In this document: positions 1 to 64,000 of the stretch, one piece after another
Position numbering within the stretch: the stretch's first letter is position 1
Layout of the letters: each line of letters begins with the position of its first letter
Source: Nitrospirota bacterium
GTDB lineage: Bacteria > Nitrospirota > UBA9217
Reading direction: 5' to 3'
NCBI GenBank assembly: GCA_963740085.1
Contig: CAVUCU010000007.1
Location: 122,835 to 186,834 of the forward strand
DNA length: 64,000 bases
Made by a program: the position numbers and the translations under genes
The notes under the pieces: generated by a model
What the model saw: only the letters and a program-made list of their open reading frames with translations
Told to the model about the DNA's origin: nothing
Database searches by the model: none

Positions 1-992
1 TCACGGTACTGAACAAAAGACCATATAACATCACCAATGCCTTCACAGACCCCATCGTGAGCGACAAACTCCGTGAAACGCTCAAAGTGAACAGCTTCGC
101 AACGGTCCCGCTTATTGCAAAGGACCGGGTCATCGGTGTCATCCTTGTGGACAATATGTTCACCCAGAGGCCGATCACCGATGGAGATATCCGTTTTCTC
201 ACCATGTTCGCGCACCAGGCCGCGCTCGCCATCGAAAACGCCATTTTCCACACAAATCTCGAGACCATGAACAAGGCCATGCGCGCAATGCACGAGCAGC
301 TTGTCCAGTCCGAGAAGATGGCGGCACTCGGCGCCATGATGGCCGAGATCACCCACGAGATCAGGAATCCGCTCGTCTCCATCGGCGGCTTCACCAGACG
401 GCTTGCGAAGAAGCTCAAGGACAACGAAGACAAAAAATATGTCGATATCATCCTGAGCGAGGTCACGAGGCTCGAGGGGATCATCCATGACAACCTTTCT
501 TACATCAAGGAGATGGCGCCGCAGCTCGCTGAAACCGACATCAACGGCCTCATCGAGGAGGTCCTGACCCTCTATGAAGACGAACTTGCCCAGCGGCACA
601 TCCGTGTCGAGCGGCATTTTACCGCTTCTCTGCCGCACCTTATGGTCGATACGCAGCAGCTCAAGCAGGGAGTGATCAACGTTCTCAAGAATGCCATGGA
701 GGCCATGGAGAACGGCGGCACGCTCTTCATCAGGACCTATGCGGTTCCTGACGATGAGGCGGCGGCAATCGAGATCGGGGACACGGGGCCCGGCATTTCA
801 GCCAAGGCCATGCATAATATTTTCAACCCCTACTACACGACGAAACCGCGGGGCACGGGGCTGGGACTGCCGATCACGAACAGGATCATTCAGTCCCACA
901 AGGGCAAGATCGAGCTGCGGAACCGGGACGGGGGAGGCGCCCTCTTTACGATCAAGCTGCCTCTCCCGGAGAAAAAGGACCCGCCATCCTGA
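1..992 (+). CDS. sensor histidine kinase, 5'-truncated at window edge (GAF-like region + HisKA + HATPase_c)
   Basis: The frame is open from nt 3 with no upstream stop. H-box 'AEITHEIRNPL' and G-box 'GLGLPITNRIIQSHKGKIEL' are present, with the N/G1 motifs of the HATPase domain. Confidence 0.85.
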   Translation, partial: TVLNKRPYNITNAFTDPIVSDKLRETLKVNSFATVPLIAKDRVIGVILVDNMFTQRPITDGDIRFLTMFAHQAALAIENAIFHTNLETMNKAMRAMHEQLVQSEKMAALGAMMAEITHEIRNPLVSIGGFTRRLAKKLKDNEDKKYVDIILSEVTRLEGIIHDNLSYIKEMAPQLAETDINGLIEEVLTLYEDELAQRHIRVERHFTASLPHLMVDTQQLKQGVINVLKNAMEAMENGGTLFIRTYAVPDDEAAAIEIGDTGPGISAKAMHNIFNPYYTTKPRGTGLGLPITNRIIQSHKGKIELRNRDGGGALFTIKLPLPEKKDPPS

Positions 993-1282
993 TCCATACA
1001 GTATGGTCCCTGGAAAATCAAAAGGTATGGGTCCTTTGCTGTTCTTTGTGCGCTTCGTGCCTTCGTGTGAGTATGTGCTTTAGGGTCTTGCGAGTTACGG
1101 TTCAACTTGCATTCATGCCGCGGAGCAGACAGAAAATCATAAGAGGAAGGGCATTTGCCTTTCACCCGTGATTGGATTCTCTCCGTTCACTCGGTCAACG
1201 CTGTGGCTAAAAATATTTTTCCGGTTTGTCAGGGTTACGTTTCAGAAATTCTGATTTCGAATTTACTGCCGAGGAGGTGCGA

Positions 1283-1633
1283 ATGAAAAAGATACTGGTT
1301 ATCGACGACGAGGAAAATATCCGGGAACTTTATAAAGAGGAGTTCATGGAGATGGGCTACGAAGTAATGACGGCTCACGACGGGGTTCAGGCGCTTGCGG
1401 CTATGGACACTACAAAGTTCGATCTGGCCACTCTGGACATGCGTATGGAAGAAATGGACGGCATAGAAACCCTTCGGAAGATGAAAGAGAAGGACAGCTC
1501 GCTTCCCGTCATTATCTGCACCGCTTACGAGGAATATAAGCACGACTTCGGAAGCTGGTGTTCCGATGCCTACGTAGTCAAGTCCTCAGACCTGTCTCTG
1601 CTCCGGGACACGGTGAAAAAGATCCTCGGATGA
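1283..1633 (+). CDS. single-domain response regulator (CheY-like receiver)
   Basis: 'MKKILVIDDEENIREL...LDMRMEEMDGIETLRKMK' carries the receiver acidic pocket and the phospho-acceptor Asp context. There is no output domain. The ORF-track start at 1226 is an N-terminal over-extension. Confidence 0.85.
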   Translation: MKKILVIDDEENIRELYKEEFMEMGYEVMTAHDGVQALAAMDTTKFDLATLDMRMEEMDGIETLRKMKEKDSSLPVIICTAYEEYKHDFGSWCSDAYVVKSSDLSLLRDTVKKILG

Positions 1634-2928
1634 GCGAAAAGACAGACACGCTCGAGGTGCTCATTGAAAAACTCGTCCACGGCGGCAGCGGGCTGGCGAG
1701 GCTGGACACAGGCCAGGCGGTCTTTGTTCCCGGTGTGCTGCCGGGAGAGCGGGTCTTCGTCACCATCAGGAAAAAGCGAAAAGGCGTTTTAGAAGCCGCC
1801 CTCGTCAAGGTCCTCACACCGTCGAAAGACCGCATCACGCCGCCCTGTAATGGAGAAATAGAATGTACCGGCGCAACCTGGGCGCACATCGCATACCCGT
1901 CCCAGCTTAGGCATAAGCAGGAGATCCTGCTCGACACGCTGAAAAAAATAGGTGGCATCGAGCCCGATCGCCTTCTTCCGATACTCCCCTCGCCCCACAC
2001 GGACCACTACCGGCTGCGGACTCAGTTCAATGTCCGGATGAAGGACAACCGGCAGCGCATCGGTTTTTTCCGCCAGGGTTCGTACGATCTCATTGAAGTG
2101 AACAATGCGTTCCTTATCCACCCCGTCATCGACGGGGTACTGAAGAACATCCGAACCCTTTCTGACAGGCTCCCGTTGCTCACCGAACTCCATATCAACG
2201 CCTCGCCGACGGGAGAGGTGCATCTCCTGCTCTTCAGCGAACAGCCGCTTTTCCCTGCAATGGACCCCTTTTTCGCTGACCTGAAAAGAATCTCACCCGA
2301 AGTGATCGGCATGACCGGATTCGCGGGCAGAAAAAAGGTCTCAGCCCTCGGCAGGAACCAGCTCACTCTCGAAATAGAAGGAATGACGCTCAAAGCCACT
2401 GAAGGGAATTTCTTTCAGGTAAACTGGGAGCAGAACAGGAACATGGTAAGGACAGTACTGGAATTTACCGAACTCACGGGGAACGAGACCGTGCTCGACC
2501 TTTACTGCGGCATCGGCAACTTCTCCCTGCCGCTCGCGAAGAAAGCAAAGGCCGTGATCGGCATCGAATCGGGTTATTCGGCGATCGAGGACGCGAAGGC
2601 GAACGCTGAGTTGAATGGTGTTCCAAATGCGGAATTCATTGCCGACGATATGCAGAAGGGATTAAAGGCCCTGATCCAGAGGAAGCTGCGCGCCCAAGTG
2701 ATCGTGCTCGACCCGCCGCGCGCCGGCGCTACAATCAAGACGCTCGAGCGCGTGCTCGCCTTTGTCCCTCAGAGGATCGTCTATGTCTCGTGCAATCCCT
2801 CGACGCTTGCACGGGACCTGAAATTCTTTCAACTCTTTGGCTTCCGCCTCGACCGTCTTCAGCCCGTGGACATGTTCCCCTATACCTATCATATTGAATG
2901 CGTGGCGGAAATGGTGAGGACGCAATAG
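1630..2928 (+). CDS. rlmD: 23S rRNA (uracil-5-)-methyltransferase RlmD/RumA family (TRAM + class I SAM MTase)
   Basis: N-terminal TRAM-like 'GQAVFVPGVLPGERVFV', SAM motif 'VLDLYCGIGNFSLPLA' and motif IV 'DPPRAGA' are present. The ATG at 1630 overlaps the regulator's stop (ATGA). Confidence 0.8.
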   Translation: MSEKTDTLEVLIEKLVHGGSGLARLDTGQAVFVPGVLPGERVFVTIRKKRKGVLEAALVKVLTPSKDRITPPCNGEIECTGATWAHIAYPSQLRHKQEILLDTLKKIGGIEPDRLLPILPSPHTDHYRLRTQFNVRMKDNRQRIGFFRQGSYDLIEVNNAFLIHPVIDGVLKNIRTLSDRLPLLTELHINASPTGEVHLLLFSEQPLFPAMDPFFADLKRISPEVIGMTGFAGRKKVSALGRNQLTLEIEGMTLKATEGNFFQVNWEQNRNMVRTVLEFTELTGNETVLDLYCGIGNFSLPLAKKAKAVIGIESGYSAIEDAKANAELNGVPNAEFIADDMQKGLKALIQRKLRAQVIVLDPPRAGATIKTLERVLAFVPQRIVYVSCNPSTLARDLKFFQLFGFRLDRLQPVDMFPYTYHIECVAEMVRTQ

Positions 2929-3493
2929 AAGCGGCAATTCTTTGAACCGACAGTCTTCCCCATCCGAGTAAAAAGTTAATATTGAACTTTGGTAATCACG
3001 AATAGATAAGGATGGGCGTAATTGTGGGTGTAGTAAGCCTAAAGTTATGGGTATATAACCCAACACGCACTTTGCTTTTTACTGAGGCATGATGAAATGG
3101 TTTCGTTTAAGGGATATAATGTTTATAAATATTACAAAAAAATTACCAATTTTCCATTTATTGACCGTTCACAAAGGCAAAGAGAGGAGCCGGGCATTTA
3201 GATTATCGTGTAATTGATTCTTCAAAATTCTTTGATGCTGATATTAACTTTTTGTTTTTATTATAATATTTATTCTCAGAAGTGGTTTCATTTATACACA
3301 CGCTGTTTTTTCTTTCACTCCCCCATAATCCCCACGAATCCATATGTACGATTGTCGAACAAACTTACACGAAAAAACATAATACTATTTTAGTACAAAA
3401 TTCAATCAGTTCTGTTTTGGCAATTCTTTTGCATTTTAATTCCATAGAGAAAGAGATTGAGCAGGTAATGTAACCAAAGTTCGGTGAGTATCC

Positions 3494-3700
3494 ATGAGCA
3501 AGCAAGAATTCATTAAAATTACCCGGGAACAGGAAAAAGAGATCAACCATATTTTGAACGACAGCTCTCTTTACCTGAGCATGTCTGCGGCAGAGAGACG
3601 AAAGCTCATACACTATCTCGTATCATCTTACTTTAACCTTCTACCTGTTGAAAACCGTCGGGCCCTTCCCACGGCAATGCGCACCGGATCGGCGATGTAA
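3494..3700 (+). CDS. hypothetical small protein (68 aa) in AT-rich region
   Basis: The ORF has a GGTGAG Shine-Dalgarno-like motif 7 nt upstream and sits in an approximately 35% GC segment. No recognisable domain. Confidence 0.3.
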   Translation: MSKQEFIKITREQEKEINHILNDSSLYLSMSAAERRKLIHYLVSSYFNLLPVENRRALPTAMRTGSAM

Positions 3701-3833
3701 ACCAGGATGCGTTACGTATTGCCCCTGGGAAATGAGTATATAATAAAGTGCCTTGTACCGTGAAAATGGTTTGGCCTAAATGGGCAATACGCCCCCTGCC
3801 ACACTCGCGGGCCCGAAACATTCGCCTCCCTTA

Positions 3834-3877
3834 ATGTCGGAAGCTTTGAGTATGATCGCTTCCGACATTTTTTTATT
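3834..3877 (+). terminator. rho-independent terminator (11-bp perfect stem ATGTCGGAAGC/GCTTCCGACAT, 13-nt loop, T7 tail)
   Basis: The hairpin plus T-run is directly visible in the sequence. Confidence 0.6.
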
Positions 3878-3928
3878 TCACCATCATCGCAAAGAACGAT
3901 CCACTCTTCTCTCGTCTGCATGCAACTC

Positions 3929-4357
3929 TTAAACAAACGAGACCATGCGGGTAGCCGCGGAGAAAACAAATACTCGATCCATATTGGATCCCGGATCGGC
4001 GGGAAAAACAAAGAATCCCGGCCGGCCCGGCTGATAGCCCTGCGTCGTTCCGACCAATTCCTCCCCGTCCTTGAATACCACCTTGATCTTTTTCCCCACA
4101 GCCGGCTTGACCGTGTCGAATGTTCTTTTCTCCTGGTATTGACTATCCCCGTCAAAGTCCTTCACAAAAAATACAGCCTTCAATACGTTGACGTAAACAT
4201 CAAGCGGCTTGGAACCGGCCGGGGCGTCATACGGCAGGAGATGGAAAATGTCCTTGTTGGGCATGAAATTGCTCGTATAACCCTTTGATATGCGGCCGTC
4301 CTGATAACGAACGACGATCTTATTTTGTATCATAACGATCCTTTCTTCAGCTTCCAA
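3929..4357 (-). CDS. uncharacterised conserved protein (142 aa), family A paralog 1
   Basis: It shares motifs with the 160-aa ORF at 30651-31133: 'VVRYQDGRISKGYTSNF', 'LKAVFFVKDFDGDS', 'GFFVFPADPGSNMDRVFVF'. It lies 36 nt downstream of the SRAP gene on the same strand. Confidence 0.6.
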   Translation of the reverse strand: MEAEERIVMIQNKIVVRYQDGRISKGYTSNFMPNKDIFHLLPYDAPAGSKPLDVYVNVLKAVFFVKDFDGDSQYQEKRTFDTVKPAVGKKIKVVFKDGEELVGTTQGYQPGRPGFFVFPADPGSNMDRVFVFSAATRMVSFV

Positions 4358-4393
4358 TAATGCATCGCCGGAATTCTGAAAAGAATGCCGTTT

Positions 4394-5062
4394 CTATCCG
4401 TCCAACGGTTCTATGCTTTCCGGCGAATCGTATTTAAAAGAGTTCACCTTTGGAGTAACAGGGAATAATTCCATCTCCTCTGATGGGTAAGGATTCAATA
4501 GCCCGGGAAGAACTGAACTATCCTGAACCCTGGGATCCAGCCATAGGTCATATTTGTCCGCCGGGGCAATGACCGGCATCCGCTCGTGAATGGGCATGAC
4601 CAACTGGTTCGCGCCGGTCGTTATGATCGTACTCATCGTGAGCAGTTCACCGTCCGGGGACCCCCAGGCGTTATACAGTCCGGCAAAGCCAAATGGCTTG
4701 TGTGACTTGAGCCTGACATAGAAAGGCTTCCTTGTCGTTCCTTCCTTTCGCCATTCGTAGAATCCATCAGCCACCACAAGACACCGCTGTTTCTCGAAGG
4801 CCGATTTGAACGCCTTGCTGCTTGCAACGGTCTCCGCACGAGCATTGATCATCCCGTAGCTGGCATCAAGGTCCTGGGACCAGGACGGCACAAAACCCCA
4901 TCGGGACTTGATAAGCCTCCGTTTACCATCGTTGACGACGATCAGAATGTCCTGACTGGGCGCGATGTTATAGTGGGGCGGATATTCAAGATCCCGGTCA
5001 GCGATCCCGAATATCTCCGCGATTACCTCAATGGCGCTATGTATCTCAAATCGTCCGCACAT
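4394..5062 (-). CDS. yedK: SOS response-associated peptidase (SRAP/YedK/HMCES family)
   Basis: The hallmark N-terminus 'MCGRF' (catalytic Cys2) is present along with conserved 'YNIAPSQ' and 'ADGFYEW' motifs. An extended -10 TGCTATACT and an AGGTGA RBS are visible upstream on the minus strand. Confidence 0.9.
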   Translation of the reverse strand: MCGRFEIHSAIEVIAEIFGIADRDLEYPPHYNIAPSQDILIVVNDGKRRLIKSRWGFVPSWSQDLDASYGMINARAETVASSKAFKSAFEKQRCLVVADGFYEWRKEGTTRKPFYVRLKSHKPFGFAGLYNAWGSPDGELLTMSTIITTGANQLVMPIHERMPVIAPADKYDLWLDPRVQDSSVLPGLLNPYPSEEMELFPVTPKVNSFKYDSPESIEPLDG

Positions 5063-5129
5063 AACCGGTCACCTAACCTGTTGTAAGTATAGCACGTTGC
5101 TGCAACCGCGCCCGGGATCCAGAAAACCC

Positions 5130-5159
5130 TTGACAGGTGAACGTTCGTTCACTTATACT
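5130..5159 (+). promoter_or_regulatory. lexA promoter: -35 TTGACA (5130-5135), -10 TATACT (5154-5159), LexA dyad GTGAACGTTCGTTCAC (5137-5152; Cheo-type GAAC-N4-GTTC at 5139-5150)
   Basis: The palindrome lies in the spacer of a sigma-70-like promoter. The ATG at 5166 sits 7 nt after the -10 element, so the lexA mRNA is probably leaderless. Confidence 0.55.
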
Positions 5160-5165
5160 ATCTTC

Positions 5166-5762
5166 ATGCCATCACCGATCGCTAAGGAAGAAAAGCACCG
5201 CTCCCGCATCCGGGACATTGCCCGTTTCCAGCAGAAAAACGGCAGGATGCCCAGTTTTTCAGAGCTCGGCGAGATAACCGGTCTGCGGTCAAAGAACGCG
5301 GTATTCAAGCTTGTAGGCAAGCTGGAAAAGCTCAAGGTCGTGGCGCGGGACAAGAAGGGCAGGCTTATTCCCGGTTCGATCGCCTGCCCTGTCAAGGTGC
5401 TGGGAACGGTCGAGGCAGGCTTCCCCTCTCCCGCGGAAGAAGAGCTGGTTGATACCCTTTCCCTTGATGATTTCCTGATCCAGAACCGGGAGGCAACCTT
5501 TTTGCTCAAGGTATCCGGCGATTCCATGTCCGGCGCGGGGATACTTGCGGGTGATATGGTCATCGTGGATAAGGGCCGGACGCCAAAGAGCGGCGATATT
5601 GTGATCGCCCAGGTGGACGGTGAGTGGACCATGAAGTACTTACGGAAGCGTGGTGACAACGTGACCCTCGTAGCCGCAAACCCCAAATACCAGCCCATCA
5701 AACCGAAGCGTGAACTCAAGATCTCGGGGGTCGTGACAGCCGTGGTGAGAAAATATAAATAG
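5166..5762 (+). CDS. lexA: LexA repressor (wHTH + S24 peptidase domain)
   Basis: The C-terminal 'VSGDSMSGAGILAGDMVIVD...KYLRKRGDNVTLVAANP' has the Ser/Lys dyad context. The N-terminal 'GRMPSFSELGEITGLRS' matches the DNA-binding region. The ORF-track start at 5031 is an over-extension. Confidence 0.85.
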   Translation: MPSPIAKEEKHRSRIRDIARFQQKNGRMPSFSELGEITGLRSKNAVFKLVGKLEKLKVVARDKKGRLIPGSIACPVKVLGTVEAGFPSPAEEELVDTLSLDDFLIQNREATFLLKVSGDSMSGAGILAGDMVIVDKGRTPKSGDIVIAQVDGEWTMKYLRKRGDNVTLVAANPKYQPIKPKRELKISGVVTAVVRKYK

Positions 5763-5783
5763 GGCAAGGCAAAAATGAATTAG

Positions 5784-6001
5784 TCTCACACGAAGCCACA
5801 AAGCCACGAAGAAAGGCGGAACTCGCAAATGTCCATACAACACAAGGATGGAATGACCGAGATGAATTTCGGTGAAGGTATGATGAAAGATGGCATATCC
5901 CGTATTCTGAACGGACAGGTAACATAGTACGAAAAATCATATCTCACACGAAGCTACAAAGAAAAAAGCTCCCCTTCGTGGCTTTGTGCCTTTGTGTGAG
6001 A
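5784..6001. repeat. MITE-like element with ~30-bp terminal inverted repeats (TCTCACACGAAGCCACAAAGCCACGAAG ... CTTCGTGGCTTTGTGCCTTTGTGTGAGA)
   Basis: The ends are reverse complements of each other. The internal 5942-5967 stretch repeats the left end. The motifs are related to the 12014/23135/53224 repeat family. Confidence 0.5.
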
Positions 6002-6190
6002 ACGATCTGTTTTTTACGAGGATCAAATTCCGTCTTGCGGAAAATTATGAACGATGTTAAGCTGAATGCGGATCGAAGCCGATGACATGCCGATACGGCT
6101 GCAGGCTAAAGCAGCACCTCTGGGAAAGCGCATACAGAGAGATGCTTCTTGTCCGAATAAATAAGTTAGGCTCTACTAAGGAGGAAATGA

Positions 6191-7270
6191 GTGGGCGTTG
6201 AGGAGAAAAACAGGAACGAAATCCTTTCCCGGGTAGTTGCCGCTCTCTTTGTGAAATCGAAGGGAGGGGAAGAGCTGTCATCCAATATCCATCGTCTCCG
6301 CGAGGAAATAAAGAAAGTGATCGAAGGTGAGGATACGATATTCGGAAAATTCCGTGGACTCGTGGAATCGTTCCGGGACATCATTCCTGAGGAGAAACAG
6401 CGTTATCATGCCGCTATCCAGGCATTGTCGACAACTTCGAAGCTAAGCCAGCAAGAGATCGTTAAGGCCGTCAACAATCAGTTCGAGGAGCTTAAAATAC
6501 TCGAGAAGGGTTTAATGCCTGCCCTCCCCGGTTGGCGCGACGAGCTTAAGGTCATGGAAACCAGATCGCGGGAGATGCGGGACGAGATATCGAAACTGCG
6601 TGAAAAAATAGGGCAGCTTGAGAGCGAAGAAAAAGGGATACTCACTGGCATGGCGGCACGGGAAAAGGAAATGGCGCTCGTCGAGAAGGCAGTGACCGAA
6701 CTTTTCACGGATTTGGGAGCGGAGATAACCTCTATCAAAAAAAAGGTTGAGGAATTTACTGCTGAAAGTGCGGCCTCTCAGCCAATCCCGGCCAAGGATT
6801 CTATGAAAAGTGATATTCCCCGCGAGGAAAAGGGAAGCGGCGAGCGGAAAAGCGAGATCCCCGAGTCTCCAGCACCGCAGGGTGCGGAATGGCAGAAAAA
6901 ATGCCCTATGTGCGGGGGGCGAATGGACTTCTACAGTCAGGAGGAAATGTGGCAGTGTTATTCCTGCGCATACGAAGAACTAAAAAAGGATGAAGCTCCG
7001 GGTGAAAGCGAAGAGAAAAGTGAGCCTGCGAACGCACCTCAACCCGCTCCGGCTTCGAAGCCGGGTTCCGGTCCATCTCCGCGCCGTGCCGTCCATATGG
7101 GATCCCTGTCTTCCGACGAAAACCAGGAACCAAGAGAGGAATCATCACTGTCCATTAACCAGCCATCGTCCAAAAAAAAGACCTGTCCGGTCTGCCGTAA
7201 AAAGATGGATTGGCACCAGAAGGAGAAGGCCTGGCGGTGCCCCTTCTGCGACTACGAGAGAAGTATCTAA
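6191..7270 (+). CDS. hypothetical coiled-coil protein with two C-terminal zinc ribbons (GTG start)
   Basis: AAGGAGG RBS sits 7 nt before the GTG start. The N-terminal approximately 200 aa is heptad-rich and charged. Zinc ribbons are 'CPMCGGRMD...CYSCAYEE' and 'CPVCRKKMD...CPFCDYE', separated by a Pro/Ser/Glu-rich linker. Confidence 0.6.
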   Translation: MGVEEKNRNEILSRVVAALFVKSKGGEELSSNIHRLREEIKKVIEGEDTIFGKFRGLVESFRDIIPEEKQRYHAAIQALSTTSKLSQQEIVKAVNNQFEELKILEKGLMPALPGWRDELKVMETRSREMRDEISKLREKIGQLESEEKGILTGMAAREKEMALVEKAVTELFTDLGAEITSIKKKVEEFTAESAASQPIPAKDSMKSDIPREEKGSGERKSEIPESPAPQGAEWQKKCPMCGGRMDFYSQEEMWQCYSCAYEELKKDEAPGESEEKSEPANAPQPAPASKPGSGPSPRRAVHMGSLSSDENQEPREESSLSINQPSSKKKTCPVCRKKMDWHQKEKAWRCPFCDYERSI

Positions 7271-7281
7271 GAGGGCGCATC

Positions 7282-8103
7282 ATGTCTGAAATCTTCGGTT
7301 TCGATGCATTCTCCCCTAAAGAAATCGCTGCGCGGGTCCAAACAATCGGCGTGGTCAAGGCTCGCCTGCCGCTAATTCCCATGCTGATGCTGAGTGTGCT
7401 GGCCGGAGCCTTTATCGCCCTGGGTGCGCTCTACTTTGTGATTGTCAAATCTGACCCCTCCTTGGGCTTTGCCGCCAAACAGGTGCTCGGCGGCGTGACC
7501 TTCTCTTTGGGGTTGATTCTCGTGGTCGTCGCAGGTGCGGAGTTATTCACGGGAAATAATCTGCTGGCGATGGCCTGGGCTGATGGAAAGATTTCCACCC
7601 TCGAGCTGCTGCAGAACTGGGCAATTGTTTGCGTCGGCAATTTTATTGGCGCAGCCGGACTTGCGCTCTTGGTTTTTCTCTCCCATCACCCTGAAATGAA
7701 CAATGGCGAAATTGCACAAGAGTATCTCAGGATTGCCTCAGCCAAGGTCGCCATGCCGTTCTGGACGGCCTTCTTTAAGGGCATCCTCTGTAATGTCCTG
7801 GTGTGCATAGCGGTATGGATGGCGCTTGCCGGACGAAGCGTTATCGATAAGGCTGTGGCAATTATATTTCCCGTGTCTGCTTTCGTTGCGGCAGGCTTCG
7901 AACATAGCGTCGCCAATATGTTCTTTATCCCGCTCGCGATGCTGCTGCAGAACTTCGACAACATAGGAGTGAACTCCAATACCATTACCTGGGTTGGTTT
8001 CTTCGGAAATCTGGTGCCGGTAATACTGGGTAATATTGTCGGCGGCAGCGTTCTGGTTGGATTAGTGTACCACCTCATCTACCGGCAAAAGCGGCATACA
8101 TAA
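7282..8103 (+). CDS. formate/nitrite transporter family protein (FocA/NirC-like)
   Basis: FNT signature regions 'LAGAFIALG', 'VVVAGAELFTGNNL' and 'GNFIGAAGLALLV' are present. Six TM helices are predicted by eye. Confidence 0.85.
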   Translation: MSEIFGFDAFSPKEIAARVQTIGVVKARLPLIPMLMLSVLAGAFIALGALYFVIVKSDPSLGFAAKQVLGGVTFSLGLILVVVAGAELFTGNNLLAMAWADGKISTLELLQNWAIVCVGNFIGAAGLALLVFLSHHPEMNNGEIAQEYLRIASAKVAMPFWTAFFKGILCNVLVCIAVWMALAGRSVIDKAVAIIFPVSAFVAAGFEHSVANMFFIPLAMLLQNFDNIGVNSNTITWVGFFGNLVPVILGNIVGGSVLVGLVYHLIYRQKRHT

Positions 8104-8244
8104 ACACATAAAATTCCCGACCCGAAGGAACCTATAGGGCCTTTCTCCCTGAGTATACCCTGTTTGAGTTGCTGGAGGAGGGAATGCAACGAAAAATACC
8201 CGGCCCCAAAGACTCCTGCTCGGATTGTTCTAAACTCTGGCGCA

Positions 8245-8901
8245 ATGATGAAAAATAAAGCGGTCATCTTTGATCTTGACGGTACACTGCTCGATACGCT
8301 TGAAGATATCGCATATGCGGCCAATCGGGTTCTGGCTTCGAGGGGTTTGCCTATCCGTCCGCTGGATGTCCACAGGGCCGCAATCGGAAACGGGGCCCGC
8401 CAGTTGATGGAACGTGTGTTGCCGGAAGGCAACCGCGATCCGAAGACGATCGAGGAATGTTTCGCGGCTTTCCGTAAAGAGTACGGAGAACATTGGAACG
8501 TCAAAACCAAACCCTATCCCGGCGTACCGGAAACGCTGGATGCCTTACAAGCACGCGGATTGAAGATGGCCGTCTTGTCCAACAAGCCGGCTGATTTTAC
8601 GCGTAAATGTGTATATGGAATTCTATCGAAATGGAAGTTCGATCCTGTGGTTGGTGCAGAGCGTGGAATTCCGAGCAAACCAGATCCTGCCGGGGCCCTT
8701 GATATCGCCAAACGCCTTGGTATTTCGCCGGAAGAATTCGTCTATCTTGGTGACAGCGGAGTTGACATGAAAACGGCAACCGCGGCAGGCATGTTCGCCG
8801 TAGGAGCATTGTGGGGGTTTCGAAGTCGTGAAGAGTTACAACAAGAAGGGGCAAAGGTATTGCTGGAACGTCCTCAGGATATTATAAATTTGTTCGAGTG
8901 A
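8245..8901 (+). CDS. HAD-superfamily hydrolase, phosphoglycolate phosphatase-like (subfamily IA)
   Basis: Motif I 'FDLDGTLLDT', motif II 'VLSNKP' and motif IV 'YLGDSGVDMKTATAAG' are present. Confidence 0.8.
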   Translation: MMKNKAVIFDLDGTLLDTLEDIAYAANRVLASRGLPIRPLDVHRAAIGNGARQLMERVLPEGNRDPKTIEECFAAFRKEYGEHWNVKTKPYPGVPETLDALQARGLKMAVLSNKPADFTRKCVYGILSKWKFDPVVGAERGIPSKPDPAGALDIAKRLGISPEEFVYLGDSGVDMKTATAAGMFAVGALWGFRSREELQQEGAKVLLERPQDIINLFE

Positions 8902-8995
8902 GGGTGAAAAGACCACGATCTATTGTACTTTTTTCGCCCTCCGTCTCCGCGTCCCCCCGTCACCGTGTCGGGTTTATCATCTATCGGAGTTGTTT

Positions 8996-10309
8996 ATGAC
9001 CGACCAATTCATATCCCTCTCCTCCTGGCCGCAGGCGATCATGCATATCGACGCCGACGCCTTTTTTGCCTCCTGTGAGCAGGCGATCCATCCGGAACTT
9101 AAAGGGAGGCCGGTGATCTGCGGCAAGGAGCGCGGCATTGTCGCCGCCGCGAGCTATGAGGCAAAGGCCCGGGGAGTCACTCGCGGGGTGCGGCTTTCGG
9201 ACGTGAAGAAGATCTGTCCCGATGCGGTCATTCTTCCGTCCGATTATGAGACCTACAGTCTCTTTTCCGTTCGCATGTTCGAGATCCTGCGGCGCTTTTC
9301 ACCTGATGTCGAGGAGTACTCTATTGATGAGGCCTTTGTCGATCTGACCGGCCTGAGACGAAGCTATCATGGCCCGTATGAAGTGATCGCCGAAAAAATG
9401 CGAACAGCGATCGAGACAGAGCTGGGGATCACCGTATCGGCCGGGGTAAGCCTTTCCAAGGTCCTGGCCAAGATCGGATCAAAGCACAATAAACCGAACG
9501 GTCTCACCATGATCCCGGGGAGAGATATTCATCGTTATCTGGAGAAACTGCCTGTCGAAAAGGTCTGGGGCATAGGGGCGAACACGGCGGCATTTCTGAG
9601 AAAGCACGGGATCACAACCGCTTTGCAGTTCACAAAAAAGGACGAGGGCTTCATAAAGAAGTTTCTGTCAAAACCCTACCAGGAGATCTGGCACGAGTTG
9701 AACGGCAGGAGCGTGTACCCGGTCACCACGGAGACAAAGAACAGCTACCAGTCGATAAGCAAGGCCAGGACCTTTACGCCGCCGTCCATGGATGAGGGTT
9801 TTGTATTTGCCCAGCTCTCCAAGAACCTGGAAAACGCATGCATCAAGGCAAGGAGGTACCGGCTGGCGGCCGCGCGGATCATTGTGTTCCTCAGGAAGCA
9901 GGATTTTACGAGCAGTGGAGTGGAAATTAAGCTGACCCGGCCTACCGCGTACCCGGTGGAACTGTTCGGGCTCCTGCGCCAGGGCTTTGAGCAGGTATTC
10001 GAATCCCGGGCCTTATACCGTCAGACAGGGGTCGTTCTTTCCGGCCTGGTCGCGGAGGGCGGGATCCAGTTCAGCCTTTTCGATGATACGACAAAGATAG
10101 AGAAGATGGCCAGGATCTACAGCGTCGTTGATGAGATCTCGGCGAAGTACGGAAAGCACACCATTCAGCACGCAGCGAGCCTGCCGACGAAGCTCCAGGC
10201 CCAGCACGAGGGAGAGCGGGGTGATGTCCCGGTAAGAAGAGCGGACCTGTTCAAAGGTGAGACCAGGCGACAGCGGCTGGGACTGCCCTTACTGCATATG
10301 AAGGTGTAA
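8996..10309 (+). CDS. Y-family DNA polymerase (DinB/UmuC-like translesion polymerase)
   Basis: 'MHIDADAFFASCEQ...GRPVICG...GIVAAASYEAKARGV...SIDEAFVDLTG' matches the Y-family catalytic core. GGAG RBS is 7 nt upstream of the ATG at 8996. Confidence 0.85.
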   Translation: MTDQFISLSSWPQAIMHIDADAFFASCEQAIHPELKGRPVICGKERGIVAAASYEAKARGVTRGVRLSDVKKICPDAVILPSDYETYSLFSVRMFEILRRFSPDVEEYSIDEAFVDLTGLRRSYHGPYEVIAEKMRTAIETELGITVSAGVSLSKVLAKIGSKHNKPNGLTMIPGRDIHRYLEKLPVEKVWGIGANTAAFLRKHGITTALQFTKKDEGFIKKFLSKPYQEIWHELNGRSVYPVTTETKNSYQSISKARTFTPPSMDEGFVFAQLSKNLENACIKARRYRLAAARIIVFLRKQDFTSSGVEIKLTRPTAYPVELFGLLRQGFEQVFESRALYRQTGVVLSGLVAEGGIQFSLFDDTTKIEKMARIYSVVDEISAKYGKHTIQHAASLPTKLQAQHEGERGDVPVRRADLFKGETRRQRLGLPLLHMKV

Positions 10310-10607
10310 CCGCTGCGCACGGCCGGTCCCCGGACATATCTGACACAGAAGCTGACACCCTTCACCCTGGAAAAGGCACTTGGACACGGAAGGGGCGGAT
10401 TAAGATATGATAAAAGCGGATGAAAATCAAAAGAAGGAATTCAACCGGGGGGTGAAATATAATCCAAAGAAAAAAATCCGATTCTATCCGGTCCTTATCC
10501 GATTTGATCCGTGGCACCTCTGTTGTCAGGTTCCCCCTCTCCCTGTCAGAGTGAATGCGTGGCTGAGATGAAAAGGCAAGGATAGATCAGCACAACAACT
10601 TCAGGCA

Positions 10608-11999
10608 TTATTTGTCGGGCCGGGTCTTTTTTTTCTTCTTTTTAACGAGGGTCGCTTTTTTTTCCGCCGGCGCGGCTCGCTTTTTATCCGGTTTAACTGC
10701 TCGCGGCGACGATGATGGTACGAACAGGGTCGTCGTGACCGAGGAGCTGACCAACGATGGTACGGGTACAGGAGAAGTCAAGCTCAACGATGAGCCGGCA
10801 GTGTCTTGCAGGAGCAGGGGCGCAGAATGAGTCAATCTAAGCGATGAACCCGGAGCATCCTGCTGGAGCGTTGTCTCCGGAGAGGTCGGTGTAATTGCCG
10901 TAGTTACAAGAGGCTGACTTACCAGGAAATTCGTCATCGATTGCTTTGCAGGAACAACGGTTTGACGAGGGAGGGTTTCTTTGGTCGATTTCGCCTGGTA
11001 GTGATAGAGCGTGGCTCCGGCAATAAGGAGAAGCACCGCCGAGGCAACGAGGGCACTCCTGAGCCATCCTCCACTCGTCGGCCTGCTGTTGATGATCCCG
11101 GCTTCCTGCTCCGGCATCGAGTCCAGGATATTCCGCGAGACGAGGTAGTCTGCAATGCGGCGAAGCGAGGCCGCCTTCGTGGTCCTGCCCGCAAGATATC
11201 TTCCCAGTTTTCTCTCGACCTCCAGCATTGAGCCGTAGCGCTGGTGTGGTTTTTTTCTGAGACACTTCTTGATGAGCCGCTGAAGTCGCCACGGAATTTC
11301 TTTGTTGACGCGGCGCGGAGCAAGGAACTTGTCTTTCAAGATCTTAACAGTGACCGAACGGGCATCCTCATCGCTAAAGGGCTTGACACCGGTAAACATC
11401 TCGTACAATACGACGCCGAAGGAAAAGATGTCCGATCGTACATCAAGCTGCTGACCGAGGATCTGCTCGGGTGACATATAGGCGGGCGTCCCGATGAGCG
11501 TGCCGGGCAAGGTCAGGGCCTCAAGGTTCCTGGTATGAGCGATGCCGAAATCCATGAGCTTGACCTCGCCGTTCCTCTTGATCATTATATTGCTCGGTTT
11601 GATGTCGCGGTGGATGAACCCGCGCATATGCGCATAATCCAGGGCATTGCTGACCTGAATGGCGATCATGATCCCCACATCGACCGGCAGGGCCCCGATC
11701 TTCCCGATCACGTCGGCAAAGTTGGCGCCGTCAACGTATTCCATAACGATGCTGTAGGTCGGTTTGTTCCAGTAATCGTAGATGTGAACGATATTCTCGT
11801 GCTGGAGCGAAGCAGCAACCCTGCTTTCGCGCTCGAACCGCTTGACGATCTGGACATCAGCATGATAGGCCTTCTTCAGTTCCTTGATGGCCACCGGCCG
11901 GCCAAGGGACTTCTGGACGGCCTTATACACTGTGGCCATGCCCCCGGCGCCGATCTCGCCCACGACTTCATATTCATCTTTTATCTGTTGTCTCGGCAT
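10608..11999 (-). CDS. Hanks-type Ser/Thr protein kinase with TM segment, Ser/Thr/Pro-rich linker and poly-Lys C-terminus
   Basis: Kinase motifs are 'GAGGMATVYKA', 'VAIK', 'HRDIKPSNIM', 'DFG' and 'APE'. The C-terminus is '...KKATLVKKKKKKTRPDK'. The ORF-track start at 12059 is an over-extension. Confidence 0.85.
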   Translation of the reverse strand: MPRQQIKDEYEVVGEIGAGGMATVYKAVQKSLGRPVAIKELKKAYHADVQIVKRFERESRVAASLQHENIVHIYDYWNKPTYSIVMEYVDGANFADVIGKIGALPVDVGIMIAIQVSNALDYAHMRGFIHRDIKPSNIMIKRNGEVKLMDFGIAHTRNLEALTLPGTLIGTPAYMSPEQILGQQLDVRSDIFSFGVVLYEMFTGVKPFSDEDARSVTVKILKDKFLAPRRVNKEIPWRLQRLIKKCLRKKPHQRYGSMLEVERKLGRYLAGRTTKAASLRRIADYLVSRNILDSMPEQEAGIINSRPTSGGWLRSALVASAVLLLIAGATLYHYQAKSTKETLPRQTVVPAKQSMTNFLVSQPLVTTAITPTSPETTLQQDAPGSSLRLTHSAPLLLQDTAGSSLSLTSPVPVPSLVSSSVTTTLFVPSSSPRAVKPDKKRAAPAEKKATLVKKKKKKTRPDK

Positions 12000-12013
12000 A
12001 ACGATATCCTTAT

Positions 12014-12150
12014 CCGGACAAGCCGGAACCAAATATGCCACAAAGACACGAAGGCACAAAGAAATTCATACAGAGGTTTGTGATTTACCGAGTCCCTAAT
12101 TCTTCGTGTTCTCTTTGAAGCTTGGAGCCTTCGCGGCTGAATTTTGTTTT
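12014..12150. repeat. intergenic repeat family copy A (CCGGACAAGCCGGAACCAAATATGCCACA...CACGAAG...TTCTTCGTG...GCCTTCGCGGCTGAATTTTGTTT)
   Basis: It aligns with copies at 23135-23332 and 53224-53390. It sits between the PP2C and kinase genes inside an operon. Confidence 0.5.
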
Positions 12151-12177
12151 ATTTTAAGAAGATTGATTTGTAACTGT

Positions 12178-12939
12178 CTAAACCTCCGTCACCCAAACCA
12201 CGACCGCCGTGATATTGTCAATGCCCCCGCCGTCGTTTGCCGCGGCCAGCAGCTTGTGTACAGCGTCGCGGGGTCCCGTTGTTGACAGGAGACCGATGAT
12301 CTCTGCATCATCAACCATTCCCGTCAGGCCGTCGGTGCACAGGAGCAGCCGGTCCTCCCGCTGCAGCGCGAGCGAGGTGATGTCCGCCTTCACCTCTTCA
12401 TCGATGCCCAGGGCCCGGGTGATCACATGTCGGTAAGGACTCGTCCTCGCCTGCTCGGGCGTAAGTGCGCCGGCGCGGAGCTGCTCTGCCACGAAAGAAT
12501 GGTCATTCGTCAGCTGCGTGAGCTTCCCGGACCGGAGGAGATAAGCACGGCTGTCACCGATATGAGCAATAAACATGCGGCCCTTCCGGAGCAGAAGTGC
12601 GGTAAGCGTGGTTGCCATACCTGCGAGCCCCGGATTGTGAGTGTGTACCGCGCGAATAGTACGGTTCGCGAGGTTGAGCGCATTCGTAAGCGCCATGGTT
12701 TCGGGATCTGCTCTGGACGTCACTCCTGCCGGAGGAGTCCTGTCCTTTTCTCCGAGCAGGTCCGGCATGGAAGCCGCGAGTGTCTCAACGGCCATGCGGC
12801 TCGCGACCTCTCCTCCCTCGTTCCCCCCCACCCCGTCCGCAACAGCATAGAGGCAGAATTCGTCGTTCAGCAGATACGCGTCTTCGTTATTGGTTCTCTT
12901 TTTACCGGTATCGGTCCCGCCGAAGGAGGCTATCTTCAT
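12178..12939 (-). CDS. PP2C-family Ser/Thr protein phosphatase
   Basis: 'GGTDTGKKRTNNEDAY', 'VADGVGGNEGGEVAS' and the C-terminal 'DGGGIDNITAVVV' are present. Confidence 0.85.
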   Translation of the reverse strand: MKIASFGGTDTGKKRTNNEDAYLLNDEFCLYAVADGVGGNEGGEVASRMAVETLAASMPDLLGEKDRTPPAGVTSRADPETMALTNALNLANRTIRAVHTHNPGLAGMATTLTALLLRKGRMFIAHIGDSRAYLLRSGKLTQLTNDHSFVAEQLRAGALTPEQARTSPYRHVITRALGIDEEVKADITSLALQREDRLLLCTDGLTGMVDDAEIIGLLSTTGPRDAVHKLLAAANDGGGIDNITAVVVWVTEV

Positions 12940-13353
12940 TTACCCGATCTCGTATGTCCGGCTCTTACCAATGTCTTCGAGTATAAACTGGAGAACAGTA
13001 TCTCCAACGCTGAATTTATCGCCATGGTGCAAGGTGGTCTCTTTGATGAGCGTCCCACTCATCCGCGTACCGTTCGTACTCTCCATGTCTCTGAGCCGGT
13101 AATTTCCTTCACCATACTCGATGGCCGCATGCTGACGCGAGACCTGGGCGTCCTTCAGGGCAATGTCGGCGCCCGCATCCCTGCCGATCACCGTGTTCTC
13201 CTTGGTGATCAGGAATTCCATGCCCTCCCCGTATCCCTTTATGATAACCACGGAGGCTTGAAACCTTTCTGGTATTTTTTTCAACGGCTGAGATTGCTTC
13301 TTTATTTGGGTCTTGTCATTCCCGGATCTCGATCCTGTCATCTTCCCCTCCAA
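12940..13353 (-). CDS. FHA domain protein
   Basis: 'TVIGRDAGADIALKDAQVSRQHAAIEY...YRLRDMESTNGTRM' is an FHA core. Its stop is immediately followed by the PP2C ATG (TAAATG). Confidence 0.8.
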   Translation of the reverse strand: MEGKMTGSRSGNDKTQIKKQSQPLKKIPERFQASVVIIKGYGEGMEFLITKENTVIGRDAGADIALKDAQVSRQHAAIEYGEGNYRLRDMESTNGTRMSGTLIKETTLHHGDKFSVGDTVLQFILEDIGKSRTYEIG

Positions 13354-13461
13354 CGTGACGTCATCAGCCTTCGAATATGATAGGGCAAACCCGGGAATAC
13401 GTCAAGACCAAACCCGGTTTTAAGGATTATCATTCCCTTCGCATTGTGATACAATGTCCCC

Positions 13462-14811
13462 ATGAAAAAGAAGGACCAGGAAAATTCACCATCGCGGCGG
13501 ACAACGAGCGACCAGACCAGGGCCCTGACCGGCCTGATCCGGAAGCCGCTTGTTCTGAAAAAAGCCCGCTTCGTGGTGAACCGTGGTCAGGACGAAGGCA
13601 AAGAGATGGTGCTCCAGGACCCCCGCGTCACGATCGGAACTCTCCGGGAGAACAATCTCGTGCTTACCGACACCACGGTTTCGCGCCAGCACGCCATCGT
13701 GGAGGAAACGGCGAAGGGCTACCTGCTCCGCGATCTCGACAGTACCAACGGCACCTTCCTCAACGGCGTGCGCGTCCGCGAGGGATATCTAGCAGCCGGC
13801 TCCCTCATCCGTCTGGGACAGACCGAGCTGACCTTCTCGCCCCTGGAAGAGCATCTCGAGAACCTTCGCAGCTCAGCGGACCGCTTCGGCGCGCTTATCG
13901 GTTCCTCTCCTCCCATGCAGGAGGTCTACGGTATTCTCGAGCGCATCGCACCGACGGACGTCACGGTCCTTCTGGAAGGCGAGACCGGCACCGGCAAGGA
14001 GCTTGCCGCCCGTGCAATCCACGCCAACAGCCGAAGGGCCGACAGCCCTTTTATCGTGTTCGACTGCGGCGCTGTAGCGCCGAACCTCATCGAGAGCGAA
14101 CTGTTCGGCCACGAGAAGGGCGCGTTCACCGATGCGGTCAAAGACCGTCAGGGTGCGTTCGAACTCGCGGACAAAGGCACCATCTTTCTTGACGAGATCG
14201 GGGAACTCTCCCTCGACCTCCAGCCGAAGCTCCTCCGCGCGCTGGACCAGCGCCAGACCAAGCGGGTGGGGGCCGACAAACCGGTCTCGATACACGTCCG
14301 GGTCATCTCCGCGACCAACAAGGACCTTGAAGAAGAAGTCAAGGCCGGACGATTCCGCGAGGACCTCTACTACCGCCTCTCGGTAGTGCGCGTAACCATG
14401 CCCCCGCTTCGGAAGAGGAAGGAAGACCTCGAAACCATCGCAGGGCTTTTGCTCGCGGAAATATCCGCGGAGATCAACAGGAAGATCACGGGCCTTTCTG
14501 CCGAGGCCTCTGCGGCGCTTGCCGCATATTCCTGGCCCGGCAATGTGCGCGAGCTCAAGAATGTCCTTGGGCGGGCCGCGGCGCTCTCCGACAGCGGGCG
14601 GATCGAGCCAAAGGACCTGTTCCTCTCCCAGGGGAAGAAGAACGTCACCCTCGAAGGTCTGAGCGGCAAAACACTGGAAGAGATCGAAAAGGCCGCTATC
14701 CATGCCACGCTCAAGTCAGTGAGCAACAATAAGACCGAGGCCGCCAGGGTGCTCGGCATCGCCTATTCAACGCTGTACGAAAAGATGAAGAAGTACAGGA
14801 TGAAGGAATAA
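13462..14811 (+). CDS. FHA-domain sigma-54-dependent transcriptional activator (FHA + AAA+ enhancer-binding domain + Fis-type HTH)
   Basis: FHA '[25 protein letters not shown]...[14 protein letters not shown]', Walker A 'GETGTGKE', 'GAFTDA' and a sigma-54 interaction module are present, plus a C-terminal HTH '[19 protein letters not shown]'. Confidence 0.85.
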
Positions 14812-15045
14812 CATTATAACAAGAGGTAAACTCCCAGGTCGGTTGCGGAGCGCAGCAGCGATAAGAGCGCGATTGCCGGATCAAATGGCGGTCCTCCGAT
14901 GCTCCAGGCGGCGCGGGCGAAGCGGAAGCGCCGCGAATGCTGTGCGTGTCCGGAAAATCGATGCCCCCTGCGCTCCTTGCGACTAAGCGAAGTAACTGAC
15001 CTGAGTAATTTCGAGAACAGTGTCTTTATCGAGGTAATCCAGAGA

Positions 15046-16248
15046 TCACCCTCCTATTCCCCGCTTCATCATCAGCACAGCGGCGATCGCACCGGCAATC
15101 ACGAGCGTCTCTATAAAAAGCCATGGCCACTTTTTCTTGAACGCGAGCTTCGGTTTCAAGGTCCCCTCTTCCGTCTTTATCGTGATCTGCGGCCGATACT
15201 CCCGGCCAAGTTTCAGCTTTCTGTTTTCCACGCGGAATAAAAGCCGCGCAGCATCCGGCCCGAACGACGCGGGCTTCGGCTTGATCCAGAGATCATCAGT
15301 TGACAAGGTCCCCGTTGATCCGCTGCACCCGAGAGCCATCACCGGAACGCTCACCCATGAGGTCTTTTTCCACCATGGTAGTCTTATCATTTTCCCCGGC
15401 TTGGCGTAAATGATCTTTCCCTTTCCCTTGACGGGCATGGACAGACCGAGCAAAACCTTCTGGATGGCAAGTTTCATAGCATTCGCGCTCTGGAAGCGCC
15501 TGTTCATGTCCGGTTCCAGTGCCTTCCTGATGATGGCAGCCGTCTCCCGGCTCAACCCCGGATTCAGCTGCCGCGGATCAGGAAAGTCAAGAGGATTTTC
15601 CGCAGGGTTCCGACCGGTGAGGCAATGATGCAGCGTGGCGCCGAGTGAAAAGATATCCGAGCGCACGTCGGTCTGGGCCGTGCCGTACTGTTCAGGCGCT
15701 GCATACCCCGGTGTCCCGTATACATAGGTGTCTTTGATCTTGTCATCCTTGAAGAACCGGGCGATGCCGAAGTCGATGAGCTTCACGCGTCCGTTGCGGT
15801 CGATCATGATGTTCGACGGTTTGAGGTCCCGGAACACGATCGGCTGCGGCTTTTGCACGCTCAGAAAGTGCATGGCCCTGCAGACCTGGAGCGCCCAGGA
15901 CAGCACCCGCAGCTCATCCATGGGTTTTCCTCTTTGCGCATCGAGCACCTGCTTCAGCGTATTGCCCCGGATGTATTCCATAACAATAGTGTAAGAGCCC
16001 AACCGGGAGAAGTAATCATACACTTTCGGAAGGTTCTGGTGCGTCAGACGCATGAGTATCCGGGCCTCGGTCTGGAACTGGGTGAGCGCTTCCCCGGGAT
16101 TTTCCGCGGACTGGTTGCCCGGCGTCAATTCCTTTGCAGCGAGCACCGTGCCTCTTTGGAGGCGGTCCGAGACCTTATATACGCATCCCATTCCGCCTCT
16201 GCCGAGGACACCGACGACTTCATATCTTTTTTTGAGAAGACGTTTCAT
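15046..16248 (-). CDS. Hanks-type Ser/Thr protein kinase with C-terminal TM anchor
   Basis: 'GRGGMGCVYK', 'AAKEL', 'FRDLKPSNIMI', 'DFGIA' and 'GTPGYAAPE' are present. The C-terminal hydrophobic stretch is 'WLFIETLVIAGAIAAVLMM'. Confidence 0.8.
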   Translation of the reverse strand: MKRLLKKRYEVVGVLGRGGMGCVYKVSDRLQRGTVLAAKELTPGNQSAENPGEALTQFQTEARILMRLTHQNLPKVYDYFSRLGSYTIVMEYIRGNTLKQVLDAQRGKPMDELRVLSWALQVCRAMHFLSVQKPQPIVFRDLKPSNIMIDRNGRVKLIDFGIARFFKDDKIKDTYVYGTPGYAAPEQYGTAQTDVRSDIFSLGATLHHCLTGRNPAENPLDFPDPRQLNPGLSRETAAIIRKALEPDMNRRFQSANAMKLAIQKVLLGLSMPVKGKGKIIYAKPGKMIRLPWWKKTSWVSVPVMALGCSGSTGTLSTDDLWIKPKPASFGPDAARLLFRVENRKLKLGREYRPQITIKTEEGTLKPKLAFKKKWPWLFIETLVIAGAIAAVLMMKRGIGG

Positions 16249-16329
16249 TGTAACCACCAGTAAGAAGTAATAGGTAATAGGTGAGATGTAACCCATCACC
16301 ATCACCCATTACTCATCACTCATTACTCA

Positions 16330-18612
16330 TTACGCTACTTTAACGCCGCACTTTGCGCAGAACTTCGCATTCGCTCTCATTGAAGAGCCGCAGCCGGCAC
16401 AGAGCCGGCCGGTTCCCTCGCTGAACACGATCGTCGACTGTCCCATGTCTATGACATCACCGTCCGCAAGCACCTGCCTGCCCGTGACCTTCTTTTTGTT
16501 CACATAGGTCCCGGCAATTGAGCCTTTGTCTTCAATGATATAGCGCCCGTTCTCCTGGATGACCTCCGCATGGTGCTGCGCAATATCTTTGTCCTTGAAC
16601 AGGCCGAGCATGTTCCGCTCGTCCCTGCCGATGGTCACGCTCGCGCCGATATCAATAGCCTTTTTCGTTCCCCTGCCCCGCACAAGGCTCAAGTGTCCGG
16701 TCTGATACTGCCGGTCCATCTTTCTGAGCGATATTGTCACGAACCCGGCGATGCTCATCAGGGGGATGACGAAGGCCCAGCCAGGCGTCATGCCGCCCGC
16801 GCCAAAGAGCGACGATTCAGGCTGAAAGTACGTACGCGCAGTACGTGGTCCAGTACCGACTGCAAGCGATACGTTCCTGAGATAGTCGGCCCGCTTCCCG
16901 GTCTGATACGTGATGACATATTCGTTGCGCATCCGGTTGCTGATGGTCAAATAAATCTCCGAGAGGCCGTCCGCCTCGGGAGTGAAAAAATAGGAGCCGC
17001 CGGTCTCTTGCGCTATCCGTTCGAGCCTTGCTTTCCGCACGTCCTTTCCGAGACCGATCACCGTGACCGAAACATAAGCCTTGGCGGCGGACTCGATCGC
17101 CTGGTCCATATCAAGCTCGCCGCGGTTTGCGATACCGTCGGTGAGGACGATCACGGCTTTTCTGCCAGAGACACCGCTGACCGCTTCAACTCCCCGGGCG
17201 ATGCCGTCAAAGAGCGCGGTATGGCCTCCGGGTTGAATGGTCAGAACGGCCTGTCTCAGAATGTTTCGGCTGCCGGTCAGGGACTCGAGCGCGTCCACCT
17301 CGTCACTGAAGGCGAAAAGGGCCGCCCGGTCGCCGGAATCCATGAGCGATATAAAACGCAGCACCGACTCTTTTGCGCGTTCAATTTTCTCTCCGGTCAT
17401 GGACTCGCTCCGGTCCAGCACGATGGCAAGGTTGAGCGGCTCGCGAAGTCCGTTCGCCCCGGCCATCTGCACACTGTCGATCAGGACAGGATAGTTGTTT
17501 TCCGTGATCGTTATATTTCCCCTGGTCAGCCCGAGCACCGGCTTGCCATGTTCATCAATACAGGACAGGTAGGCCTTGACCAGGGGAAAACCGCCCAGAT
17601 CAAACTGGGTGATCTGCACTGATGCCGGCTCGCCGGCCTGCGCCATCGTACCTCCTCCTGAAAAAATCCCAAGCAGAAGCATCACGATTGCCGCCGTGAC
17701 CGCTGCGGCTTTCGCAGGAACCTTGACCGTGGCTTTCTTCACCGCAGAGAACATGAGCAGGATACTGCCCACCCTGATGACATCGCCGTCGGCAAGCCTG
17801 CTGCTTCGCGTCATTTTCTGGTTGATGTATACGGCCTTGCCCTGTTCTTCGGTCTCAATGGAAAAGTGTCCGTTATTCCGCTTTATGACGGCATGCTGTA
17901 TGTTCACGCCTTCCGCACCCGAGAGACAGACATCGGAACGGTCGTCCCTGCCCACCATATTCAGGTCCTTCAGGAGTGAAAACTCTCTGCCGGCATGCCT
18001 TCCTTTGATGACCGTGACCGTTGCCGATATCAAGGCCTCTTCAACAAGACTTATGCAAGAACCTATGGACATTCCAAGCAGCGCAAGACCTGCAAGGGTG
18101 GACCATATCGATGTCACTGAAAGCGCGTTGAATATGCTCCCGCCGATCAGGCCGCCGAGCGAGCCGCCGATGAATCCATAGAGGGCCCGCTCGCGTGACC
18201 GGATCATCAGGCCGCCGCTCAGACCCACCGTGGCGCCGAGCATTGCCCATCCAAGGGCCACGGAAAGGGCTATGCCGACCGAAGCATTGAGTACCATGCC
18301 CTCGGCCACGATCAGTCCGAGCATGGTGAAGATCGTGTTGCCCAGGCCTGCTCCTGCTGCGCCTCCGAGCAGGCCGGCCATAGCGCCATAGAGAGAGCGC
18401 CTGAGCGCGGCCCTGAGCTGCCTGCCCGCTATCGCTTCGTGGCTCCAGATGAAGCCGCCGATGAACATCCCGGCGAGCGCCCCGCGCAAGATCTCCGCAA
18501 GCAATCCCGCTTCAGCAAAGTCCGAAGCCGAAAGGATGAAGAGCCAGGCAGCTGATCCACCGAGTGCGCCTGCCGCTCCGTACGAAAGGGTCTTATTTGA
18601 GAGCCTGATCAT
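16330..18612 (-). CDS. membrane protein with FHA - vWA (MIDAS) - TM - FHA - C-terminal zinc ribbon architecture (760 aa)
   Basis: N-terminal Gly-rich TM helices are followed by FHA1 'MVGRDDRSDVCL...QHAVIKRNNGHFSIE', a vWA with MIDAS 'VLDRSESMTGEKI...IVLTDGIANRG', a TM segment, FHA2 'VTIGRDERNMLG...HHAEVIQENGRYIIEDKGSIAGTYVN' and a zinc ribbon 'CAGCGSSMRANAKFCAKCG'. Confidence 0.8.
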   Translation of the reverse strand: MIRLSNKTLSYGAAGALGGSAAWLFILSASDFAEAGLLAEILRGALAGMFIGGFIWSHEAIAGRQLRAALRRSLYGAMAGLLGGAAGAGLGNTIFTMLGLIVAEGMVLNASVGIALSVALGWAMLGATVGLSGGLMIRSRERALYGFIGGSLGGLIGGSIFNALSVTSIWSTLAGLALLGMSIGSCISLVEEALISATVTVIKGRHAGREFSLLKDLNMVGRDDRSDVCLSGAEGVNIQHAVIKRNNGHFSIETEEQGKAVYINQKMTRSSRLADGDVIRVGSILLMFSAVKKATVKVPAKAAAVTAAIVMLLLGIFSGGGTMAQAGEPASVQITQFDLGGFPLVKAYLSCIDEHGKPVLGLTRGNITITENNYPVLIDSVQMAGANGLREPLNLAIVLDRSESMTGEKIERAKESVLRFISLMDSGDRAALFAFSDEVDALESLTGSRNILRQAVLTIQPGGHTALFDGIARGVEAVSGVSGRKAVIVLTDGIANRGELDMDQAIESAAKAYVSVTVIGLGKDVRKARLERIAQETGGSYFFTPEADGLSEIYLTISNRMRNEYVITYQTGKRADYLRNVSLAVGTGPRTARTYFQPESSLFGAGGMTPGWAFVIPLMSIAGFVTISLRKMDRQYQTGHLSLVRGRGTKKAIDIGASVTIGRDERNMLGLFKDKDIAQHHAEVIQENGRYIIEDKGSIAGTYVNKKKVTGRQVLADGDVIDMGQSTIVFSEGTGRLCAGCGSSMRANAKFCAKCGVKVA

Positions 18613-18725
18613 TTTAATCCTCCCTTAATCGATGGACGAGGGACGACCGCTCGCTTTCGCTCGCTCGGACGAAAGACGATTCTTTTGCGCGTCCGTCGTC
18701 CCTCGTCTCTCGTCCATCGTGATTG

Positions 18726-19169
18726 CTATGCCGCCTGGAGCGTCAATGCCAGCTTTCCGAATCTGAGCTCGTCGCCCGCTTTGACCATCTGTGGCGCATG
18801 GGGCTGGATCTTCTTCTTGTTGATATAGGTGCCGTTCGTGGAACCCATGTCCTCAACCGTGTAGTTTGCGCCCGACCGGTGAATGACCGCATGTTTGCGG
18901 GATACGCCCTTATCCATGCCGCCAAGATTGGTCAGGTCCAGATCCGGGAACACATCGCTGATGGGGTCCTCTCTGCCGATAATGATCTCGTCCTTAACAG
19001 GGATCTCGAGCGAGTTGCCATCGATGGACATGAGCACCAGACTTGTCCCTTCGCTGTCCATTTCAGCGGCCGTGTCCTTGCCTTCGATTACGGTTTCAAG
19101 CTTTGCTCCGCACTCTTCGCAGAAGAGCGCTCCTTCGATGTTTTCTATCTGACATGCTGTGCATTTCAT
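18726..19169 (-). CDS. zinc-ribbon + FHA domain protein (147 aa)
   Basis: 'CTACQIENIEGALFCEECG' is followed by FHA 'IIIGREDPI...SRKHAVIHRSGANYTVEDMGSTNGTYIN'. Confidence 0.8.
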   Translation of the reverse strand: MKCTACQIENIEGALFCEECGAKLETVIEGKDTAAEMDSEGTSLVLMSIDGNSLEIPVKDEIIIGREDPISDVFPDLDLTNLGGMDKGVSRKHAVIHRSGANYTVEDMGSTNGTYINKKKIQPHAPQMVKAGDELRFGKLALTLQAA

Positions 19170-19263
19170 GGTAATACCCTCCTTTTTTTAATTATGCATG
19201 GCGCATAGCGCATGGTGCATAGGGTTATGTCTCTCTGACTCCTGACTCCTGACTCCTCACGCC

Positions 19264-20529
19264 TCACTGCTTCATCGCCTGCGTCATTGCCTGGGTAAGC
19301 TTCCGTGTGCCGTACTCGAGTTTCTTGGTTCCTGCCGAGGTGAGCGCTCCGGTCTTCTTGAGCGAGAAGATCTCCCGCTCTGCTGCCTCAGCCAGGTCAT
19401 CCTCGCCCAGGTTCAGGAGCACGGTTGCCGCCGACTGGAGCTTCTGCGTGGCTGCCGCGATATTCCCCGCCTCCACCTCGGTGAGCGCCCTGGTCTGGAG
19501 CTTGAAGGCGCTCACCTTCTCTACCAGGTTCATCACCTCGGCGTTCACCTTCGCTGCGGCTGCAGCGTCCTTGGTAAAGGTGACGAACAAATCCGTCTTG
19601 ACGGAGCGGTCCTTGCTGTTCTGCGAGGGGAGGTCATAGCTGACCTCCACCTGCCCAAGTCGGAACTGACCCGCCTTTTGTGCGGGAATTCGCGCTTCTA
19701 TCAAAATTGACTGGCCTTTCCTGCCGTCAAGAGCACCGAGCTCGGTCATGACCGCGCCATTGCGCACGGCCCTCGTGCTCACATCGACGATCAGGGGAGA
19801 GGTGACATATACTTTGTACGGCTTCACACCCCGGCTCATGCGGGCCGTTACCCTGAGGTTCATCGCTGCAACGGCCTGCATGCCCTCCACTTCCTGTTGA
19901 AACGCATCAAGGATAGCGATGGGGTTCTGGATCCAGTGCGAGTTTCCCCGGGATTGCTCGGCAAGCCGGAGCAGGAGTTTCTCGTTCCATTCATTACCGA
20001 TGCCGATGCTCGTTATCGCGATGCCCTGCTTTCCTGCCTCTTCAGCAAGTTTGAGACACACGTCTTCGTCATCCCACGTCTGTCCGTCCGTAAGCAGAAG
20101 GATCCGGTTCACGCGGTCCTTTGCATGGCCCTTCTTCACCTCTGCCAGACCTGCCTTGAGCCCATCAGAGATCTGGGTGCCGCCGCGTGCGATCACGTTC
20201 GCGAGCTTGCCCTTGATCTCCTCGCGATTCTGCGCCGGTTGGCTCGGTATCAGCGTCTCGACCTGATCGTCAAAGATCGTGACGGAGATGAGGTCGTCAT
20301 CGCTCAAATGGTCCACCACGTATCCCACCGCTTCTTTTAAATTGTCCAGTTTCTCGCCATCCATGGAACCGCTCCGGTCGAGCACCAGGCTGAAGTTCGC
20401 CGGCATGTTGCCTGAAACCGGCCCGCTCCCGGCTTTGATGTCAACGAGAGCATAGATTGCCTGTTCCGTCTCTGTGGCCAGCACCGTGTCCTTGCTCATA
20501 ATGCATCGTACCTCTAATCCGTTCTTCAT
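19264..20529 (-). CDS. von Willebrand factor A domain protein (421 aa) with uncharacterised C-terminal helical region
   Basis: MIDAS 'LVLDRSGSMDGEKL' plus 'ISVTIFDDQV' and 'LLLTDGQTWDDE' are present. Confidence 0.8.
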   Translation of the reverse strand: MKNGLEVRCIMSKDTVLATETEQAIYALVDIKAGSGPVSGNMPANFSLVLDRSGSMDGEKLDNLKEAVGYVVDHLSDDDLISVTIFDDQVETLIPSQPAQNREEIKGKLANVIARGGTQISDGLKAGLAEVKKGHAKDRVNRILLLTDGQTWDDEDVCLKLAEEAGKQGIAITSIGIGNEWNEKLLLRLAEQSRGNSHWIQNPIAILDAFQQEVEGMQAVAAMNLRVTARMSRGVKPYKVYVTSPLIVDVSTRAVRNGAVMTELGALDGRKGQSILIEARIPAQKAGQFRLGQVEVSYDLPSQNSKDRSVKTDLFVTFTKDAAAAAKVNAEVMNLVEKVSAFKLQTRALTEVEAGNIAAATQKLQSAATVLLNLGEDDLAEAAEREIFSLKKTGALTSAGTKKLEYGTRKLTQAMTQAMKQ

Positions 20530-20597
20530 TGTCTATTCCTCCTTTGTCATTCGCATGGTGTCTAAGGCATGGAGCATAGGGTGCTGTCCTCCGCCCT

Positions 20598-21554
20598 CTA
20601 TCCCACCGTAACCACTACCGCGGTAATATTGTCCTTGCCGCCATGTGCGTTCGCCAACCGAACCAGTTCCTCACTCGCTGACCGTGCATCTTTTCCGGAT
20701 AAAACGGCCTGGTGAATGTCCTTATCTCTCACCTCTCCCCAGAGTCCATCCGTGCACAGCATGAGATGACCGCCCTTTTTCAGCTCCACCCGGAATGTAT
20801 CCACGGTGATATTCTCATCAGTCCCGATCGTGCGATAGAGCAGATTGGACTTGGGGTGGCCCCTTGCCTCTTCTTTCGTCATTTTCCCAATGGCAACCAG
20901 CTTTGCAACCAGGGAATGGTCCCGGGTGATCTGGGTGATGGACCGTTCTTCTATCCAGTAGACCCTGCTGTCCCCGACATTCGCGATATAGGCGGTATTG
21001 TCAATTACCAGCGCGAGACTGATCGTAGTCCCCATGTTCGATCCCCTGTGCGCGCCCTCTTTTTTCACTTCGCTGTTTGCCTTCCGCACGACATGCTCGA
21101 TGAGCTTGAGTGGGTTCTCGTTCTGCTCCAGATGTTCTTCTATTTCCCTGCAAGCGGTCTCCACCGCGATCCTGCTTGCAACTTCTCCTGCGTCGTGTCC
21201 GCCCATACCGTCAGCCACGACATACAAAGACGCTTTCCCGAAAGAAACACAGGAGAAGCTGTCCTCGTTCTGGGGCCTGACCATGCCCGTGTTCGTCAGA
21301 CCATGCCAGGCATCGGACACTGGTACGGGCACAGGACATCCGGCGTCAAGATCAGCCGCTGCACCTGTCTCAGGCCTCAGCCTCCGCGTATAGGCCGGTT
21401 GGAGCACCTGAGTCATTGATCTGGGTGTCTCTACGAAGGGAAATATTGCCCTTGCTTCAAGAACCTCGTCTGTCAATGTATGCTTTGCAGTTGCCTCCAT
21501 CTTCTCGCCCCTTGTAAACATATTTTTCATCCAGTTTATCCAACCATGTGCCAT
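20598..21554 (-). CDS. PP2C-family Ser/Thr protein phosphatase with N-terminal extension
   Basis: 'VRPQNEDSF', 'VVADGMGGHDAGEVASRIAVE' and 'HGGKDNITAVVV' are present. Confidence 0.8.
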   Translation of the reverse strand: MAHGWINWMKNMFTRGEKMEATAKHTLTDEVLEARAIFPFVETPRSMTQVLQPAYTRRLRPETGAAADLDAGCPVPVPVSDAWHGLTNTGMVRPQNEDSFSCVSFGKASLYVVADGMGGHDAGEVASRIAVETACREIEEHLEQNENPLKLIEHVVRKANSEVKKEGAHRGSNMGTTISLALVIDNTAYIANVGDSRVYWIEERSITQITRDHSLVAKLVAIGKMTKEEARGHPKSNLLYRTIGTDENITVDTFRVELKKGGHLMLCTDGLWGEVRDKDIHQAVLSGKDARSASEELVRLANAHGGKDNITAVVVTVG

Positions 21555-21609
21555 GGTCAGCTCCTGTTCTTTTCATCCGATTCTCAGCTCGCCATCTTGG
21601 TCTACTCAT

Positions 21610-21626
21610 TTGCATCTGCCATGCCA
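21610..21626 (-). promoter_or_regulatory. putative sigma-54 promoter (minus strand reads TGGCATGGCAGATGCAA; GG-N10-GC spacing correct) about 45 nt upstream of the PP2C/vWA/FHA/kinase operon
   Basis: The reverse complement of 21610-21626 matches TGGCAC-N5-TTGCA at 13/16 positions with invariant GG and GC. It is near-identical to the second site at 33919-33934. Confidence 0.5.
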
Positions 21627-22076
21627 GAATTGAAATGAACGATCGCGACGGCACACGGGCAGACAGAAGTCTTTACGATACAGACGGTTGTGGGTATTGA
21701 TGCTGCGGGTGTATTGCTCGGGTGGGGGGGATGATTCGCTGGAAATTATATGGTTATCGAAAGGGGGTATTCGATTTTCGAAGACTAGTGCACGGTAAAA
21801 CTAATTCTTGATTATATTGCACACATATTTATCGTTTATTACCTTGGCATGATTTTAGTTACAGCTAAGTCAATGCATACCTAAAAGGGAAGAATATTTA
21901 ACCGCGAAGGCGCCAAGTACGCGAAGAAAATCTATGGGCTTTTGTTTTAAACACGAAAGCTTTTTTGACGTCCTTTGCGACCCTGGCGCCTTTGCGGTTC
22001 AAAGACTTTGGTTTCGGCTTTTCCGGGTTAGGTAACATGACGGTTCGGAACCATCAACAATTAATTTTATGAGGTA

Positions 22077-22580
22077 CTAGTGTTCTTTGAGAAGGACTTC
22101 GGTGACAGCCTTGCGGCTCGATGCATGTTTCTGTGCCTTGGGATGACCGACGGCAACGACTGCCATGAGCTCCATCTCTTTTGGCAAACCGAGAAGCGTG
22201 CGCACCGCCTCGGCATTCTTGAGGATCTCCCCAAGCCAGACCGCACCCAACCCCATCGCGTGAGCCGCGAGAAGCATGTTCTGGATGCAGGCACCCATGG
22301 CCTGGTGATCCTTTACGTCGTTATACATTACCGTCCTGTCAACGAAAACGGCAATGCAGGCCGGCGCCCGTTCGATAACAAAGCCGTAGTTTGTCTGCTT
22401 GCCAAGCTCCTTCTTGACGTCTGTCTTCTGAACGATCACGAACCGCCACGGCTGGTTGTTCAACCCCGACGGCGCCCATGTCCCGGCCTTGATGATCTCG
22501 AGCAACCGATCCCGCTCAACAGTCTGTTCAGTAAATTCCCGAACGCTCCGGCGCGTATATATTCCTTCGAGAATATCCAT
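22077..22580 (-). CDS. nitroreductase family protein
   Basis: 'RRSVREF', 'AGTWAPSGLNNQPWRFVIV' and 'AMGLGAVWLG' are present. Confidence 0.8.
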   Translation of the reverse strand: MDILEGIYTRRSVREFTEQTVERDRLLEIIKAGTWAPSGLNNQPWRFVIVQKTDVKKELGKQTNYGFVIERAPACIAVFVDRTVMYNDVKDHQAMGACIQNMLLAAHAMGLGAVWLGEILKNAEAVRTLLGLPKEMELMAVVAVGHPKAQKHASSRKAVTEVLLKEH

Positions 22581-22583
22581 TCG

Positions 22584-23102
22584 TTATGGCTTCACCTGCT
22601 CGACAAATCTTCCCCGATAGGTGGCATGACCATCGCATTTTTCAAATACGAACTGGCAGATCCTGGTGCCCGGATAGAGCGCTAACGGACCATGTCCCAA
22701 ATTCACCATTTCCAGGACCTGATGGTTGGCAATGCCGGGATGCATAAAACCAGCGGTCACATGAACTGCCAGTCCAAAACGCGCAAATCTGCTTCTTCCT
22801 TCAAGACGGCCGGATATGTTGTCGGCAAGCGTGATCTTTTCTTTCGTGATACCCAGGATCATCTCATCCGGCTTGATAACGATATAATCGCCGTCTTTCA
22901 CGTGGACACCCCTGGTTATGTCCTGAAAATGAGAATCGTTTTTTATGTGATAGATCTTTGATCGCTTTTTAAAGATCCTGAAATCATTGCCGAGGGAAAG
23001 ATCGATTGAACCCGGTCCGATCTGCGATCTGTCGAGCGGTTCAACAATTATCGATCTCTTCTTTAAAGCCTTCTCTATTTCTTTTCCGATCAAGACGCTC
23101 AT
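22584..23102 (-). CDS. dcd: dCTP deaminase
   Basis: 'IGPGSIDLSLGN' and 'LEMVNLGHGPLALYPG' are dUTPase/dCTP deaminase-fold motifs. Confidence 0.85.
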   Translation of the reverse strand: MSVLIGKEIEKALKKRSIIVEPLDRSQIGPGSIDLSLGNDFRIFKKRSKIYHIKNDSHFQDITRGVHVKDGDYIVIKPDEMILGITKEKITLADNISGRLEGRSRFARFGLAVHVTAGFMHPGIANHQVLEMVNLGHGPLALYPGTRICQFVFEKCDGHATYRGRFVEQVKP

Positions 23103-23134
23103 GGTATGTTAGCCCCTTTGGTCATTATTTTTTC

Positions 23135-23332
23135 CTGACCCGGACAGGCTTGAACCAAATATGCCACAATGGCCAAAAAGAGGGCCACACTGAGACACCC
23201 TCGACAGATTCGTTCGAGGGCAGGCTTCGGCACGAAGAAGTTCAAATATAGGTTTGTGATTTAAACTCCTTAATTCTTCGTGTTTTCTTTGTGCCTTAGA
23301 GCCGTCGTGGCTGAATTTTGTTTCCATTGAGT
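23135..23332. repeat. intergenic repeat family copy B (contains an extra internal hairpin CCCTCGACAGATTCGTTCGAGGG)
   Basis: It aligns with copies A and C and lies between the C-N hydrolase and dcd genes on the same strand. Confidence 0.5.
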
Positions 23333-23419
23333 TGCCCGGGTAATCAGGTTGTCGCAGCCACGGGAAGGAAGATAGGCCGGGATGTATTTTTGTTTGAAAA
23401 GCCGGCGCACCCGGCAGAA

Positions 23420-24226
23420 CTACTTCACCAGTTCGCCGTACTCGCCGGGCTTGCGATTCCTGAGGAACCCCCAGGTCTCCGTGGCAGCTGCGCGCTCCGC
23501 AATGTCGATATCGGCAAGAACGATCGCCTCCTTGCTGCCGGCAAGCTCGGATGCCATCTCGCCCCAGGGGTCCACACAGAAGCTCCTGCCGTAGAACGAG
23601 ACGCCATCCTCCTGACCCACACGGTTGACCCGGAAGATGTACATATTGTTGGCGAAGGCGTTGGCGCATATGGCCCGCTCCCAGAGGCTGTGCGTATTGA
23701 GCGACGCGGCAGTCGGCGCGAACACGATCTCGGCGCCCTTGAGAGCGAGGACCCGGCTGCCCTCGGGGAAAAGGTTGTCCCAGCAGATCTGGACACCGAT
23801 CCTGCCCTGCGACGTCTCGAACACGGGGATCCCGGAATCTCCGGGAGAAAAGTAGAATTGTTCGCGGTACAGGGGGAGATCGGGAATGTGCAATTTGCGA
23901 TAGACGCCGAGCAGCTTGCCGCGATCAAAGACCGCCGCGCTGTTATAATACGTGCCGCTGACGGACTCGAAGAACGGGACGATGAGCACGGTCCCGGTCT
24001 TCTCGGAAACCTTCTGAAACCGGCCGAGCGTCTCGCCGAGAGAGCTGATCGCCCAGGAAAAGAGCGACTTGTTTTCCTGTTTCGGGAACCAGGTTGTAAG
24101 GAACAGCTCGGGATAACAGATGACACTGGCATCCTTTTCAGCCGCCACTTCGGCCATTTCCACGGCGCGCTGGATATTCCTTCCGACATCCTGACCAGCG
24201 CTGATTTGTATTCCGGCTATTCGCAT
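23420..24226 (-). CDS. carbon-nitrogen hydrolase (nitrilase superfamily) protein
   Basis: 'MRIAGIQISAG', the Glu context 'CYPELF', the Lys context 'YRKLHIP' and the Cys context 'GVQICWDNLFPE' are present. Confidence 0.8.
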   Translation of the reverse strand: MRIAGIQISAGQDVGRNIQRAVEMAEVAAEKDASVICYPELFLTTWFPKQENKSLFSWAISSLGETLGRFQKVSEKTGTVLIVPFFESVSGTYYNSAAVFDRGKLLGVYRKLHIPDLPLYREQFYFSPGDSGIPVFETSQGRIGVQICWDNLFPEGSRVLALKGAEIVFAPTAASLNTHSLWERAICANAFANNMYIFRVNRVGQEDGVSFYGRSFCVDPWGEMASELAGSKEAIVLADIDIAERAAATETWGFLRNRKPGEYGELVK

Positions 24227-24332
24227 GGAGATCTCATTTGCCTTGATGCACCAGATTCAGGGTTGGTCGCCTTGGAAGACAGGCCCTTCCTTCATGCTGT
24301 CAGACCCTTCAGACAACGTGCGGCTGCGGTAT

Positions 24333-24965
24333 CTACAGAATCAGTTCCATAATCTCATCAAGCGGTTTTCTATTCCGTGCAGGAGGGTCCTCATCCGGCA
24401 CGCCGATGGGCAACAGCGCAGCAATGAAGGTATCCTTGCCGTAACCCAATAATTTTTCGAAAGTTTCCTGCGCCACGAGCGGTCCGGTCATCCAGCAGGA
24501 ACCATAACCGAGCGCGTGGACCGCGAGCAGCATGTTCTGGATCGCGGCGGAAACGCTCTGCAAACCGGGCTGGGGCCGGAGCCGCATGATATCACCGGCT
24601 GAATAGCCCATCCTGGCAAGCAGACGGTCAGTTCCCGCGCTGTATTTTGCCATGAACACGGCGATCACGAGCGGGGCATTCTCAAAAAAAGTATAAAAGC
24701 TGCTCTTGTACGCGGCAAGCCGCTGCGCCTGCTTCTCGTTCTCGGCATAAGGGAGCATCCGGTCGACCATCTCCCGCGCCGCATCAGCCATCCTCTTGAG
24801 AAGCGCCTTGTCCCTGATGATGACGAACCTCCACGGCTGGGAGTTATTCGCGCTCGGCGCAAATCTCCCTGCATCGAGAATTTTGTTCAGGTCCTCATCA
24901 GGAACCAACGTCTGCTTGAACCGGCGGATGCTTTTTCTTCCCTGAATTGCGTCGAAGAGATCCAT
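24333..24965 (-). CDS. nitroreductase family protein (second paralog)
   Basis: 'RKSIRRF' and 'SANNSQPWRFVII' are present. Confidence 0.75.
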   Translation of the reverse strand: MDLFDAIQGRKSIRRFKQTLVPDEDLNKILDAGRFAPSANNSQPWRFVIIRDKALLKRMADAAREMVDRMLPYAENEKQAQRLAAYKSSFYTFFENAPLVIAVFMAKYSAGTDRLLARMGYSAGDIMRLRPQPGLQSVSAAIQNMLLAVHALGYGSCWMTGPLVAQETFEKLLGYGKDTFIAALLPIGVPDEDPPARNRKPLDEIMELIL

Positions 24966-25068
24966 AAGTTAGTACGGTTCACCGTTCAGAGTTCAAAGTT
25001 CAGAGTAGTTTTCAATTGATGGTGTTAGAACTACGAACTTTGAACTATGTACTCTGAACTCGGCTTTT

Positions 25069-26097
25069 CTACACCATCCCCGCCAGGTCCCGGATCAGCT
25101 TTTCCGAATCCTTCCATCCAAGGCACGGATCGGTGATGGACTTGCCATACACGTTCTCCGTTACCTTCTGCGTACCTTCTTCGATAAAACTCTCGATCAT
25201 GAAACCCCTGACCATGTTCTTGAGCAGCGAAGAATGGCGGCGGCTCTGCATCACTTCCATTGCGATCCGGGGCTGTTCGGCGAACTTTTTGTCGGAATTC
25301 GCATGGTTCGTGTCAACGATGATCGCCGGGTTTGTGAGTCCGCGCTTCTGGTAGGACTCGGCGAATAGCTTGAGGTCCTCATAGTGATAATTGGGGACCG
25401 CGAGGCCATGATAGTCAACTGCGCCACGAAGGACGGCGTGCGTGAGCGGATTGCCGGGGGTCTTCACTTCCCACCGGTTGTAGCTGAAAACATGGGGCGC
25501 CTGGGCTGCCTGGATGGAATTAAGCGTCACTTCCATGTCGCCCGATGTCGGGTTCTTCATGCCCACGGGAATATCGAGACCGCTGCACGTCAGCCGGTGC
25601 GCCTGATTCTCAACCGAGCGTGCGCCCACGGCAACATAGCTCAGGACATCCTCGAGGTAGGGATAGTTTCCGGGGTAGAGCATCTCGTCGGCTGCGGGAA
25701 TATGGGATTCCCTGAGCGCCCGGATATGCATCTTCCTGATCGCCTTGATCCCTTCGACGATGTTCGGCTTTTCCTGGAGTTTCGGCTGATGGGCCATGCC
25801 CTTGTACCCGATCCCGGTTGTGCGCGGCTTGTTGGTGTAGATGCGCGGGATGATGATGATCCTGTCCTTCACCTCGGCCTGGACCTTTGCCAGCCGCGCG
25901 ATGTAATCGCACACCGCCTCTTCATCGTGGGCCGAGCACGGCCCGATGATCAGGATGAACTTGTTGTTCTCGCCGCTGAACGCCGCCTTGATGTCCTGGT
26001 CGCGCTTTTTCTTGATTTCCACCAGCTCCGGGGAAAGTGGCATCGCTGCAAGGACCTCCTGGGGCGGAGGAATTTCTTGAACATATTCAAAGCTCAT
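25069..26097 (-). CDS. 3-deoxy-7-phosphoheptulonate (DAHP) synthase, class I
   Basis: 'IIGPCSAHDEE' and 'KPRTTGIGYKGM' are class I DAHP synthase hallmarks. The length (approximately 342 aa) fits. Confidence 0.8.
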   Translation of the reverse strand: MSFEYVQEIPPPQEVLAAMPLSPELVEIKKKRDQDIKAAFSGENNKFILIIGPCSAHDEEAVCDYIARLAKVQAEVKDRIIIIPRIYTNKPRTTGIGYKGMAHQPKLQEKPNIVEGIKAIRKMHIRALRESHIPAADEMLYPGNYPYLEDVLSYVAVGARSVENQAHRLTCSGLDIPVGMKNPTSGDMEVTLNSIQAAQAPHVFSYNRWEVKTPGNPLTHAVLRGAVDYHGLAVPNYHYEDLKLFAESYQKRGLTNPAIIVDTNHANSDKKFAEQPRIAMEVMQSRRHSSLLKNMVRGFMIESFIEEGTQKVTENVYGKSITDPCLGWKDSEKLIRDLAGMV

Positions 26098-26287
26098 ATC
26101 CGGTTCATCCCTTCTCTGCTCAGTTCGTTATGAGTGTGAGCGCGTGGCATGCAGTATAAAATCCAACCCCGAGTAAGTCAAGCCAAAAAACATAAAAAGG
26201 CCCCTCCTTCGGCACGAACATCCCTTGCCGGCGTGATCGACAAAAAACATCTGGCCTTTTTTGCCGTAATATTGTATAAATCTTGCC

Positions 26288-27214
26288 ATGGCAAAGAAAT
26301 TCTGGGCAAAATTCAAAGGCGGCAAGTTCGACCGCTCCGTCATCATCGGGATCATCATTGCCGTGCTCGTGATAGCGCTCACGCTCTGGGGCCCGCTCCG
26401 CAAATTCCGTGTGGCGGAGGAACGGAAACCCGCTGCACAGGCGCAGAAACAGGAATTGATCAAGAAAAAATCCGGGAAGAAAGTCAAGAAAGAAGCCCAA
26501 GCATTAAAAAATCAGGCTGAAAGTCTCGTTGCAGGGTCTTATGAAAGAACGGTCCCCGTCGCCATTGTGATCGACGATCTGGGGCAGGACGTAAAACTGG
26601 CGAAAGAGGTCCTCGCGCTGCCCGGAAAGCTCACCCTTGCTGTTATGCCGGGACTTGCGCAGTCAACTGCTATTGCCGAACTGGCAAAGCAGTCCGGCCG
26701 GGAGGTCCTTCTCCACCTGCCCATGGAACCCTTGAAGAACCATGAAAAAACACGATCTCCAGGCACCTTGAGCGTGGATATGACCCCCATGGCGTTCCTG
26801 AATACCGTGAACGACGATGTGGCGTCGGTACCCGGAGCTGTCGGCGTGAACAACCATGAAGGCTCGGCGCTGACGGAGAACCTTGAGGCCATGAAATTCC
26901 TGATGGCGGAGCTCAAATCACGCAATCTTTTTTTCCTCGACAGCATGACCACCCCGAAAAGCGTTGCCTATGCGACGGCCATCGAGTTTGGCATGAACGC
27001 CGCCAGGCGCGACGTATTTCTGGACAATGAAGGCGACAACCCGTTATATATCCGCGGACAGCTTGAAAAGCTGATAGAAATTGCCCGCAATCATGGCAAG
27101 GCCATCGGCATCGGGCATCCGCATCCGGCAACGCTCAGCGAACTCAGAAAGTGGCTTGCTGAGACCGGCGCCGAGGGGATCGAGATCGTGCCGGTATCAA
27201 GATTGATGCAGTAG
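26288..27214 (+). CDS. divergent polysaccharide deacetylase family protein (YibQ-like) with N-terminal TM anchor
   Basis: An N-terminal hydrophobic helix and Lys-rich linker are followed by 'VAIVIDDLG', 'GVNNHEGS' and 'IGHPHPATL'. Confidence 0.7.
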   Translation: MAKKFWAKFKGGKFDRSVIIGIIIAVLVIALTLWGPLRKFRVAEERKPAAQAQKQELIKKKSGKKVKKEAQALKNQAESLVAGSYERTVPVAIVIDDLGQDVKLAKEVLALPGKLTLAVMPGLAQSTAIAELAKQSGREVLLHLPMEPLKNHEKTRSPGTLSVDMTPMAFLNTVNDDVASVPGAVGVNNHEGSALTENLEAMKFLMAELKSRNLFFLDSMTTPKSVAYATAIEFGMNAARRDVFLDNEGDNPLYIRGQLEKLIEIARNHGKAIGIGHPHPATLSELRKWLAETGAEGIEIVPVSRLMQ

Positions 27215-27315
27215 AAGAACAGGGTCATGGGACATGGGTCATGGGTCAAAAAGCACTTATGCTTTCCTTGATCTTCGCCCCCTGACCCCTGCCCCGTGCC
27301 CCTTTCTTTAAACCC

Positions 27316-28320
27316 ATGTATACCCTCGGAATAGAAACCTCATGCGATGAAACCGCGGCTGCGGTGCTGCAGGACGAAAAGGTACTGTCAAACATAGTAT
27401 CCTCGCAGATCGACATCCACAAAAAATTCGGCGGCGTGGTCCCCGAACTCGCATCACGTGAGCACCTTAAGAACCTGATGCCTGTTATCCGCGAGGCGCT
27501 TACCTCCGCATCGGTTACACTCAAGGACATCAACCTCATCGCGGTCACGTACACGCCCGGCCTGATCGGCGCGCTGCTCGTGGGAGTGTCCGCTGCCAAG
27601 GCCATTGCGTATGCGAGCGGCATCCCCTTCATCGGCGTGCACCACGGTGAAGGGCACATCCTCGCGGCGCATATCGAGTATCCGGGTATCGGTTATCCTT
27701 ACATTGCCCTCCTCGTGTCGGGTGGACATACAGCGATCTACCACGTCAAGGGCCTCGGCGAATACCGTCTCCTTGGCCAGACGCGGGACGACGCAGCGGG
27801 CGAAGCCTATGATAAGGTAGCTAAGCTGCTTGGTCTCGAATACCCCGGCGGTCCGGTGCTCGACAAACTCGCCCAGGAGGGCAATCCAGGGACAGTCAAA
27901 TTTCCACGAGGCCATCTGGAGGGCTGCGACTTCAGCTTCAGCGGGCTCAAGACCGCGGTCAGAAACCACCTTGCCCTCTTCAGGAGCAAAGACAAGGGAC
28001 TCGACCCGGGCCTGAACATCAAGGACATTGCGGCCAGTTTTCAGGCTGCGGTCGTGGACACGCTCGTTAACAAGACCATGCAGGCGGCAAGCGGAACGGG
28101 CGTGGACAAGATCGTGGTTGCCGGCGGCGTGGCTGCGAACAGTCTGCTCCGGAAAAGAATGCTGGATGAAGCGGGGAAGCACGGCGCCACACTCTATCTC
28201 CCGGCTATGGGCCTCTGCATCGACAACGCCGCCATGATCGCCCTCGCGGGATATCTCCACCATCAACGCGGCGAGAACTCAAACCTTGACCTGAATCCCC
28301 GACCCGGCATGCCGCTGTGA
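27316..28320 (+). CDS. tsaD: tRNA N6-adenosine threonylcarbamoyltransferase TsaD
   Basis: 'MYTLGIETSCDETAAAVL', 'GVHHGEGH' and 'VAGGVAAN' are present. Confidence 0.9.
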   Translation: MYTLGIETSCDETAAAVLQDEKVLSNIVSSQIDIHKKFGGVVPELASREHLKNLMPVIREALTSASVTLKDINLIAVTYTPGLIGALLVGVSAAKAIAYASGIPFIGVHHGEGHILAAHIEYPGIGYPYIALLVSGGHTAIYHVKGLGEYRLLGQTRDDAAGEAYDKVAKLLGLEYPGGPVLDKLAQEGNPGTVKFPRGHLEGCDFSFSGLKTAVRNHLALFRSKDKGLDPGLNIKDIAASFQAAVVDTLVNKTMQAASGTGVDKIVVAGGVAANSLLRKRMLDEAGKHGATLYLPAMGLCIDNAAMIALAGYLHHQRGENSNLDLNPRPGMPL

Positions 28321-28330
28321 ATTATTCTCA
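28284..28330. repeat. direct repeat L (attL-like): last 37 nt of tsaD plus 10 nt downstream
   Basis: 43 of 47 nt match 31882-31928. Confidence 0.6.
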
Positions 28331-28685
28331 CATAGGCTGTTTGAAAACACCTAATTTATTCGCGCACTGCCACAATGCCATTTTCTTGTCGTGCGGTGCT
28401 GAGATTTTACCAACTTCACCTACTAGTCCGCAATTGCAGATAGACGAAACTATCGTTAAATACGGATTGTAAAGTGCACACATCGCCCGTAAATTTTTTT
28501 CATCTTTTGCGTCGAATGCCGTCCGCCGTATTGGCGCTAGTCGCGGTATCCTTCCGATGTCTGGTCTGTTCGAAGCTTGTCAGATCCGAAGAGCGGAAGT
28601 CGGTAGGATAGCACGTATACAACTATTCAAGCTCTCTGTTTGATACAACAAGGGAAGTCGCCCAGCCGCCGGGCAACCGAGGTTG

Positions 28686-29555
28686 TTAAGAGGTGGTTGA
28701 TGACAAATTCAAGATCTTGGATTTCACTACATTTTTACCGGTTTCCCTGGCCGAATTCATAAGATCTTCGGCCATAGCGATCAGTTCATCTAATGTGCAT
28801 GTCGGGCCGTCGCAGGTAACGACACCTGTACTGAATGCTACCGGCCAGCCCTTTTTTTTCACCATATCCAGAAGACGTTCCTGAACTTTATAAATGATAA
28901 CCGTGGCGTTCTCATTATTTGTTTCCGGCATAAGAACAGCGAATTTGGAACCCCCAAGTCTCGAAATTATATCTGTGAGCCGCAATGTTGACCCCATGAT
29001 CTGGGCTAATTCATGGAGGAGGTAATCGCCTGCAATATGGCCGAGGGTGTCATTTACCTGTCGTAAATTATCTATATCGATATATGCTAGAGTGAGAGGT
29101 AGTTTAGATATAGTCGATCTGCTGATTTCAATACGTGCCTGCTCATAAAAGAATTTGATATTAGCTACGCCCGTCAAATCGTCGGTGTCGGCATGTTCAT
29201 GTTCCTTTATCAATGATTTTTTTAAGGTTGCAATGGAATAGGCAACGATTAAAAACATACTTAGCACCAGTGTGGCGTTCCAAATGCGAACAGTGATATG
29301 AGAATAATTATGTCCAGACATCAGGTCAGACGTTGCCCAGGTGATAGCACTGAAAATTGATACCAGGACGGTAGGCATTCCTCCCACGTACCAAGCGATC
29401 AGTATGATGGGAAGAAGATAGAGCACATCTAGGGAAATATCATAGCTCGCTATAGTATCAAGACCGCCGATTGCCAATACGAGGAGCAATCCGAAAATCG
29501 TAAGAATTGATTTTGGGAGTTTTTCAGGGAATTCTATGATTTTCTTTATCCGCAT
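28686..29555 (-). CDS. membrane-anchored GGDEF-domain protein with degenerate active site (GGSKF) and intact RxxD I-site
   Basis: Four to five N-terminal TM helices are present. The GGDEF fold has 'RLTDIISRLGGSKFAVLM' (RxxD-xxx-RLGG then S-K-F in place of D/E-E-F). GC content is lower than the flanks. Confidence 0.8.
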   Translation of the reverse strand: MRIKKIIEFPEKLPKSILTIFGLLLVLAIGGLDTIASYDISLDVLYLLPIILIAWYVGGMPTVLVSIFSAITWATSDLMSGHNYSHITVRIWNATLVLSMFLIVAYSIATLKKSLIKEHEHADTDDLTGVANIKFFYEQARIEISRSTISKLPLTLAYIDIDNLRQVNDTLGHIAGDYLLHELAQIMGSTLRLTDIISRLGGSKFAVLMPETNNENATVIIYKVQERLLDMVKKKGWPVAFSTGVVTCDGPTCTLDELIAMAEDLMNSARETGKNVVKSKILNLSSTTS

Positions 29556-29792
29556 AACAGCCGATGCTTGCAGTGGTAGATAATATTAAATGATCTTCTT
29601 TGGCCCGCCCTGTAAGCTAGACCTCGGGTAACGGGATGAGCATTTTCTGTAAAATAGCACTCATCCTTATAGCTATTATTTCTTTGCAGATAATAGCTTA
29701 TGCCTATAAAAATTACTAGTTGAACTATGTACATGAATAGCGTGTTGAAAAAGTACAGGTTACAGGACGTTATATATGCTGCACTCTTCACG

Positions 29793-30593
29793 TTAGGTTC
29801 GACCCTCTGGTTGTTCACCTTCTCGTGCGACGCTGTTTTTCATTCTTACCCACTGGTCTATGAACGTTTGGAGCAACGTTTTATCCTTGTCCGTCAGATC
29901 GACAAACTCCGACCCTATATCATAGTGTGTTTGCCCCTTGTTTTCCTTCATGTGGCATGAAGCAATTCGTCCGATAAAATTGACCGCGGTGCCATCATTC
30001 AGAGACAATTCCATGGGGACCTTGCTTTCTATTGCCAGAGCCTGATCAGTCTGGATGAGCATGCCGCTGAGACTGATTGTTTTCACATTAAAATTCGCGG
30101 GATAGCTCAAAACATGCTCATTCAGACCGGTAATTTGAAATCTGACATTGAGCCTCCGCTCCTCCGGTAATGGCGCTTTTTCTTTTTGGTTTTGCACTAT
30201 TGATTTAAGAAAATCGGCGACCTGATCCGCTGAGCTCTCTTTAAACTGCATGCCTACAGCGTATATGGAGACACTTTCCCCGTTGTCTCTTGCCTCTATT
30301 CCCTTGAGCTCGGAACGGACTATAATGCCCGTTACATTGAGAGTCTTCCCTTTATCCTGGAGCTTGATCGTATATTCCCTGCCGGGATTCAGTCTCCGGT
30401 CCGATTTCAAGGCAACTCCGCCGAGACCGATATCAAGGATCTCCACTTTATCGGATAAACTCATCTTGCCCTTTAAGTCATTTAACTCCAGGTAGTATCT
30501 TTTATGTCGTCTCGTGTTGTTCATGATAGGTTTCTTCTCAATTGACAAGTTGTCAGAATACTCATTCTGAGAGCTCATGTCTACAAAAGCCAT
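29793..30593 (-). CDS. tandem PilZ-domain protein
   Basis: PilZ 1 has 'RRHKR' (RxxxR) and 'DIGLGGVAL'. PilZ 2 has 'RRLNVR' and 'ISLSGML' (partly degenerate). Confidence 0.75.
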   Translation of the reverse strand: MAFVDMSSQNEYSDNLSIEKKPIMNNTRRHKRYYLELNDLKGKMSLSDKVEILDIGLGGVALKSDRRLNPGREYTIKLQDKGKTLNVTGIIVRSELKGIEARDNGESVSIYAVGMQFKESSADQVADFLKSIVQNQKEKAPLPEERRLNVRFQITGLNEHVLSYPANFNVKTISLSGMLIQTDQALAIESKVPMELSLNDGTAVNFIGRIASCHMKENKGQTHYDIGSEFVDLTDKDKTLLQTFIDQWVRMKNSVAREGEQPEGRT

Positions 30594-30650
30594 GGATTAC
30601 TCCTGGCTTAATCAGTCTTGACCTGCGCAATCTATTCATGGTTCCATCCC

Positions 30651-31133
30651 TTACGTCATGATCGTGACGTTTTCGATCGCGCTCCCCACGACAAAGACCC
30701 TTTTGTTATTGCTATCTTCGTCAACGGGGATGAGGAAAAACCCCTTGGCCCCCTTGCCCAGCTTGGATAGGGAAAACCCCTTGTCCCAGGGGATCTCACC
30801 CTCGATGAACCCGACCAGCGATTCTTTATCGATGAACTTAACAAAAACCTTTCGGCCAAGGTTCTTCCTGCTCCCGAAAACCTTCCGTTCGACATATCGA
30901 CTGGAGCCCTCAAAGCTCTTGACGAAAAAAATCGCCTTCAGCTCTTCCATCGGGACGCGGTTTTCCTTGTTTGTCTGGTCACTCATGATGAGCGTGTCCG
31001 ATTCTATACTGAAATTTCTCACGAAGCCCTTCAAAAGTCTTCCGTCCCTGAACCTGGCGACGATCTTTTCTCCTTCATTATTTTTCAAACAGTCACCTCC
31101 GGAGCACCGATTAATTGTTCCCAGGATACTCAA
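30651..31133 (-). CDS. uncharacterised conserved protein (160 aa), family A paralog 2
   Basis: It shares motif blocks with the 3929-4357 product ('VARFRDGRLLKGFVRNF', 'LKAIFFVKSFEGSS', 'GFFLIPVDEDSNNKRVFVV'). Confidence 0.6.
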   Translation of the reverse strand: MSILGTINRCSGGDCLKNNEGEKIVARFRDGRLLKGFVRNFSIESDTLIMSDQTNKENRVPMEELKAIFFVKSFEGSSRYVERKVFGSRKNLGRKVFVKFIDKESLVGFIEGEIPWDKGFSLSKLGKGAKGFFLIPVDEDSNNKRVFVVGSAIENVTIMT

Positions 31134-31145
31134 TCTGGGAATAAT

Positions 31146-31481
31146 TCAACCAACAAACCGGCCAAGCAGTATATCCTCAAGATTGCGTCTTGCATCGAGG
31201 ACGGCGAGAACATATACAGTTTGGCCGGATATTCTGCAAATCATTCTCCAGGGGGCAATGATTATTTCCCGATAGAGAATAATGCCCTGTTCCTTCAACT
31301 CAGGCACAACAACGCGGCCTCTTTCCGGCAGGACATGCAAGCCAACCGCCTTCTTGCGCATTCTTTCCACTATCTTCAGCGCCTCATCGATACTGTCTTC
31401 GGCGATAAATCCGATGATTGAATCCAAATCATACTCAGCGGTGGCCGTCCATTTGACGGTAAAGTTACGACTCATCGGCAT
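31146..31481 (-). CDS. ParE/RelE-family type II toxin
   Basis: The approximately 110-aa product has a ParE-like composition ('WTATAEYDLDSI', 'ERGRVVVPELKEQGII'). It overlaps the upstream Phd/YefM gene by 17 nt. Confidence 0.65.
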   Translation of the reverse strand: MPMSRNFTVKWTATAEYDLDSIIGFIAEDSIDEALKIVERMRKKAVGLHVLPERGRVVVPELKEQGIILYREIIIAPWRMICRISGQTVYVLAVLDARRNLEDILLGRFVG

Positions 31482-31764
31482 TTCGCTGTTTCCTGGCCTT
31501 CAGCTTGTGCTCAAGACGTTTGAAAATATCCTCCTGTTCACTGGTCCTTCCAAGACGAATATCCTCTTCTCCCTGAGCAAGGACCTTCATCAAACCTATT
31601 GCGGACTTCATGCGCTCATACGATTCAGGGTCTTGCAGAACGGCGCGTGGTTCCCCGTTTTGCGTGATAATGACCGGCCTGTGCGTTTCATTGATCTGCA
31701 GCAATATATCCGCGGCCTTTGATTTGAGATACGTCACGGGTCGAATGTCTTCACTGATTTTCAT
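31465..31764 (-). CDS. Phd/YefM-family antitoxin
   Basis: 'MKISEDIRPVTYLKSKAADILLQINETHRPVIITQNGEPRAVL' is the Phd/YefM fold signature. The ORF-track start at 31833 is an over-extension. Confidence 0.75.
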   Translation of the reverse strand: MKISEDIRPVTYLKSKAADILLQINETHRPVIITQNGEPRAVLQDPESYERMKSAIGLMKVLAQGEEDIRLGRTSEQEDIFKRLEHKLKARKQRNADES

Positions 31765-31881
31765 TCTCCACCTCCTGTCCGAATAACGTACCATAAAAGG
31801 TCCTTTAACGCAAGCGGCTTTTTCGGTCATCAAATGACTTTACGCCCATGGGTTAAACTTTAAGCGTGGCGATATCTCCAG

Positions 31882-31928
31882 CCTTGACCTGAACCCCCGC
31901 CCCAGCATGCCGCTGTGAGTTATTCTCA
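31882..31928. repeat. direct repeat R (attR-like): diverged copy of the tsaD 3' end
   Basis: 91% identical to 28284-28330. It would encode ...LDLNPRPSMPL* in the tsaD frame. Confidence 0.6.
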
Positions 31929-32273
31929 ATTAATGCAAAATAGTTCTTGCTATTCCCTCATAATACTGTATTATGCACGTCGACTGTTTAACATTGCGGC
32001 AGGATTTGACTGAAGTACACACACACGTCATCATCTCTCTGCCCTTCATATCATCGATCTCTAACCCCCCTTGTTTTCAGCCCCCGCTCTGAAATCACAG
32101 CAGCACGTATGGTTGGCGAACGATGTAGTTATGCCGGTCATATTTGTGCTGGCGTCGTCTTCGCTCTCAGGGATACCTTTGTGCCCCTGCGGCCCGCACG
32201 CAAACCCTTAACGGGATTTCTGTTTCCGGAATGAATATATCTTCATTTCGGCGTAAGAGATCAAAGGAGTCGT

Positions 32274-33665
32274 ATGTCTTTTTCAAAATTGCAGCTCATC
32301 GAACCGATCCTGAAAGCAATAAAACTGTGCGGCTACACCACGCCCACGCCCATCCAGGAGCAGGCTATTCCCAAGGCACTGGCGGGTCAAGACCTGATCG
32401 CAACAGCCCAGACCGGGACCGGCAAAACCGCGGCCTTCGTGTTGCCGGCGCTCCAGCGTTTGAGCGTACCCTCCATAGCAGCGGGACGGTCCAAAGGACC
32501 CCGCGTACTCGTACTGACACCCACGCGCGAACTGGCCAATCAGATAACCGAGGCGGTCAGAACCTACGGCAAGTTCATGCGCATCCGGAGCGGCGCGATC
32601 CTCGGCGGCATGCCCTACTTCGAACAGCAGCGTCTTCTGTCCCAGCCGGTGGATCTGATCGTAGCCACACCCGGACGTCTCATGGACCATATGGAGCGGG
32701 GACAGATCAATTTCTCGCGCCTCGAACTGCTCGTGCTCGATGAGGCTGATCGCATGCTCGACATGGGATTCAGCGAGGCAGTGGACACCATCGCGGCCGC
32801 GACCCCGGCCACGCGCCAGACCATGATGTTCACCGCAACCATGGACAATTCGATGGCTAGGCTTGCCCAGCGTCTGCTCAAGGACCCGGTACGGGTCGAG
32901 ATCGCCGGCAAGAAGACCACCCTTGAAACGATCGAACAGCGCCTTCACGCGGCCGACGACATGCAGCATAAGAACCGCATGCTCAAACACCTGATCTCGG
33001 ACAGCGGCATGACCAGGGCGATCATCTTCTCGGGCACCAAACGAAACGCCGACCAGCTGGCGAACGAACTGCACGCCCAGGGCCACTCAGCCGCGGCGCT
33101 GCACGGCGACATGAGCCAGAACGCCCGCAACCGCACCATCATGAACATGAAGCGCGGCAAGATCCGGCTGCTCGTTGCAACAGACGTGGCCGCACGCGGG
33201 CTTGACGTCATCGGCATCACCCATATCATCAATTACGACCTTCCGAAGAATGCCGAGGACTACGTACATCGCATCGGTCGCACCGGGCGTGCAGGTGCAA
33301 CAGGCATCGCCATCTCCTTCGCGTCGTCCAGGGAAGTGGACTCCCTGCGCAGTATCGAACGCTATATCGGACAAAGCATTCCCCAGCAGATCATTGCGGG
33401 ACTGGAACCGGCGCGCCCCTTACGCCGGTCAAGCAGCGGGGGCAGTCCGACGCCGTCATCGGGGAAACGATGGCAGGGCGCCTCGACCGGCAAACGGTAT
33501 GGCCAGAACGCCGCACCCCGAAGTCCCTTTGGTTCGAAAACCACCCGTCGCTCGGATTCTGATGGCCGATTCTTCAGAGACGAGAAGAAGAGTGTCAAGC
33601 AGGATGGCGGGAAGTTTGGGGATTTCCGCAAGCCAAAGCAATACAGTCAGAGCCGGTGGACCTAG
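32274..33665 (+). CDS. DEAD-box ATP-dependent RNA helicase (RhlE-like) with basic C-terminal tail
   Basis: Q-motif, 'AQTGTGKT', 'PTRELA', 'DEAD', 'SAT' and 'HRIGRTGRAG' are present. Confidence 0.9.
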   Translation: MSFSKLQLIEPILKAIKLCGYTTPTPIQEQAIPKALAGQDLIATAQTGTGKTAAFVLPALQRLSVPSIAAGRSKGPRVLVLTPTRELANQITEAVRTYGKFMRIRSGAILGGMPYFEQQRLLSQPVDLIVATPGRLMDHMERGQINFSRLELLVLDEADRMLDMGFSEAVDTIAAATPATRQTMMFTATMDNSMARLAQRLLKDPVRVEIAGKKTTLETIEQRLHAADDMQHKNRMLKHLISDSGMTRAIIFSGTKRNADQLANELHAQGHSAAALHGDMSQNARNRTIMNMKRGKIRLLVATDVAARGLDVIGITHIINYDLPKNAEDYVHRIGRTGRAGATGIAISFASSREVDSLRSIERYIGQSIPQQIIAGLEPARPLRRSSSGGSPTPSSGKRWQGASTGKRYGQNAAPRSPFGSKTTRRSDSDGRFFRDEKKSVKQDGGKFGDFRKPKQYSQSRWT

Positions 33666-33692
33666 TCAAGATCAGGATATATCATTGCTCGG

Positions 33693-33725
33693 AAGGCGCC
33701 TCACCTTGAGGCGCCTTTTTTTTTA
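33693..33725 (+). terminator. rho-independent terminator (AGGCGCCTCA / TGAGGCGCCT stem + T9)
   Basis: The hairpin and T-run are visible 28 nt after the helicase stop. Confidence 0.6.
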
Positions 33726-33918
33726 CGATCATCTCCCTTTATTATTGTAGTGAGCGCCGTAAGCCTTCGGGTCGCCTCTCGATGCCTCTCCCTTTATTTC
33801 AGTAGAAACCTGGCGCACAGAACATTTTTTTGCATTCTTTAAAATTCGATCCGATATTTTCTCATCTTTGCAAAGCAACTTACTCCCCGCTTCTAAATAA
33901 ATTCAACCAGTTGCGTTT

Positions 33919-33934
33919 TGGCATGCTAGATGCA
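33919..33934 (+). promoter_or_regulatory. putative sigma-54 promoter TGGCATGCTAGATGCA (GG-N10-GC)
   Basis: It lies 40 nt upstream of the AAGGAGG-ATG of the first small membrane protein gene. It is near-identical to the minus-strand site at 21610-21626. Confidence 0.5.
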
Positions 33935-33973
33935 ATAACCAAAGCAAGACACTGCGAAAAGGAGGAAACGAAA

Positions 33974-34297
33974 ATGAAAAACACACTTGCAAGAAAAACA
34001 GCGTACATCGGGGCCGGTGCGGGTTTGGTGCTCTTCGCGATCTTCGGACTTCTCCCGGGCAGTTTGATTGGCGGAGCGGCCGGACTAAAATTAGTTGGTA
34101 TGCTCTTCAACCAGACTCTTGAGGCGGGGATCATCTCGCGGGGCATCGTACTGGCATCCATGCTCATGGGCGTCGTGGTCTCAGGTATCGCCGTCGTGAC
34201 GGCTACGTCAACCACAGGATGGCTTCTGGGAAGAGTGATAGAGGCATCGGTACACCAAGCCGATCCGGAAGCAGCAGTTGTCGTCAGAAATCAATAA
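33974..34297 (+). CDS. small glycine-zipper membrane protein (107 aa), paralog 1 of tandem pair
   Basis: AAGGAGG RBS is present. Two hydrophobic Gly-rich helices are predicted. It is similar to the downstream ORF. Confidence 0.6.
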   Translation: MKNTLARKTAYIGAGAGLVLFAIFGLLPGSLIGGAAGLKLVGMLFNQTLEAGIISRGIVLASMLMGVVVSGIAVVTATSTTGWLLGRVIEASVHQADPEAAVVVRNQ

Positions 34298-34351
34298 TCG
34301 GTCAAGAAGATCGAGATTAAACTAAACAGCTGAGGCTGGAAGGAGATTATC

Positions 34352-34669
34352 ATGAAGAACGAAACGGTAAAAGCGGGTATGAAGATCGGTGCAACGGTAG
34401 GTGGTTTGGTTTTCCTGGTGTTTGGCATCATGCCGGGGTTCTATTTCGGCAGCTTCGGAACTCTGGTCCTGCTCCAGAAGTTGATGGGAGGCCCGGTTGA
34501 GCCGACCCTCTTCGTCAGGGCCGCCGTGGTGATGGGAATCGTGGTTGGGATCGCCTGTGCAGCGACAGTGAGCGTTGTGATAGGAGGACTCGCCGGCACG
34601 GTCGCCGGGTATGTGGTATCGGCGCCTGCTGCATTGCGGGGGAAACAAGCTGCTGAGGAAAAAGCCTAA
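34352..34669 (+). CDS. small glycine-zipper membrane protein (105 aa), paralog 2
   Basis: GGAGA RBS is present. The helix layout and motifs match the 33974-34297 product. Confidence 0.6.
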   Translation: MKNETVKAGMKIGATVGGLVFLVFGIMPGFYFGSFGTLVLLQKLMGGPVEPTLFVRAAVVMGIVVGIACAATVSVVIGGLAGTVAGYVVSAPAALRGKQAAEEKA

Positions 34670-34812
34670 GTGCGACAGGGGAATCAATCGCCAGGAGTCA
34701 TGAGGACACCGGGAAACGAGCGCAGCACAGTAAACAACCAATAGCTATCAGCTATGAAGCTGAAACAGAAGGCGGTGAGCAATCACCGCCTTTTTATTTT
34801 TAGAGAGACCAC

Positions 34813-36159
34813 TTAGCGACCGGTAACACGCGGACGGCTCGGTTTAAACGTTCGCGTACCGGAGGGACGGGACGTACCAAAAGAACGCGGGGAAGCATCA
34901 TGCGGTCTTGCCCCGGCGTGTGCCGGTTTGTGGGTTTCCGCAACCTTACCCCTTGCAGGCTTTGTAACGGGACGCTCCCGGCGGCGCTGCGGTTCGCGCG
35001 GCGGGCGGGCAAACTCGGAATCCCGTGTCGGCGCGGCTTTTCTGTAATCAAAGTCTTTCAGGAACCGGCGCTCGACCTTCTCGCCGAGCACGCGCTCGAT
35101 GCTCCTGACCAGGGGCTCGTCTTCACGGGTAACAAAGGTGAATGCGTCGCCGGTTTTCGCGGCCCGGCCGGTCCGGCCGATACGGTGCGTATAAGCATCC
35201 GTGGTGTCGGGAATGTCGTAGTTGATGACATGGGATATGCTCGAAACATCGATTCCGCGGGCCGCGATATCGGTTGCCACAAGGATCTGATACGATCCGT
35301 CTCTGAACCCGTCGAGCGCCGCCTGGCGCTTGTTCTGCGACAAGTTGCCCTGGAGCGATGCGGCCCTGAAACCCGCCTTTTCCAGCTGTTGTCCAATGCG
35401 CTTGGCCCGGTGCTTCGTCCGCGTAAAGATCAGGATGGATTCCGTATCCGTATGTTTGAGGAGTTCCATGAGAAGCGCTGTCTTAAGATGCTGTTCGACC
35501 GGATAGAGCGCGTGCGATACCGTGTTCGCCGGTGCCGCATGGCCGATCTGCACCGTGACCGGGTCGTGCTGTACTTCGCGCACCAGTTTCCGGATGTCAT
35601 CGGGCATCGTGGCCGAGAACAACAGGGTCTGTCTTTTTGCCGGTACCTGCTTGATGATCTTCCGGATATCGGGCAGGAAACCCATATCGAACATGCGATC
35701 CGCCTCGTCCAACACAAGCACCTCCACATGCGACAAGTCGATCGTTTTCTGATTGAGGTGGTCGAGCAAACGGCCCGGGCAGGCCACGACGATCTCGACA
35801 CCGGCACGCAGTTTCTGTATCTGGGGGTTTACGCCTACGCCGCCGTAAATGGTCGCGCTGCGCAATTTCGTGTCGCGGCCGAGCGCGACAATGGCCACGT
35901 GCGTCTGCTCGGCAAGTTCCCGAGTCGGAGCTATGATCAGTGCGCGGACACGGCCGCGCGGTCCCTTCAACAGGTGTTCAAGGATCGGCAGAACAAAAGC
36001 GGCCGTCTTCCCGGTCCCCGTCTGCGCCAGACCCATGACATCGCGCCCCTGCAGGACCGGCGGGATCGCCTCGTTCTGAATTGGCGTCGGGGTGGTATAG
36101 CCGAGCGCCTTAATGCCGGCTGAGATGCTCGGATGGAACTTGAATGGCTCGAATTTCAA
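34813..36159 (-). CDS. DEAD-box ATP-dependent RNA helicase (second, RhlE-like) with Arg-rich C-terminus
   Basis: 'AQTGTGKTAAF', 'DEAD', 'SAT' and 'HRIGRTGRA' are present. Confidence 0.9.
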   Translation of the reverse strand: MKFEPFKFHPSISAGIKALGYTTPTPIQNEAIPPVLQGRDVMGLAQTGTGKTAAFVLPILEHLLKGPRGRVRALIIAPTRELAEQTHVAIVALGRDTKLRSATIYGGVGVNPQIQKLRAGVEIVVACPGRLLDHLNQKTIDLSHVEVLVLDEADRMFDMGFLPDIRKIIKQVPAKRQTLLFSATMPDDIRKLVREVQHDPVTVQIGHAAPANTVSHALYPVEQHLKTALLMELLKHTDTESILIFTRTKHRAKRIGQQLEKAGFRAASLQGNLSQNKRQAALDGFRDGSYQILVATDIAARGIDVSSISHVINYDIPDTTDAYTHRIGRTGRAAKTGDAFTFVTREDEPLVRSIERVLGEKVERRFLKDFDYRKAAPTRDSEFARPPREPQRRRERPVTKPARGKVAETHKPAHAGARPHDASPRSFGTSRPSGTRTFKPSRPRVTGR

Positions 36160-36250
36160 TGTGGCTCCTTACGATAAATGCTACAACATACTTCCGGGAA
36201 CACAAAACCGCCTGACAGCAGATAGCTTAATGTACACTCGTGTAGCTGGT

Positions 36251-36282
36251 TAATAAAAAAGGCCCCGGATCGCTCCGGGGCC
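36251..36282 (-). terminator. rho-independent terminator for the csp gene (GGCCCCGGA / TCCGGGGCC stem + T-run on minus strand)
   Basis: The hairpin sits 40 nt downstream of the csp stop and is followed by A7 on the plus strand (T7 on minus). Confidence 0.55.
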
Positions 36283-36321
36283 TTTGGAGTGGTTATATAA
36301 ATATTTTTTTTAGAGTCGCTC

Positions 36322-36522
36322 TTAGGCTTTGGCTACATTCGCCGCCTGAAGACCCTTGGGACCCTTTACGACTTCGAAGGTCACCTTGTCACCCTCGTTC
36401 AGGGACTTGAAACCGTCGCCCGAAATTGCCGAAAAGTGCACAAACACATCCTCACCGTTCTCCTGCGTGATAAAACCGAACCCCTTGCTGTTGTTGAACC
36501 ACTTCACTACACCGTTTGCCAT
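36322..36522 (-). CDS. cold-shock protein, CspA family
   Basis: '[15 protein letters not shown]' (RNP1) and 'VFVHFSAI' (RNP2) are present. The product is 66 aa. Confidence 0.9.
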
Positions 36523-36580
36523 TTCTGTTTCTCCTCTGTTTCTAAATTGAAATTGTCCGGGAATTTTCCGCGGATAGGTA

Positions 36581-36609
36581 AGAATACCGTTTTCCCCGTA
36601 CTATGTCAA
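36581..36609 (-). promoter_or_regulatory. putative sigma-70 promoter of csp (minus strand TTGACA-17 nt-TATTCT), giving an approximately 75-nt 5' UTR
   Basis: The hexamers were read directly. A long leader is typical for csp genes. Confidence 0.4.
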
Positions 36610-36668
36610 GCTGATAATTGCAAAAAACGACCCCTATAAAAAAGTTACCAGAACGGTGAACGTGCAAT

Positions 36669-39600
36669 TCAGCTTGCCGTTTTTTTTCTAGGCGTACCTC
36701 GCGACGTCCTGGCCTCCTTATATGACTTTGCCTGATGCATGAATGCCTCGATCCGGGTCAGTGTCTGGGAGTCGCCCTGTCCTTCGTAGGCGATATTCAG
36801 GAGGGGGATGTTATTGTGATCTTCGCGCACACGCTTCAACACGGCGCTCGCAATGGTGCCGGGCATGCACGTGAAAGGCATCACGTTCACAATGCCCGAA
36901 ACGCCGCGGTTGATGTAGTCGATGGCCTTTCCCACGGACAGCACGGCCTCCCCCTCGAATGAATAGTGGATGTAGGGTGCTGCAGTACGCAGGGTCTGTT
37001 CTATGCTCGGCTCGTGCAGGCTCCGGAGGTTGCCATTGAAACCGCTCAGGAGCCGGCGCTCGTCCTTGCTCTGAATCATACCGGTCATATATGCCTTGAG
37101 CAATGCATTCCATGACCGGTTCATCTTTGCCGACACCTTGGCCGTTGCGTTCACGTACAGGAGCCACTCGGAGATCGGCGCGACCCAGGCCTCGCCGCCA
37201 AGCCTCTCGATCTGCCGTACCACGTCCTCATTGCTGAACCGGTTGGAGCGGATATAGATCTCGCCCACCACGCCGATCACCGGCCTGGTACGCTCGGCGA
37301 TCTCGATGGCGGAGAAGTCCTCATAGACGTTACGCAGCACGGGAAGGAGGTCCGCCCTTCGCTCGATGGCAACGCTCACCGTATTCAGCGCGGTCTGATA
37401 GACCCGGTCCGTCTGACCCTTCCGCTTTTCGTAAGGCCGATATTCCCAAAGCGCCTTCTGGAGCATGTCCACGGCGAACACACCCCGCCAGCACATAAGC
37501 ACAAAATCCTTATCAAGCACCCGGACGTCATTATGGAGCGACTCATCCTGCATGGGAGAGAGGACCTCCACGCGGTCGAGCCCCAGGTTGTCGAGTACCT
37601 GGCGGTGGTAGCGGTTATATTGTCCGAAGCGGCAGGGTCCTTTTCCCGAAGGCATGAAGAAGGCGCTCCTGTCAGGATCGAAGCCGGGCCTGCGTGTTGC
37701 CTTGATCATATCGCCGGTCGTGAGGGCAAGGGGATAGCACTCGCGGCCCGAGCTGTGTTTTCTGCCGATCCGCACCGTCTCGTCGTCCGACTCGGGCAGC
37801 ACCTCGGTATCCACGCCGCAGGCACGGAACGCGGCAGAGAGCGCATGCGCGTGATCGGTCATCGGAGGGAAATAGACCTTTTTCGTGCGAAGCGTTCCCT
37901 TGCTCCGACTTTGGACCGAGAAGGGCCCGCGCGGTTTGCCCTGTCCCGCATTCTTGAGGCTGTCCAGGAACGCCTCGATCCTCGTGATCGCCCCGGCATC
38001 TGCGCTGTGCTCATCGATCTCGAGTTGGAGAAAGGGCTTGCCTGACATCTCATGCCTGAAGAAGTGAGTGATGAATGAATCCGGTCCGCACCCGAAGTTC
38101 GTGATATAGAGCGGGTAGAGGTTTGGATGTTCCCGGATGATCCTCCCCGCAGCCATGATCTTCTGCCCGGACAACCAGTACATGTTCTCAAGGCCAATAC
38201 TGTCCACGCTGTGGAGGGGCAGAAAATCCATGGGAATGGCCTGGATACCCAGATCGCGGATCTTGGAAGGCAGGTTCATGTTCACACCGGGGTCGCAGGT
38301 GTTATAGCTCCGGCCAATGAGCACGACTGCCTTTTCTCCGGGCTTGATCGCTGAAAGGACGGCACGACCATGCTCCTCAACGGCATGCAGAAATTTTTCC
38401 TGTGCCTGATGGGCGACCTGCTGCGCCCTCTTCACCGCCGCCCTGCCCTTGCCGAGCGATGCACCCAGCATCTGCATGCTCTTGTTGAAATGACGCTCGT
38501 CCTGCAGATAGAGAACCGGCTCGACCGTCTTGATGTCGCCGACGAGGACCGATGACCTGGCAATATACGGTAAAGCCTGGGCATAGGGACAGGCCTGTGC
38601 GTTCTTGTCCTGGTCCCCGGAGGCGGGAACACGGATAAAGCTCGGCAGGAACAAGATGTCCACTTTTTTATCGATAAGATCCTGAATATGCCCGAGCGCG
38701 ACCTTGGCGGGAAAGCAGGTCTCGGCCACAGTGACCTCGAGCGCCCGGTTGATCAGCGTCCGGTTCGTGCGATCCGACAGCACCACGCGGTAACCAAGCT
38801 CGGCAAAGAAGGTCTGAAAGAACGGCATGAAATCGTTCACATACAGCATGCGTGGAATGCCGATGCTCGGTGCATTCAGAGCCGGCTGCCGGTGTGCTGT
38901 TGCAGTGATGAGGAGGTCCTCGCGCTGCGCGAAAAGGTCCGTTGCCGCGCCGGAAGACGCCGTCTTTTTCTTTACGTCATACTTCTCGCACCGGCTGCCG
39001 TAAAAGAGCGGCTTCTCTCCGTCAAAGAGCACCCTGCGGATATTACAACGGTTCGGGCACTCGGCGCACTCGAAGGTCGTGACACGGTAATCACGCTTGC
39101 TCAGGTCAAAACCCTTAAAGGTACTTGCCCCCGAGCGTTCGCGCATGGCCAGGATAGCTACGCCGATCGCGCCGGTGACCTCATAATGCGGCGGAACCGT
39201 GATGGGCTTGTTCGTGATCGTCTCAAAGGCGGATACGACGGCCCTGTTCGCGGCAACGCCTCCCTGGAAGAAGATGCGGTCCCCAACGCGCTTGCCGGCC
39301 ACCACTTTATTGAGATAGTTGTAGACAATCGAGTACGCGAGTCCGGCGGTTAGCTCTTCCACACCCGAGCCGGTGTTCATGGAGTGTACCAGGTCGGACT
39401 CCATGAACACGGTGCAGCGCTCCCCGAACCTGCAGGGCGACTCTGCCTGGAACGCCCTGTTCTCAAACTCCTTCTTGATGTTTATGCCGAGCCGCTCTGC
39501 CTGCTCTTCCAGGAACGAACCCGTGCCCGCGGCGCAGGCCTTGTTCATTTCGAAGTCGACCACCGCTCCATCACGGAGGCTGATAAACTTCGAGTCCTGT

Positions 39601-40877
39601 CCTCCGATCTCGAAGATGGTGTCCACCGCAGGATCAATGGCAGCAGCGGCGGTTGCCTGGGCGGTGATCTCGTTCCTGACCACGTCGGCGCCTATCATAT
39701 CGCCCGTTAAATACCGTCCGGAACCCGTGGTGCCTGCCCCGAGGATCTTGACCCGTGAACCTATCTCCTCACCCACTTCTGCTAGGCCCAGCTTAACCGC
39801 TTCGATCGGCCTGCCTGCCGTAGGAAGATATCGTTTGGACAGCACCCGCATGTTCTTGTCGATCACGACCACATTGGTCGAGACGGACCCCACGTCCACT
39901 CCCAGATAGACCTCGATCAGACCATCCACGTCCGGTGAAGCATCGCAGTCCGGATTCGGCATGATGCCACGGGGCCTGGCAAGGGGTCTTACGCCGGAGT
40001 GGGCAATCTTTTCTCCCGAGGAGAGGTAGGCGTCAAGCGCGGACAAGCCGCGGTACTTAACATGATGACCGGACGGCTCCATGACCATGAGCCCCGCGCC
40101 TATCGCGCCCGAGGTGGTGAAGTGGCCGGGTACACGGATATCGGATTCCGACAGGGCAAGTACTTCGCGGAAGGCCCTGCGCATGCCGAGGTTCGCGGCA
40201 ACACCGCCCAGGAACAAGAGAGGCGTAAGGAACTTTTTGCCCTTGCCCACGGTGGCCTTGAAGTTCCTGGCCATGGCAAAACAGAGCCCCGCCACAATAT
40301 CGTAGTCCGGAGTGGCGCTCTGCTGGAGGTGGATCATGTCGCTCTTGGCGAAAACGCTGCACCGACCCGCGACACGCGGCGGCGACTTGGATTCGAGGGC
40401 GATGGCGCTGAACTCTTCGATGGTGAGGTGGAGACGTGAAGCCTGCTGATCGAGAAATGATCCGGTGCCCGCTGCGCAGGCTGCGTTCATGGAGAAGTCT
40501 TCGATCCTGACCCCCTGAGTGACCGCATCGCGGGCGAGGGTGATGAGCTTCGCGTCCTCACCGCCCATCTCGATGATGGTGCGCGCATCAGGATGATAAC
40601 GGCCGGCGAAGGCGGACTGAGCAAGGATCTCATTGATGAACAAAGCCCCCAGGGTTCCGGCAACCTGCTTCCCGCCGCTCCCGGTAATACCGGCAGCGAT
40701 GATTCCGTTCTCGGGAAATTGTGACGTCAGCGCCTGAAGCTCGTTCTTGAGAGAATTGAGCGGGTCCCCCTTGATGCGGGTGTACGTCTCGGAGAGCAGC
40801 GTCTTGTCCGCACGAAGGAGCGCGGTCTTGATGGTCACCGAACCGATATCGATACCGAGGAAGAGGTCTTTTTGCAT
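36669..40877 (-). CDS. 1402-aa fusion protein: two BadF/BadG/BcrA/BcrD (HgdC-like) ATPase modules plus two 2-hydroxyacyl-CoA dehydratase (HgdB/D-like) modules (CoA-substrate-specific enzyme activase family)
   Basis: Repeated acetate/sugar-kinase-fold 'GIDIGS(V)T' and 'AGTGS' motifs appear twice. Multiple Cys clusters are present. The Lys-rich C-terminus is encoded by a T8 tract. Confidence 0.75.
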   Translation of the reverse strand: MQKDLFLGIDIGSVTIKTALLRADKTLLSETYTRIKGDPLNSLKNELQALTSQFPENGIIAAGITGSGGKQVAGTLGALFINEILAQSAFAGRYHPDARTIIEMGGEDAKLITLARDAVTQGVRIEDFSMNAACAAGTGSFLDQQASRLHLTIEEFSAIALESKSPPRVAGRCSVFAKSDMIHLQQSATPDYDIVAGLCFAMARNFKATVGKGKKFLTPLLFLGGVAANLGMRRAFREVLALSESDIRVPGHFTTSGAIGAGLMVMEPSGHHVKYRGLSALDAYLSSGEKIAHSGVRPLARPRGIMPNPDCDASPDVDGLIEVYLGVDVGSVSTNVVVIDKNMRVLSKRYLPTAGRPIEAVKLGLAEVGEEIGSRVKILGAGTTGSGRYLTGDMIGADVVRNEITAQATAAAAIDPAVDTIFEIGGQDSKFISLRDGAVVDFEMNKACAAGTGSFLEEQAERLGINIKKEFENRAFQAESPCRFGERCTVFMESDLVHSMNTGSGVEELTAGLAYSIVYNYLNKVVAGKRVGDRIFFQGGVAANRAVVSAFETITNKPITVPPHYEVTGAIGVAILAMRERSGASTFKGFDLSKRDYRVTTFECAECPNRCNIRRVLFDGEKPLFYGSRCEKYDVKKKTASSGAATDLFAQREDLLITATAHRQPALNAPSIGIPRMLYVNDFMPFFQTFFAELGYRVVLSDRTNRTLINRALEVTVAETCFPAKVALGHIQDLIDKKVDILFLPSFIRVPASGDQDKNAQACPYAQALPYIARSSVLVGDIKTVEPVLYLQDERHFNKSMQMLGASLGKGRAAVKRAQQVAHQAQEKFLHAVEEHGRAVLSAIKPGEKAVVLIGRSYNTCDPGVNMNLPSKIRDLGIQAIPMDFLPLHSVDSIGLENMYWLSGQKIMAAGRIIREHPNLYPLYITNFGCGPDSFITHFFRHEMSGKPFLQLEIDEHSADAGAITRIEAFLDSLKNAGQGKPRGPFSVQSRSKGTLRTKKVYFPPMTDHAHALSAAFRACGVDTEVLPESDDETVRIGRKHSSGRECYPLALTTGDMIKATRRPGFDPDRSAFFMPSGKGPCRFGQYNRYHRQVLDNLGLDRVEVLSPMQDESLHNDVRVLDKDFVLMCWRGVFAVDMLQKALWEYRPYEKRKGQTDRVYQTALNTVSVAIERRADLLPVLRNVYEDFSAIEIAERTRPVIGVVGEIYIRSNRFSNEDVVRQIERLGGEAWVAPISEWLLYVNATAKVSAKMNRSWNALLKAYMTGMIQSKDERRLLSGFNGNLRSLHEPSIEQTLRTAAPYIHYSFEGEAVLSVGKAIDYINRGVSGIVNVMPFTCMPGTIASAVLKRVREDHNNIPLLNIAYEGQGDSQTLTRIEAFMHQAKSYKEARTSRGTPRKKTAS

Positions 40878-41212
40878 GAGCCTTTCCTTATGACGAACTT
40901 CAGGATTTGCGTGTTACGGCAATAAATAATTTACCACCCTGCCCGAAGAGATCGAAGATCAGGCTTGATGACGACCATGGATATTCTGAGAACCATCTCT
41001 GGTGTTCCATCGAGTGAACGGCAGACGATCTCGAACGGGGCAAAACCGGGATAGTATACTTTTATTATAGAAAGAACCGGGACGTTAGTCAATGCCCTGT
41101 GAGTAAAAGTCGGGTACTTTAATTGCGTCCGCATATTTGAGACATAAAAAGTAAATAGTAATGTGCCCGCGGTTAAAATAATGCTATAATATCTCGTTAT
41201 TTTACCGGGAAA

Positions 41213-41572
41213 GTGCACGTGTCTGCCCGCGCTCAGTACAACGAGGGAATGAAGCAGTTTAGCCAGAGAAACTTTTGGGGCGCAGAAGAGGCCTTCGAGT
41301 GGGCAATTCGCCTTGACCCCGGGAATGCGGAATACGTTTTTCGCAGGAGAATGACGCTCGCACGCATTCCGCGCAGGGGGCACGAAGCAGAAGAGCACCT
41401 GGTGGCGGCGATCGAGCAACAGCCGAAAAGAAGCGAGTACCATCTGGAACTTGGGCACTTCTACGCGAGAAGCGGACTGAAAGTGAAGGCGATCACCGCA
41501 TACCAGAATGCTCTGCAACTCGACCCGGATTCTGACAAGATCACCAAGGCCATTCAGAAAATCAGCGGATAG
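41213..41572 (+). CDS. TPR-repeat protein (GTG start)
   Basis: Two or three 34-aa TPR-like units are present ('AEEAFEWAIRLDPGNAEY', 'AITAYQNALQLDPDS'). Confidence 0.55.
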   Translation: MHVSARAQYNEGMKQFSQRNFWGAEEAFEWAIRLDPGNAEYVFRRRMTLARIPRRGHEAEEHLVAAIEQQPKRSEYHLELGHFYARSGLKVKAITAYQNALQLDPDSDKITKAIQKISG

Positions 41573-41593
41573 AAAATCCCCACCTCCGTCATA

Positions 41594-42355
41594 TCATCCC
41601 CTCGCGGACATCCTCACCATCCCGACGGGATTCGGAGAAGGACGCTTGTAACCTTTTTCCTGGACCACGACGTCCAGGGGCAGGCTCATCAGGTCGGCAA
41701 GATCCGGCGTCATGCGGCCGAGCAGTTTCCCGTCCACCGTCTTGACATATGATTTGCACGAATCACAGGCACGGACCGTAAATCCTTTTTCATTCCTGAC
41801 AAAGAAGGTGTTCAACAGTTTCGTATCCTTGTTGTGACAAACAGCACAACCGCCGGCATCACCCCGTCCTTTCGTACCGCAAAAAGAACAGTGCAGCTGG
41901 TGCAGGCCTTCCCTTGAGACGGACAACAGAGATGGCCGCGCGGCGCACACAGGACACCTTCCTTCTTCCCAAAAGCGGCCATCGCGCTGCAGGACCTCAT
42001 GCATCCCGAGAAAGTACGGCCTGCTTAAGAGAAAGAGAAGCATCATGAGATCGTCCTCGGGATAGGGGAGCGAGAAGGCCGGCACTTCGAGCAACGGGAG
42101 TCTCGTAAAATCGACCTCGCCAAGCTCCAGGGCCTGTTTCAGGGGGGACAGGCTGCCTTCGGGCAGATCAATGACAGGCTGGAAGCGCTCAACGATCCTG
42201 CCAACGAACTCCGGCGGATAAGCTTTCAGACCCGGTCTCGAAGGCATACCGAGTGTTTTCACCGCCTCCGCGAATTGGACGGACCTTTCATAGAACCTCA
42301 GTGTGTCCTCGAGATGCGGCTTTTTCGCGATAATTGATTCGATGATTGGGTCCAC
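41594..42355 (-). CDS. FdhE-like protein (four CxxC pairs)
   Basis: 'CPVCAARP', 'CSFCG', 'CAVCHNKD' and 'CDSCKSY' are present. The size is approximately 253 aa. No formate dehydrogenase structural genes are in the window. Confidence 0.5.
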   Translation of the reverse strand: MDPIIESIIAKKPHLEDTLRFYERSVQFAEAVKTLGMPSRPGLKAYPPEFVGRIVERFQPVIDLPEGSLSPLKQALELGEVDFTRLPLLEVPAFSLPYPEDDLMMLLFLLSRPYFLGMHEVLQRDGRFWEEGRCPVCAARPSLLSVSREGLHQLHCSFCGTKGRGDAGGCAVCHNKDTKLLNTFFVRNEKGFTVRACDSCKSYVKTVDGKLLGRMTPDLADLMSLPLDVVVQEKGYKRPSPNPVGMVRMSARG

Positions 42356-42521
42356 AGACGTCCTTCTTACAAGAATAAACTTGTTGAGAATTGCGGCGGT
42401 CCGGACCAGGAAAAAGACAAGACCGAGATACGTGCGCGGACTTATACGCCCGTAAATTTGTTCTCCGTCTCCTTGTCAGGGCTCATAAGGGATACAAGTA
42501 ACAGCCTATCTCCGAGAGGGG

Positions 42522-43787
42522 TCAATGCAGGAGGATGTACGAAATCGCACCACCTATATAGCCTATGAGGGCAAGAAAACTGATCCTTCGAACATACCAG
42601 AAAAACTCAATCTTTTCTATTCCCATGGCGGCAACACCGGCTGCTGATCCGATTATCAGGATCGAACCGCCTGTCCCTGCCGCGTAGGCAAGGAACTCCC
42701 AAAGGAACGAATCCGGTGGGAACTGCGTCATAGAATACATCCCCATGGAAGCGGCAACAAGCGGCACGTTGTCCACAATAGCGCTGACAAGTCCAAAAAT
42801 GGAAACAATAATCGCCTGGTTGCCCACCATCTTGTCGAGCCATTGGGCAAGCGAAGCCAGGATGTGCGAATGCTCGAGCGCCGCCACGGCGAGCAAGATC
42901 CCGATAAAGAACACCAGTGATGCCATGTCGATCCTTTGAAGTGCCGCCACCAGCGTCAAGTGCTGCTTCTCAAAGGCATTTTTACTGCGGTGAATCAGCT
43001 CTCCAGCCAGCCAGAGCAGGCCAAGACCGAACAAAATGCCCATAAACGGAGGTAAATGCGTCAGGGTCTTGAAGACAGGAACGGCGCATAATATGCCGAT
43101 GCCTGCGAAGAACATAAATCTCCTTTCAAATGAGGTTGTCTCATATTTGCCGCGGTTTTCCTCTGTCTTCGTAGGGATGACAATAGGTTTTCCACGAAGG
43201 AGATAACTGATTACAACCAACGGTACCATCAAATTGACCGTTGAGGGGATAAAAACGCCTTTTATGATCGCGAGAGCGGTAATCTGTCCTCCTATCCAGA
43301 GCATGGTAGTGGTCACGTCTCCTATGGGCGACCACGCACCACCGGCATTGGCAGCGATGACAATGATCCCCCCGAAGAACAACCTGTCTTCTCTCCGACC
43401 AAGCAGCTTCCGGTTTAAAGACATCATCACGATGGTGGTCGTCAGGTTGTCGAGCACGGCGCTGAGGAAGAACGTGACGAATCCTATCAGCCACAGGAGG
43501 GTAGTCATCCTGGTCGTCTTTATTTTTTCCGTAATGACGTTAAAGCCGTCATGGGCATCAACCACCTCAACGATCGTCATTGCTCCCATGAGGAAAAAAA
43601 CGATCTGCGCGGTCGCGGAAAGGGACTCATTCAATTGTTCGGTAACATGGCCGGTGAAGACTGCATAGATCGTCCATAACAGGCCGGCGCCTACCAGGGC
43701 AGGCGCGCTCTTATTGACCTTGAGCGGATGCTCGAGCGCGATTGCTGCATAGGCTATCACAAAAACAATAATCAGTACTGCGTTCAT
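42522..43787 (-). CDS. ArsB/NhaD-superfamily permease (NhaD-type Na+/H+ antiporter-like)
   Basis: Approximately 12 TM helices are predicted and the product is 421 aa, fitting the ion transporter (IT) superfamily. Confidence 0.7.
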   Translation of the reverse strand: MNAVLIIVFVIAYAAIALEHPLKVNKSAPALVGAGLLWTIYAVFTGHVTEQLNESLSATAQIVFFLMGAMTIVEVVDAHDGFNVITEKIKTTRMTTLLWLIGFVTFFLSAVLDNLTTTIVMMSLNRKLLGRREDRLFFGGIIVIAANAGGAWSPIGDVTTTMLWIGGQITALAIIKGVFIPSTVNLMVPLVVISYLLRGKPIVIPTKTEENRGKYETTSFERRFMFFAGIGILCAVPVFKTLTHLPPFMGILFGLGLLWLAGELIHRSKNAFEKQHLTLVAALQRIDMASLVFFIGILLAVAALEHSHILASLAQWLDKMVGNQAIIVSIFGLVSAIVDNVPLVAASMGMYSMTQFPPDSFLWEFLAYAAGTGGSILIIGSAAGVAAMGIEKIEFFWYVRRISFLALIGYIGGAISYILLH

Positions 43788-44370
43788 GGTGTAAAACCCT
43801 TTTCACGGTAGACAGAGATCGTTTACGTTCAGCGTTCTCACCGAGCGAATTATCCAGTGCGTCAGCATGAGACAATGGAGCAATAAAAAACTATATCAAG
43901 AAGAAACAATCATGAAGCATGGAGGGCTGATCAGACCGCTCGGACATTCTCCGGAACAGATCGGACGATCTGGCATTTGCAGGTAGATCGCCGGTAAGAG
44001 GAGTGAGCGCATACCGCGAGAAGAAACCACCATGAAAAGTTTTCGGATCCGTTGTCTCTTCATCAATGCCTCCTCATTTACTATAACAGCAAAAGTCAGT
44101 CGACTACAATGTCATGAACCAGCTCGCGCACAAAGGTAGTGATCCCTTTGGAAAACCGATCTGTCACAGGAGTACACTCCCTTCCCCGAAAAAAGGAGTT
44201 TCTTCACAACTGCCGGCCATATTCCCGCATGGGCATTTCGACTTGTTGCTTGATGACGCAGCTAGTGATCCGGGTCGTCTGCGTCTCAGGAATCTGTTAA
44301 AAAATAAGGAGCCGCCATTACTGACCGGCCCCCCTGAGGAGAGCGTTCAGAATATTTATTGAGAAGGACC

Positions 44371-46347
44371 TTACAGTTTTCCCTTCACCAGGTTATTCAC
44401 CACCGATGGATCAGCCAGCGTCGAGGTATCGCCGAGTTCATCTATCTGGCCGTGCGCGATCTTCCGCAGGATGCGGCGCATGATCTTGCCGCTCCGCGTC
44501 TTCGGGAGTCCGGGCGCGAACTGCAGCTTGTCCGGAGTGGCGATCGGCCCGATGACCGAACGGACATGACCGGTGAGTATCTTCTTGAGCTCATCGGTCG
44601 GCTTGAATCCGTCCTTGAGTGTCACGTAAACATAGATCCCTTCGCCCTTGATGTCATGCGGATAGCCGACCACTGCGGCCTCGGCGACCGCTTCGTGGCT
44701 GACGAGCGCGGACTCGACCTCGGCCGTGCCGAGCCGGTGTCCGGACACGTTGATCACATCATCTACGCGGCCCATGAGCCAGTAATCGCCGCTCTCGTCC
44801 ACCCGCGCGCCGTCACCGGTAAAGTACTTGCCCGGGAACCTGCTGAAGTAGACCTCTTTGATGCGCTTGTTCTCGGGATCGCCGTAGGTGCCGCGTAGCA
44901 TGCCGGGCCAGGGCTTATTGATGCATAGGTATCCGCCCTCGTTTGCACCGGCCGGCGAACCGTCTTCTTTTACTACCTGGGGTACGACCCCGGGGAACGG
45001 TCTCGTTGCCGAACCTGGCTTAGCCGTGATCGCGCCGGGAAGCCCGGTGATCAGGATTCCGCCGGTCTCGGTCTGCCACCACGTGTCAACGATCGGTACT
45101 TTTTCCCTGCCCACAAACTTATGGTACCACATCCACGCCTCGGGATTGATGGGCTCGCCCACGCTTCCAAGGACCTTCAGGGACGACAACTCGTGGCTGG
45201 TCACCCACTTATCCCCTTCTTTCATCAGGGCGCGGATCGCCGTGGGTGCGGTATAGAAGATATTCACCCGATGTTTGTCCACAATGTCCCAGAACCTGCC
45301 CGGATCGGGATAGCTCGGGATGCCCTCGAACATGAGCGACGTCGCTCCGTTCGAAAGCGGTCCGTAGAGGATATAGCTGTGGCCCGTGACCCATCCGATG
45401 TCGGCGGTGCAGAAGTGGATGTCCTCATCATGGTAGTCGAAGATCCACCGGAAGCTCAAATTGGTATAGAGCATGTAACCAGCCGTGGTGTGCAGCACTC
45501 CCTTGGGTTTTCCCGTGGAGCCGGAGGTGTAGAGGATGAAGAGCGGGTCCTCAGCGTCCATCTTCTCGGGCTCGCAATAATTGGCGATGTCCTTCCCTGC
45601 CATCTCCTCATGCCACCAGGTGTCCCTGCCCGGTTCCATGTTTATCTTGCCCGTGCCTGCCCGCTGAACCACGATCATGTCCTTGACCGTCGGGCATTCA
45701 AGGATCGCCTCATCGGCGTTCGCCTTCAAAGGCACGTACCGGCCGCCACGGACCCCTTCGTCCGCGGTGATGACCATGGATGACTGGCAATCCTGGATGC
45801 GGTCACGCATTGCCTTCGCGGAAAAACCGCCAAACACCACGCTGTGTATCGCGCCCACCCGGGCGCAGGCCAGCATGGAGATGGCAAGCTCCGGGATCAT
45901 CGGCAAATAGATGGTGACCCGGTCTCCCTTCTTGATGCCCTTCTTCTTGAGAACGTTGGCGAAGCGGTTCACCTCGGTGTAAAGCTGCTGGTAGGTGAAG
46001 GTCTTGTATTCCCCGCCATCTGACTCCCAGATGAGCGCCGCCTTGTTGCGCGTCGTAGTATTGATGAACCGGTCAAGGCAGTTCACCGAGGCATTCAACT
46101 TACCACCGCTGAACCACTTGATATACGGCTTGTGAAAATCATAGTCCAGGACCTTGTCCCACTTTTTGTACCACGTGAGGTTCTTCTCAGCCATCTCGGC
46201 CCAGAACTTGTCGGGCTCGTCTATGGACCTCTTGTAGATCTTTTCGTACTCCTTCATGCTCTTGATATGAGCTTTTGCGCTGAACTCCTTTGATGGGGGA
46301 AACTCTCTTTTTTCCGTTGATAGGACCTGGATGCTTTCATCAGCCAT
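44371..46347 (-). CDS. acs: acetyl-CoA synthetase
   Basis: 'MADESIQ...', AMP-binding '[13 protein letters not shown]', 'YWLMGRVDD' and the C-terminal Lys context are present. The true start at 46347 follows an AGGAG RBS. Confidence 0.9.
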
Positions 46348-46515
46348 GAAGAATTCTCCTTTCAAAATGGGGGGAATAAATAAAAAGCGGTGAAGCGGGA
46401 GATTGAATGGTCCTGTTCCCCGTTCACCGATACACCGATGCAAGTATAGCAATATTTTCCGCAGTTGTCCTGAAAAAACCGGACACCCTGTTTCCAGGGC
46501 ATCCGGTTGAACTGA

Positions 46516-48327
46516 TCATTTAAAATGTTCGATCTCTCTGGGATACCGGAGGTTCTGCACCATCTCCTGAACCTGCTGCGGCGGTTCCTTCGTCACCATC
46601 GAGATGACGAACATGACAATGAAGTTGATGCACATACCGATGGTGCCGATGCCTTCAGGCGAGATGCCCCAAAGCCAGTTGCTGGCATTGTTCGCCCCAG
46701 GATTGACGAACTTGAAGTAAATGATATACGCGGCGGTAAAGGCAATCCCGCTCAGCATGCCGAGCATGGCGCCTTCCTTGGTTGCCCGCTTCCAGAAGAT
46801 GCCCATGATGATCACCGGGAAGAAGGATGATGCCGCAAGACCGAAGGCAAAGGCCACGACCTGCGCCACGAATCCCGGAGGGTGGATGCCGAAATAACCG
46901 GCGATAACGACTGCCCCACCGGCCGAGGCCCTGGCCCAGATCAGTTCGCCTTTCTCCGAAATGTCCTTCTTTGCTATGGACTTGACAAGGTCATGTGAAA
47001 TGGCCGCAGCGATAACGAGAAGCAGTCCGGCGGCAGTCGAAAGAGCAGCGGCCAGACCTCCCGCAGCAACAAGGGCGATGACCCATGCGGGGAGCTTCGC
47101 AATCTCAGGGTTGGCAAGCACCATGATATCATTATCGATATACAACTCGTTCGTACTTTTATCGTCTAGGGGCGTCGTAACAATGTTCTCGCCGTACTGG
47201 CCGACCTTAAATGCGCCAGCCGCGTCCTTCTCAAATGCGACCTTGCCCTTGAAGGCATTGCCTTTTGCATACTGGATCTTGCCGTCGTTGTTCTTGTCCT
47301 TCCAGGCGACCAAACCGGTTTTCTCCCAGTTCTTGAACCAGGACGGGGCCTCAGCATAGGTCTTGTTGTTCAACGTGTTTATCATGTTGATCCGGGCAAA
47401 GGAAGCAACTGCCGGTGCCGTGGTGTACAGGATTGCGATGAAAAGCAGTGCCCAGCCGGCCGAAGCGCGGGCGCCCTTGATCGTCGGTGTCGTGAAGAAG
47501 CGGATGATGATGTGAGGAAGACCGGCGGTTCCGACCATGAGCGCGAAGGTGATCATGAACACGTCGATCGTGCTCTTCGCGCCTCCCGCAGTATAGGCCC
47601 TGAAACCGAGATCTATCTGGATCTGGTTAAGCTTTTCAAGCAGATAGCCACTGCCGGTCCCCAGAATCTTCATGCCGTTCTCGCTCAGACTGCTGCCGTA
47701 GCCGAACTGTGGGATCGGGTTGCCGGTGAGCATGATCGAAATGAAGATCGCCGGGATCATGTATGCCATGATCAGCACGCAGTACTGCGCCACCTGTGTA
47801 TAGGTAATGCCCTTCATGCCTCCCAGCACGGCATAGAAGAAGACGATGGCCATACCGATCAGAACGCCGGTGTTGATGTCCACTTCGAGGAAGCGCGAGA
47901 ACACCACGCCCACGCCGCGCATCTGACCGGCGACATAGGTGAATGAAACGAAGATCGCACAGACCAAGGCTACGACTCTCGCGGACTGCGAATAATATCG
48001 TTCACCCACGAACATGGGGACCGTGTATTTCCCGTATTTGCGCAGGTAGGGGGCCAGGAGCATGGCAAGCAGCACGTAGCCGCCTGTCCAGCCCATGAGA
48101 TACATGGAGCCGTCCCTGCCCATGAACGAGATAAGGCCCGCCATGGAAATAAAGGAAGCCGCCGACATCCAGTCGGCGCCGGTGGCCATACCGTTCAGTA
48201 CCGGATGTATCTGCTTGGCAGCAACATAGAACTCACCCGTCGTCTTGGCCTTCGCCCAGAAAGCGATGCCGATATAGAGGGCAAAGGATGCCCCCACAAT
48301 AATCCACGTCCATGTTAATATATTCAT
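46516..48327 (-). CDS. sodium:solute symporter family cation/acetate symporter (ActP-like)
   Basis: This is an SSS-family topology of approximately 14 TM helices ('GMATGADWMSAASFISMAG'). It is adjacent to acs. Confidence 0.85.
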   Translation of the reverse strand: MNILTWTWIIVGASFALYIGIAFWAKAKTTGEFYVAAKQIHPVLNGMATGADWMSAASFISMAGLISFMGRDGSMYLMGWTGGYVLLAMLLAPYLRKYGKYTVPMFVGERYYSQSARVVALVCAIFVSFTYVAGQMRGVGVVFSRFLEVDINTGVLIGMAIVFFYAVLGGMKGITYTQVAQYCVLIMAYMIPAIFISIMLTGNPIPQFGYGSSLSENGMKILGTGSGYLLEKLNQIQIDLGFRAYTAGGAKSTIDVFMITFALMVGTAGLPHIIIRFFTTPTIKGARASAGWALLFIAILYTTAPAVASFARINMINTLNNKTYAEAPSWFKNWEKTGLVAWKDKNNDGKIQYAKGNAFKGKVAFEKDAAGAFKVGQYGENIVTTPLDDKSTNELYIDNDIMVLANPEIAKLPAWVIALVAAGGLAAALSTAAGLLLVIAAAISHDLVKSIAKKDISEKGELIWARASAGGAVVIAGYFGIHPPGFVAQVVAFAFGLAASSFFPVIIMGIFWKRATKEGAMLGMLSGIAFTAAYIIYFKFVNPGANNASNWLWGISPEGIGTIGMCINFIVMFVISMVTKEPPQQVQEMVQNLRYPREIEHFK

Positions 48328-48417
48328 TCAATTCTCCTTTCAAGATACAGTGTCATCCACTGAGAAGGGCAGAAAGCTCTGCCGTATTCCGGCGGACACG
48401 GCCGCCGGGCGCCCACC

Positions 48418-48678
48418 CTACTTTTCGTGTACGTCGTATTTGATATCCAGATGGTTCATGAGCTTCACATAGACGAGGATGAGGATCACGAAGATGACCT
48501 CTGATCCCTGGTTCGCGAACCAGAACCCCAGCGGGAAGCCGGCAATCTTGATAGTGTCCAGCGCGTCGGCAAAAATAATACCGCAGAGATAGGAAACAGT
48601 GAACCAGATGCTGAGCAGGATCACAATGTACGTCAGATTCTCCTTCCAGTACGCTGCTTGATTCAATTTTGTAGCCAT
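48418..48678 (-). CDS. DUF4212-family protein, putative solute symporter small subunit
   Basis: The 86-aa two-TM protein carries 'GFPLGFWFANQGS' and sits immediately upstream of the SSS symporter. Confidence 0.6.
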   Translation of the reverse strand: MATKLNQAAYWKENLTYIVILLSIWFTVSYLCGIIFADALDTIKIAGFPLGFWFANQGSEVIFVILILVYVKLMNHLDIKYDVHEK

Positions 48679-48818
48679 ACGATTCCTCCTTTATACTCGC
48701 TTAGATTATGATCTTGCATATAGTCGCTGATAGTTCATACCTTGCTGATGCAATATCGTTTCTTCCCGTCACCCCCCTCCTGAAGAAAAAACATCCTATA
48801 CAAGCTTCATGGACACTC

Positions 48819-49544
48819 TCACGGGCTTCCTATTCTGAGCAGATCGTCCACGGTCCTTATGCCCCACTGCGGCAGTTCGCCGAGCATGCGCTGCAAGAGC
48901 TGAGCGGTAATGAACGCATCGCTCAGAGCATTGTGTGCATTCTGCACGGTTATATTATATTCTGCGGCGATCGAGAAGAGATCGCCCCTGTCCGGAGAAC
49001 CGCCGTGATAGGCGCAACGGTCTTCTTTCCTGGCAGCGATCCAATTGTAGAGTTTGTACGTATCAACCACCCGGTTCCTCAACGGCTTCCCGTACAGTTC
49101 CTTCATCTCCCGGTTCAGGAACTGGAGATCGATGGACACGACATGGCCTGCCATAAGCGAGTCATCGCAGAACTCAAGGAACTGCGGGAGCAGGGTGTCG
49201 ATCCGGGGCGATCCAGCCGCTTCCGTGGGCGTGATCCCGTGGATGATCACGCTCCCCGCGGTCAGTGCCGTGCGGGGATCGACCTGGCCGTAGAACGTTT
49301 CTCCCAGGAGTATCCTCCCGCCGCGTACCTTCACGGCTCCGATCGAGACAATGGAATCCTTTTTTGCCTTGAGTCCGGTGAGCTCCGTATCGAAGACCAC
49401 AAAGTTCGCGTTACGCAGGTCTTCAGCTTTATCTCCGGAGCGAAGCCCTGCGGACGACGTCCCTTGCCGCTGATCGGACTGACCTGCACCCGCCCCGTCC
49501 CTGCCGAAGAATGTGCTCGTATAGTGGATGAATGAACTTATCAT
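48819..49544 (-). CDS. DEDD-family 3'-5' exonuclease (DnaQ/Pol III epsilon-like)
   Basis: Exo I 'FVVFDTELTGL', Exo II 'MAGHVVSIDLQFL' and Exo III 'YHGG...HNALSDAFITAQL' are present. Confidence 0.8.
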   Translation of the reverse strand: MISSFIHYTSTFFGRDGAGAGQSDQRQGTSSAGLRSGDKAEDLRNANFVVFDTELTGLKAKKDSIVSIGAVKVRGGRILLGETFYGQVDPRTALTAGSVIIHGITPTEAAGSPRIDTLLPQFLEFCDDSLMAGHVVSIDLQFLNREMKELYGKPLRNRVVDTYKLYNWIAARKEDRCAYHGGSPDRGDLFSIAAEYNITVQNAHNALSDAFITAQLLQRMLGELPQWGIRTVDDLLRIGSP

Positions 49545-51556
49545 TACATCACGGTCCCGGGACTATACTGCTTCGTAACAGCGTCCTGCATGCGGCTGAG
49601 GAACTGGCATGTTTCTTTCAGCGTTCTCTTCTCGAGGTTGGACAAGGCATCGGGATTGATGAAGTTATCGGGTTCCTTGCCGTTCTCGATCTGTTCATAC
49701 TGGTGATGGATCCTGAGGAGTATCAGAAAATCGAAGGCCTGCTTCATTTCTTCGCCGAACTCCTTCACGACGGGATGGTTTTCCATGAGCGCGTCGATGC
49801 GCTCAAGCGTGGACGTTTGCGGCACTCCCTTCTCAAGACTATAAAGCCGGACAATGTCGAGGAAGGGGGCGATGCATTTGAACTTGAGGTTCAATTCATC
49901 CTTGTGCTCTCCCGTCTTTTCCACCACAAAGGTCTTGAAGAACCCGAGGGGCGGGTGAAGCATCACCGCCATGTCCGCCATGCGCTTCAGGAAAATGTCA
50001 TGCCCCTTCAGCGTCTCGCTCAAATGGCCCCGCAATGTTTCCGAAAGTACGGTATCGCCGTGGAGCCCCCGGAAATCGAACAGGATGGCAGAAAGCAAAA
50101 TGGCCTCTGACGTGGGGGTGTAGATCCATTCCCGGAAATACTCCTTCCAGACGCTGAGCGGTTTCCTCCATTTGGGGTTGCTCGCCATGTAGCCGCCCGG
50201 GCAGGGGGGAAATCCGCACTGGACGAGCGATTCGATCACGAGGGCGGAAAATTTCTCAAAATACTCCTCAGCAGCCCGGGCCTCATCATCGGTTCCCGGG
50301 TCCGCATAAATGAGCCCGTTGTCCTGGTCCGTTTTGAATGTCTGTTCCTTACGACCCTCGCTGCCGTACACCAGCCAGCAGTAGGCGAGCGGCGGCGGTC
50401 CCAGTTTCCTCTCGGCGAGTTCGAGCACTTTCCGAACCAGCCGGTCATTTATTTCCGTAAAGACCTTGGAGATATTGCTCGCCTTGGCCCCTTCCTTCAG
50501 CAGGAGTCCCACGATGCCGTTGATCTTCTTCGAAACCGGGACCAGTCCCTCGATGGTCTGCTGGCTCTCAATGTCCTTGGTGAGCGAGAGCGGAGAGGTG
50601 CCCTGGAGCATCATCAGATCGTGGTTCGTGATCACACCCATAAGCCGGCCGTCCTTGATCACGAGGATGTGGTGAATGTTATATTTGATCATTTTAAGGA
50701 CTGCCTCAAAACAGTAGTCCTGCGCATCCACCCGGATGAGGGTAGTGCTCATGATGTTCTTCACCTTTTCTCCAATGTCCCTGCCTTTCGCGACGATCTT
50801 CTCCCGCAAATCACGGTCGGTCAAAACTCCCAATGGCAATTTGTTTCTGTCCATGATAATAATGGAACTTATCCGGTTCTCGGACATGATGGCGGCCGCC
50901 TCCTGAACCGTCGTGTCCTCCTGCGTGGAAACCACGTTCTTGATCGCCAGGTCCCCCACCCGCGTCGTGAACAGAATGCGGTCGCTGCTGCTGTAAAACA
51001 TGCTCTTGTCCTGCATTTCGCGGTAGGTTTTGTCGAGGTAACGGGTGATATGGGATTGAAGGAAGAATTCAGTGAAGGAGAGATGCTGATCGAGCAGTTT
51101 CAAAACCATTTCCTGCCCCAGGAGGTAGCAGATCGTGTCATCGACAGCCACGACGTTGGTGCGCACCCGGTCTTTGCCGACCATGGACAGGAAACCGAAG
51201 GTGTCCCCCTCCCCCCGATAATCGATGATAATCTCTCCGCCGTCTTCCGAAACCAGGACGATCTTCACGCCTCCCTTTTTGATGATACGGAGCGCATCGC
51301 TCGGTGATCCGTCCTGTTTCAGAATCACCATGTACCTGGGGTAGAACTCCATGGACAGGTTTCGGGCAACGGCCTGGAGATCCGCATCGTCGAGGAACTG
51401 GAATGGCGGGACCTTCTTCAGGAAGGCAATCGCATCTTCAAGGATAATATTGTTTCCATGATTCGACGTTGCGTGGGATTTCATGTTCTCTACGTAAGCA
51501 AAATAAAGACCATATTTATGAATTGTAGAAAACTGTTTCCATTTCATTAGTTCCAA
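49544..51556 (-). CDS. cNMP-binding + CBS-pair + DUF294 (predicted nucleotidyltransferase) signalling protein
   Basis: An N-terminal cyclic-nucleotide-binding fold and two CBS motifs are followed by a pol-beta-like nucleotidyltransferase region with a C-terminal DUF294_C-like part. The stop overlaps the exonuclease ATG (TAATG). Confidence 0.8.
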   Translation of the reverse strand: MELMKWKQFSTIHKYGLYFAYVENMKSHATSNHGNNIILEDAIAFLKKVPPFQFLDDADLQAVARNLSMEFYPRYMVILKQDGSPSDALRIIKKGGVKIVLVSEDGGEIIIDYRGEGDTFGFLSMVGKDRVRTNVVAVDDTICYLLGQEMVLKLLDQHLSFTEFFLQSHITRYLDKTYREMQDKSMFYSSSDRILFTTRVGDLAIKNVVSTQEDTTVQEAAAIMSENRISSIIIMDRNKLPLGVLTDRDLREKIVAKGRDIGEKVKNIMSTTLIRVDAQDYCFEAVLKMIKYNIHHILVIKDGRLMGVITNHDLMMLQGTSPLSLTKDIESQQTIEGLVPVSKKINGIVGLLLKEGAKASNISKVFTEINDRLVRKVLELAERKLGPPPLAYCWLVYGSEGRKEQTFKTDQDNGLIYADPGTDDEARAAEEYFEKFSALVIESLVQCGFPPCPGGYMASNPKWRKPLSVWKEYFREWIYTPTSEAILLSAILFDFRGLHGDTVLSETLRGHLSETLKGHDIFLKRMADMAVMLHPPLGFFKTFVVEKTGEHKDELNLKFKCIAPFLDIVRLYSLEKGVPQTSTLERIDALMENHPVVKEFGEEMKQAFDFLILLRIHHQYEQIENGKEPDNFINPDALSNLEKRTLKETCQFLSRMQDAVTKQYSPGTVM

Positions 51557-52014
51557 TTATGCATGCTCACTGACTTACGGAAATTACAAGAAAATGCTGT
51601 TATTTACCTTTTCACGTTTTACTCGGCGACAATGCGATAAATTACATAAAATCAATATGTTTTGTTGTCTTCTCTGTAGCCTGTGACAAAAATAGCAGTA
51701 GAATGCATTATGGTGCATAATGGGAATTTATAGAGGTTCACACTTTATAAATATGGACTAAAAAAAATTCTTCACCGCGAATTCATATGATGAAGTCATA
51801 TACTTTAAGGCAGCCATCTCATCCGTAACTAATAGTAATATGCGCCGTGCAGGCAGGCTACTAAAGGTAACCGGGATGGCCGCCAGTAATTTCACACAGT
51901 ATACTTAAACTATGCTTATAATAAATCATCGTGATCACGCATCTGTCCAATTCACTTAACAACGGCTCGATCATTTGTTAGTATTGAACGAACCAATTAT
52001 TTGGGAAAGGTCAT

Positions 52015-52626
52015 ATGGCGGGAATAAACAAGTCTGGTGAAGACAAGGCGTGGGAGATACTTTCGACGCTGAAGCCGGCGGATGTCTGTAAAGCAGCATC
52101 AGTTGTCTATGATGCGACGTCCATAAGTTACCAGGTGACGTCATTCGGCATGAACTTTATCGTTTCCGAGCGAGACAAAAGGTTCTCAAGCCCGGCTTCG
52201 GAGAGCGATGTGCTGCTCGGAAGGCTCGGTTCCTTCTTCCGGCTCTCTGTCCTTTGGTATCTGGTTAGTGCCAAGGACATTGCCTGCACCAACAGGACCG
52301 TGAAACTCGAACACATCAGGGGCGGCGAGATATTCACCAGGGGATCACATGTCCTGCCGCTCGACAGTGTCGCGAACAAGTATGGGAACAACCGGGAAGG
52401 ATTTTTTGCAAAAGGGAAAGATCTTGGTGGTGAGATCATGACTTACGGGGACGCTTCGCTCCGGCTTGCGCCTTTGCCACGAATACCCGTCACCCTGGTG
52501 CTCTGGCTGGAGAACAACGAATTTCCCGCCCGTCTTGACCTGCTGTTCGATTCAACCTGTGTTATGCAATTGCCCACGGACATCATCTGGTCCATTGCCA
52601 TGATGAGCGTACTGATCATGCTCTGA
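52015..52626 (+). CDS. hypothetical protein (possibly DUF3786-like)
   Basis: The 203-aa product has no recognised catalytic motif. An RBS-like GGAAAGG precedes the ATG. Confidence 0.45.
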   Translation: MAGINKSGEDKAWEILSTLKPADVCKAASVVYDATSISYQVTSFGMNFIVSERDKRFSSPASESDVLLGRLGSFFRLSVLWYLVSAKDIACTNRTVKLEHIRGGEIFTRGSHVLPLDSVANKYGNNREGFFAKGKDLGGEIMTYGDASLRLAPLPRIPVTLVLWLENNEFPARLDLLFDSTCVMQLPTDIIWSIAMMSVLIML

Positions 52627-52738
52627 TCCGGTCCGGTTTGAACTTACCCCCGTGAAGATCCGGATGGAAAACGCTGATGGACTTCCCGTACATCCTCCTC
52701 TGGTTTTTTGCGTGCACGCACCGGCCGGTCCGATACCG

Positions 52739-53209
52739 TCATCGATTGTTGTTCTTTTCAATTATCTGCTTCGCCATGGACGCGAGTACACCATCCGGGC
52801 TCACGGTAAATGGCTCGACGGCCTGAATCGCCCTCGGTCCGCCTATCTGTCCCAAGCTGCGGATCGCGCTCTTCATCACGACGGGCGACTGATCAACAGC
52901 AAGCAACTGTATGAGAGGCGAGATCGCCTCGCGGGAACCGATCATGCCCAGCGCTTTTACCGCGCTCTTCCGCACCCGCTCTTCCGGGTCGCTGAACATG
53001 GCGATAAGCCGCGGCACAGCCTCATGCGAACCAAGCTCCCCGAGGGAATAGGCGGCGTTGTTCCTGACCGCCATGATTTTGTCGTCGAGCGCCTCTATCA
53101 AAGCCTTCTCGGCCCCCTTGCCCTTAAGCTTCCCGAGTTCGGCGGCGGCGTTCACCCGGACCATCCCGAGACCGTTCTTCAGATCATTGATCAAACGCTC
53201 AAGACTCAT
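52739..53209 (-). CDS. HEAT-repeat (PBS-lyase-like) protein
   Basis: Repeated approximately 30-aa units 'AVRNNAAYSLGELGSHEAVPRLIAM / VRKSAVKALGMIGSREAISPLIQLL / VMKSAIRSLGQIGGPRAIQAV' are present. Confidence 0.7.
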   Translation of the reverse strand: MSLERLINDLKNGLGMVRVNAAAELGKLKGKGAEKALIEALDDKIMAVRNNAAYSLGELGSHEAVPRLIAMFSDPEERVRKSAVKALGMIGSREAISPLIQLLAVDQSPVVMKSAIRSLGQIGGPRAIQAVEPFTVSPDGVLASMAKQIIEKNNNR

Positions 53210-53223
53210 CGCCTCCTCCTAAT

Positions 53224-53390
53224 CCGGACAAACCGGAACCAAATATGCCACACTGGCCAAGAAGAGGGCCACACTGAGACACGAAGACGCGAAGAAATTC
53301 ATGCGGAGGTTGTAATTCAATAATTCCTTAATTCTTCGTGTTTTCTTTGAGTCTTGGAGCCTTCGTGGCTGAATTTTGTTTCCATTTTGA
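53224..53390. repeat. intergenic repeat family copy C
   Basis: It aligns with copies A and B. It ends at the AGGAGG RBS of the HEAT-repeat gene and lies between two same-strand genes. Confidence 0.5.
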
Positions 53391-53418
53391 GAAGTTTTTT
53401 TATGTGCGGCGCGCATCC

Positions 53419-54768
53419 CTACCGTTCCCTCGGGATCCCCCACTTCTTTCTCTTCTCCCAGAGCGATTTCCGGGTGATCCAGAGCATGTCCGCAAGCTGC
53501 TGTTCGTTGAACTGGCCCTGGTATCTCTGGATGAATGCCTTGGTGTATTCCTCGATGGAAAGCTTTTTGTCAAAGACCTCCGCCTCGAACGATGCCGCCG
53601 CCGTGAGCCCCGCGGGCAGATGTGCGGGGGCGATGACGTCGCCGTCGGAAACAAGGATGGCGCGCTCGATGACGTTCTGGAGCTCACGGACGTTCCCCGC
53701 CCACTCGTAGTTCATCATGAGCTCCAGGGAATCGGGCGCGAGCTCTTTGACGGGTCTCCCCATCTCGTGAGAGTATTTCTCCAGATAGTGCGTTACCAGC
53801 GCCTTGATGTCTTCTTTCCGTTCCCGGAGCGGCGGGATCTGGAGCGAGATGACATTGATCCGGTAATAGAGGTCCTCGCGGAAGGCGTTCTGCTTTACCG
53901 CTGTCTTCAGGTCCTTGTTCGTCGCGGTGATGAACCGGATGTCGACCTTGCTGCCTTTGGTGCTGCCGACGGGGCGGATCACCTGGTCTTCGATGACCCG
54001 GAGCAGTTTGGCCTGGAGCGAGAGGCTCATGTCGCCGATCTCGTCGAGGAACACGGTGCCGCCCTCGGCTTCTTCGAGGATGCCTTTCTTGGTGGCGACC
54101 GCGCCGGTAAAGGCCCCGCGCACGTGGCCGAAAAGCTCGGTCTCGAGCAGGTTCTCGGGGATCGCGGAGCAGTTGATGGGGACAAAGGGCATGTCGCGGC
54201 GGGAGCTGTTGTGGTGGATGACCCGGGCAAAGAGCTCCTTGCCGGTGCCGGTCTCGCCGAGCAGCAGGACGCTGCTCTTGGCGTCCGTGACCTTCCGGAC
54301 CTCGTCGAGGATGGCCCGAAGCGCCGGGCTCTCGCCGATGATGCTGCTGAAGTCGTGCTCCTTCCCGATCTCGCGCTTGAGCAGCACGTTCTCGGCCTGG
54401 AGGCTCTTCTGACGGAGGGCGTTCCGGACGACCTGCTTGATCTCTTCGTGGATGACCGGCTTCATGATGTAGTCGTAGGCGCCCGCGCGGAGCGCTTTGA
54501 TGGAGGTGTCGAGCGACGCATAGGCGGTGACGACGATGACGATCTGGTCCGGGTCCTGTTCCCGCACCCGGGTGAGCATCTCGATGCCGTCCATGCCCGG
54601 CAGGATGATGTCCGTCAGGATGACGTCGTACACGCCGGTTTCAAGGAGGGCAAGGCCCTTCTCCGCCGACTCGGCCCCGTCCACCGTGTACCCTTCCTTG
54701 ACAAAGATGCGCTTGATGGACTCACGCAGCGTCTCTTCGTCTTCTACGATCAAGATGTTCCTGGACAT
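53419..54768 (-). CDS. sigma-54-dependent response regulator (NtrC/CbrB-like: REC + AAA+ enhancer-binding domain + HTH)
   Basis: 'ILIVEDEETLRESI...DVILTDIILPGMDG', 'GETGTGKE', 'GAFTGA' and the ESFELFGHVRGAF context are present, with a C-terminal HTH. Confidence 0.85.
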   Translation of the reverse strand: MSRNILIVEDEETLRESIKRIFVKEGYTVDGAESAEKGLALLETGVYDVILTDIILPGMDGIEMLTRVREQDPDQIVIVVTAYASLDTSIKALRAGAYDYIMKPVIHEEIKQVVRNALRQKSLQAENVLLKREIGKEHDFSSIIGESPALRAILDEVRKVTDAKSSVLLLGETGTGKELFARVIHHNSSRRDMPFVPINCSAIPENLLETELFGHVRGAFTGAVATKKGILEEAEGGTVFLDEIGDMSLSLQAKLLRVIEDQVIRPVGSTKGSKVDIRFITATNKDLKTAVKQNAFREDLYYRINVISLQIPPLRERKEDIKALVTHYLEKYSHEMGRPVKELAPDSLELMMNYEWAGNVRELQNVIERAILVSDGDVIAPAHLPAGLTAAASFEAEVFDKKLSIEEYTKAFIQRYQGQFNEQQLADMLWITRKSLWEKRKKWGIPRER

Positions 54769-54917
54769 CGAAGCCTCAATCAGAATAAAATGCAAAAGTC
54801 AAAATGCGAAAGGTAAAGTGCACCACCACATGAGACGCGGATGACAGGATTTCGTTCGGAGAAATCTTTTTGAGTTTCCTAAGCGGCCCTTTTCCTATAA
54901 GGCATGTGCCTCAGCGG

Positions 54918-57875
54918 TTAATTCTGATCATTAGTTTCAATGGGTATTTTAATAATAAACCGCGTCCCCTTGTCCTTTTCCGAATCGATCTCTATCGTCC
55001 CGCCGTGGTCCTTGATAATGCTATAACAGATGCTGAGTCCCAGACCCGTACCCTTCGTCGGCCCTTTGGTGCTGAAGAAGGGATCAAAAACCGCGTCCCT
55101 CGCCTCCGCGTCTATACCGTGTCCCGTGTCGGCAAAGCGCACCTCAACATGACTGTCCAGCTGTTTAATTGAGATATCGAGGTCCCCGCCGTCAGGCATT
55201 GCATCGCGCGCGTTCAGGATCAGGTTCAGGAAGACCTGCTGGATCTGGTCGGGGTCGATCTTGAGCTTCGGGGTATCCTGCACTTCCGTGCGAATCATCA
55301 CCTTCCGGAAGTTTTTGTCGTAGCGAACGAGGTTCAGCGTGTTCTCAAGGATGTCCTGAAGGCTCGTCGGCAATTTCTGGCGCGGGTAAAGCCGGGCGAA
55401 ATCGCCGAGGTTCCGCACGATCCGCGCGATCCGGTGTACGTGCTGATTGATCGTGCCGAGCGAATCCTTCTCAAAGGACGACAGGTCCTCGGTCAACAGC
55501 TCCTGAACCAGGGACGAGATGGACGCAAGCGGGTTGCCGACCTCATGGGCCACGCCCGCAGCAAGCCTGCCCACGCTTGCGTGCTTGGTGGCGCGGAACA
55601 GTTCCTCTTCGATCTTCTTCTTCTCGGTGATGTCCTCAAGAACGAGAACGTATCCCTTTTGCGCTCCCGTTAGCCTGCTGAGGTAGCCCTTCAGAGTGAT
55701 CTGGGGATCGAAGTTCCGACTGCAGGTAATTTCGCCCTCATGTACGTCAGGGTTGAATAGCCGCGGCTCCAGACACTTCAGCAGGTCTTTGGCCTGTTTG
55801 TTCAAAGCGTCGGACCTCTCCACGTCCGTTATCATGGTCATGCCGCTGTTCCAGTAGGTAACCTGCAGCGCCTCATCGAGGGTCGCCACGCCGAGCGGAA
55901 GACTTTCGATGATGTTCTCGCTGAACTCCTTGAGCATGGCAAGCTGCCGGTTCGCCTCGGCGAGTTCCTGTCGCGACAGCCGCAGGCTCCGGGATATCTG
56001 CCGAATAGAGTCCGAGACGCGGAGTGCGTCATCGTGCGTCAGGACCGTCTGGTCCTGGAAGACCAGGGTGCTGATGGACGGGCCGAGAGCGCCTGACAGG
56101 ATGCGTTCGGCCTCTTCCCTGAGCTTCAAAAGCCACTCGTTCGATATCGATTTGCGAGCTATGCTGTTCTTTTTCAAAAAACCGTCCACAGCTTCGCTCG
56201 CTTCGTGCTTGCCGATGTACTGACCCAGGATGTCCTCGATCTTTGCAATATCAGCGGGCCGGTGGGCCTGAGAGAACTGGAGCGGCGAATAGGAGTCAAC
56301 GAAGATTATGGCCTGGCGGGTCTCGGCATCGGACTGACGGGTGAAGATCGATACACCCACGAAGGAGAGGAGGTTCAGCAGCAGGCCCCAGAACAGTGAG
56401 TGGGTCCATCGGTCGAGGCCTGTGAGGCCGAAGAGAGCCGTGGGGTTCAGGAGCCTTGATCTGAAGATCTCTCCCATGACGCCTCCGGGTTCGATGATCC
56501 CGGCGCGCATGAGCGCAGGGATGAGAAGCGTGTATATCCAGACGCTGAAGCCGGCAATGATCCCGGCGATAGCGCCCTTCTTGTTGCCGCCTTTCCAGTA
56601 AAGGCCGAGCAGGATCGATGGGGCAAAGATCGTGACCGCCTCGAAGGACTTGAGCCCGATGTCCACAAGGGTGTAGTACTCACCGATGTAGACGGCAAAA
56701 GTATACCCGAGGAACACCAACCCCAGGATGACGGCCCGCTTGATGTTCAGCATCACCGCCGAAAAGTTCTTGAACGCCCTCAAATTCCATAACGTGGGCA
56801 TCACAAAACTGTTCATGACCATGGTGGACAGCGCCACGGACTCCACAATGATCATGGCCGTGGCAGCCGAGAATCCGCCGATGAACACAAAGATCGCCAG
56901 CAGCGGTTGGCCGTGGTGCAGGGGGATGCTCAGTACGAAATAGTCCGCTGTGGATTGGATATCCCCGAGCAGCAGCCCGCCGTAGGCGATGGGCAGCACG
57001 AAAATATTTATCAGGAACAGATAGAGGGGAAAGAGCCACATCGCCTTTTTGATGTGGTCAGCCGAATAATTTTCCACAACAGCCACGTGGAATTGTCGCG
57101 GCAGGAACATGATGGCCATCATGGACAGGAAGGTGAGGGATGTCCATTCAAGGAAGCTGACCGGCGATCCCTCGCCGATCTTCGTCAGTGAAGCATACTG
57201 CGTATGTGCAATTTTCTGGAAAATATCTCCGAAGCCGTTAAAGATCCCATACGTCACAAAAAATCCGACGCTCATGAATGCTACCAGCTTGATCGCCGAT
57301 TCAAAAGCCACGGCGAAGACCAGACCGCCGTGGCGCTCACTTGCATCGAGCTTTCGCGCACCGAAGATAACGGCAAACACGCCAAGGAGCAGCGAGATGA
57401 ACCAGCCCATAAAGTGGATGTCTTCGGGCCTGCCCGAGAGCAGGGAGAACGTCGATGTGATGGCCTTGAGCTGGAGCCCGAGATAGGGGGTGATGCCGAT
57501 AACTGCCACGATCGTGACCAGGACGGAGAGACCGACGGATTTGCCGTAGCGCGACGAAATGAAATCAGAGATCGTGGTGATCCGATTTTCCTTGGAAAGG
57601 TACACGATCTTCCTGAGCACGATCCACCAGAGCGCGGCCATGAGCGTGGGACCGATGTAGGTCGTGAGAAAGCTCAAACCCGAATTCGCCGCCCTGCCCA
57701 CGCTGCCGTAAAAGGTCCAGGAGGTGCAGTAAACAGCGAGGGAGAGCGAATAGATATAGGGGTTTGAAACCAGGCTCCTCCCCTGCTCTTCCTTTAGTTC
57801 CGCAAAATAGGCAACGGAAAAGAGGAGCAGGAGGTAGCCAAAGATGATGGTGAGCAGGATCCAGGGCGAGAACAC
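54918..57875 (-). CDS. hybrid sensor: N-terminal sodium:solute symporter (SLC5/SSS) domain fused to PAS + HisKA + HATPase histidine kinase (CbrA/CrbS-like; GTG start)
   Basis: Approximately 13 TM helices are predicted in the first approximately 500 aa. The H-box is 'AGVAHEVGNPL', and N/G boxes 'NLILNARDAM' and 'GTGLGLSI' are present. Confidence 0.85.
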   Translation of the reverse strand: MFSPWILLTIIFGYLLLLFSVAYFAELKEEQGRSLVSNPYIYSLSLAVYCTSWTFYGSVGRAANSGLSFLTTYIGPTLMAALWWIVLRKIVYLSKENRITTISDFISSRYGKSVGLSVLVTIVAVIGITPYLGLQLKAITSTFSLLSGRPEDIHFMGWFISLLLGVFAVIFGARKLDASERHGGLVFAVAFESAIKLVAFMSVGFFVTYGIFNGFGDIFQKIAHTQYASLTKIGEGSPVSFLEWTSLTFLSMMAIMFLPRQFHVAVVENYSADHIKKAMWLFPLYLFLINIFVLPIAYGGLLLGDIQSTADYFVLSIPLHHGQPLLAIFVFIGGFSAATAMIIVESVALSTMVMNSFVMPTLWNLRAFKNFSAVMLNIKRAVILGLVFLGYTFAVYIGEYYTLVDIGLKSFEAVTIFAPSILLGLYWKGGNKKGAIAGIIAGFSVWIYTLLIPALMRAGIIEPGGVMGEIFRSRLLNPTALFGLTGLDRWTHSLFWGLLLNLLSFVGVSIFTRQSDAETRQAIIFVDSYSPLQFSQAHRPADIAKIEDILGQYIGKHEASEAVDGFLKKNSIARKSISNEWLLKLREEAERILSGALGPSISTLVFQDQTVLTHDDALRVSDSIRQISRSLRLSRQELAEANRQLAMLKEFSENIIESLPLGVATLDEALQVTYWNSGMTMITDVERSDALNKQAKDLLKCLEPRLFNPDVHEGEITCSRNFDPQITLKGYLSRLTGAQKGYVLVLEDITEKKKIEEELFRATKHASVGRLAAGVAHEVGNPLASISSLVQELLTEDLSSFEKDSLGTINQHVHRIARIVRNLGDFARLYPRQKLPTSLQDILENTLNLVRYDKNFRKVMIRTEVQDTPKLKIDPDQIQQVFLNLILNARDAMPDGGDLDISIKQLDSHVEVRFADTGHGIDAEARDAVFDPFFSTKGPTKGTGLGLSICYSIIKDHGGTIEIDSEKDKGTRFIIKIPIETNDQN

Positions 57876-58052
57876 TTAACCTCCTCCGTCCTCTCGTTTT
57901 GAATATGTAGACGCAAGGAAAATGAGCCCGATAAAAACGAGCCAGATTATAAAGAGGTAGTAGGACAGGCTGTCGCGGAAGATAGAGAGGAAGGGCCCGC
58001 CGAAGAGCAAGACCCCTAGGCTGAACAAAAAGACCCAGATATCACGTTTCAT
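57876..58052 (-). CDS. possible small membrane protein (59 aa) immediately upstream of the SSS-domain kinase
   Basis: The hydrophobic 'WVFLFSLGVLLFGGPF...YLFIIWLVFIGLIFL' region suggests a membrane protein. Its C-terminal codons coincide with the kinase RBS. Small ORFs upstream of SSS genes are common. Confidence 0.4.
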   Translation of the reverse strand: MKRDIWVFLFSLGVLLFGGPFLSIFRDSLSYYLFIIWLVFIGLIFLASTYSKREDGGG

Positions 58053-58262
58053 CCCTTCACGTTCCTTTCCCTGATCGGCACTCGATATACTATCACAAAT
58101 TATCGTCAAATTCCATACGGGAAACAGGTCATTCATGACGGCGCAGGCTATCAACCGCCTTGATTTTGTAATGCACATCTGATAAGGTTGTGAGACTGCA
58201 TGTCACTATCCTTTTGTGCACGACCGCAGATAATCTACAGAGACACGAGGGGGTAACAAGCC

Positions 58263-58850
58263 ATGGCTGAAACAGACCTTCCCGATCCTGAAGACCTCGA
58301 AAAATTGGGCGCAAAGACCTTCACCAGACGTATTGCGTTGACCACGGCGGTCTTTGCCGTGCTTCTCGCCATCGCCTCCCTTGGCGGCAACAACGCCGCC
58401 AGGGAGATGATGCTCGCCCAGCAGCAGGCATCCGACCAATGGGCGCTCTACCAGGCAAAGACCATGCGTGAAAATCTGTACAAAATGAACGGCCTTCGCA
58501 TGGAGGCGGACCTCCTTGACCGGGGCCCGGCCATGAAACCGAACAGCAGGAAACTGTATGCATCCATGCTGAAGGACAGTAAAGTTGAAGAGGCAGGGTA
58601 CCGGGAGGGAAAAAAGAAGATCGAGGAGGAGGCGAGGCACCTTGAAGCGGAGCGGGACAAGAACCGCGCCAAAGACGCTTACTTCGATTATGCCGGGGTC
58701 CTCCTGCAGATATCCATCGTCATGGCATCTATCTCGATCCTCGCCGCCTCGCGTCAGATCTTCTCTTTCGCCATAGGCAGCGCTGCCCTCGGCACGCTCT
58801 TCATGCTGAACGGCTTTTTCCTGATATTTAAGCTCCCGTTTTTTCATTAA
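58263..58850 (+). CDS. hypothetical membrane protein (possibly DUF4337-like)
   Basis: It has a GAGGGGG RBS and N- and C-terminal TM segments flanking a charged helical region. Confidence 0.5.
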   Translation: MAETDLPDPEDLEKLGAKTFTRRIALTTAVFAVLLAIASLGGNNAAREMMLAQQQASDQWALYQAKTMRENLYKMNGLRMEADLLDRGPAMKPNSRKLYASMLKDSKVEEAGYREGKKKIEEEARHLEAERDKNRAKDAYFDYAGVLLQISIVMASISILAASRQIFSFAIGSAALGTLFMLNGFFLIFKLPFFH

Positions 58851-59070
58851 GTGATGCTGCGACGAGAGACGTCATCCAGCGTATCGCCGCCATGCGGTGC
58901 GCTTCACCCTAACACATCCCTTTCAGGTCTTCGTACTGTAATAGTGCTATACTTATAAAGGTAAAGGCGGAATTTAATCTTTCGTTCAAGTCTAATTCGC
59001 TATCGCTCATGGCTTAATGCCCTGTTAGACCTGTGCGGAGGGGAAAATAATAAACAGGGAGGAAACGGAT

Positions 59071-59532
59071 ATGAAAGCACAGATGGCAATCAACGGGATT
59101 CTAGTCAGTTTTTCATTTGTAGTATTATTGTCAGGATTCAACAGTGTAGCTTTGGGAAAATCACCGGCGGATAATTTAGCCATAAAGGGGTACGATACCG
59201 TAGCATATTTCCAGGCCGGCCAGGCACTAAAAGGCAATGGGTCATTTACCGTCCAGTGGCATGACATGACCTGGTATTTCTCAACCAAAGAGAACAGGGA
59301 TCTGTTTGCGGCCAGTCCGGAGAAATACGCCCCGCAATATGACGGTTACTGTGCCTGGGCCATGACGGAGTCACGGAAGGCCATAACCGATCCTGAAGTA
59401 TGGAAGATCGTTGACGGAAAGCTTTACCTGAATTGCAGCAAGTCGGCGTTTGAAAAATGGAGCAGGGATATTCCCGGCAACATCAAAAAGGCCGATATGA
59501 TCTGGTCAAAAATTGAGGGCGGAAAAAATTGA
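59071..59532 (+). CDS. secreted YHS-domain protein
   Basis: A signal peptide is followed by 'KGYDTVAYF...WYFSTKENRDLF...PQYDGYCAWAM'. Confidence 0.7.
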   Translation: MKAQMAINGILVSFSFVVLLSGFNSVALGKSPADNLAIKGYDTVAYFQAGQALKGNGSFTVQWHDMTWYFSTKENRDLFAASPEKYAPQYDGYCAWAMTESRKAITDPEVWKIVDGKLYLNCSKSAFEKWSRDIPGNIKKADMIWSKIEGGKN

Positions 59533-59559
59533 TCGCATGCCTTCTCAGATGAAAGCGGC

Positions 59560-60000
59560 ATGAATACGCGAAGCGAGGTATGGCCAAACGGAATTCCGGT
59601 GGTCAGCCAAAAAGCGCAACGGTCAAGAACAGTCACCGCCCGCGACATCGAGTTATTCACTGAGATAAGCGGCGACCACAATCCTTTGCATTATGATGAA
59701 GAGGTTGCCCGAACCACCCGCTTTGGAAGCATTGTTGTCCAGGGCGGCGTTACCAGCGCAATACTCAATGCGGTCGTGGCGGAGGACCTCCCCGGCCCGG
59801 GCACCGTATTCTTGCACGTTAACTGGGAATTCAAGGCGCCCGTTCGGCCCGGCGACACCCTCACCGGTGAAGTGACAATTAACAAGGTGCGTGAAGACAA
59901 GCCGATAACAGAGCTGGAGACCCGCGTAGTTCTCGCCGACGGCACCGTTGTCCTGGAAGGAACTGCTGTCTGTTACACGTTCCCCATTAAAAAGAAATAG
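59560..60000 (+). CDS. MaoC-like (hotdog-fold) dehydratase
   Basis: 'FTEISGDHNPLHYDEE' and 'GSIVVQGGVTSA' are present. Confidence 0.8.
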   Translation: MNTRSEVWPNGIPVVSQKAQRSRTVTARDIELFTEISGDHNPLHYDEEVARTTRFGSIVVQGGVTSAILNAVVAEDLPGPGTVFLHVNWEFKAPVRPGDTLTGEVTINKVREDKPITELETRVVLADGTVVLEGTAVCYTFPIKKK

Positions 60001-60103
60001 GTACTATGAACCACAACCGGACATGCGATGTCGCTGTGCGATTTGCCCACCTGCTCATCGGTTCTTTCTTTACATTCTTGCCCTGTTGTGATAAAAATCC
60101 CTC

Positions 60104-62854
60104 ATGAAATCACTACACTGGCTGGCAGGTTGCGCCTTCGTTCTGCTGCTCCTCTCCCCTGCCTACTCATCCTCTTCCTCCTTTTCCGGGATGACGATAA
60201 CCCGGATCGATTTCAAGGACGATCTCGGCCAGCCCTGGCCCAATCCCGGACAAGTGTTGCCGCTCATCCTGTTGAAGCCCGGGGACCGGTTCGCCGGTTC
60301 TACGATCCGCGACGGGATCGCGACGCTTTATCTGAAAAGGATCTTCAAGGATATCCGGGTCGAGGCCTTCCCTGACAACGGCGGTGTGCGGCTTGAATAT
60401 ATCGTGACGCCGATATCGATCGTGGATGAGATAGACATCCACGGCAACAGTACGGTCCCCTCGGGTACGATCCTGGACGCGCTCGCCGGTATCGAAGGGA
60501 AAGAACCGCGCGACGAGAAGCTTTTCTCGCTCAGGTCAGACATCCTCGCCCTCTACCAGGTAGAGGGATTTTATCATGCGACCGTGGCCTTCCGCACCAC
60601 GCCTCTCAAAGAACCGCATCGTGTTGCCCTCCATGTCTATATCCAGGAGTCAAGACCGACGCTGATCGCAGATATCGCCTTTTCCGGCAATGTCGTGTTC
60701 ACGGACAAACAACTCATCAGGGTCATGAAAAGCAAAAAAGGGTCGCGGCTGCGGCGAGATATCCTTCTGGACTCGGATATGAAAGCGATCATCAATAAAT
60801 ATACCGACAAAGGATATCCCGCGGCAAAGGCCGGACCTGTTGAATTGAGTTTCACGGAAAACAAGGTCATGGTGCATGTCCCGGTGAGCGAGGGCCCGCT
60901 CGTAACGGTCAGTTTCATCGGCAACCGCGAGTTCGGATCCAAAAAGCTGAAGCAAACCCTCCTGATCTGGACGGAACATGACATCTCGGACTCCGTTGTC
61001 GACAGCAGCATGGACAAGATAAAGGGCCTGTACCGTGAAAAGGGTTATGCCGATGTGGCCATGGAAGTTAAAAAATCCGGGCAGCCGGGCCGGCTCGACC
61101 TTGAGTTCACGGTCCATGAGGGGCCGCGGGTGATGGTGAAGGAGATCACGATCCGCGGAAATACCCTGTTTTCTGCCAAAGAGATCAAGAAGCAAATGGC
61201 CCTGCGGGAGCCGGGCTGGTTCACCTCACCTCCCTTTCAGGAGGACCTTCTGGACAGGGATGTTGAAGACCTCCGCAATCGATATCTTGATGCCGGCTAC
61301 TTGTCCGCAACCGTGAACCAGAACACGGTCAGAAACAAGGACCAGAGCGAGGCAACAGTAACCATCGAGATCATTGAAGGACCGCAGACAAGAACGGGCA
61401 GTGTCTCCTTCGACGGGAACACCGCCTTCACCACGGCGGAGCTTCAGAAAAACACCTATCTGAAACAGGGCGCGCCATTCAACGAACGTCTCATCGACGA
61501 GGACAAATACCGGATACTGATGATGTACTCTAACAAAGCCTACCTTTATGCCAGGGTGGAAGTGGAAAAAACCCCTCATGACGGGACCGTGGATGTTCGC
61601 TTCCGGATCACCGAGGATAGGCCGGTCAAGATCGGCAAGATCATTCTGCGGGGGAACATACGGACCAGGGATGACGTGATCATGCGCGAACTGCTCGTGA
61701 AACCGGGGGACCCTTACAACTACAGCGCCATTCTCAAGAGCCAGCAGCAGATCTACCGCTTCGGCTATTTCCGGGTTGCCCGGTTCGACCCCGTCCATCC
61801 GGGCGAAAAAGAATATATCATAGACTTGTTGTTCACGGTCGAGGAAAGGCCTGCGGGAGCTGTGGAGGTCAGCGTGGGTTACGGCGACCTGGACCGGCTC
61901 CGGGGTTCCGTGGAGGTCTCGTATCGGAACCTCTGGGGTACGGCACGGTACTCGAGCCTTCGGTACGAGCAAAGCGACATACTCAAGCGCGCGATCTTTA
62001 ATTTTCAGGAACCCTGGATCCTGGGCTATAAACTTGAGAACAAGTTCAGCCTCGTGTGGTCGGATTCAGAGAAACTGAACTCCGATACCCGCGAGATCTA
62101 TTATAAAACGCGCAAAACCGTGGCCTCCTTCGGCGTTGAAAAGACCTACGAGCATCTGAAGCCTTCGCTGACATACCAGTTCGAGAATGTCGTCAATTAT
62201 GACGTGCTGCAGGCGGCTCAGCTCACCCCGGAAGACAGCGGCCGCGTTCTGGTGAGCAGTCTCAGCCCGGCCGTAGTCCTGGACCTGCGCGATGATGTGT
62301 TCAATCCGAGAAAGGGTGCGCTCTACGGCATCGTCCTGAAAGAGGCGCTCCGGGAACTGTGGTCGCAGGCGGACTTCTCAAAGCTTACGGTCCAGGGCAG
62401 CTGGTTCTTTCCGCTTGGCACTGCCGTCGTGGCCCTGTCCGCTCGGGCGGGCATGGCCTGGCCGTTCCGCGATACCGCCGAGGTCCCGATCCATGAGCGG
62501 TTCTACGTGGGCGGAAGCACCACGGTTCGGGGCTACAAACAGGACGCCGTGGGGCCGAGCGTGGTGGGGCCGGACGGTCAACCGATCCCGACGGGAGGCT
62601 CGAGCATGATGGTGCTGAATCTCGAACTTCGATTGAACCCCGGGGAGGGATTCGGCGTCGTCTTCTTTACCGACGCAGGCAATGTGTGGCAAGGTCAGGA
62701 GATCAACGTAAAAGACCTCCGGTCCTCCTACGGCGCCGGGATCCGGTACGGAACTCCCGTAGGCCCCCTCAGGATCGATTACGGACAAAAGATACACCGG
62801 CTTCCCGGGGAAAGTCCGGGAGAACTTCATTTCAATATTGGCAATACCTTCTGA
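60104..62854 (+). CDS. bamA: outer membrane protein assembly factor BamA (POTRA repeats + Omp85 beta-barrel)
   Basis: A signal peptide and repeated POTRA units ('IRGN', 'FSGN', 'FIGN', 'FDGN') are present. The C-terminal barrel ends '...NIGNTF'. Confidence 0.9.
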   Translation: MKSLHWLAGCAFVLLLLSPAYSSSSSFSGMTITRIDFKDDLGQPWPNPGQVLPLILLKPGDRFAGSTIRDGIATLYLKRIFKDIRVEAFPDNGGVRLEYIVTPISIVDEIDIHGNSTVPSGTILDALAGIEGKEPRDEKLFSLRSDILALYQVEGFYHATVAFRTTPLKEPHRVALHVYIQESRPTLIADIAFSGNVVFTDKQLIRVMKSKKGSRLRRDILLDSDMKAIINKYTDKGYPAAKAGPVELSFTENKVMVHVPVSEGPLVTVSFIGNREFGSKKLKQTLLIWTEHDISDSVVDSSMDKIKGLYREKGYADVAMEVKKSGQPGRLDLEFTVHEGPRVMVKEITIRGNTLFSAKEIKKQMALREPGWFTSPPFQEDLLDRDVEDLRNRYLDAGYLSATVNQNTVRNKDQSEATVTIEIIEGPQTRTGSVSFDGNTAFTTAELQKNTYLKQGAPFNERLIDEDKYRILMMYSNKAYLYARVEVEKTPHDGTVDVRFRITEDRPVKIGKIILRGNIRTRDDVIMRELLVKPGDPYNYSAILKSQQQIYRFGYFRVARFDPVHPGEKEYIIDLLFTVEERPAGAVEVSVGYGDLDRLRGSVEVSYRNLWGTARYSSLRYEQSDILKRAIFNFQEPWILGYKLENKFSLVWSDSEKLNSDTREIYYKTRKTVASFGVEKTYEHLKPSLTYQFENVVNYDVLQAAQLTPEDSGRVLVSSLSPAVVLDLRDDVFNPRKGALYGIVLKEALRELWSQADFSKLTVQGSWFFPLGTAVVALSARAGMAWPFRDTAEVPIHERFYVGGSTTVRGYKQDAVGPSVVGPDGQPIPTGGSSMMVLNLELRLNPGEGFGVVFFTDAGNVWQGQEINVKDLRSSYGAGIRYGTPVGPLRIDYGQKIHRLPGESPGELHFNIGNTF

Positions 62855-63009
62855 TGAACAGGCCCCGGCAAAGCCTCTCCGTGATCTGTTGTCCGGACAT
62901 GGCACTCTGTACTTCCCTTCGTGCCGTCCGCTGTGGTATTATTCCCGCAGAAAACAGAGCGGCCCGGTATTATATATACGCCGAGCGCACGGAAAACCCG
63001 GACAACACA

Positions 63010-64000
63010 TGAAAAAACACAAAAAGAGCGGCGCCCGGTCTGAGGCGCAATTTACGGAGAGCGCCGTCAAGCTTAAACGCTCATCCCCTGAGCTGGAGCA
63101 AAAGCCGTTCGAGGGCACGAATGAATTAGCCGCCATTGACGCGGTCGCCCTCACGTTGAGCGAGGCCGGCAACCTCACGGACGTCCTTGCCAGGTCGCTT
63201 GACAGGATCATCACCAGCCTGTCCGGCCTGAAGCCCCGGGGAGGCGTGTTCCTGTGCGATCCCGACGGCGAGGTCCTGCGCCTGGTGACGCACAAGGGTC
63301 TCCCGCCGGAATTTGCGCGGCACGAGGAGACGATCAGGATGGGGGAATGTCTGTGCGGCATGGTTGCCCGGACCGGAGAGTTGCTGTTTACGCGGGATGG
63401 ATGCTCGGACCCTCGTCATGTGCGCAACAGGGGCGCAGAGGACCATGGCCACATCATCATTCCCATGAAATCGAGGGGTATTGTCCTGGGGGTCATGTTC
63501 CTCTACACGACCATGGATTTTGAGCTCAAGCCGACGGATATCCAGATGCTCGATGCGATCGGGGCACAACTCGGCCTGGCAGTCGAGAACTTCCGTTTTT
63601 ATACTGAGGTGAAGCAGTCAAGCGAGAAATACTGGGACCTCTTTGAGAACGCCCGGGATATCCTTTTTACCATGGACACCGGCTGCAGGTTTACCGCGGT
63701 GAACCGGACAGCGGAATTGTTTTCCGGTTATTCGAAGATGGAACTCATCGGGATGAATGTCAAGGATTTTCTCACTCCGTCGGCGGCCGCGATGGGGAAG
63801 GAACTGCTTGGCGGAGAAGAGATCAAATCGCGCCGGTTGATCGAGTTCGAGGTCATCAAGCGGGATACGAACCACGCGTTCCTTGAGGTGAGCCTCCGAA
63901 AGCTGTTTGTGAACCAGGTTCTGACGGGTTTCCAGGTTTCCGCGCGCGACATAACCGAGCAGAAGAACATGAGGGCAATGATCGTCAAGGCCGAACGCCT
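63010..64000 (+). CDS. GAF + PAS sensor protein, 3'-truncated at window edge (not in ORF track because there is no in-window stop)
   Basis: The frame is open from the ATG at 63010 to the window end. The GAF region is 'GECLCGMVARTGELL...GHIIIPMKSRGIVLGVMFLYT' and the PAS region is 'YWDLFENARDILFTMD...'. Confidence 0.7.

Follow-up and report, generated by a model that had tools for sequence, protein, structure and literature searches.

We found that, as judged by comparative sequence analysis, a gene for a DUF294-family sensor nucleotidyltransferase and a gene for a DnaQ-like DEDDh 3'-5' exonuclease make up a conserved unit, coupled in translation, that heads a row of genes for monocarboxylate uptake and activation (DUF4212, SSS and acs). 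The pair lies in a 64,000-nucleotide stretch of DNA from a Nitrospirota bacterium, here called the window, and its features are collected in Table 1. It is homologous to PP_0354/PP_0353 of Pseudomonas putida KT2440 (PA3233/PA3232 in P. aeruginosa; Pflu5625 in P. fluorescens). Such a pairing has thus already been described in Pseudomonas, and the Nitrospirota pair is a new instance of it. An earlier note on this DNA had called the pairing recurrent but mechanistically uncharacterized, which agrees with the comparative data and with the literature up to September 2026.

Table 1. Positions of the genes, domains and regulatory elements discussed in the text, numbered from the first base of the window unless given as residues
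Feature	Position	Strand	Remarks
Acetate-CoA ligase (acs)	44371..46347	-	NF001208, 1040 bits
VC_2705-family SSS symporter large subunit	46516..48327	-	603 aa; TIGR03648, 855.1 bits vs cut-off 321
DUF4212 / TIGR03647 sodium:solute symporter small subunit	48418..48678	-	109.7 bits vs cut-off 26
DnaQ-like DEDDh 3'-5' exonuclease gene	48819..49544	-	241 aa
DUF294-family sensor nucleotidyltransferase gene	49544..51484	-	646 aa; coordinates include the stop codon
Transferase domains	residues ~53-134 (cNMP-binding), ~176-293 (CBS pair), 320-459 (DUF294 NTase), 497-640 (DUF294_C, helical)
Sigma-54-type -24/-12 promoter element TGGTCTTTATTTTGCT	51497..51512	-	Aligned relatives
Conserved AAACATATTGATTTTATG block	51645..51662	-	k-mer enrichment, alignment; between upstream repeats and promoter
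Conserved inverted repeat ATTTATAGAG-N7-CTTTATAAAT	51726..51752	.	Candidate enhancer (activator-binding) site
Conserved TTACTATTAGTTAC block (TTAC-N6-TTAC / GTTAC)	51825..51838	-	k-mer enrichment, alignment; second candidate activator site
NtrC-type sigma-54-dependent response regulator	53419..54795	-	Response_reg + Sigma54_activat + AAA lid
Sensor histidine kinase	54918..57875	-	N-terminal SLC5/SSF transporter-like domain, PAS, HisKA, HATPase_c (Pfam)

The maximal minus-strand open reading frames had been read as 49544..51556 for the DUF294 gene and 48819..49544 for the exonuclease gene. The TAATG overlap reported for the two genes on this strand proved to be real, with one shared base: position 49544 belongs both to the DUF294 stop codon (TAA, 49546-49544) and to the exonuclease start codon (ATG, 49544-49542). 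The DUF294 start at TTG 51556 had to be abandoned, being 72 nt too far upstream and taking in the promoter. Since the sigma-54 element (51512-51497) falls within the supposed first 24 codons, we assign the predicted start to ATG 51484; DUF294 homologues are 645-646 aa long. The start of the exonuclease at 49544 is supported by its closest homologues, which are 241 aa long with 100% coverage. No Shine-Dalgarno sequence precedes this ATG, and no other usable start codon was found by eye upstream of the first beta-strand. The coupling of the exonuclease gene to the DUF294 gene is, on comparison of related sequences, more than a matter of chance: an overlapping start was available in 25 of 67 related pairs and a start within 20 nt in 19 more, while the annotated genes overlap by 4, 1 or 8 nt or directly abut in Pseudomonas, Vibrio, Hymenobacter and Microvirga, and overlapping codons of the pair recur in four phyla.

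The TGG and TTGCT of the sigma-54-type element are invariant in 12 aligned relatives, and an equivalent element was found upstream of the exonuclease-linked DUF294 gene in most of 80 loci. The ATG starts 14 nt past the C of the -12 GC, and a leaderless or near-leaderless mRNA is therefore predicted. A strict sigma-54 pattern (TGGC-N8-TGC) and a first scoring scan had returned nothing in the spacer. Both had missed the element, whose consensus in this local family is TGGTAT/TGGTCT and which emerged only when relatives were compared. The earlier note had described a 458-bp AT-rich regulatory region at 51557-52014. Such a region is present, with a GC content of 0.34-0.40 in the upstream spacer versus ~0.55 in the genes, but its non-coding extent is 51485-52014, i.e., 530 bp. 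Among the conserved blocks within it, AAACATATTGATTTTATG resembles, when read on the opposite strand, the IHF consensus WATCAA-N4-TTR and is a candidate site for it, and TTACTATTAGTTAC stands ~310 nt upstream of the sigma-54 promoter. The alignments indicate that, in relatives, a single conserved sigma-54 promoter stands before the DUF294 gene. No conserved sigma-54 element was detected between the exonuclease gene and acs, and a terminator scan gave no more sites than in shuffled sequence and none in the intergenic gaps down to acs; a sigma-70-like site does occur before acs. We infer that the pair is probably co-transcribed with acs.

As had been claimed, the DUF4212, SSS symporter and acs genes all lie downstream of the pair on the same strand. 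The DUF4212 gene, which has a strong Shine-Dalgarno sequence, begins 140 nt past the exonuclease stop, and the two TIGR03647/TIGR03648 symporter subunits, both above the cut-offs of their models, are encoded by adjacent genes. The probable start of acs is ATG 46347 (MADESIQ...); the maximal reading frame extends to 46452, and the NF001208 match begins at residue 44 of that frame. The SSF match of the upstream sensor kinase is weak (1e-5), and the synteny of this kinase with the pair is conserved, with a kinase gene in the same orientation no more than 8 kb upstream of the pair in 32 of the 51 related loci with enough sequence. Its architecture is CbrA-like, since no receiver domain was found. 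A gene for an NtrC-type regulator precedes the pair, in the same orientation, in 35 of the 51 loci. The Nitrospirota version is compact, with everything from sensor kinase and sigma-54 regulator through promoter and pair to transporter and acs at a single locus.

Both the pairing and its linkage to acs turned out to be conserved. In the 80 Nitrospirota loci, the exonuclease gene comes next after 67 of 87 DUF294 genes, and acs follows 41 of 45 pairs. The single scan of genome contigs returned Nitrospirota only, and the evidence across phyla comes from eight plasmid or chromid records (seven of them annotated) and from the literature. The pair is also found in Alpha- and Gammaproteobacteria and in Bacteroidota, often with overlapping codons, and adjacency persists even where the gene order is reversed or the neighboring genes are not those of acetate metabolism. 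DUF294 paralogues lacking an adjacent exonuclease gene were observed as well: ten adjoin the response-regulator gene and six precede an MFS transporter and an Acs-like ligase gene. Paralogues of this kind are found between the kinase and regulator genes.

The two domain architectures read earlier from the sequence are both present by Pfam. The transferase matched cNMP_binding (PF00027; 4e-13, 49.5 bits), two CBS domains (PF00571; 4e-24, 85.2 bits), DUF294 (PF03445; 1e-52, 177.8 bits versus a cut-off of 21) and DUF294_C (PF10335; 6e-46, 156.2 bits versus 22.5). The Pol-beta-type catalytic motif G-S-x(9-13)-D-x-D (G374, S375, D386 and D388, with D470 as third carboxylate) is invariant in 20 sequences. 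The suggested cNMP sensing stands at the level of the domain only, since the phosphate-binding cassette reads F-G-F...R-T, with Phe in place of the conserved, canonical Glu; the CBS pair probably senses adenylates. The same output module is found with other sensors, in Cache-PAS-CBS, PASx3-CBS, 2xcNMP-CBS and CBS-only versions. In the long DUF294 proteins, the additional domains are such sensors (Cache, PAS or a second cNMP), and no fusion of DUF294 to a target or to an exonuclease was found among them.

A PDB sequence search with the transferase matched its CBS and cNMP domains only and nothing in the catalytic NTase region, and a predicted model and a fold search were therefore needed. The model of DUF294 plus DUF294_C (pLDDT 79) was built on a shallow alignment of 12 sequences with at least 60% identity. 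In this model, the NTase and the following helical domain appear superimposable on GlnE and DrrA, at 11-15% identity; only three Foldseek matches had E <= 0.001. Neither poly(A) polymerase, CCA-adding enzyme, cGAS nor OAS was among the 60 and 50 Foldseek matches listed, and no fold or sequence similarity of the catalytic module to RNA 3'-end nucleotidyltransferases (PAP, CCA-adding enzyme or TUTase) was seen among the matches listed. No GlnE or GlnD model of Pfam or NCBIfam was reported for the transferase at E <= 0.001. The transferase is a one-component sensor (cNMP-like domain plus CBS pair) whose output module has, in the modeled structure, the predicted fold and the catalytic motif of the GlnE/DrrA protein adenylyltransferases. 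A fold of this type would predict transfer of AMP from ATP to a Tyr, Thr or Ser hydroxyl of a protein.

The second protein is, as its sequence motifs indicate, a DnaQ-type DEDDh phosphodiesterase with intact catalytic residues. It matched RNase_T (PF00929; 4e-26, 92.8 bits), and its Exo I (D52/E54), Exo II (D139) and Exo III (H204/D209) residues are invariant or nearly so across four phyla. Its PDB sequence matches went down to 1e-17 and its Foldseek matches ranged from 1e-14 to 1e-9, with PolC exo, DinG exo, DnaQ and epsilon at 1e-14 to 1e-12. It is most closely related to exonucleases of DNA or RNA (PolC exo, epsilon, DinG exo, ExoX and RNase T), with which it shares the DEDDh motifs and the fold. 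In contrast to these, it is a stand-alone protein of 241 aa, with a 38-residue N terminus (residues 1-38) predicted to be disordered and always with DUF294 as partner. It scored below the NCBIfam cut-off of every named equivalog (Pol III epsilon, PRK09145, ExoX, etc.), the best being NF006601 (PRK09145; 114.7 bits versus 189), and only the broad domain model TIGR00573 was passed. PADLOC returned only a generic DEDDh model and PDC-S48 candidate models. The best 120 homologues, all of 196-281 aa, had exonuclease-type domains only and included no fusions.

Published genetics bear on the function of the pair. When P. putida grows on pyruvate, deletion of PP_0353 (exonuclease) slows growth and is complemented, as deletion of actP-I or yjcH likewise slows it, whereas deletion of PP_0354 (transferase) does not. 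Loss of the would-be eraser thus mimics loss of the transporter and loss of the writer is silent, as an inhibitory mark predicts. On propionate, however, the PP_0354 and PP_0353 deletions both reduce growth and the actP-I deletion has no effect, so that one inhibitory mark on the transporter does not suffice to explain the phenotypes. In Shewanella amazonensis and Pseudomonas stutzeri, mutants of the DUF4212/SSS symporter are cofit with a neighboring gene labeled both "COG2905" and "RNase T domain protein" (Price et al.), which, from the gene order, is presumably the exonuclease.

We tentatively favor a reading in which the pair consists of a sensor-controlled writer of protein nucleotidylylation and an exonuclease that acts as its eraser, together tuning monocarboxylate uptake, although we put this at somewhat below even odds. 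The writer/eraser idea of the earlier note is thereby retained, with a mark on a protein in place of a free nucleotide signal, as the predicted GlnE/DrrA fold suggests. The transferase would respond to a signal of nucleotide or energy state (the Acs reaction converts ATP to AMP) and would join an NMP, through a phosphodiester, to a hydroxyl group on a protein of the uptake and activation machinery, most likely the symporter or its small subunit, with Acs as the alternative, and the mark would damp the activity of its target. The exonuclease, kept in fixed ratio by translational coupling, would hydrolyze the phosphodiester, free 5'-NMP and restore activity; this de-nucleotidylylation would be the same chemistry as that of an exonuclease at a nucleic-acid 3' end. 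Such a throttle might match carboxylate influx and its ATP-consuming activation to the energy state of the cell. Less likely, but still conceivable, is the narrower claim that the DnaQ-type DEDDh "exonuclease" is a protein de-nucleotidylylase that erases the NMP marks set by the cNMP/CBS-regulated GlnE/DrrA-like transferase on a monocarboxylate symporter or acetyl-CoA synthetase. We know of no DEDD-family enzyme that removes NMP from proteins; the kinship of the exonuclease to enzymes of DNA and RNA, and the DUF294 paralogues with no exonuclease gene beside them, likewise count against the favored reading.

Other arrangements of the two activities were weighed against this. The exonuclease might itself be the protein that is nucleotidylylated, the nuclease being thereby switched on or off and acting on an RNA that governs expression of the symporter, such as a small RNA or the mRNA of the operon or transporter. 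MNT antitoxins, which AMPylate HEPN RNases, set a precedent, but here the HEPN-like similarity belongs to the helical domain of the transferase and not to the exonuclease, and there are DUF294 paralogues that have no exonuclease beside them. Moreover, if the transferase merely inhibits the exonuclease, its deletion need not be silent on pyruvate, though it could be. Neither did an RNA element come to light: the Rfam search of the whole window gave no match, and the 140-nt spacer between the exonuclease and DUF4212 genes folded no better than shuffles (z 0.43) and, aligned with five relatives, had only AGGAGG conserved. We consider this arrangement unlikely. The RNA tailing and trimming module proposed in the earlier note, in which the transferase would tail a specific RNA with untemplated nucleotides for the exonuclease to trim, is more doubtful still. 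Enzymes that act on RNA 3' ends are known in both superfamilies, the exonuclease has RNase T among its structural matches, and the CCA-adding enzyme and RNase T provide a precedent for end turnover; the module is disfavored because the catalytic part of the transferase has the predicted fold of the GlnE/DrrA protein adenylyltransferases.

A second-messenger synthase with its degrading nuclease, like a CD-NTase with the CBASS nuclease Cap18 or like Orn acting on linear dinucleotides, seems the most improbable of all. The Cap18 3'-5' exonuclease does appear at rank 19 among the structural matches of the exonuclease and the sensor domains are typical of signaling enzymes, but the PADLOC search of defense-system profiles assigned the transferase to no CD-NTase or other family, no cGAS, DncV or OAS fold was among the matches listed, and the gene context is metabolic rather than that of a defense system. 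Finally, the two proteins might be co-regulated and act independently, for instance as a housekeeping DNA/RNA exonuclease and a transferase working on the two-component system. The paralogues that sit between kinase and regulator genes with no exonuclease, and the differing phenotypes of the two P. putida deletions on pyruvate, would fit such a division, to which we give as little credence as to RNA tailing. Against it stands the adjacency of the genes, which lie side by side in Nitrospirota, Alpha- and Gammaproteobacteria and Bacteroidota, as a rule with codons that overlap or abut; joint function is favored, because adjacency kept across phyla, in reversed order and in non-acetate contexts is hard to explain otherwise.

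Should the protein-nucleotidylylation reading be right, the pair would be a widespread means of switching carboxylate uptake reversibly after translation, and the DEDD superfamily would gain its first substrate other than a nucleic acid; should it be wrong, the pair is simply one more example of a known, conserved gene neighborhood. COG2905/DUF294 proteins and their exonuclease partners are common; pathogens as well as environmental bacteria have them next to transporters for acetate, pyruvate and lactate. The catalytic module of the transferase accounts for 4,553 cluster representatives at 50% identity. The predicted protein-AMPylase fold and the genetics of the exonuclease and transferase mutants turn "unknown function" into a concrete hypothesis, namely, reversible protein nucleotidylylation that controls short-chain carboxylate uptake.

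Among known systems, SelO and RNase Z provide a case in which an RNA-processing nuclease is the physiological eraser of protein AMPylation (PMC12663964), but their folds (a pseudokinase writer and a metallo-beta-lactamase nuclease) are unrelated and their genes are not a coupled pair. GlnE and the AMPylation domain of Legionella DrrA/SidM resemble the transferase in predicted fold and catalytic motif, with no membership in a common sequence family; they differ in their regulatory domains, which are cNMP/CBS in the transferase, and in the eraser, which is a second NTase domain for GlnE, the PPM-fold SidD for DrrA and, as proposed here, a separate DEDDh enzyme. GlnD, which feeds NtrB/NtrC, is a sensor-regulated NTase that writes an NMP mark, erases it through an HD domain and couples its output to a sigma-54 two-component circuit. 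The analogy is functional only, as GlnD holds writer and HD eraser in one polypeptide, whereas the window has separate genes. CbrA/CbrB couples an SLC5-domain kinase to an NtrC-type sigma-54 activator, and the window shares with it the SLC5-like domain, PAS, HisKA and HATPase_c with no receiver, and the NtrC-type sigma-54 regulator. Unlike that of CbrA/CbrB, the apparent regulon in the window is the acetate uptake and activation operon, which in Proteobacteria is under CrbS/CrbR. The PP_0354/PP_0353 genes are targets of this acetate two-component system (also MxtR/ErdR), and the DUF294-exonuclease genes are among those most strongly dependent on a CrbS/R-type system. Like the window pair, they encode a cNMP-CBS-DUF294-DUF294_C protein followed by an RNase_T-type exonuclease, adjacent or overlapping, and have among their linked genes acs and those for a monocarboxylate transporter of the SSS family with its small subunit. 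An SLC5/STAC-type sensor kinase controls them, and in the window a gene for an SLC5-like kinase lies upstream of the pair. The Pseudomonas genes are only ~25-35% identical to the window pair and form a separate operon in P. putida. CrbR is a LuxR/NarL-type regulator, whereas the regulator in the window is of the NtrC type with Sigma54_activat and the promoter is of the -24/-12 type. In Proteobacteria, the pair is activated by CrbR and is located either after the transporter genes or on its own; in the window it heads the operon, behind a predicted sigma-54 promoter and with an NtrC-type regulator.

The gene row described in the earlier note was recovered in the window. The genes for the cNMP-CBS-DUF294 nucleotidyltransferase and the DEDDh exonuclease share base 49544, with the stop codon TAA (49546-49544) and the start codon ATG (49544-42) forming TAATG. 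Both ORFs and their Pfam domains were found; the DUF4212, SSS symporter and acs genes follow on the same strand, each with a profile match, and the spacer ahead of the DUF294 gene is AT-rich (GC 0.34-0.40, versus ~0.55 in genes). The observation was thus correct. The small HEAT-repeat and DUF3786 genes form an insertion that, among 80 Nitrospirota loci, is confined to the closest relatives (loci L001 and L006 have both genes; L008, L013 and L038 have DUF3786); in the other loci, the regulator gene immediately precedes the DUF294 gene. Farther along, the window encodes a 1402-aa protein (36669-40877, minus strand) with two BcrAD/BadFG activase ATPase domains, DUF2229 and a segment like the D component of 2-hydroxyglutaryl-CoA dehydratase, close to an FdhE_C-domain protein (41594-42355).

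Features of the transferase-exonuclease locus and its surroundings in the window
Feature	Position	Strand	Match or remark
Histidine kinase gene, 985 aa		minus	SLC5/SSF-like N-terminus, PAS, HisKA, HATPase_c; upstream of pair
Response regulator gene, 458 aa		minus	Response_reg, Sigma54_activat, AAA lid; upstream of pair
Small HEAT-repeat gene	52739-53209	minus	after kinase and regulator genes
DUF3786 gene	52015-52626	plus	between two-component genes and operon
TTAC-N6-TTAC block	51838-51825		conserved in 12-relative alignment
Inverted repeat	51752-51726		conserved in 12-relative alignment
IHF-like block AAACATATTGATTTTATG	51662-51645		conserved in 12-relative alignment
Predicted sigma-54 -24/-12 element TGGTCTTTATTTTGCT	51512-51497	minus	inside the ORF of the earlier note
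Transferase gene, maximal ORF	49544..51556	minus	Pfam: cNMP_binding, two CBS, DUF294, DUF294_C
Exonuclease gene	48819..49544	minus	Pfam: RNase_T
DUF4212 gene	48418-48678	minus	TIGR03647; downstream of pair
VC_2705-family sodium:solute symporter gene	46516-48327	minus	TIGR03648, 855 bits
Sigma-70-like site with extended -10	46471-46443	minus	ahead of probable acs start 46347
Acetate-CoA ligase (acs) gene		minus	NF001208, 1040 bits; downstream of symporter gene
NhaD antiporter gene		minus	downstream of acs, beyond 583-nt gap

The DUF294 start had been placed at TTG 51556; the length of the homologues (645-646 aa) points instead to ATG 51484. Strict sigma-54 patterns gave no match in the spacer before this gene. 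Across the 80 related loci, a -24/-12 element, TGGYAT-N5-TTGCT, was found directly upstream of the exonuclease-linked DUF294 gene; its TGG and TTGCT are invariant in a promoter-region alignment of 12 relatives, in which three further upstream blocks are conserved. Judged by sequence, this is a classical enhancer-dependent promoter layout, and the predicted promoter type agrees with the neighbouring gene for a sigma-54 activator. Counting from the C of the -12 GC, the ATG is reached after 13-14 nt in the window and in ~30 close relatives (L001-L026 equivalents), which predicts a leaderless or nearly leaderless sigma-54 mRNA. Leaders in more distant relatives measure 28-75 nt, and GGAGG-like Shine-Dalgarno motifs occur in several of them.

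Between the exonuclease gene and acs, no conserved sigma-54 element was found in any locus compared, nor was a terminator-like site found in the intergenic gaps. Moreover, a Shine-Dalgarno sequence is absent before the exonuclease gene and strong before the DUF4212 and symporter genes. The simplest reading is thus a single transcript that would run from the sigma-54 promoter through acs. The acs family match starts at residue 44 of the maximal ORF (TTG 46452), which is probably over-extended, the likely start being ATG 46347 (MADESIQ). An AGGAGG at 48776-48781 (minus strand), ~40 nt past the exonuclease stop and ~100 nt ahead of the DUF4212 start, is invariant in six loci with the same DUF4212/SSS type; DUF4212 has its own Shine-Dalgarno sequence, and neither a conserved small ORF nor an RNA structure was found that would account for the motif.

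The window derives from a Thermodesulfovibrionia-like Nitrospirota MAG. In the 80 Nitrospirota loci, enough downstream sequence was available for 87 full-length DUF294 genes, and the next gene encodes the exonuclease in 67, a response regulator in 10 (paralogues embedded in two-component operons), an MFS transporter followed by an Acs-like ligase in 6, and something else in 4. An overlapping exonuclease start is available in 25 of the 67 pairs, and a start within 20 nt in 19. Both the conservation of the pair, which extends to other phyla, and its linkage to acs were borne out, acs lying within 4.5 kb downstream in 41 of the 45 pairs with enough flanking sequence. On the same strand upstream, we found a sigma-54 regulator in 35/51 and a kinase in 32/51. 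A second full-length paralogue, 47-62% identical, sits between SLC5 kinase and sigma-54 regulator genes (L034 6466-8364, L036 4831-6765, L040 6146-8044; also L046, L053, L054, L058, L068, L069, L076, L079 and L080), without an exonuclease or its own sigma-54 promoter; from this position, the two-component system could be a target or a partner of DUF294 enzymes. A DUF294 gene that lacks an exonuclease partner and has the same kind of sigma-54 promoter occurs in L048 (9962-16387; also L020, L059, L065 and L071); behind it come, in order, a 76-aa ORF, an MFS transporter gene, the gene for an Acs-like acyl-CoA ligase with 44% identity to acs, and a member of the isochorismatase family. Locus L089 (5004-5594, ENA contig_79659), 99.4% identical to the window, carries a 1-nt insertion that shortens the exonuclease to 196 aa; this reflects either an assembly error in long-read data or a strain whose exonuclease is broken.

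In annotated plasmid and chromid records from other phyla, the order is DUF485-ActP-DUF294-exonuclease in P. aeruginosa (4-nt overlap), acs-DUF485-ActP-DUF294-exonuclease in Microvirga (abutting), DUF294-exonuclease beside a DMT transporter in Vibrio penaeicida (1-nt overlap), and reversed, exonuclease-DUF294, within a glycoside-hydrolase cluster in Hymenobacter (Bacteroidota; 8-nt overlap). Ruegeria and Paracoccus have DUF4212-SSS-DUF294, a small membrane protein and a long exonuclease. Across these loci, what is conserved at the core is the partnership of transferase and exonuclease; linkage to monocarboxylate transporters and acs is common but not obligatory. In Alphaproteobacteria, a conserved ~165-194-aa protein lies directly 3' of DUF294 (L082 8872-9456, L083 8820-9317, L088 8799-9317); it has a hydrophobic N-terminus, probably membrane-spanning, and no Pfam match, and its three copies are mutually homologous (E 5e-17 to 2e-19). 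The Ruegeria and Paracoccus exonucleases measure 479-659 aa, the Paracoccus protein with a ~450-residue N-terminal region without Pfam match.

The exonuclease has a complete DEDDh residue set, conserved across phyla, and a predicted standard DnaQ fold with a disordered 38-residue N-terminus; its scores against all named exonuclease equivalog models were below threshold. Since the PDB held no sequence relative of the transferase catalytic module, its C-terminal 347 residues were modelled (pLDDT 79, pTM 0.79). Foldseek gave just three matches at E <= 0.001 among those listed, aminoglycoside adenylyltransferases following more weakly. All the strong structural relatives, GlnE and DrrA included, are enzymes that add AMP to a protein tyrosine or remove it; the transferase appears to share the GlnE/DrrA fold, yet by sequence it does not belong to either family. 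Its G-S...D-x-D motif and third Asp showed no variation in 20 sequences compared. Across the catalytic-module family (4,553 representatives at 50% identity), the N-terminal sensors vary (Cache-PAS, PASx3, 2xcNMP, CBS only) and CBS plus the catalytic module are kept, as is typical of a signalling output domain. The claim of cNMP sensing held in part: the cNMP-like domain is present, with a phosphate-binding cassette F-G-F-L-S...R-V-R-T-N (51169-51213, residues ~91-105) that retains Arg-Thr, but the canonical Glu, which normally contacts the ribose 2'-OH, is replaced by an invariant Phe. The ligand may be something other than cAMP or cGMP.

The pair is homologous to PP_0354/PP_0353 of P. putida, PA3233/PA3232 of P. 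aeruginosa and Pflu5625 of P. fluorescens, which are direct, strongly dependent targets of the acetate two-component system CrbS/CrbR (MxtR/ErdR). In P. putida, deletions had no effect on 20 mM acetate. Growth on pyruvate was delayed by deletion of PP_0353 (exonuclease), a defect that was complemented, and not of PP_0354; actP-I and yjcH deletions likewise delay it. On propionate, both pair deletions lower growth. In Shewanella amazonensis and Pseudomonas stutzeri, cofitness between DUF4212/SSS symporters and an adjacent gene labelled 'COG2905 (RNase T domain protein)' was reported by Price et al., who guessed that this gene is required for symporter expression.

We favour, at somewhat less than even chances, a writer and eraser of protein nucleotidylylation. 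Under the control of its cNMP-like and CBS domains, the transferase would attach an NMP to an uptake or activation component and damp it; the co-translated DEDDh enzyme would cleave the phosphodiester, freeing 5'-NMP and restoring activity, by the reaction that DEDD enzymes carry out on 3' ends, the leaving group here being a protein hydroxyl. RNase Z, a deAMPylase for SelO (PMC12663964), provides a precedent for nucleases as erasers. The pyruvate and cofitness data are consistent with a mark that inhibits the transporter: loss of the eraser resembles loss of the transporter, and loss of the writer is silent. An adenylate-sensing brake would also make physiological sense, as Acs turns ATP into AMP. 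Against this model, we know of no DEDD-family de-NMPylase, and its fold support comes from a predicted structure.

Two further observations count against a writer and eraser: the propionate phenotypes of both deletions share direction, and DUF294 paralogues occur without an adjacent exonuclease. The foremost rival, in which the exonuclease itself is the regulated target in MNT-HEPN-like fashion, seems unlikely to us; next comes independent function of the two enzymes, to which we give little credence. Poly(A) polymerase, CCA-adding enzyme, cGAS and OAS are absent from the listed structure matches of the transferase model; we regard an RNA tailing/trimming module as quite improbable, and synthesis plus degradation of a second messenger, ranked last, as very improbable.

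The earlier note was right to call the pairing recurrent but mechanistically uncharacterised, and a September 2026 preprint likewise calls its function unclear. The window pair is a further case of an already known, functionally uncharacterised pair. The locus is homologous to the CrbS/R-controlled pair of Pseudomonas and works alike; it differs in its CbrA/CbrB-like kinase and regulator, its predicted sigma-54 promoter and in having the pair as the first genes of the operon.
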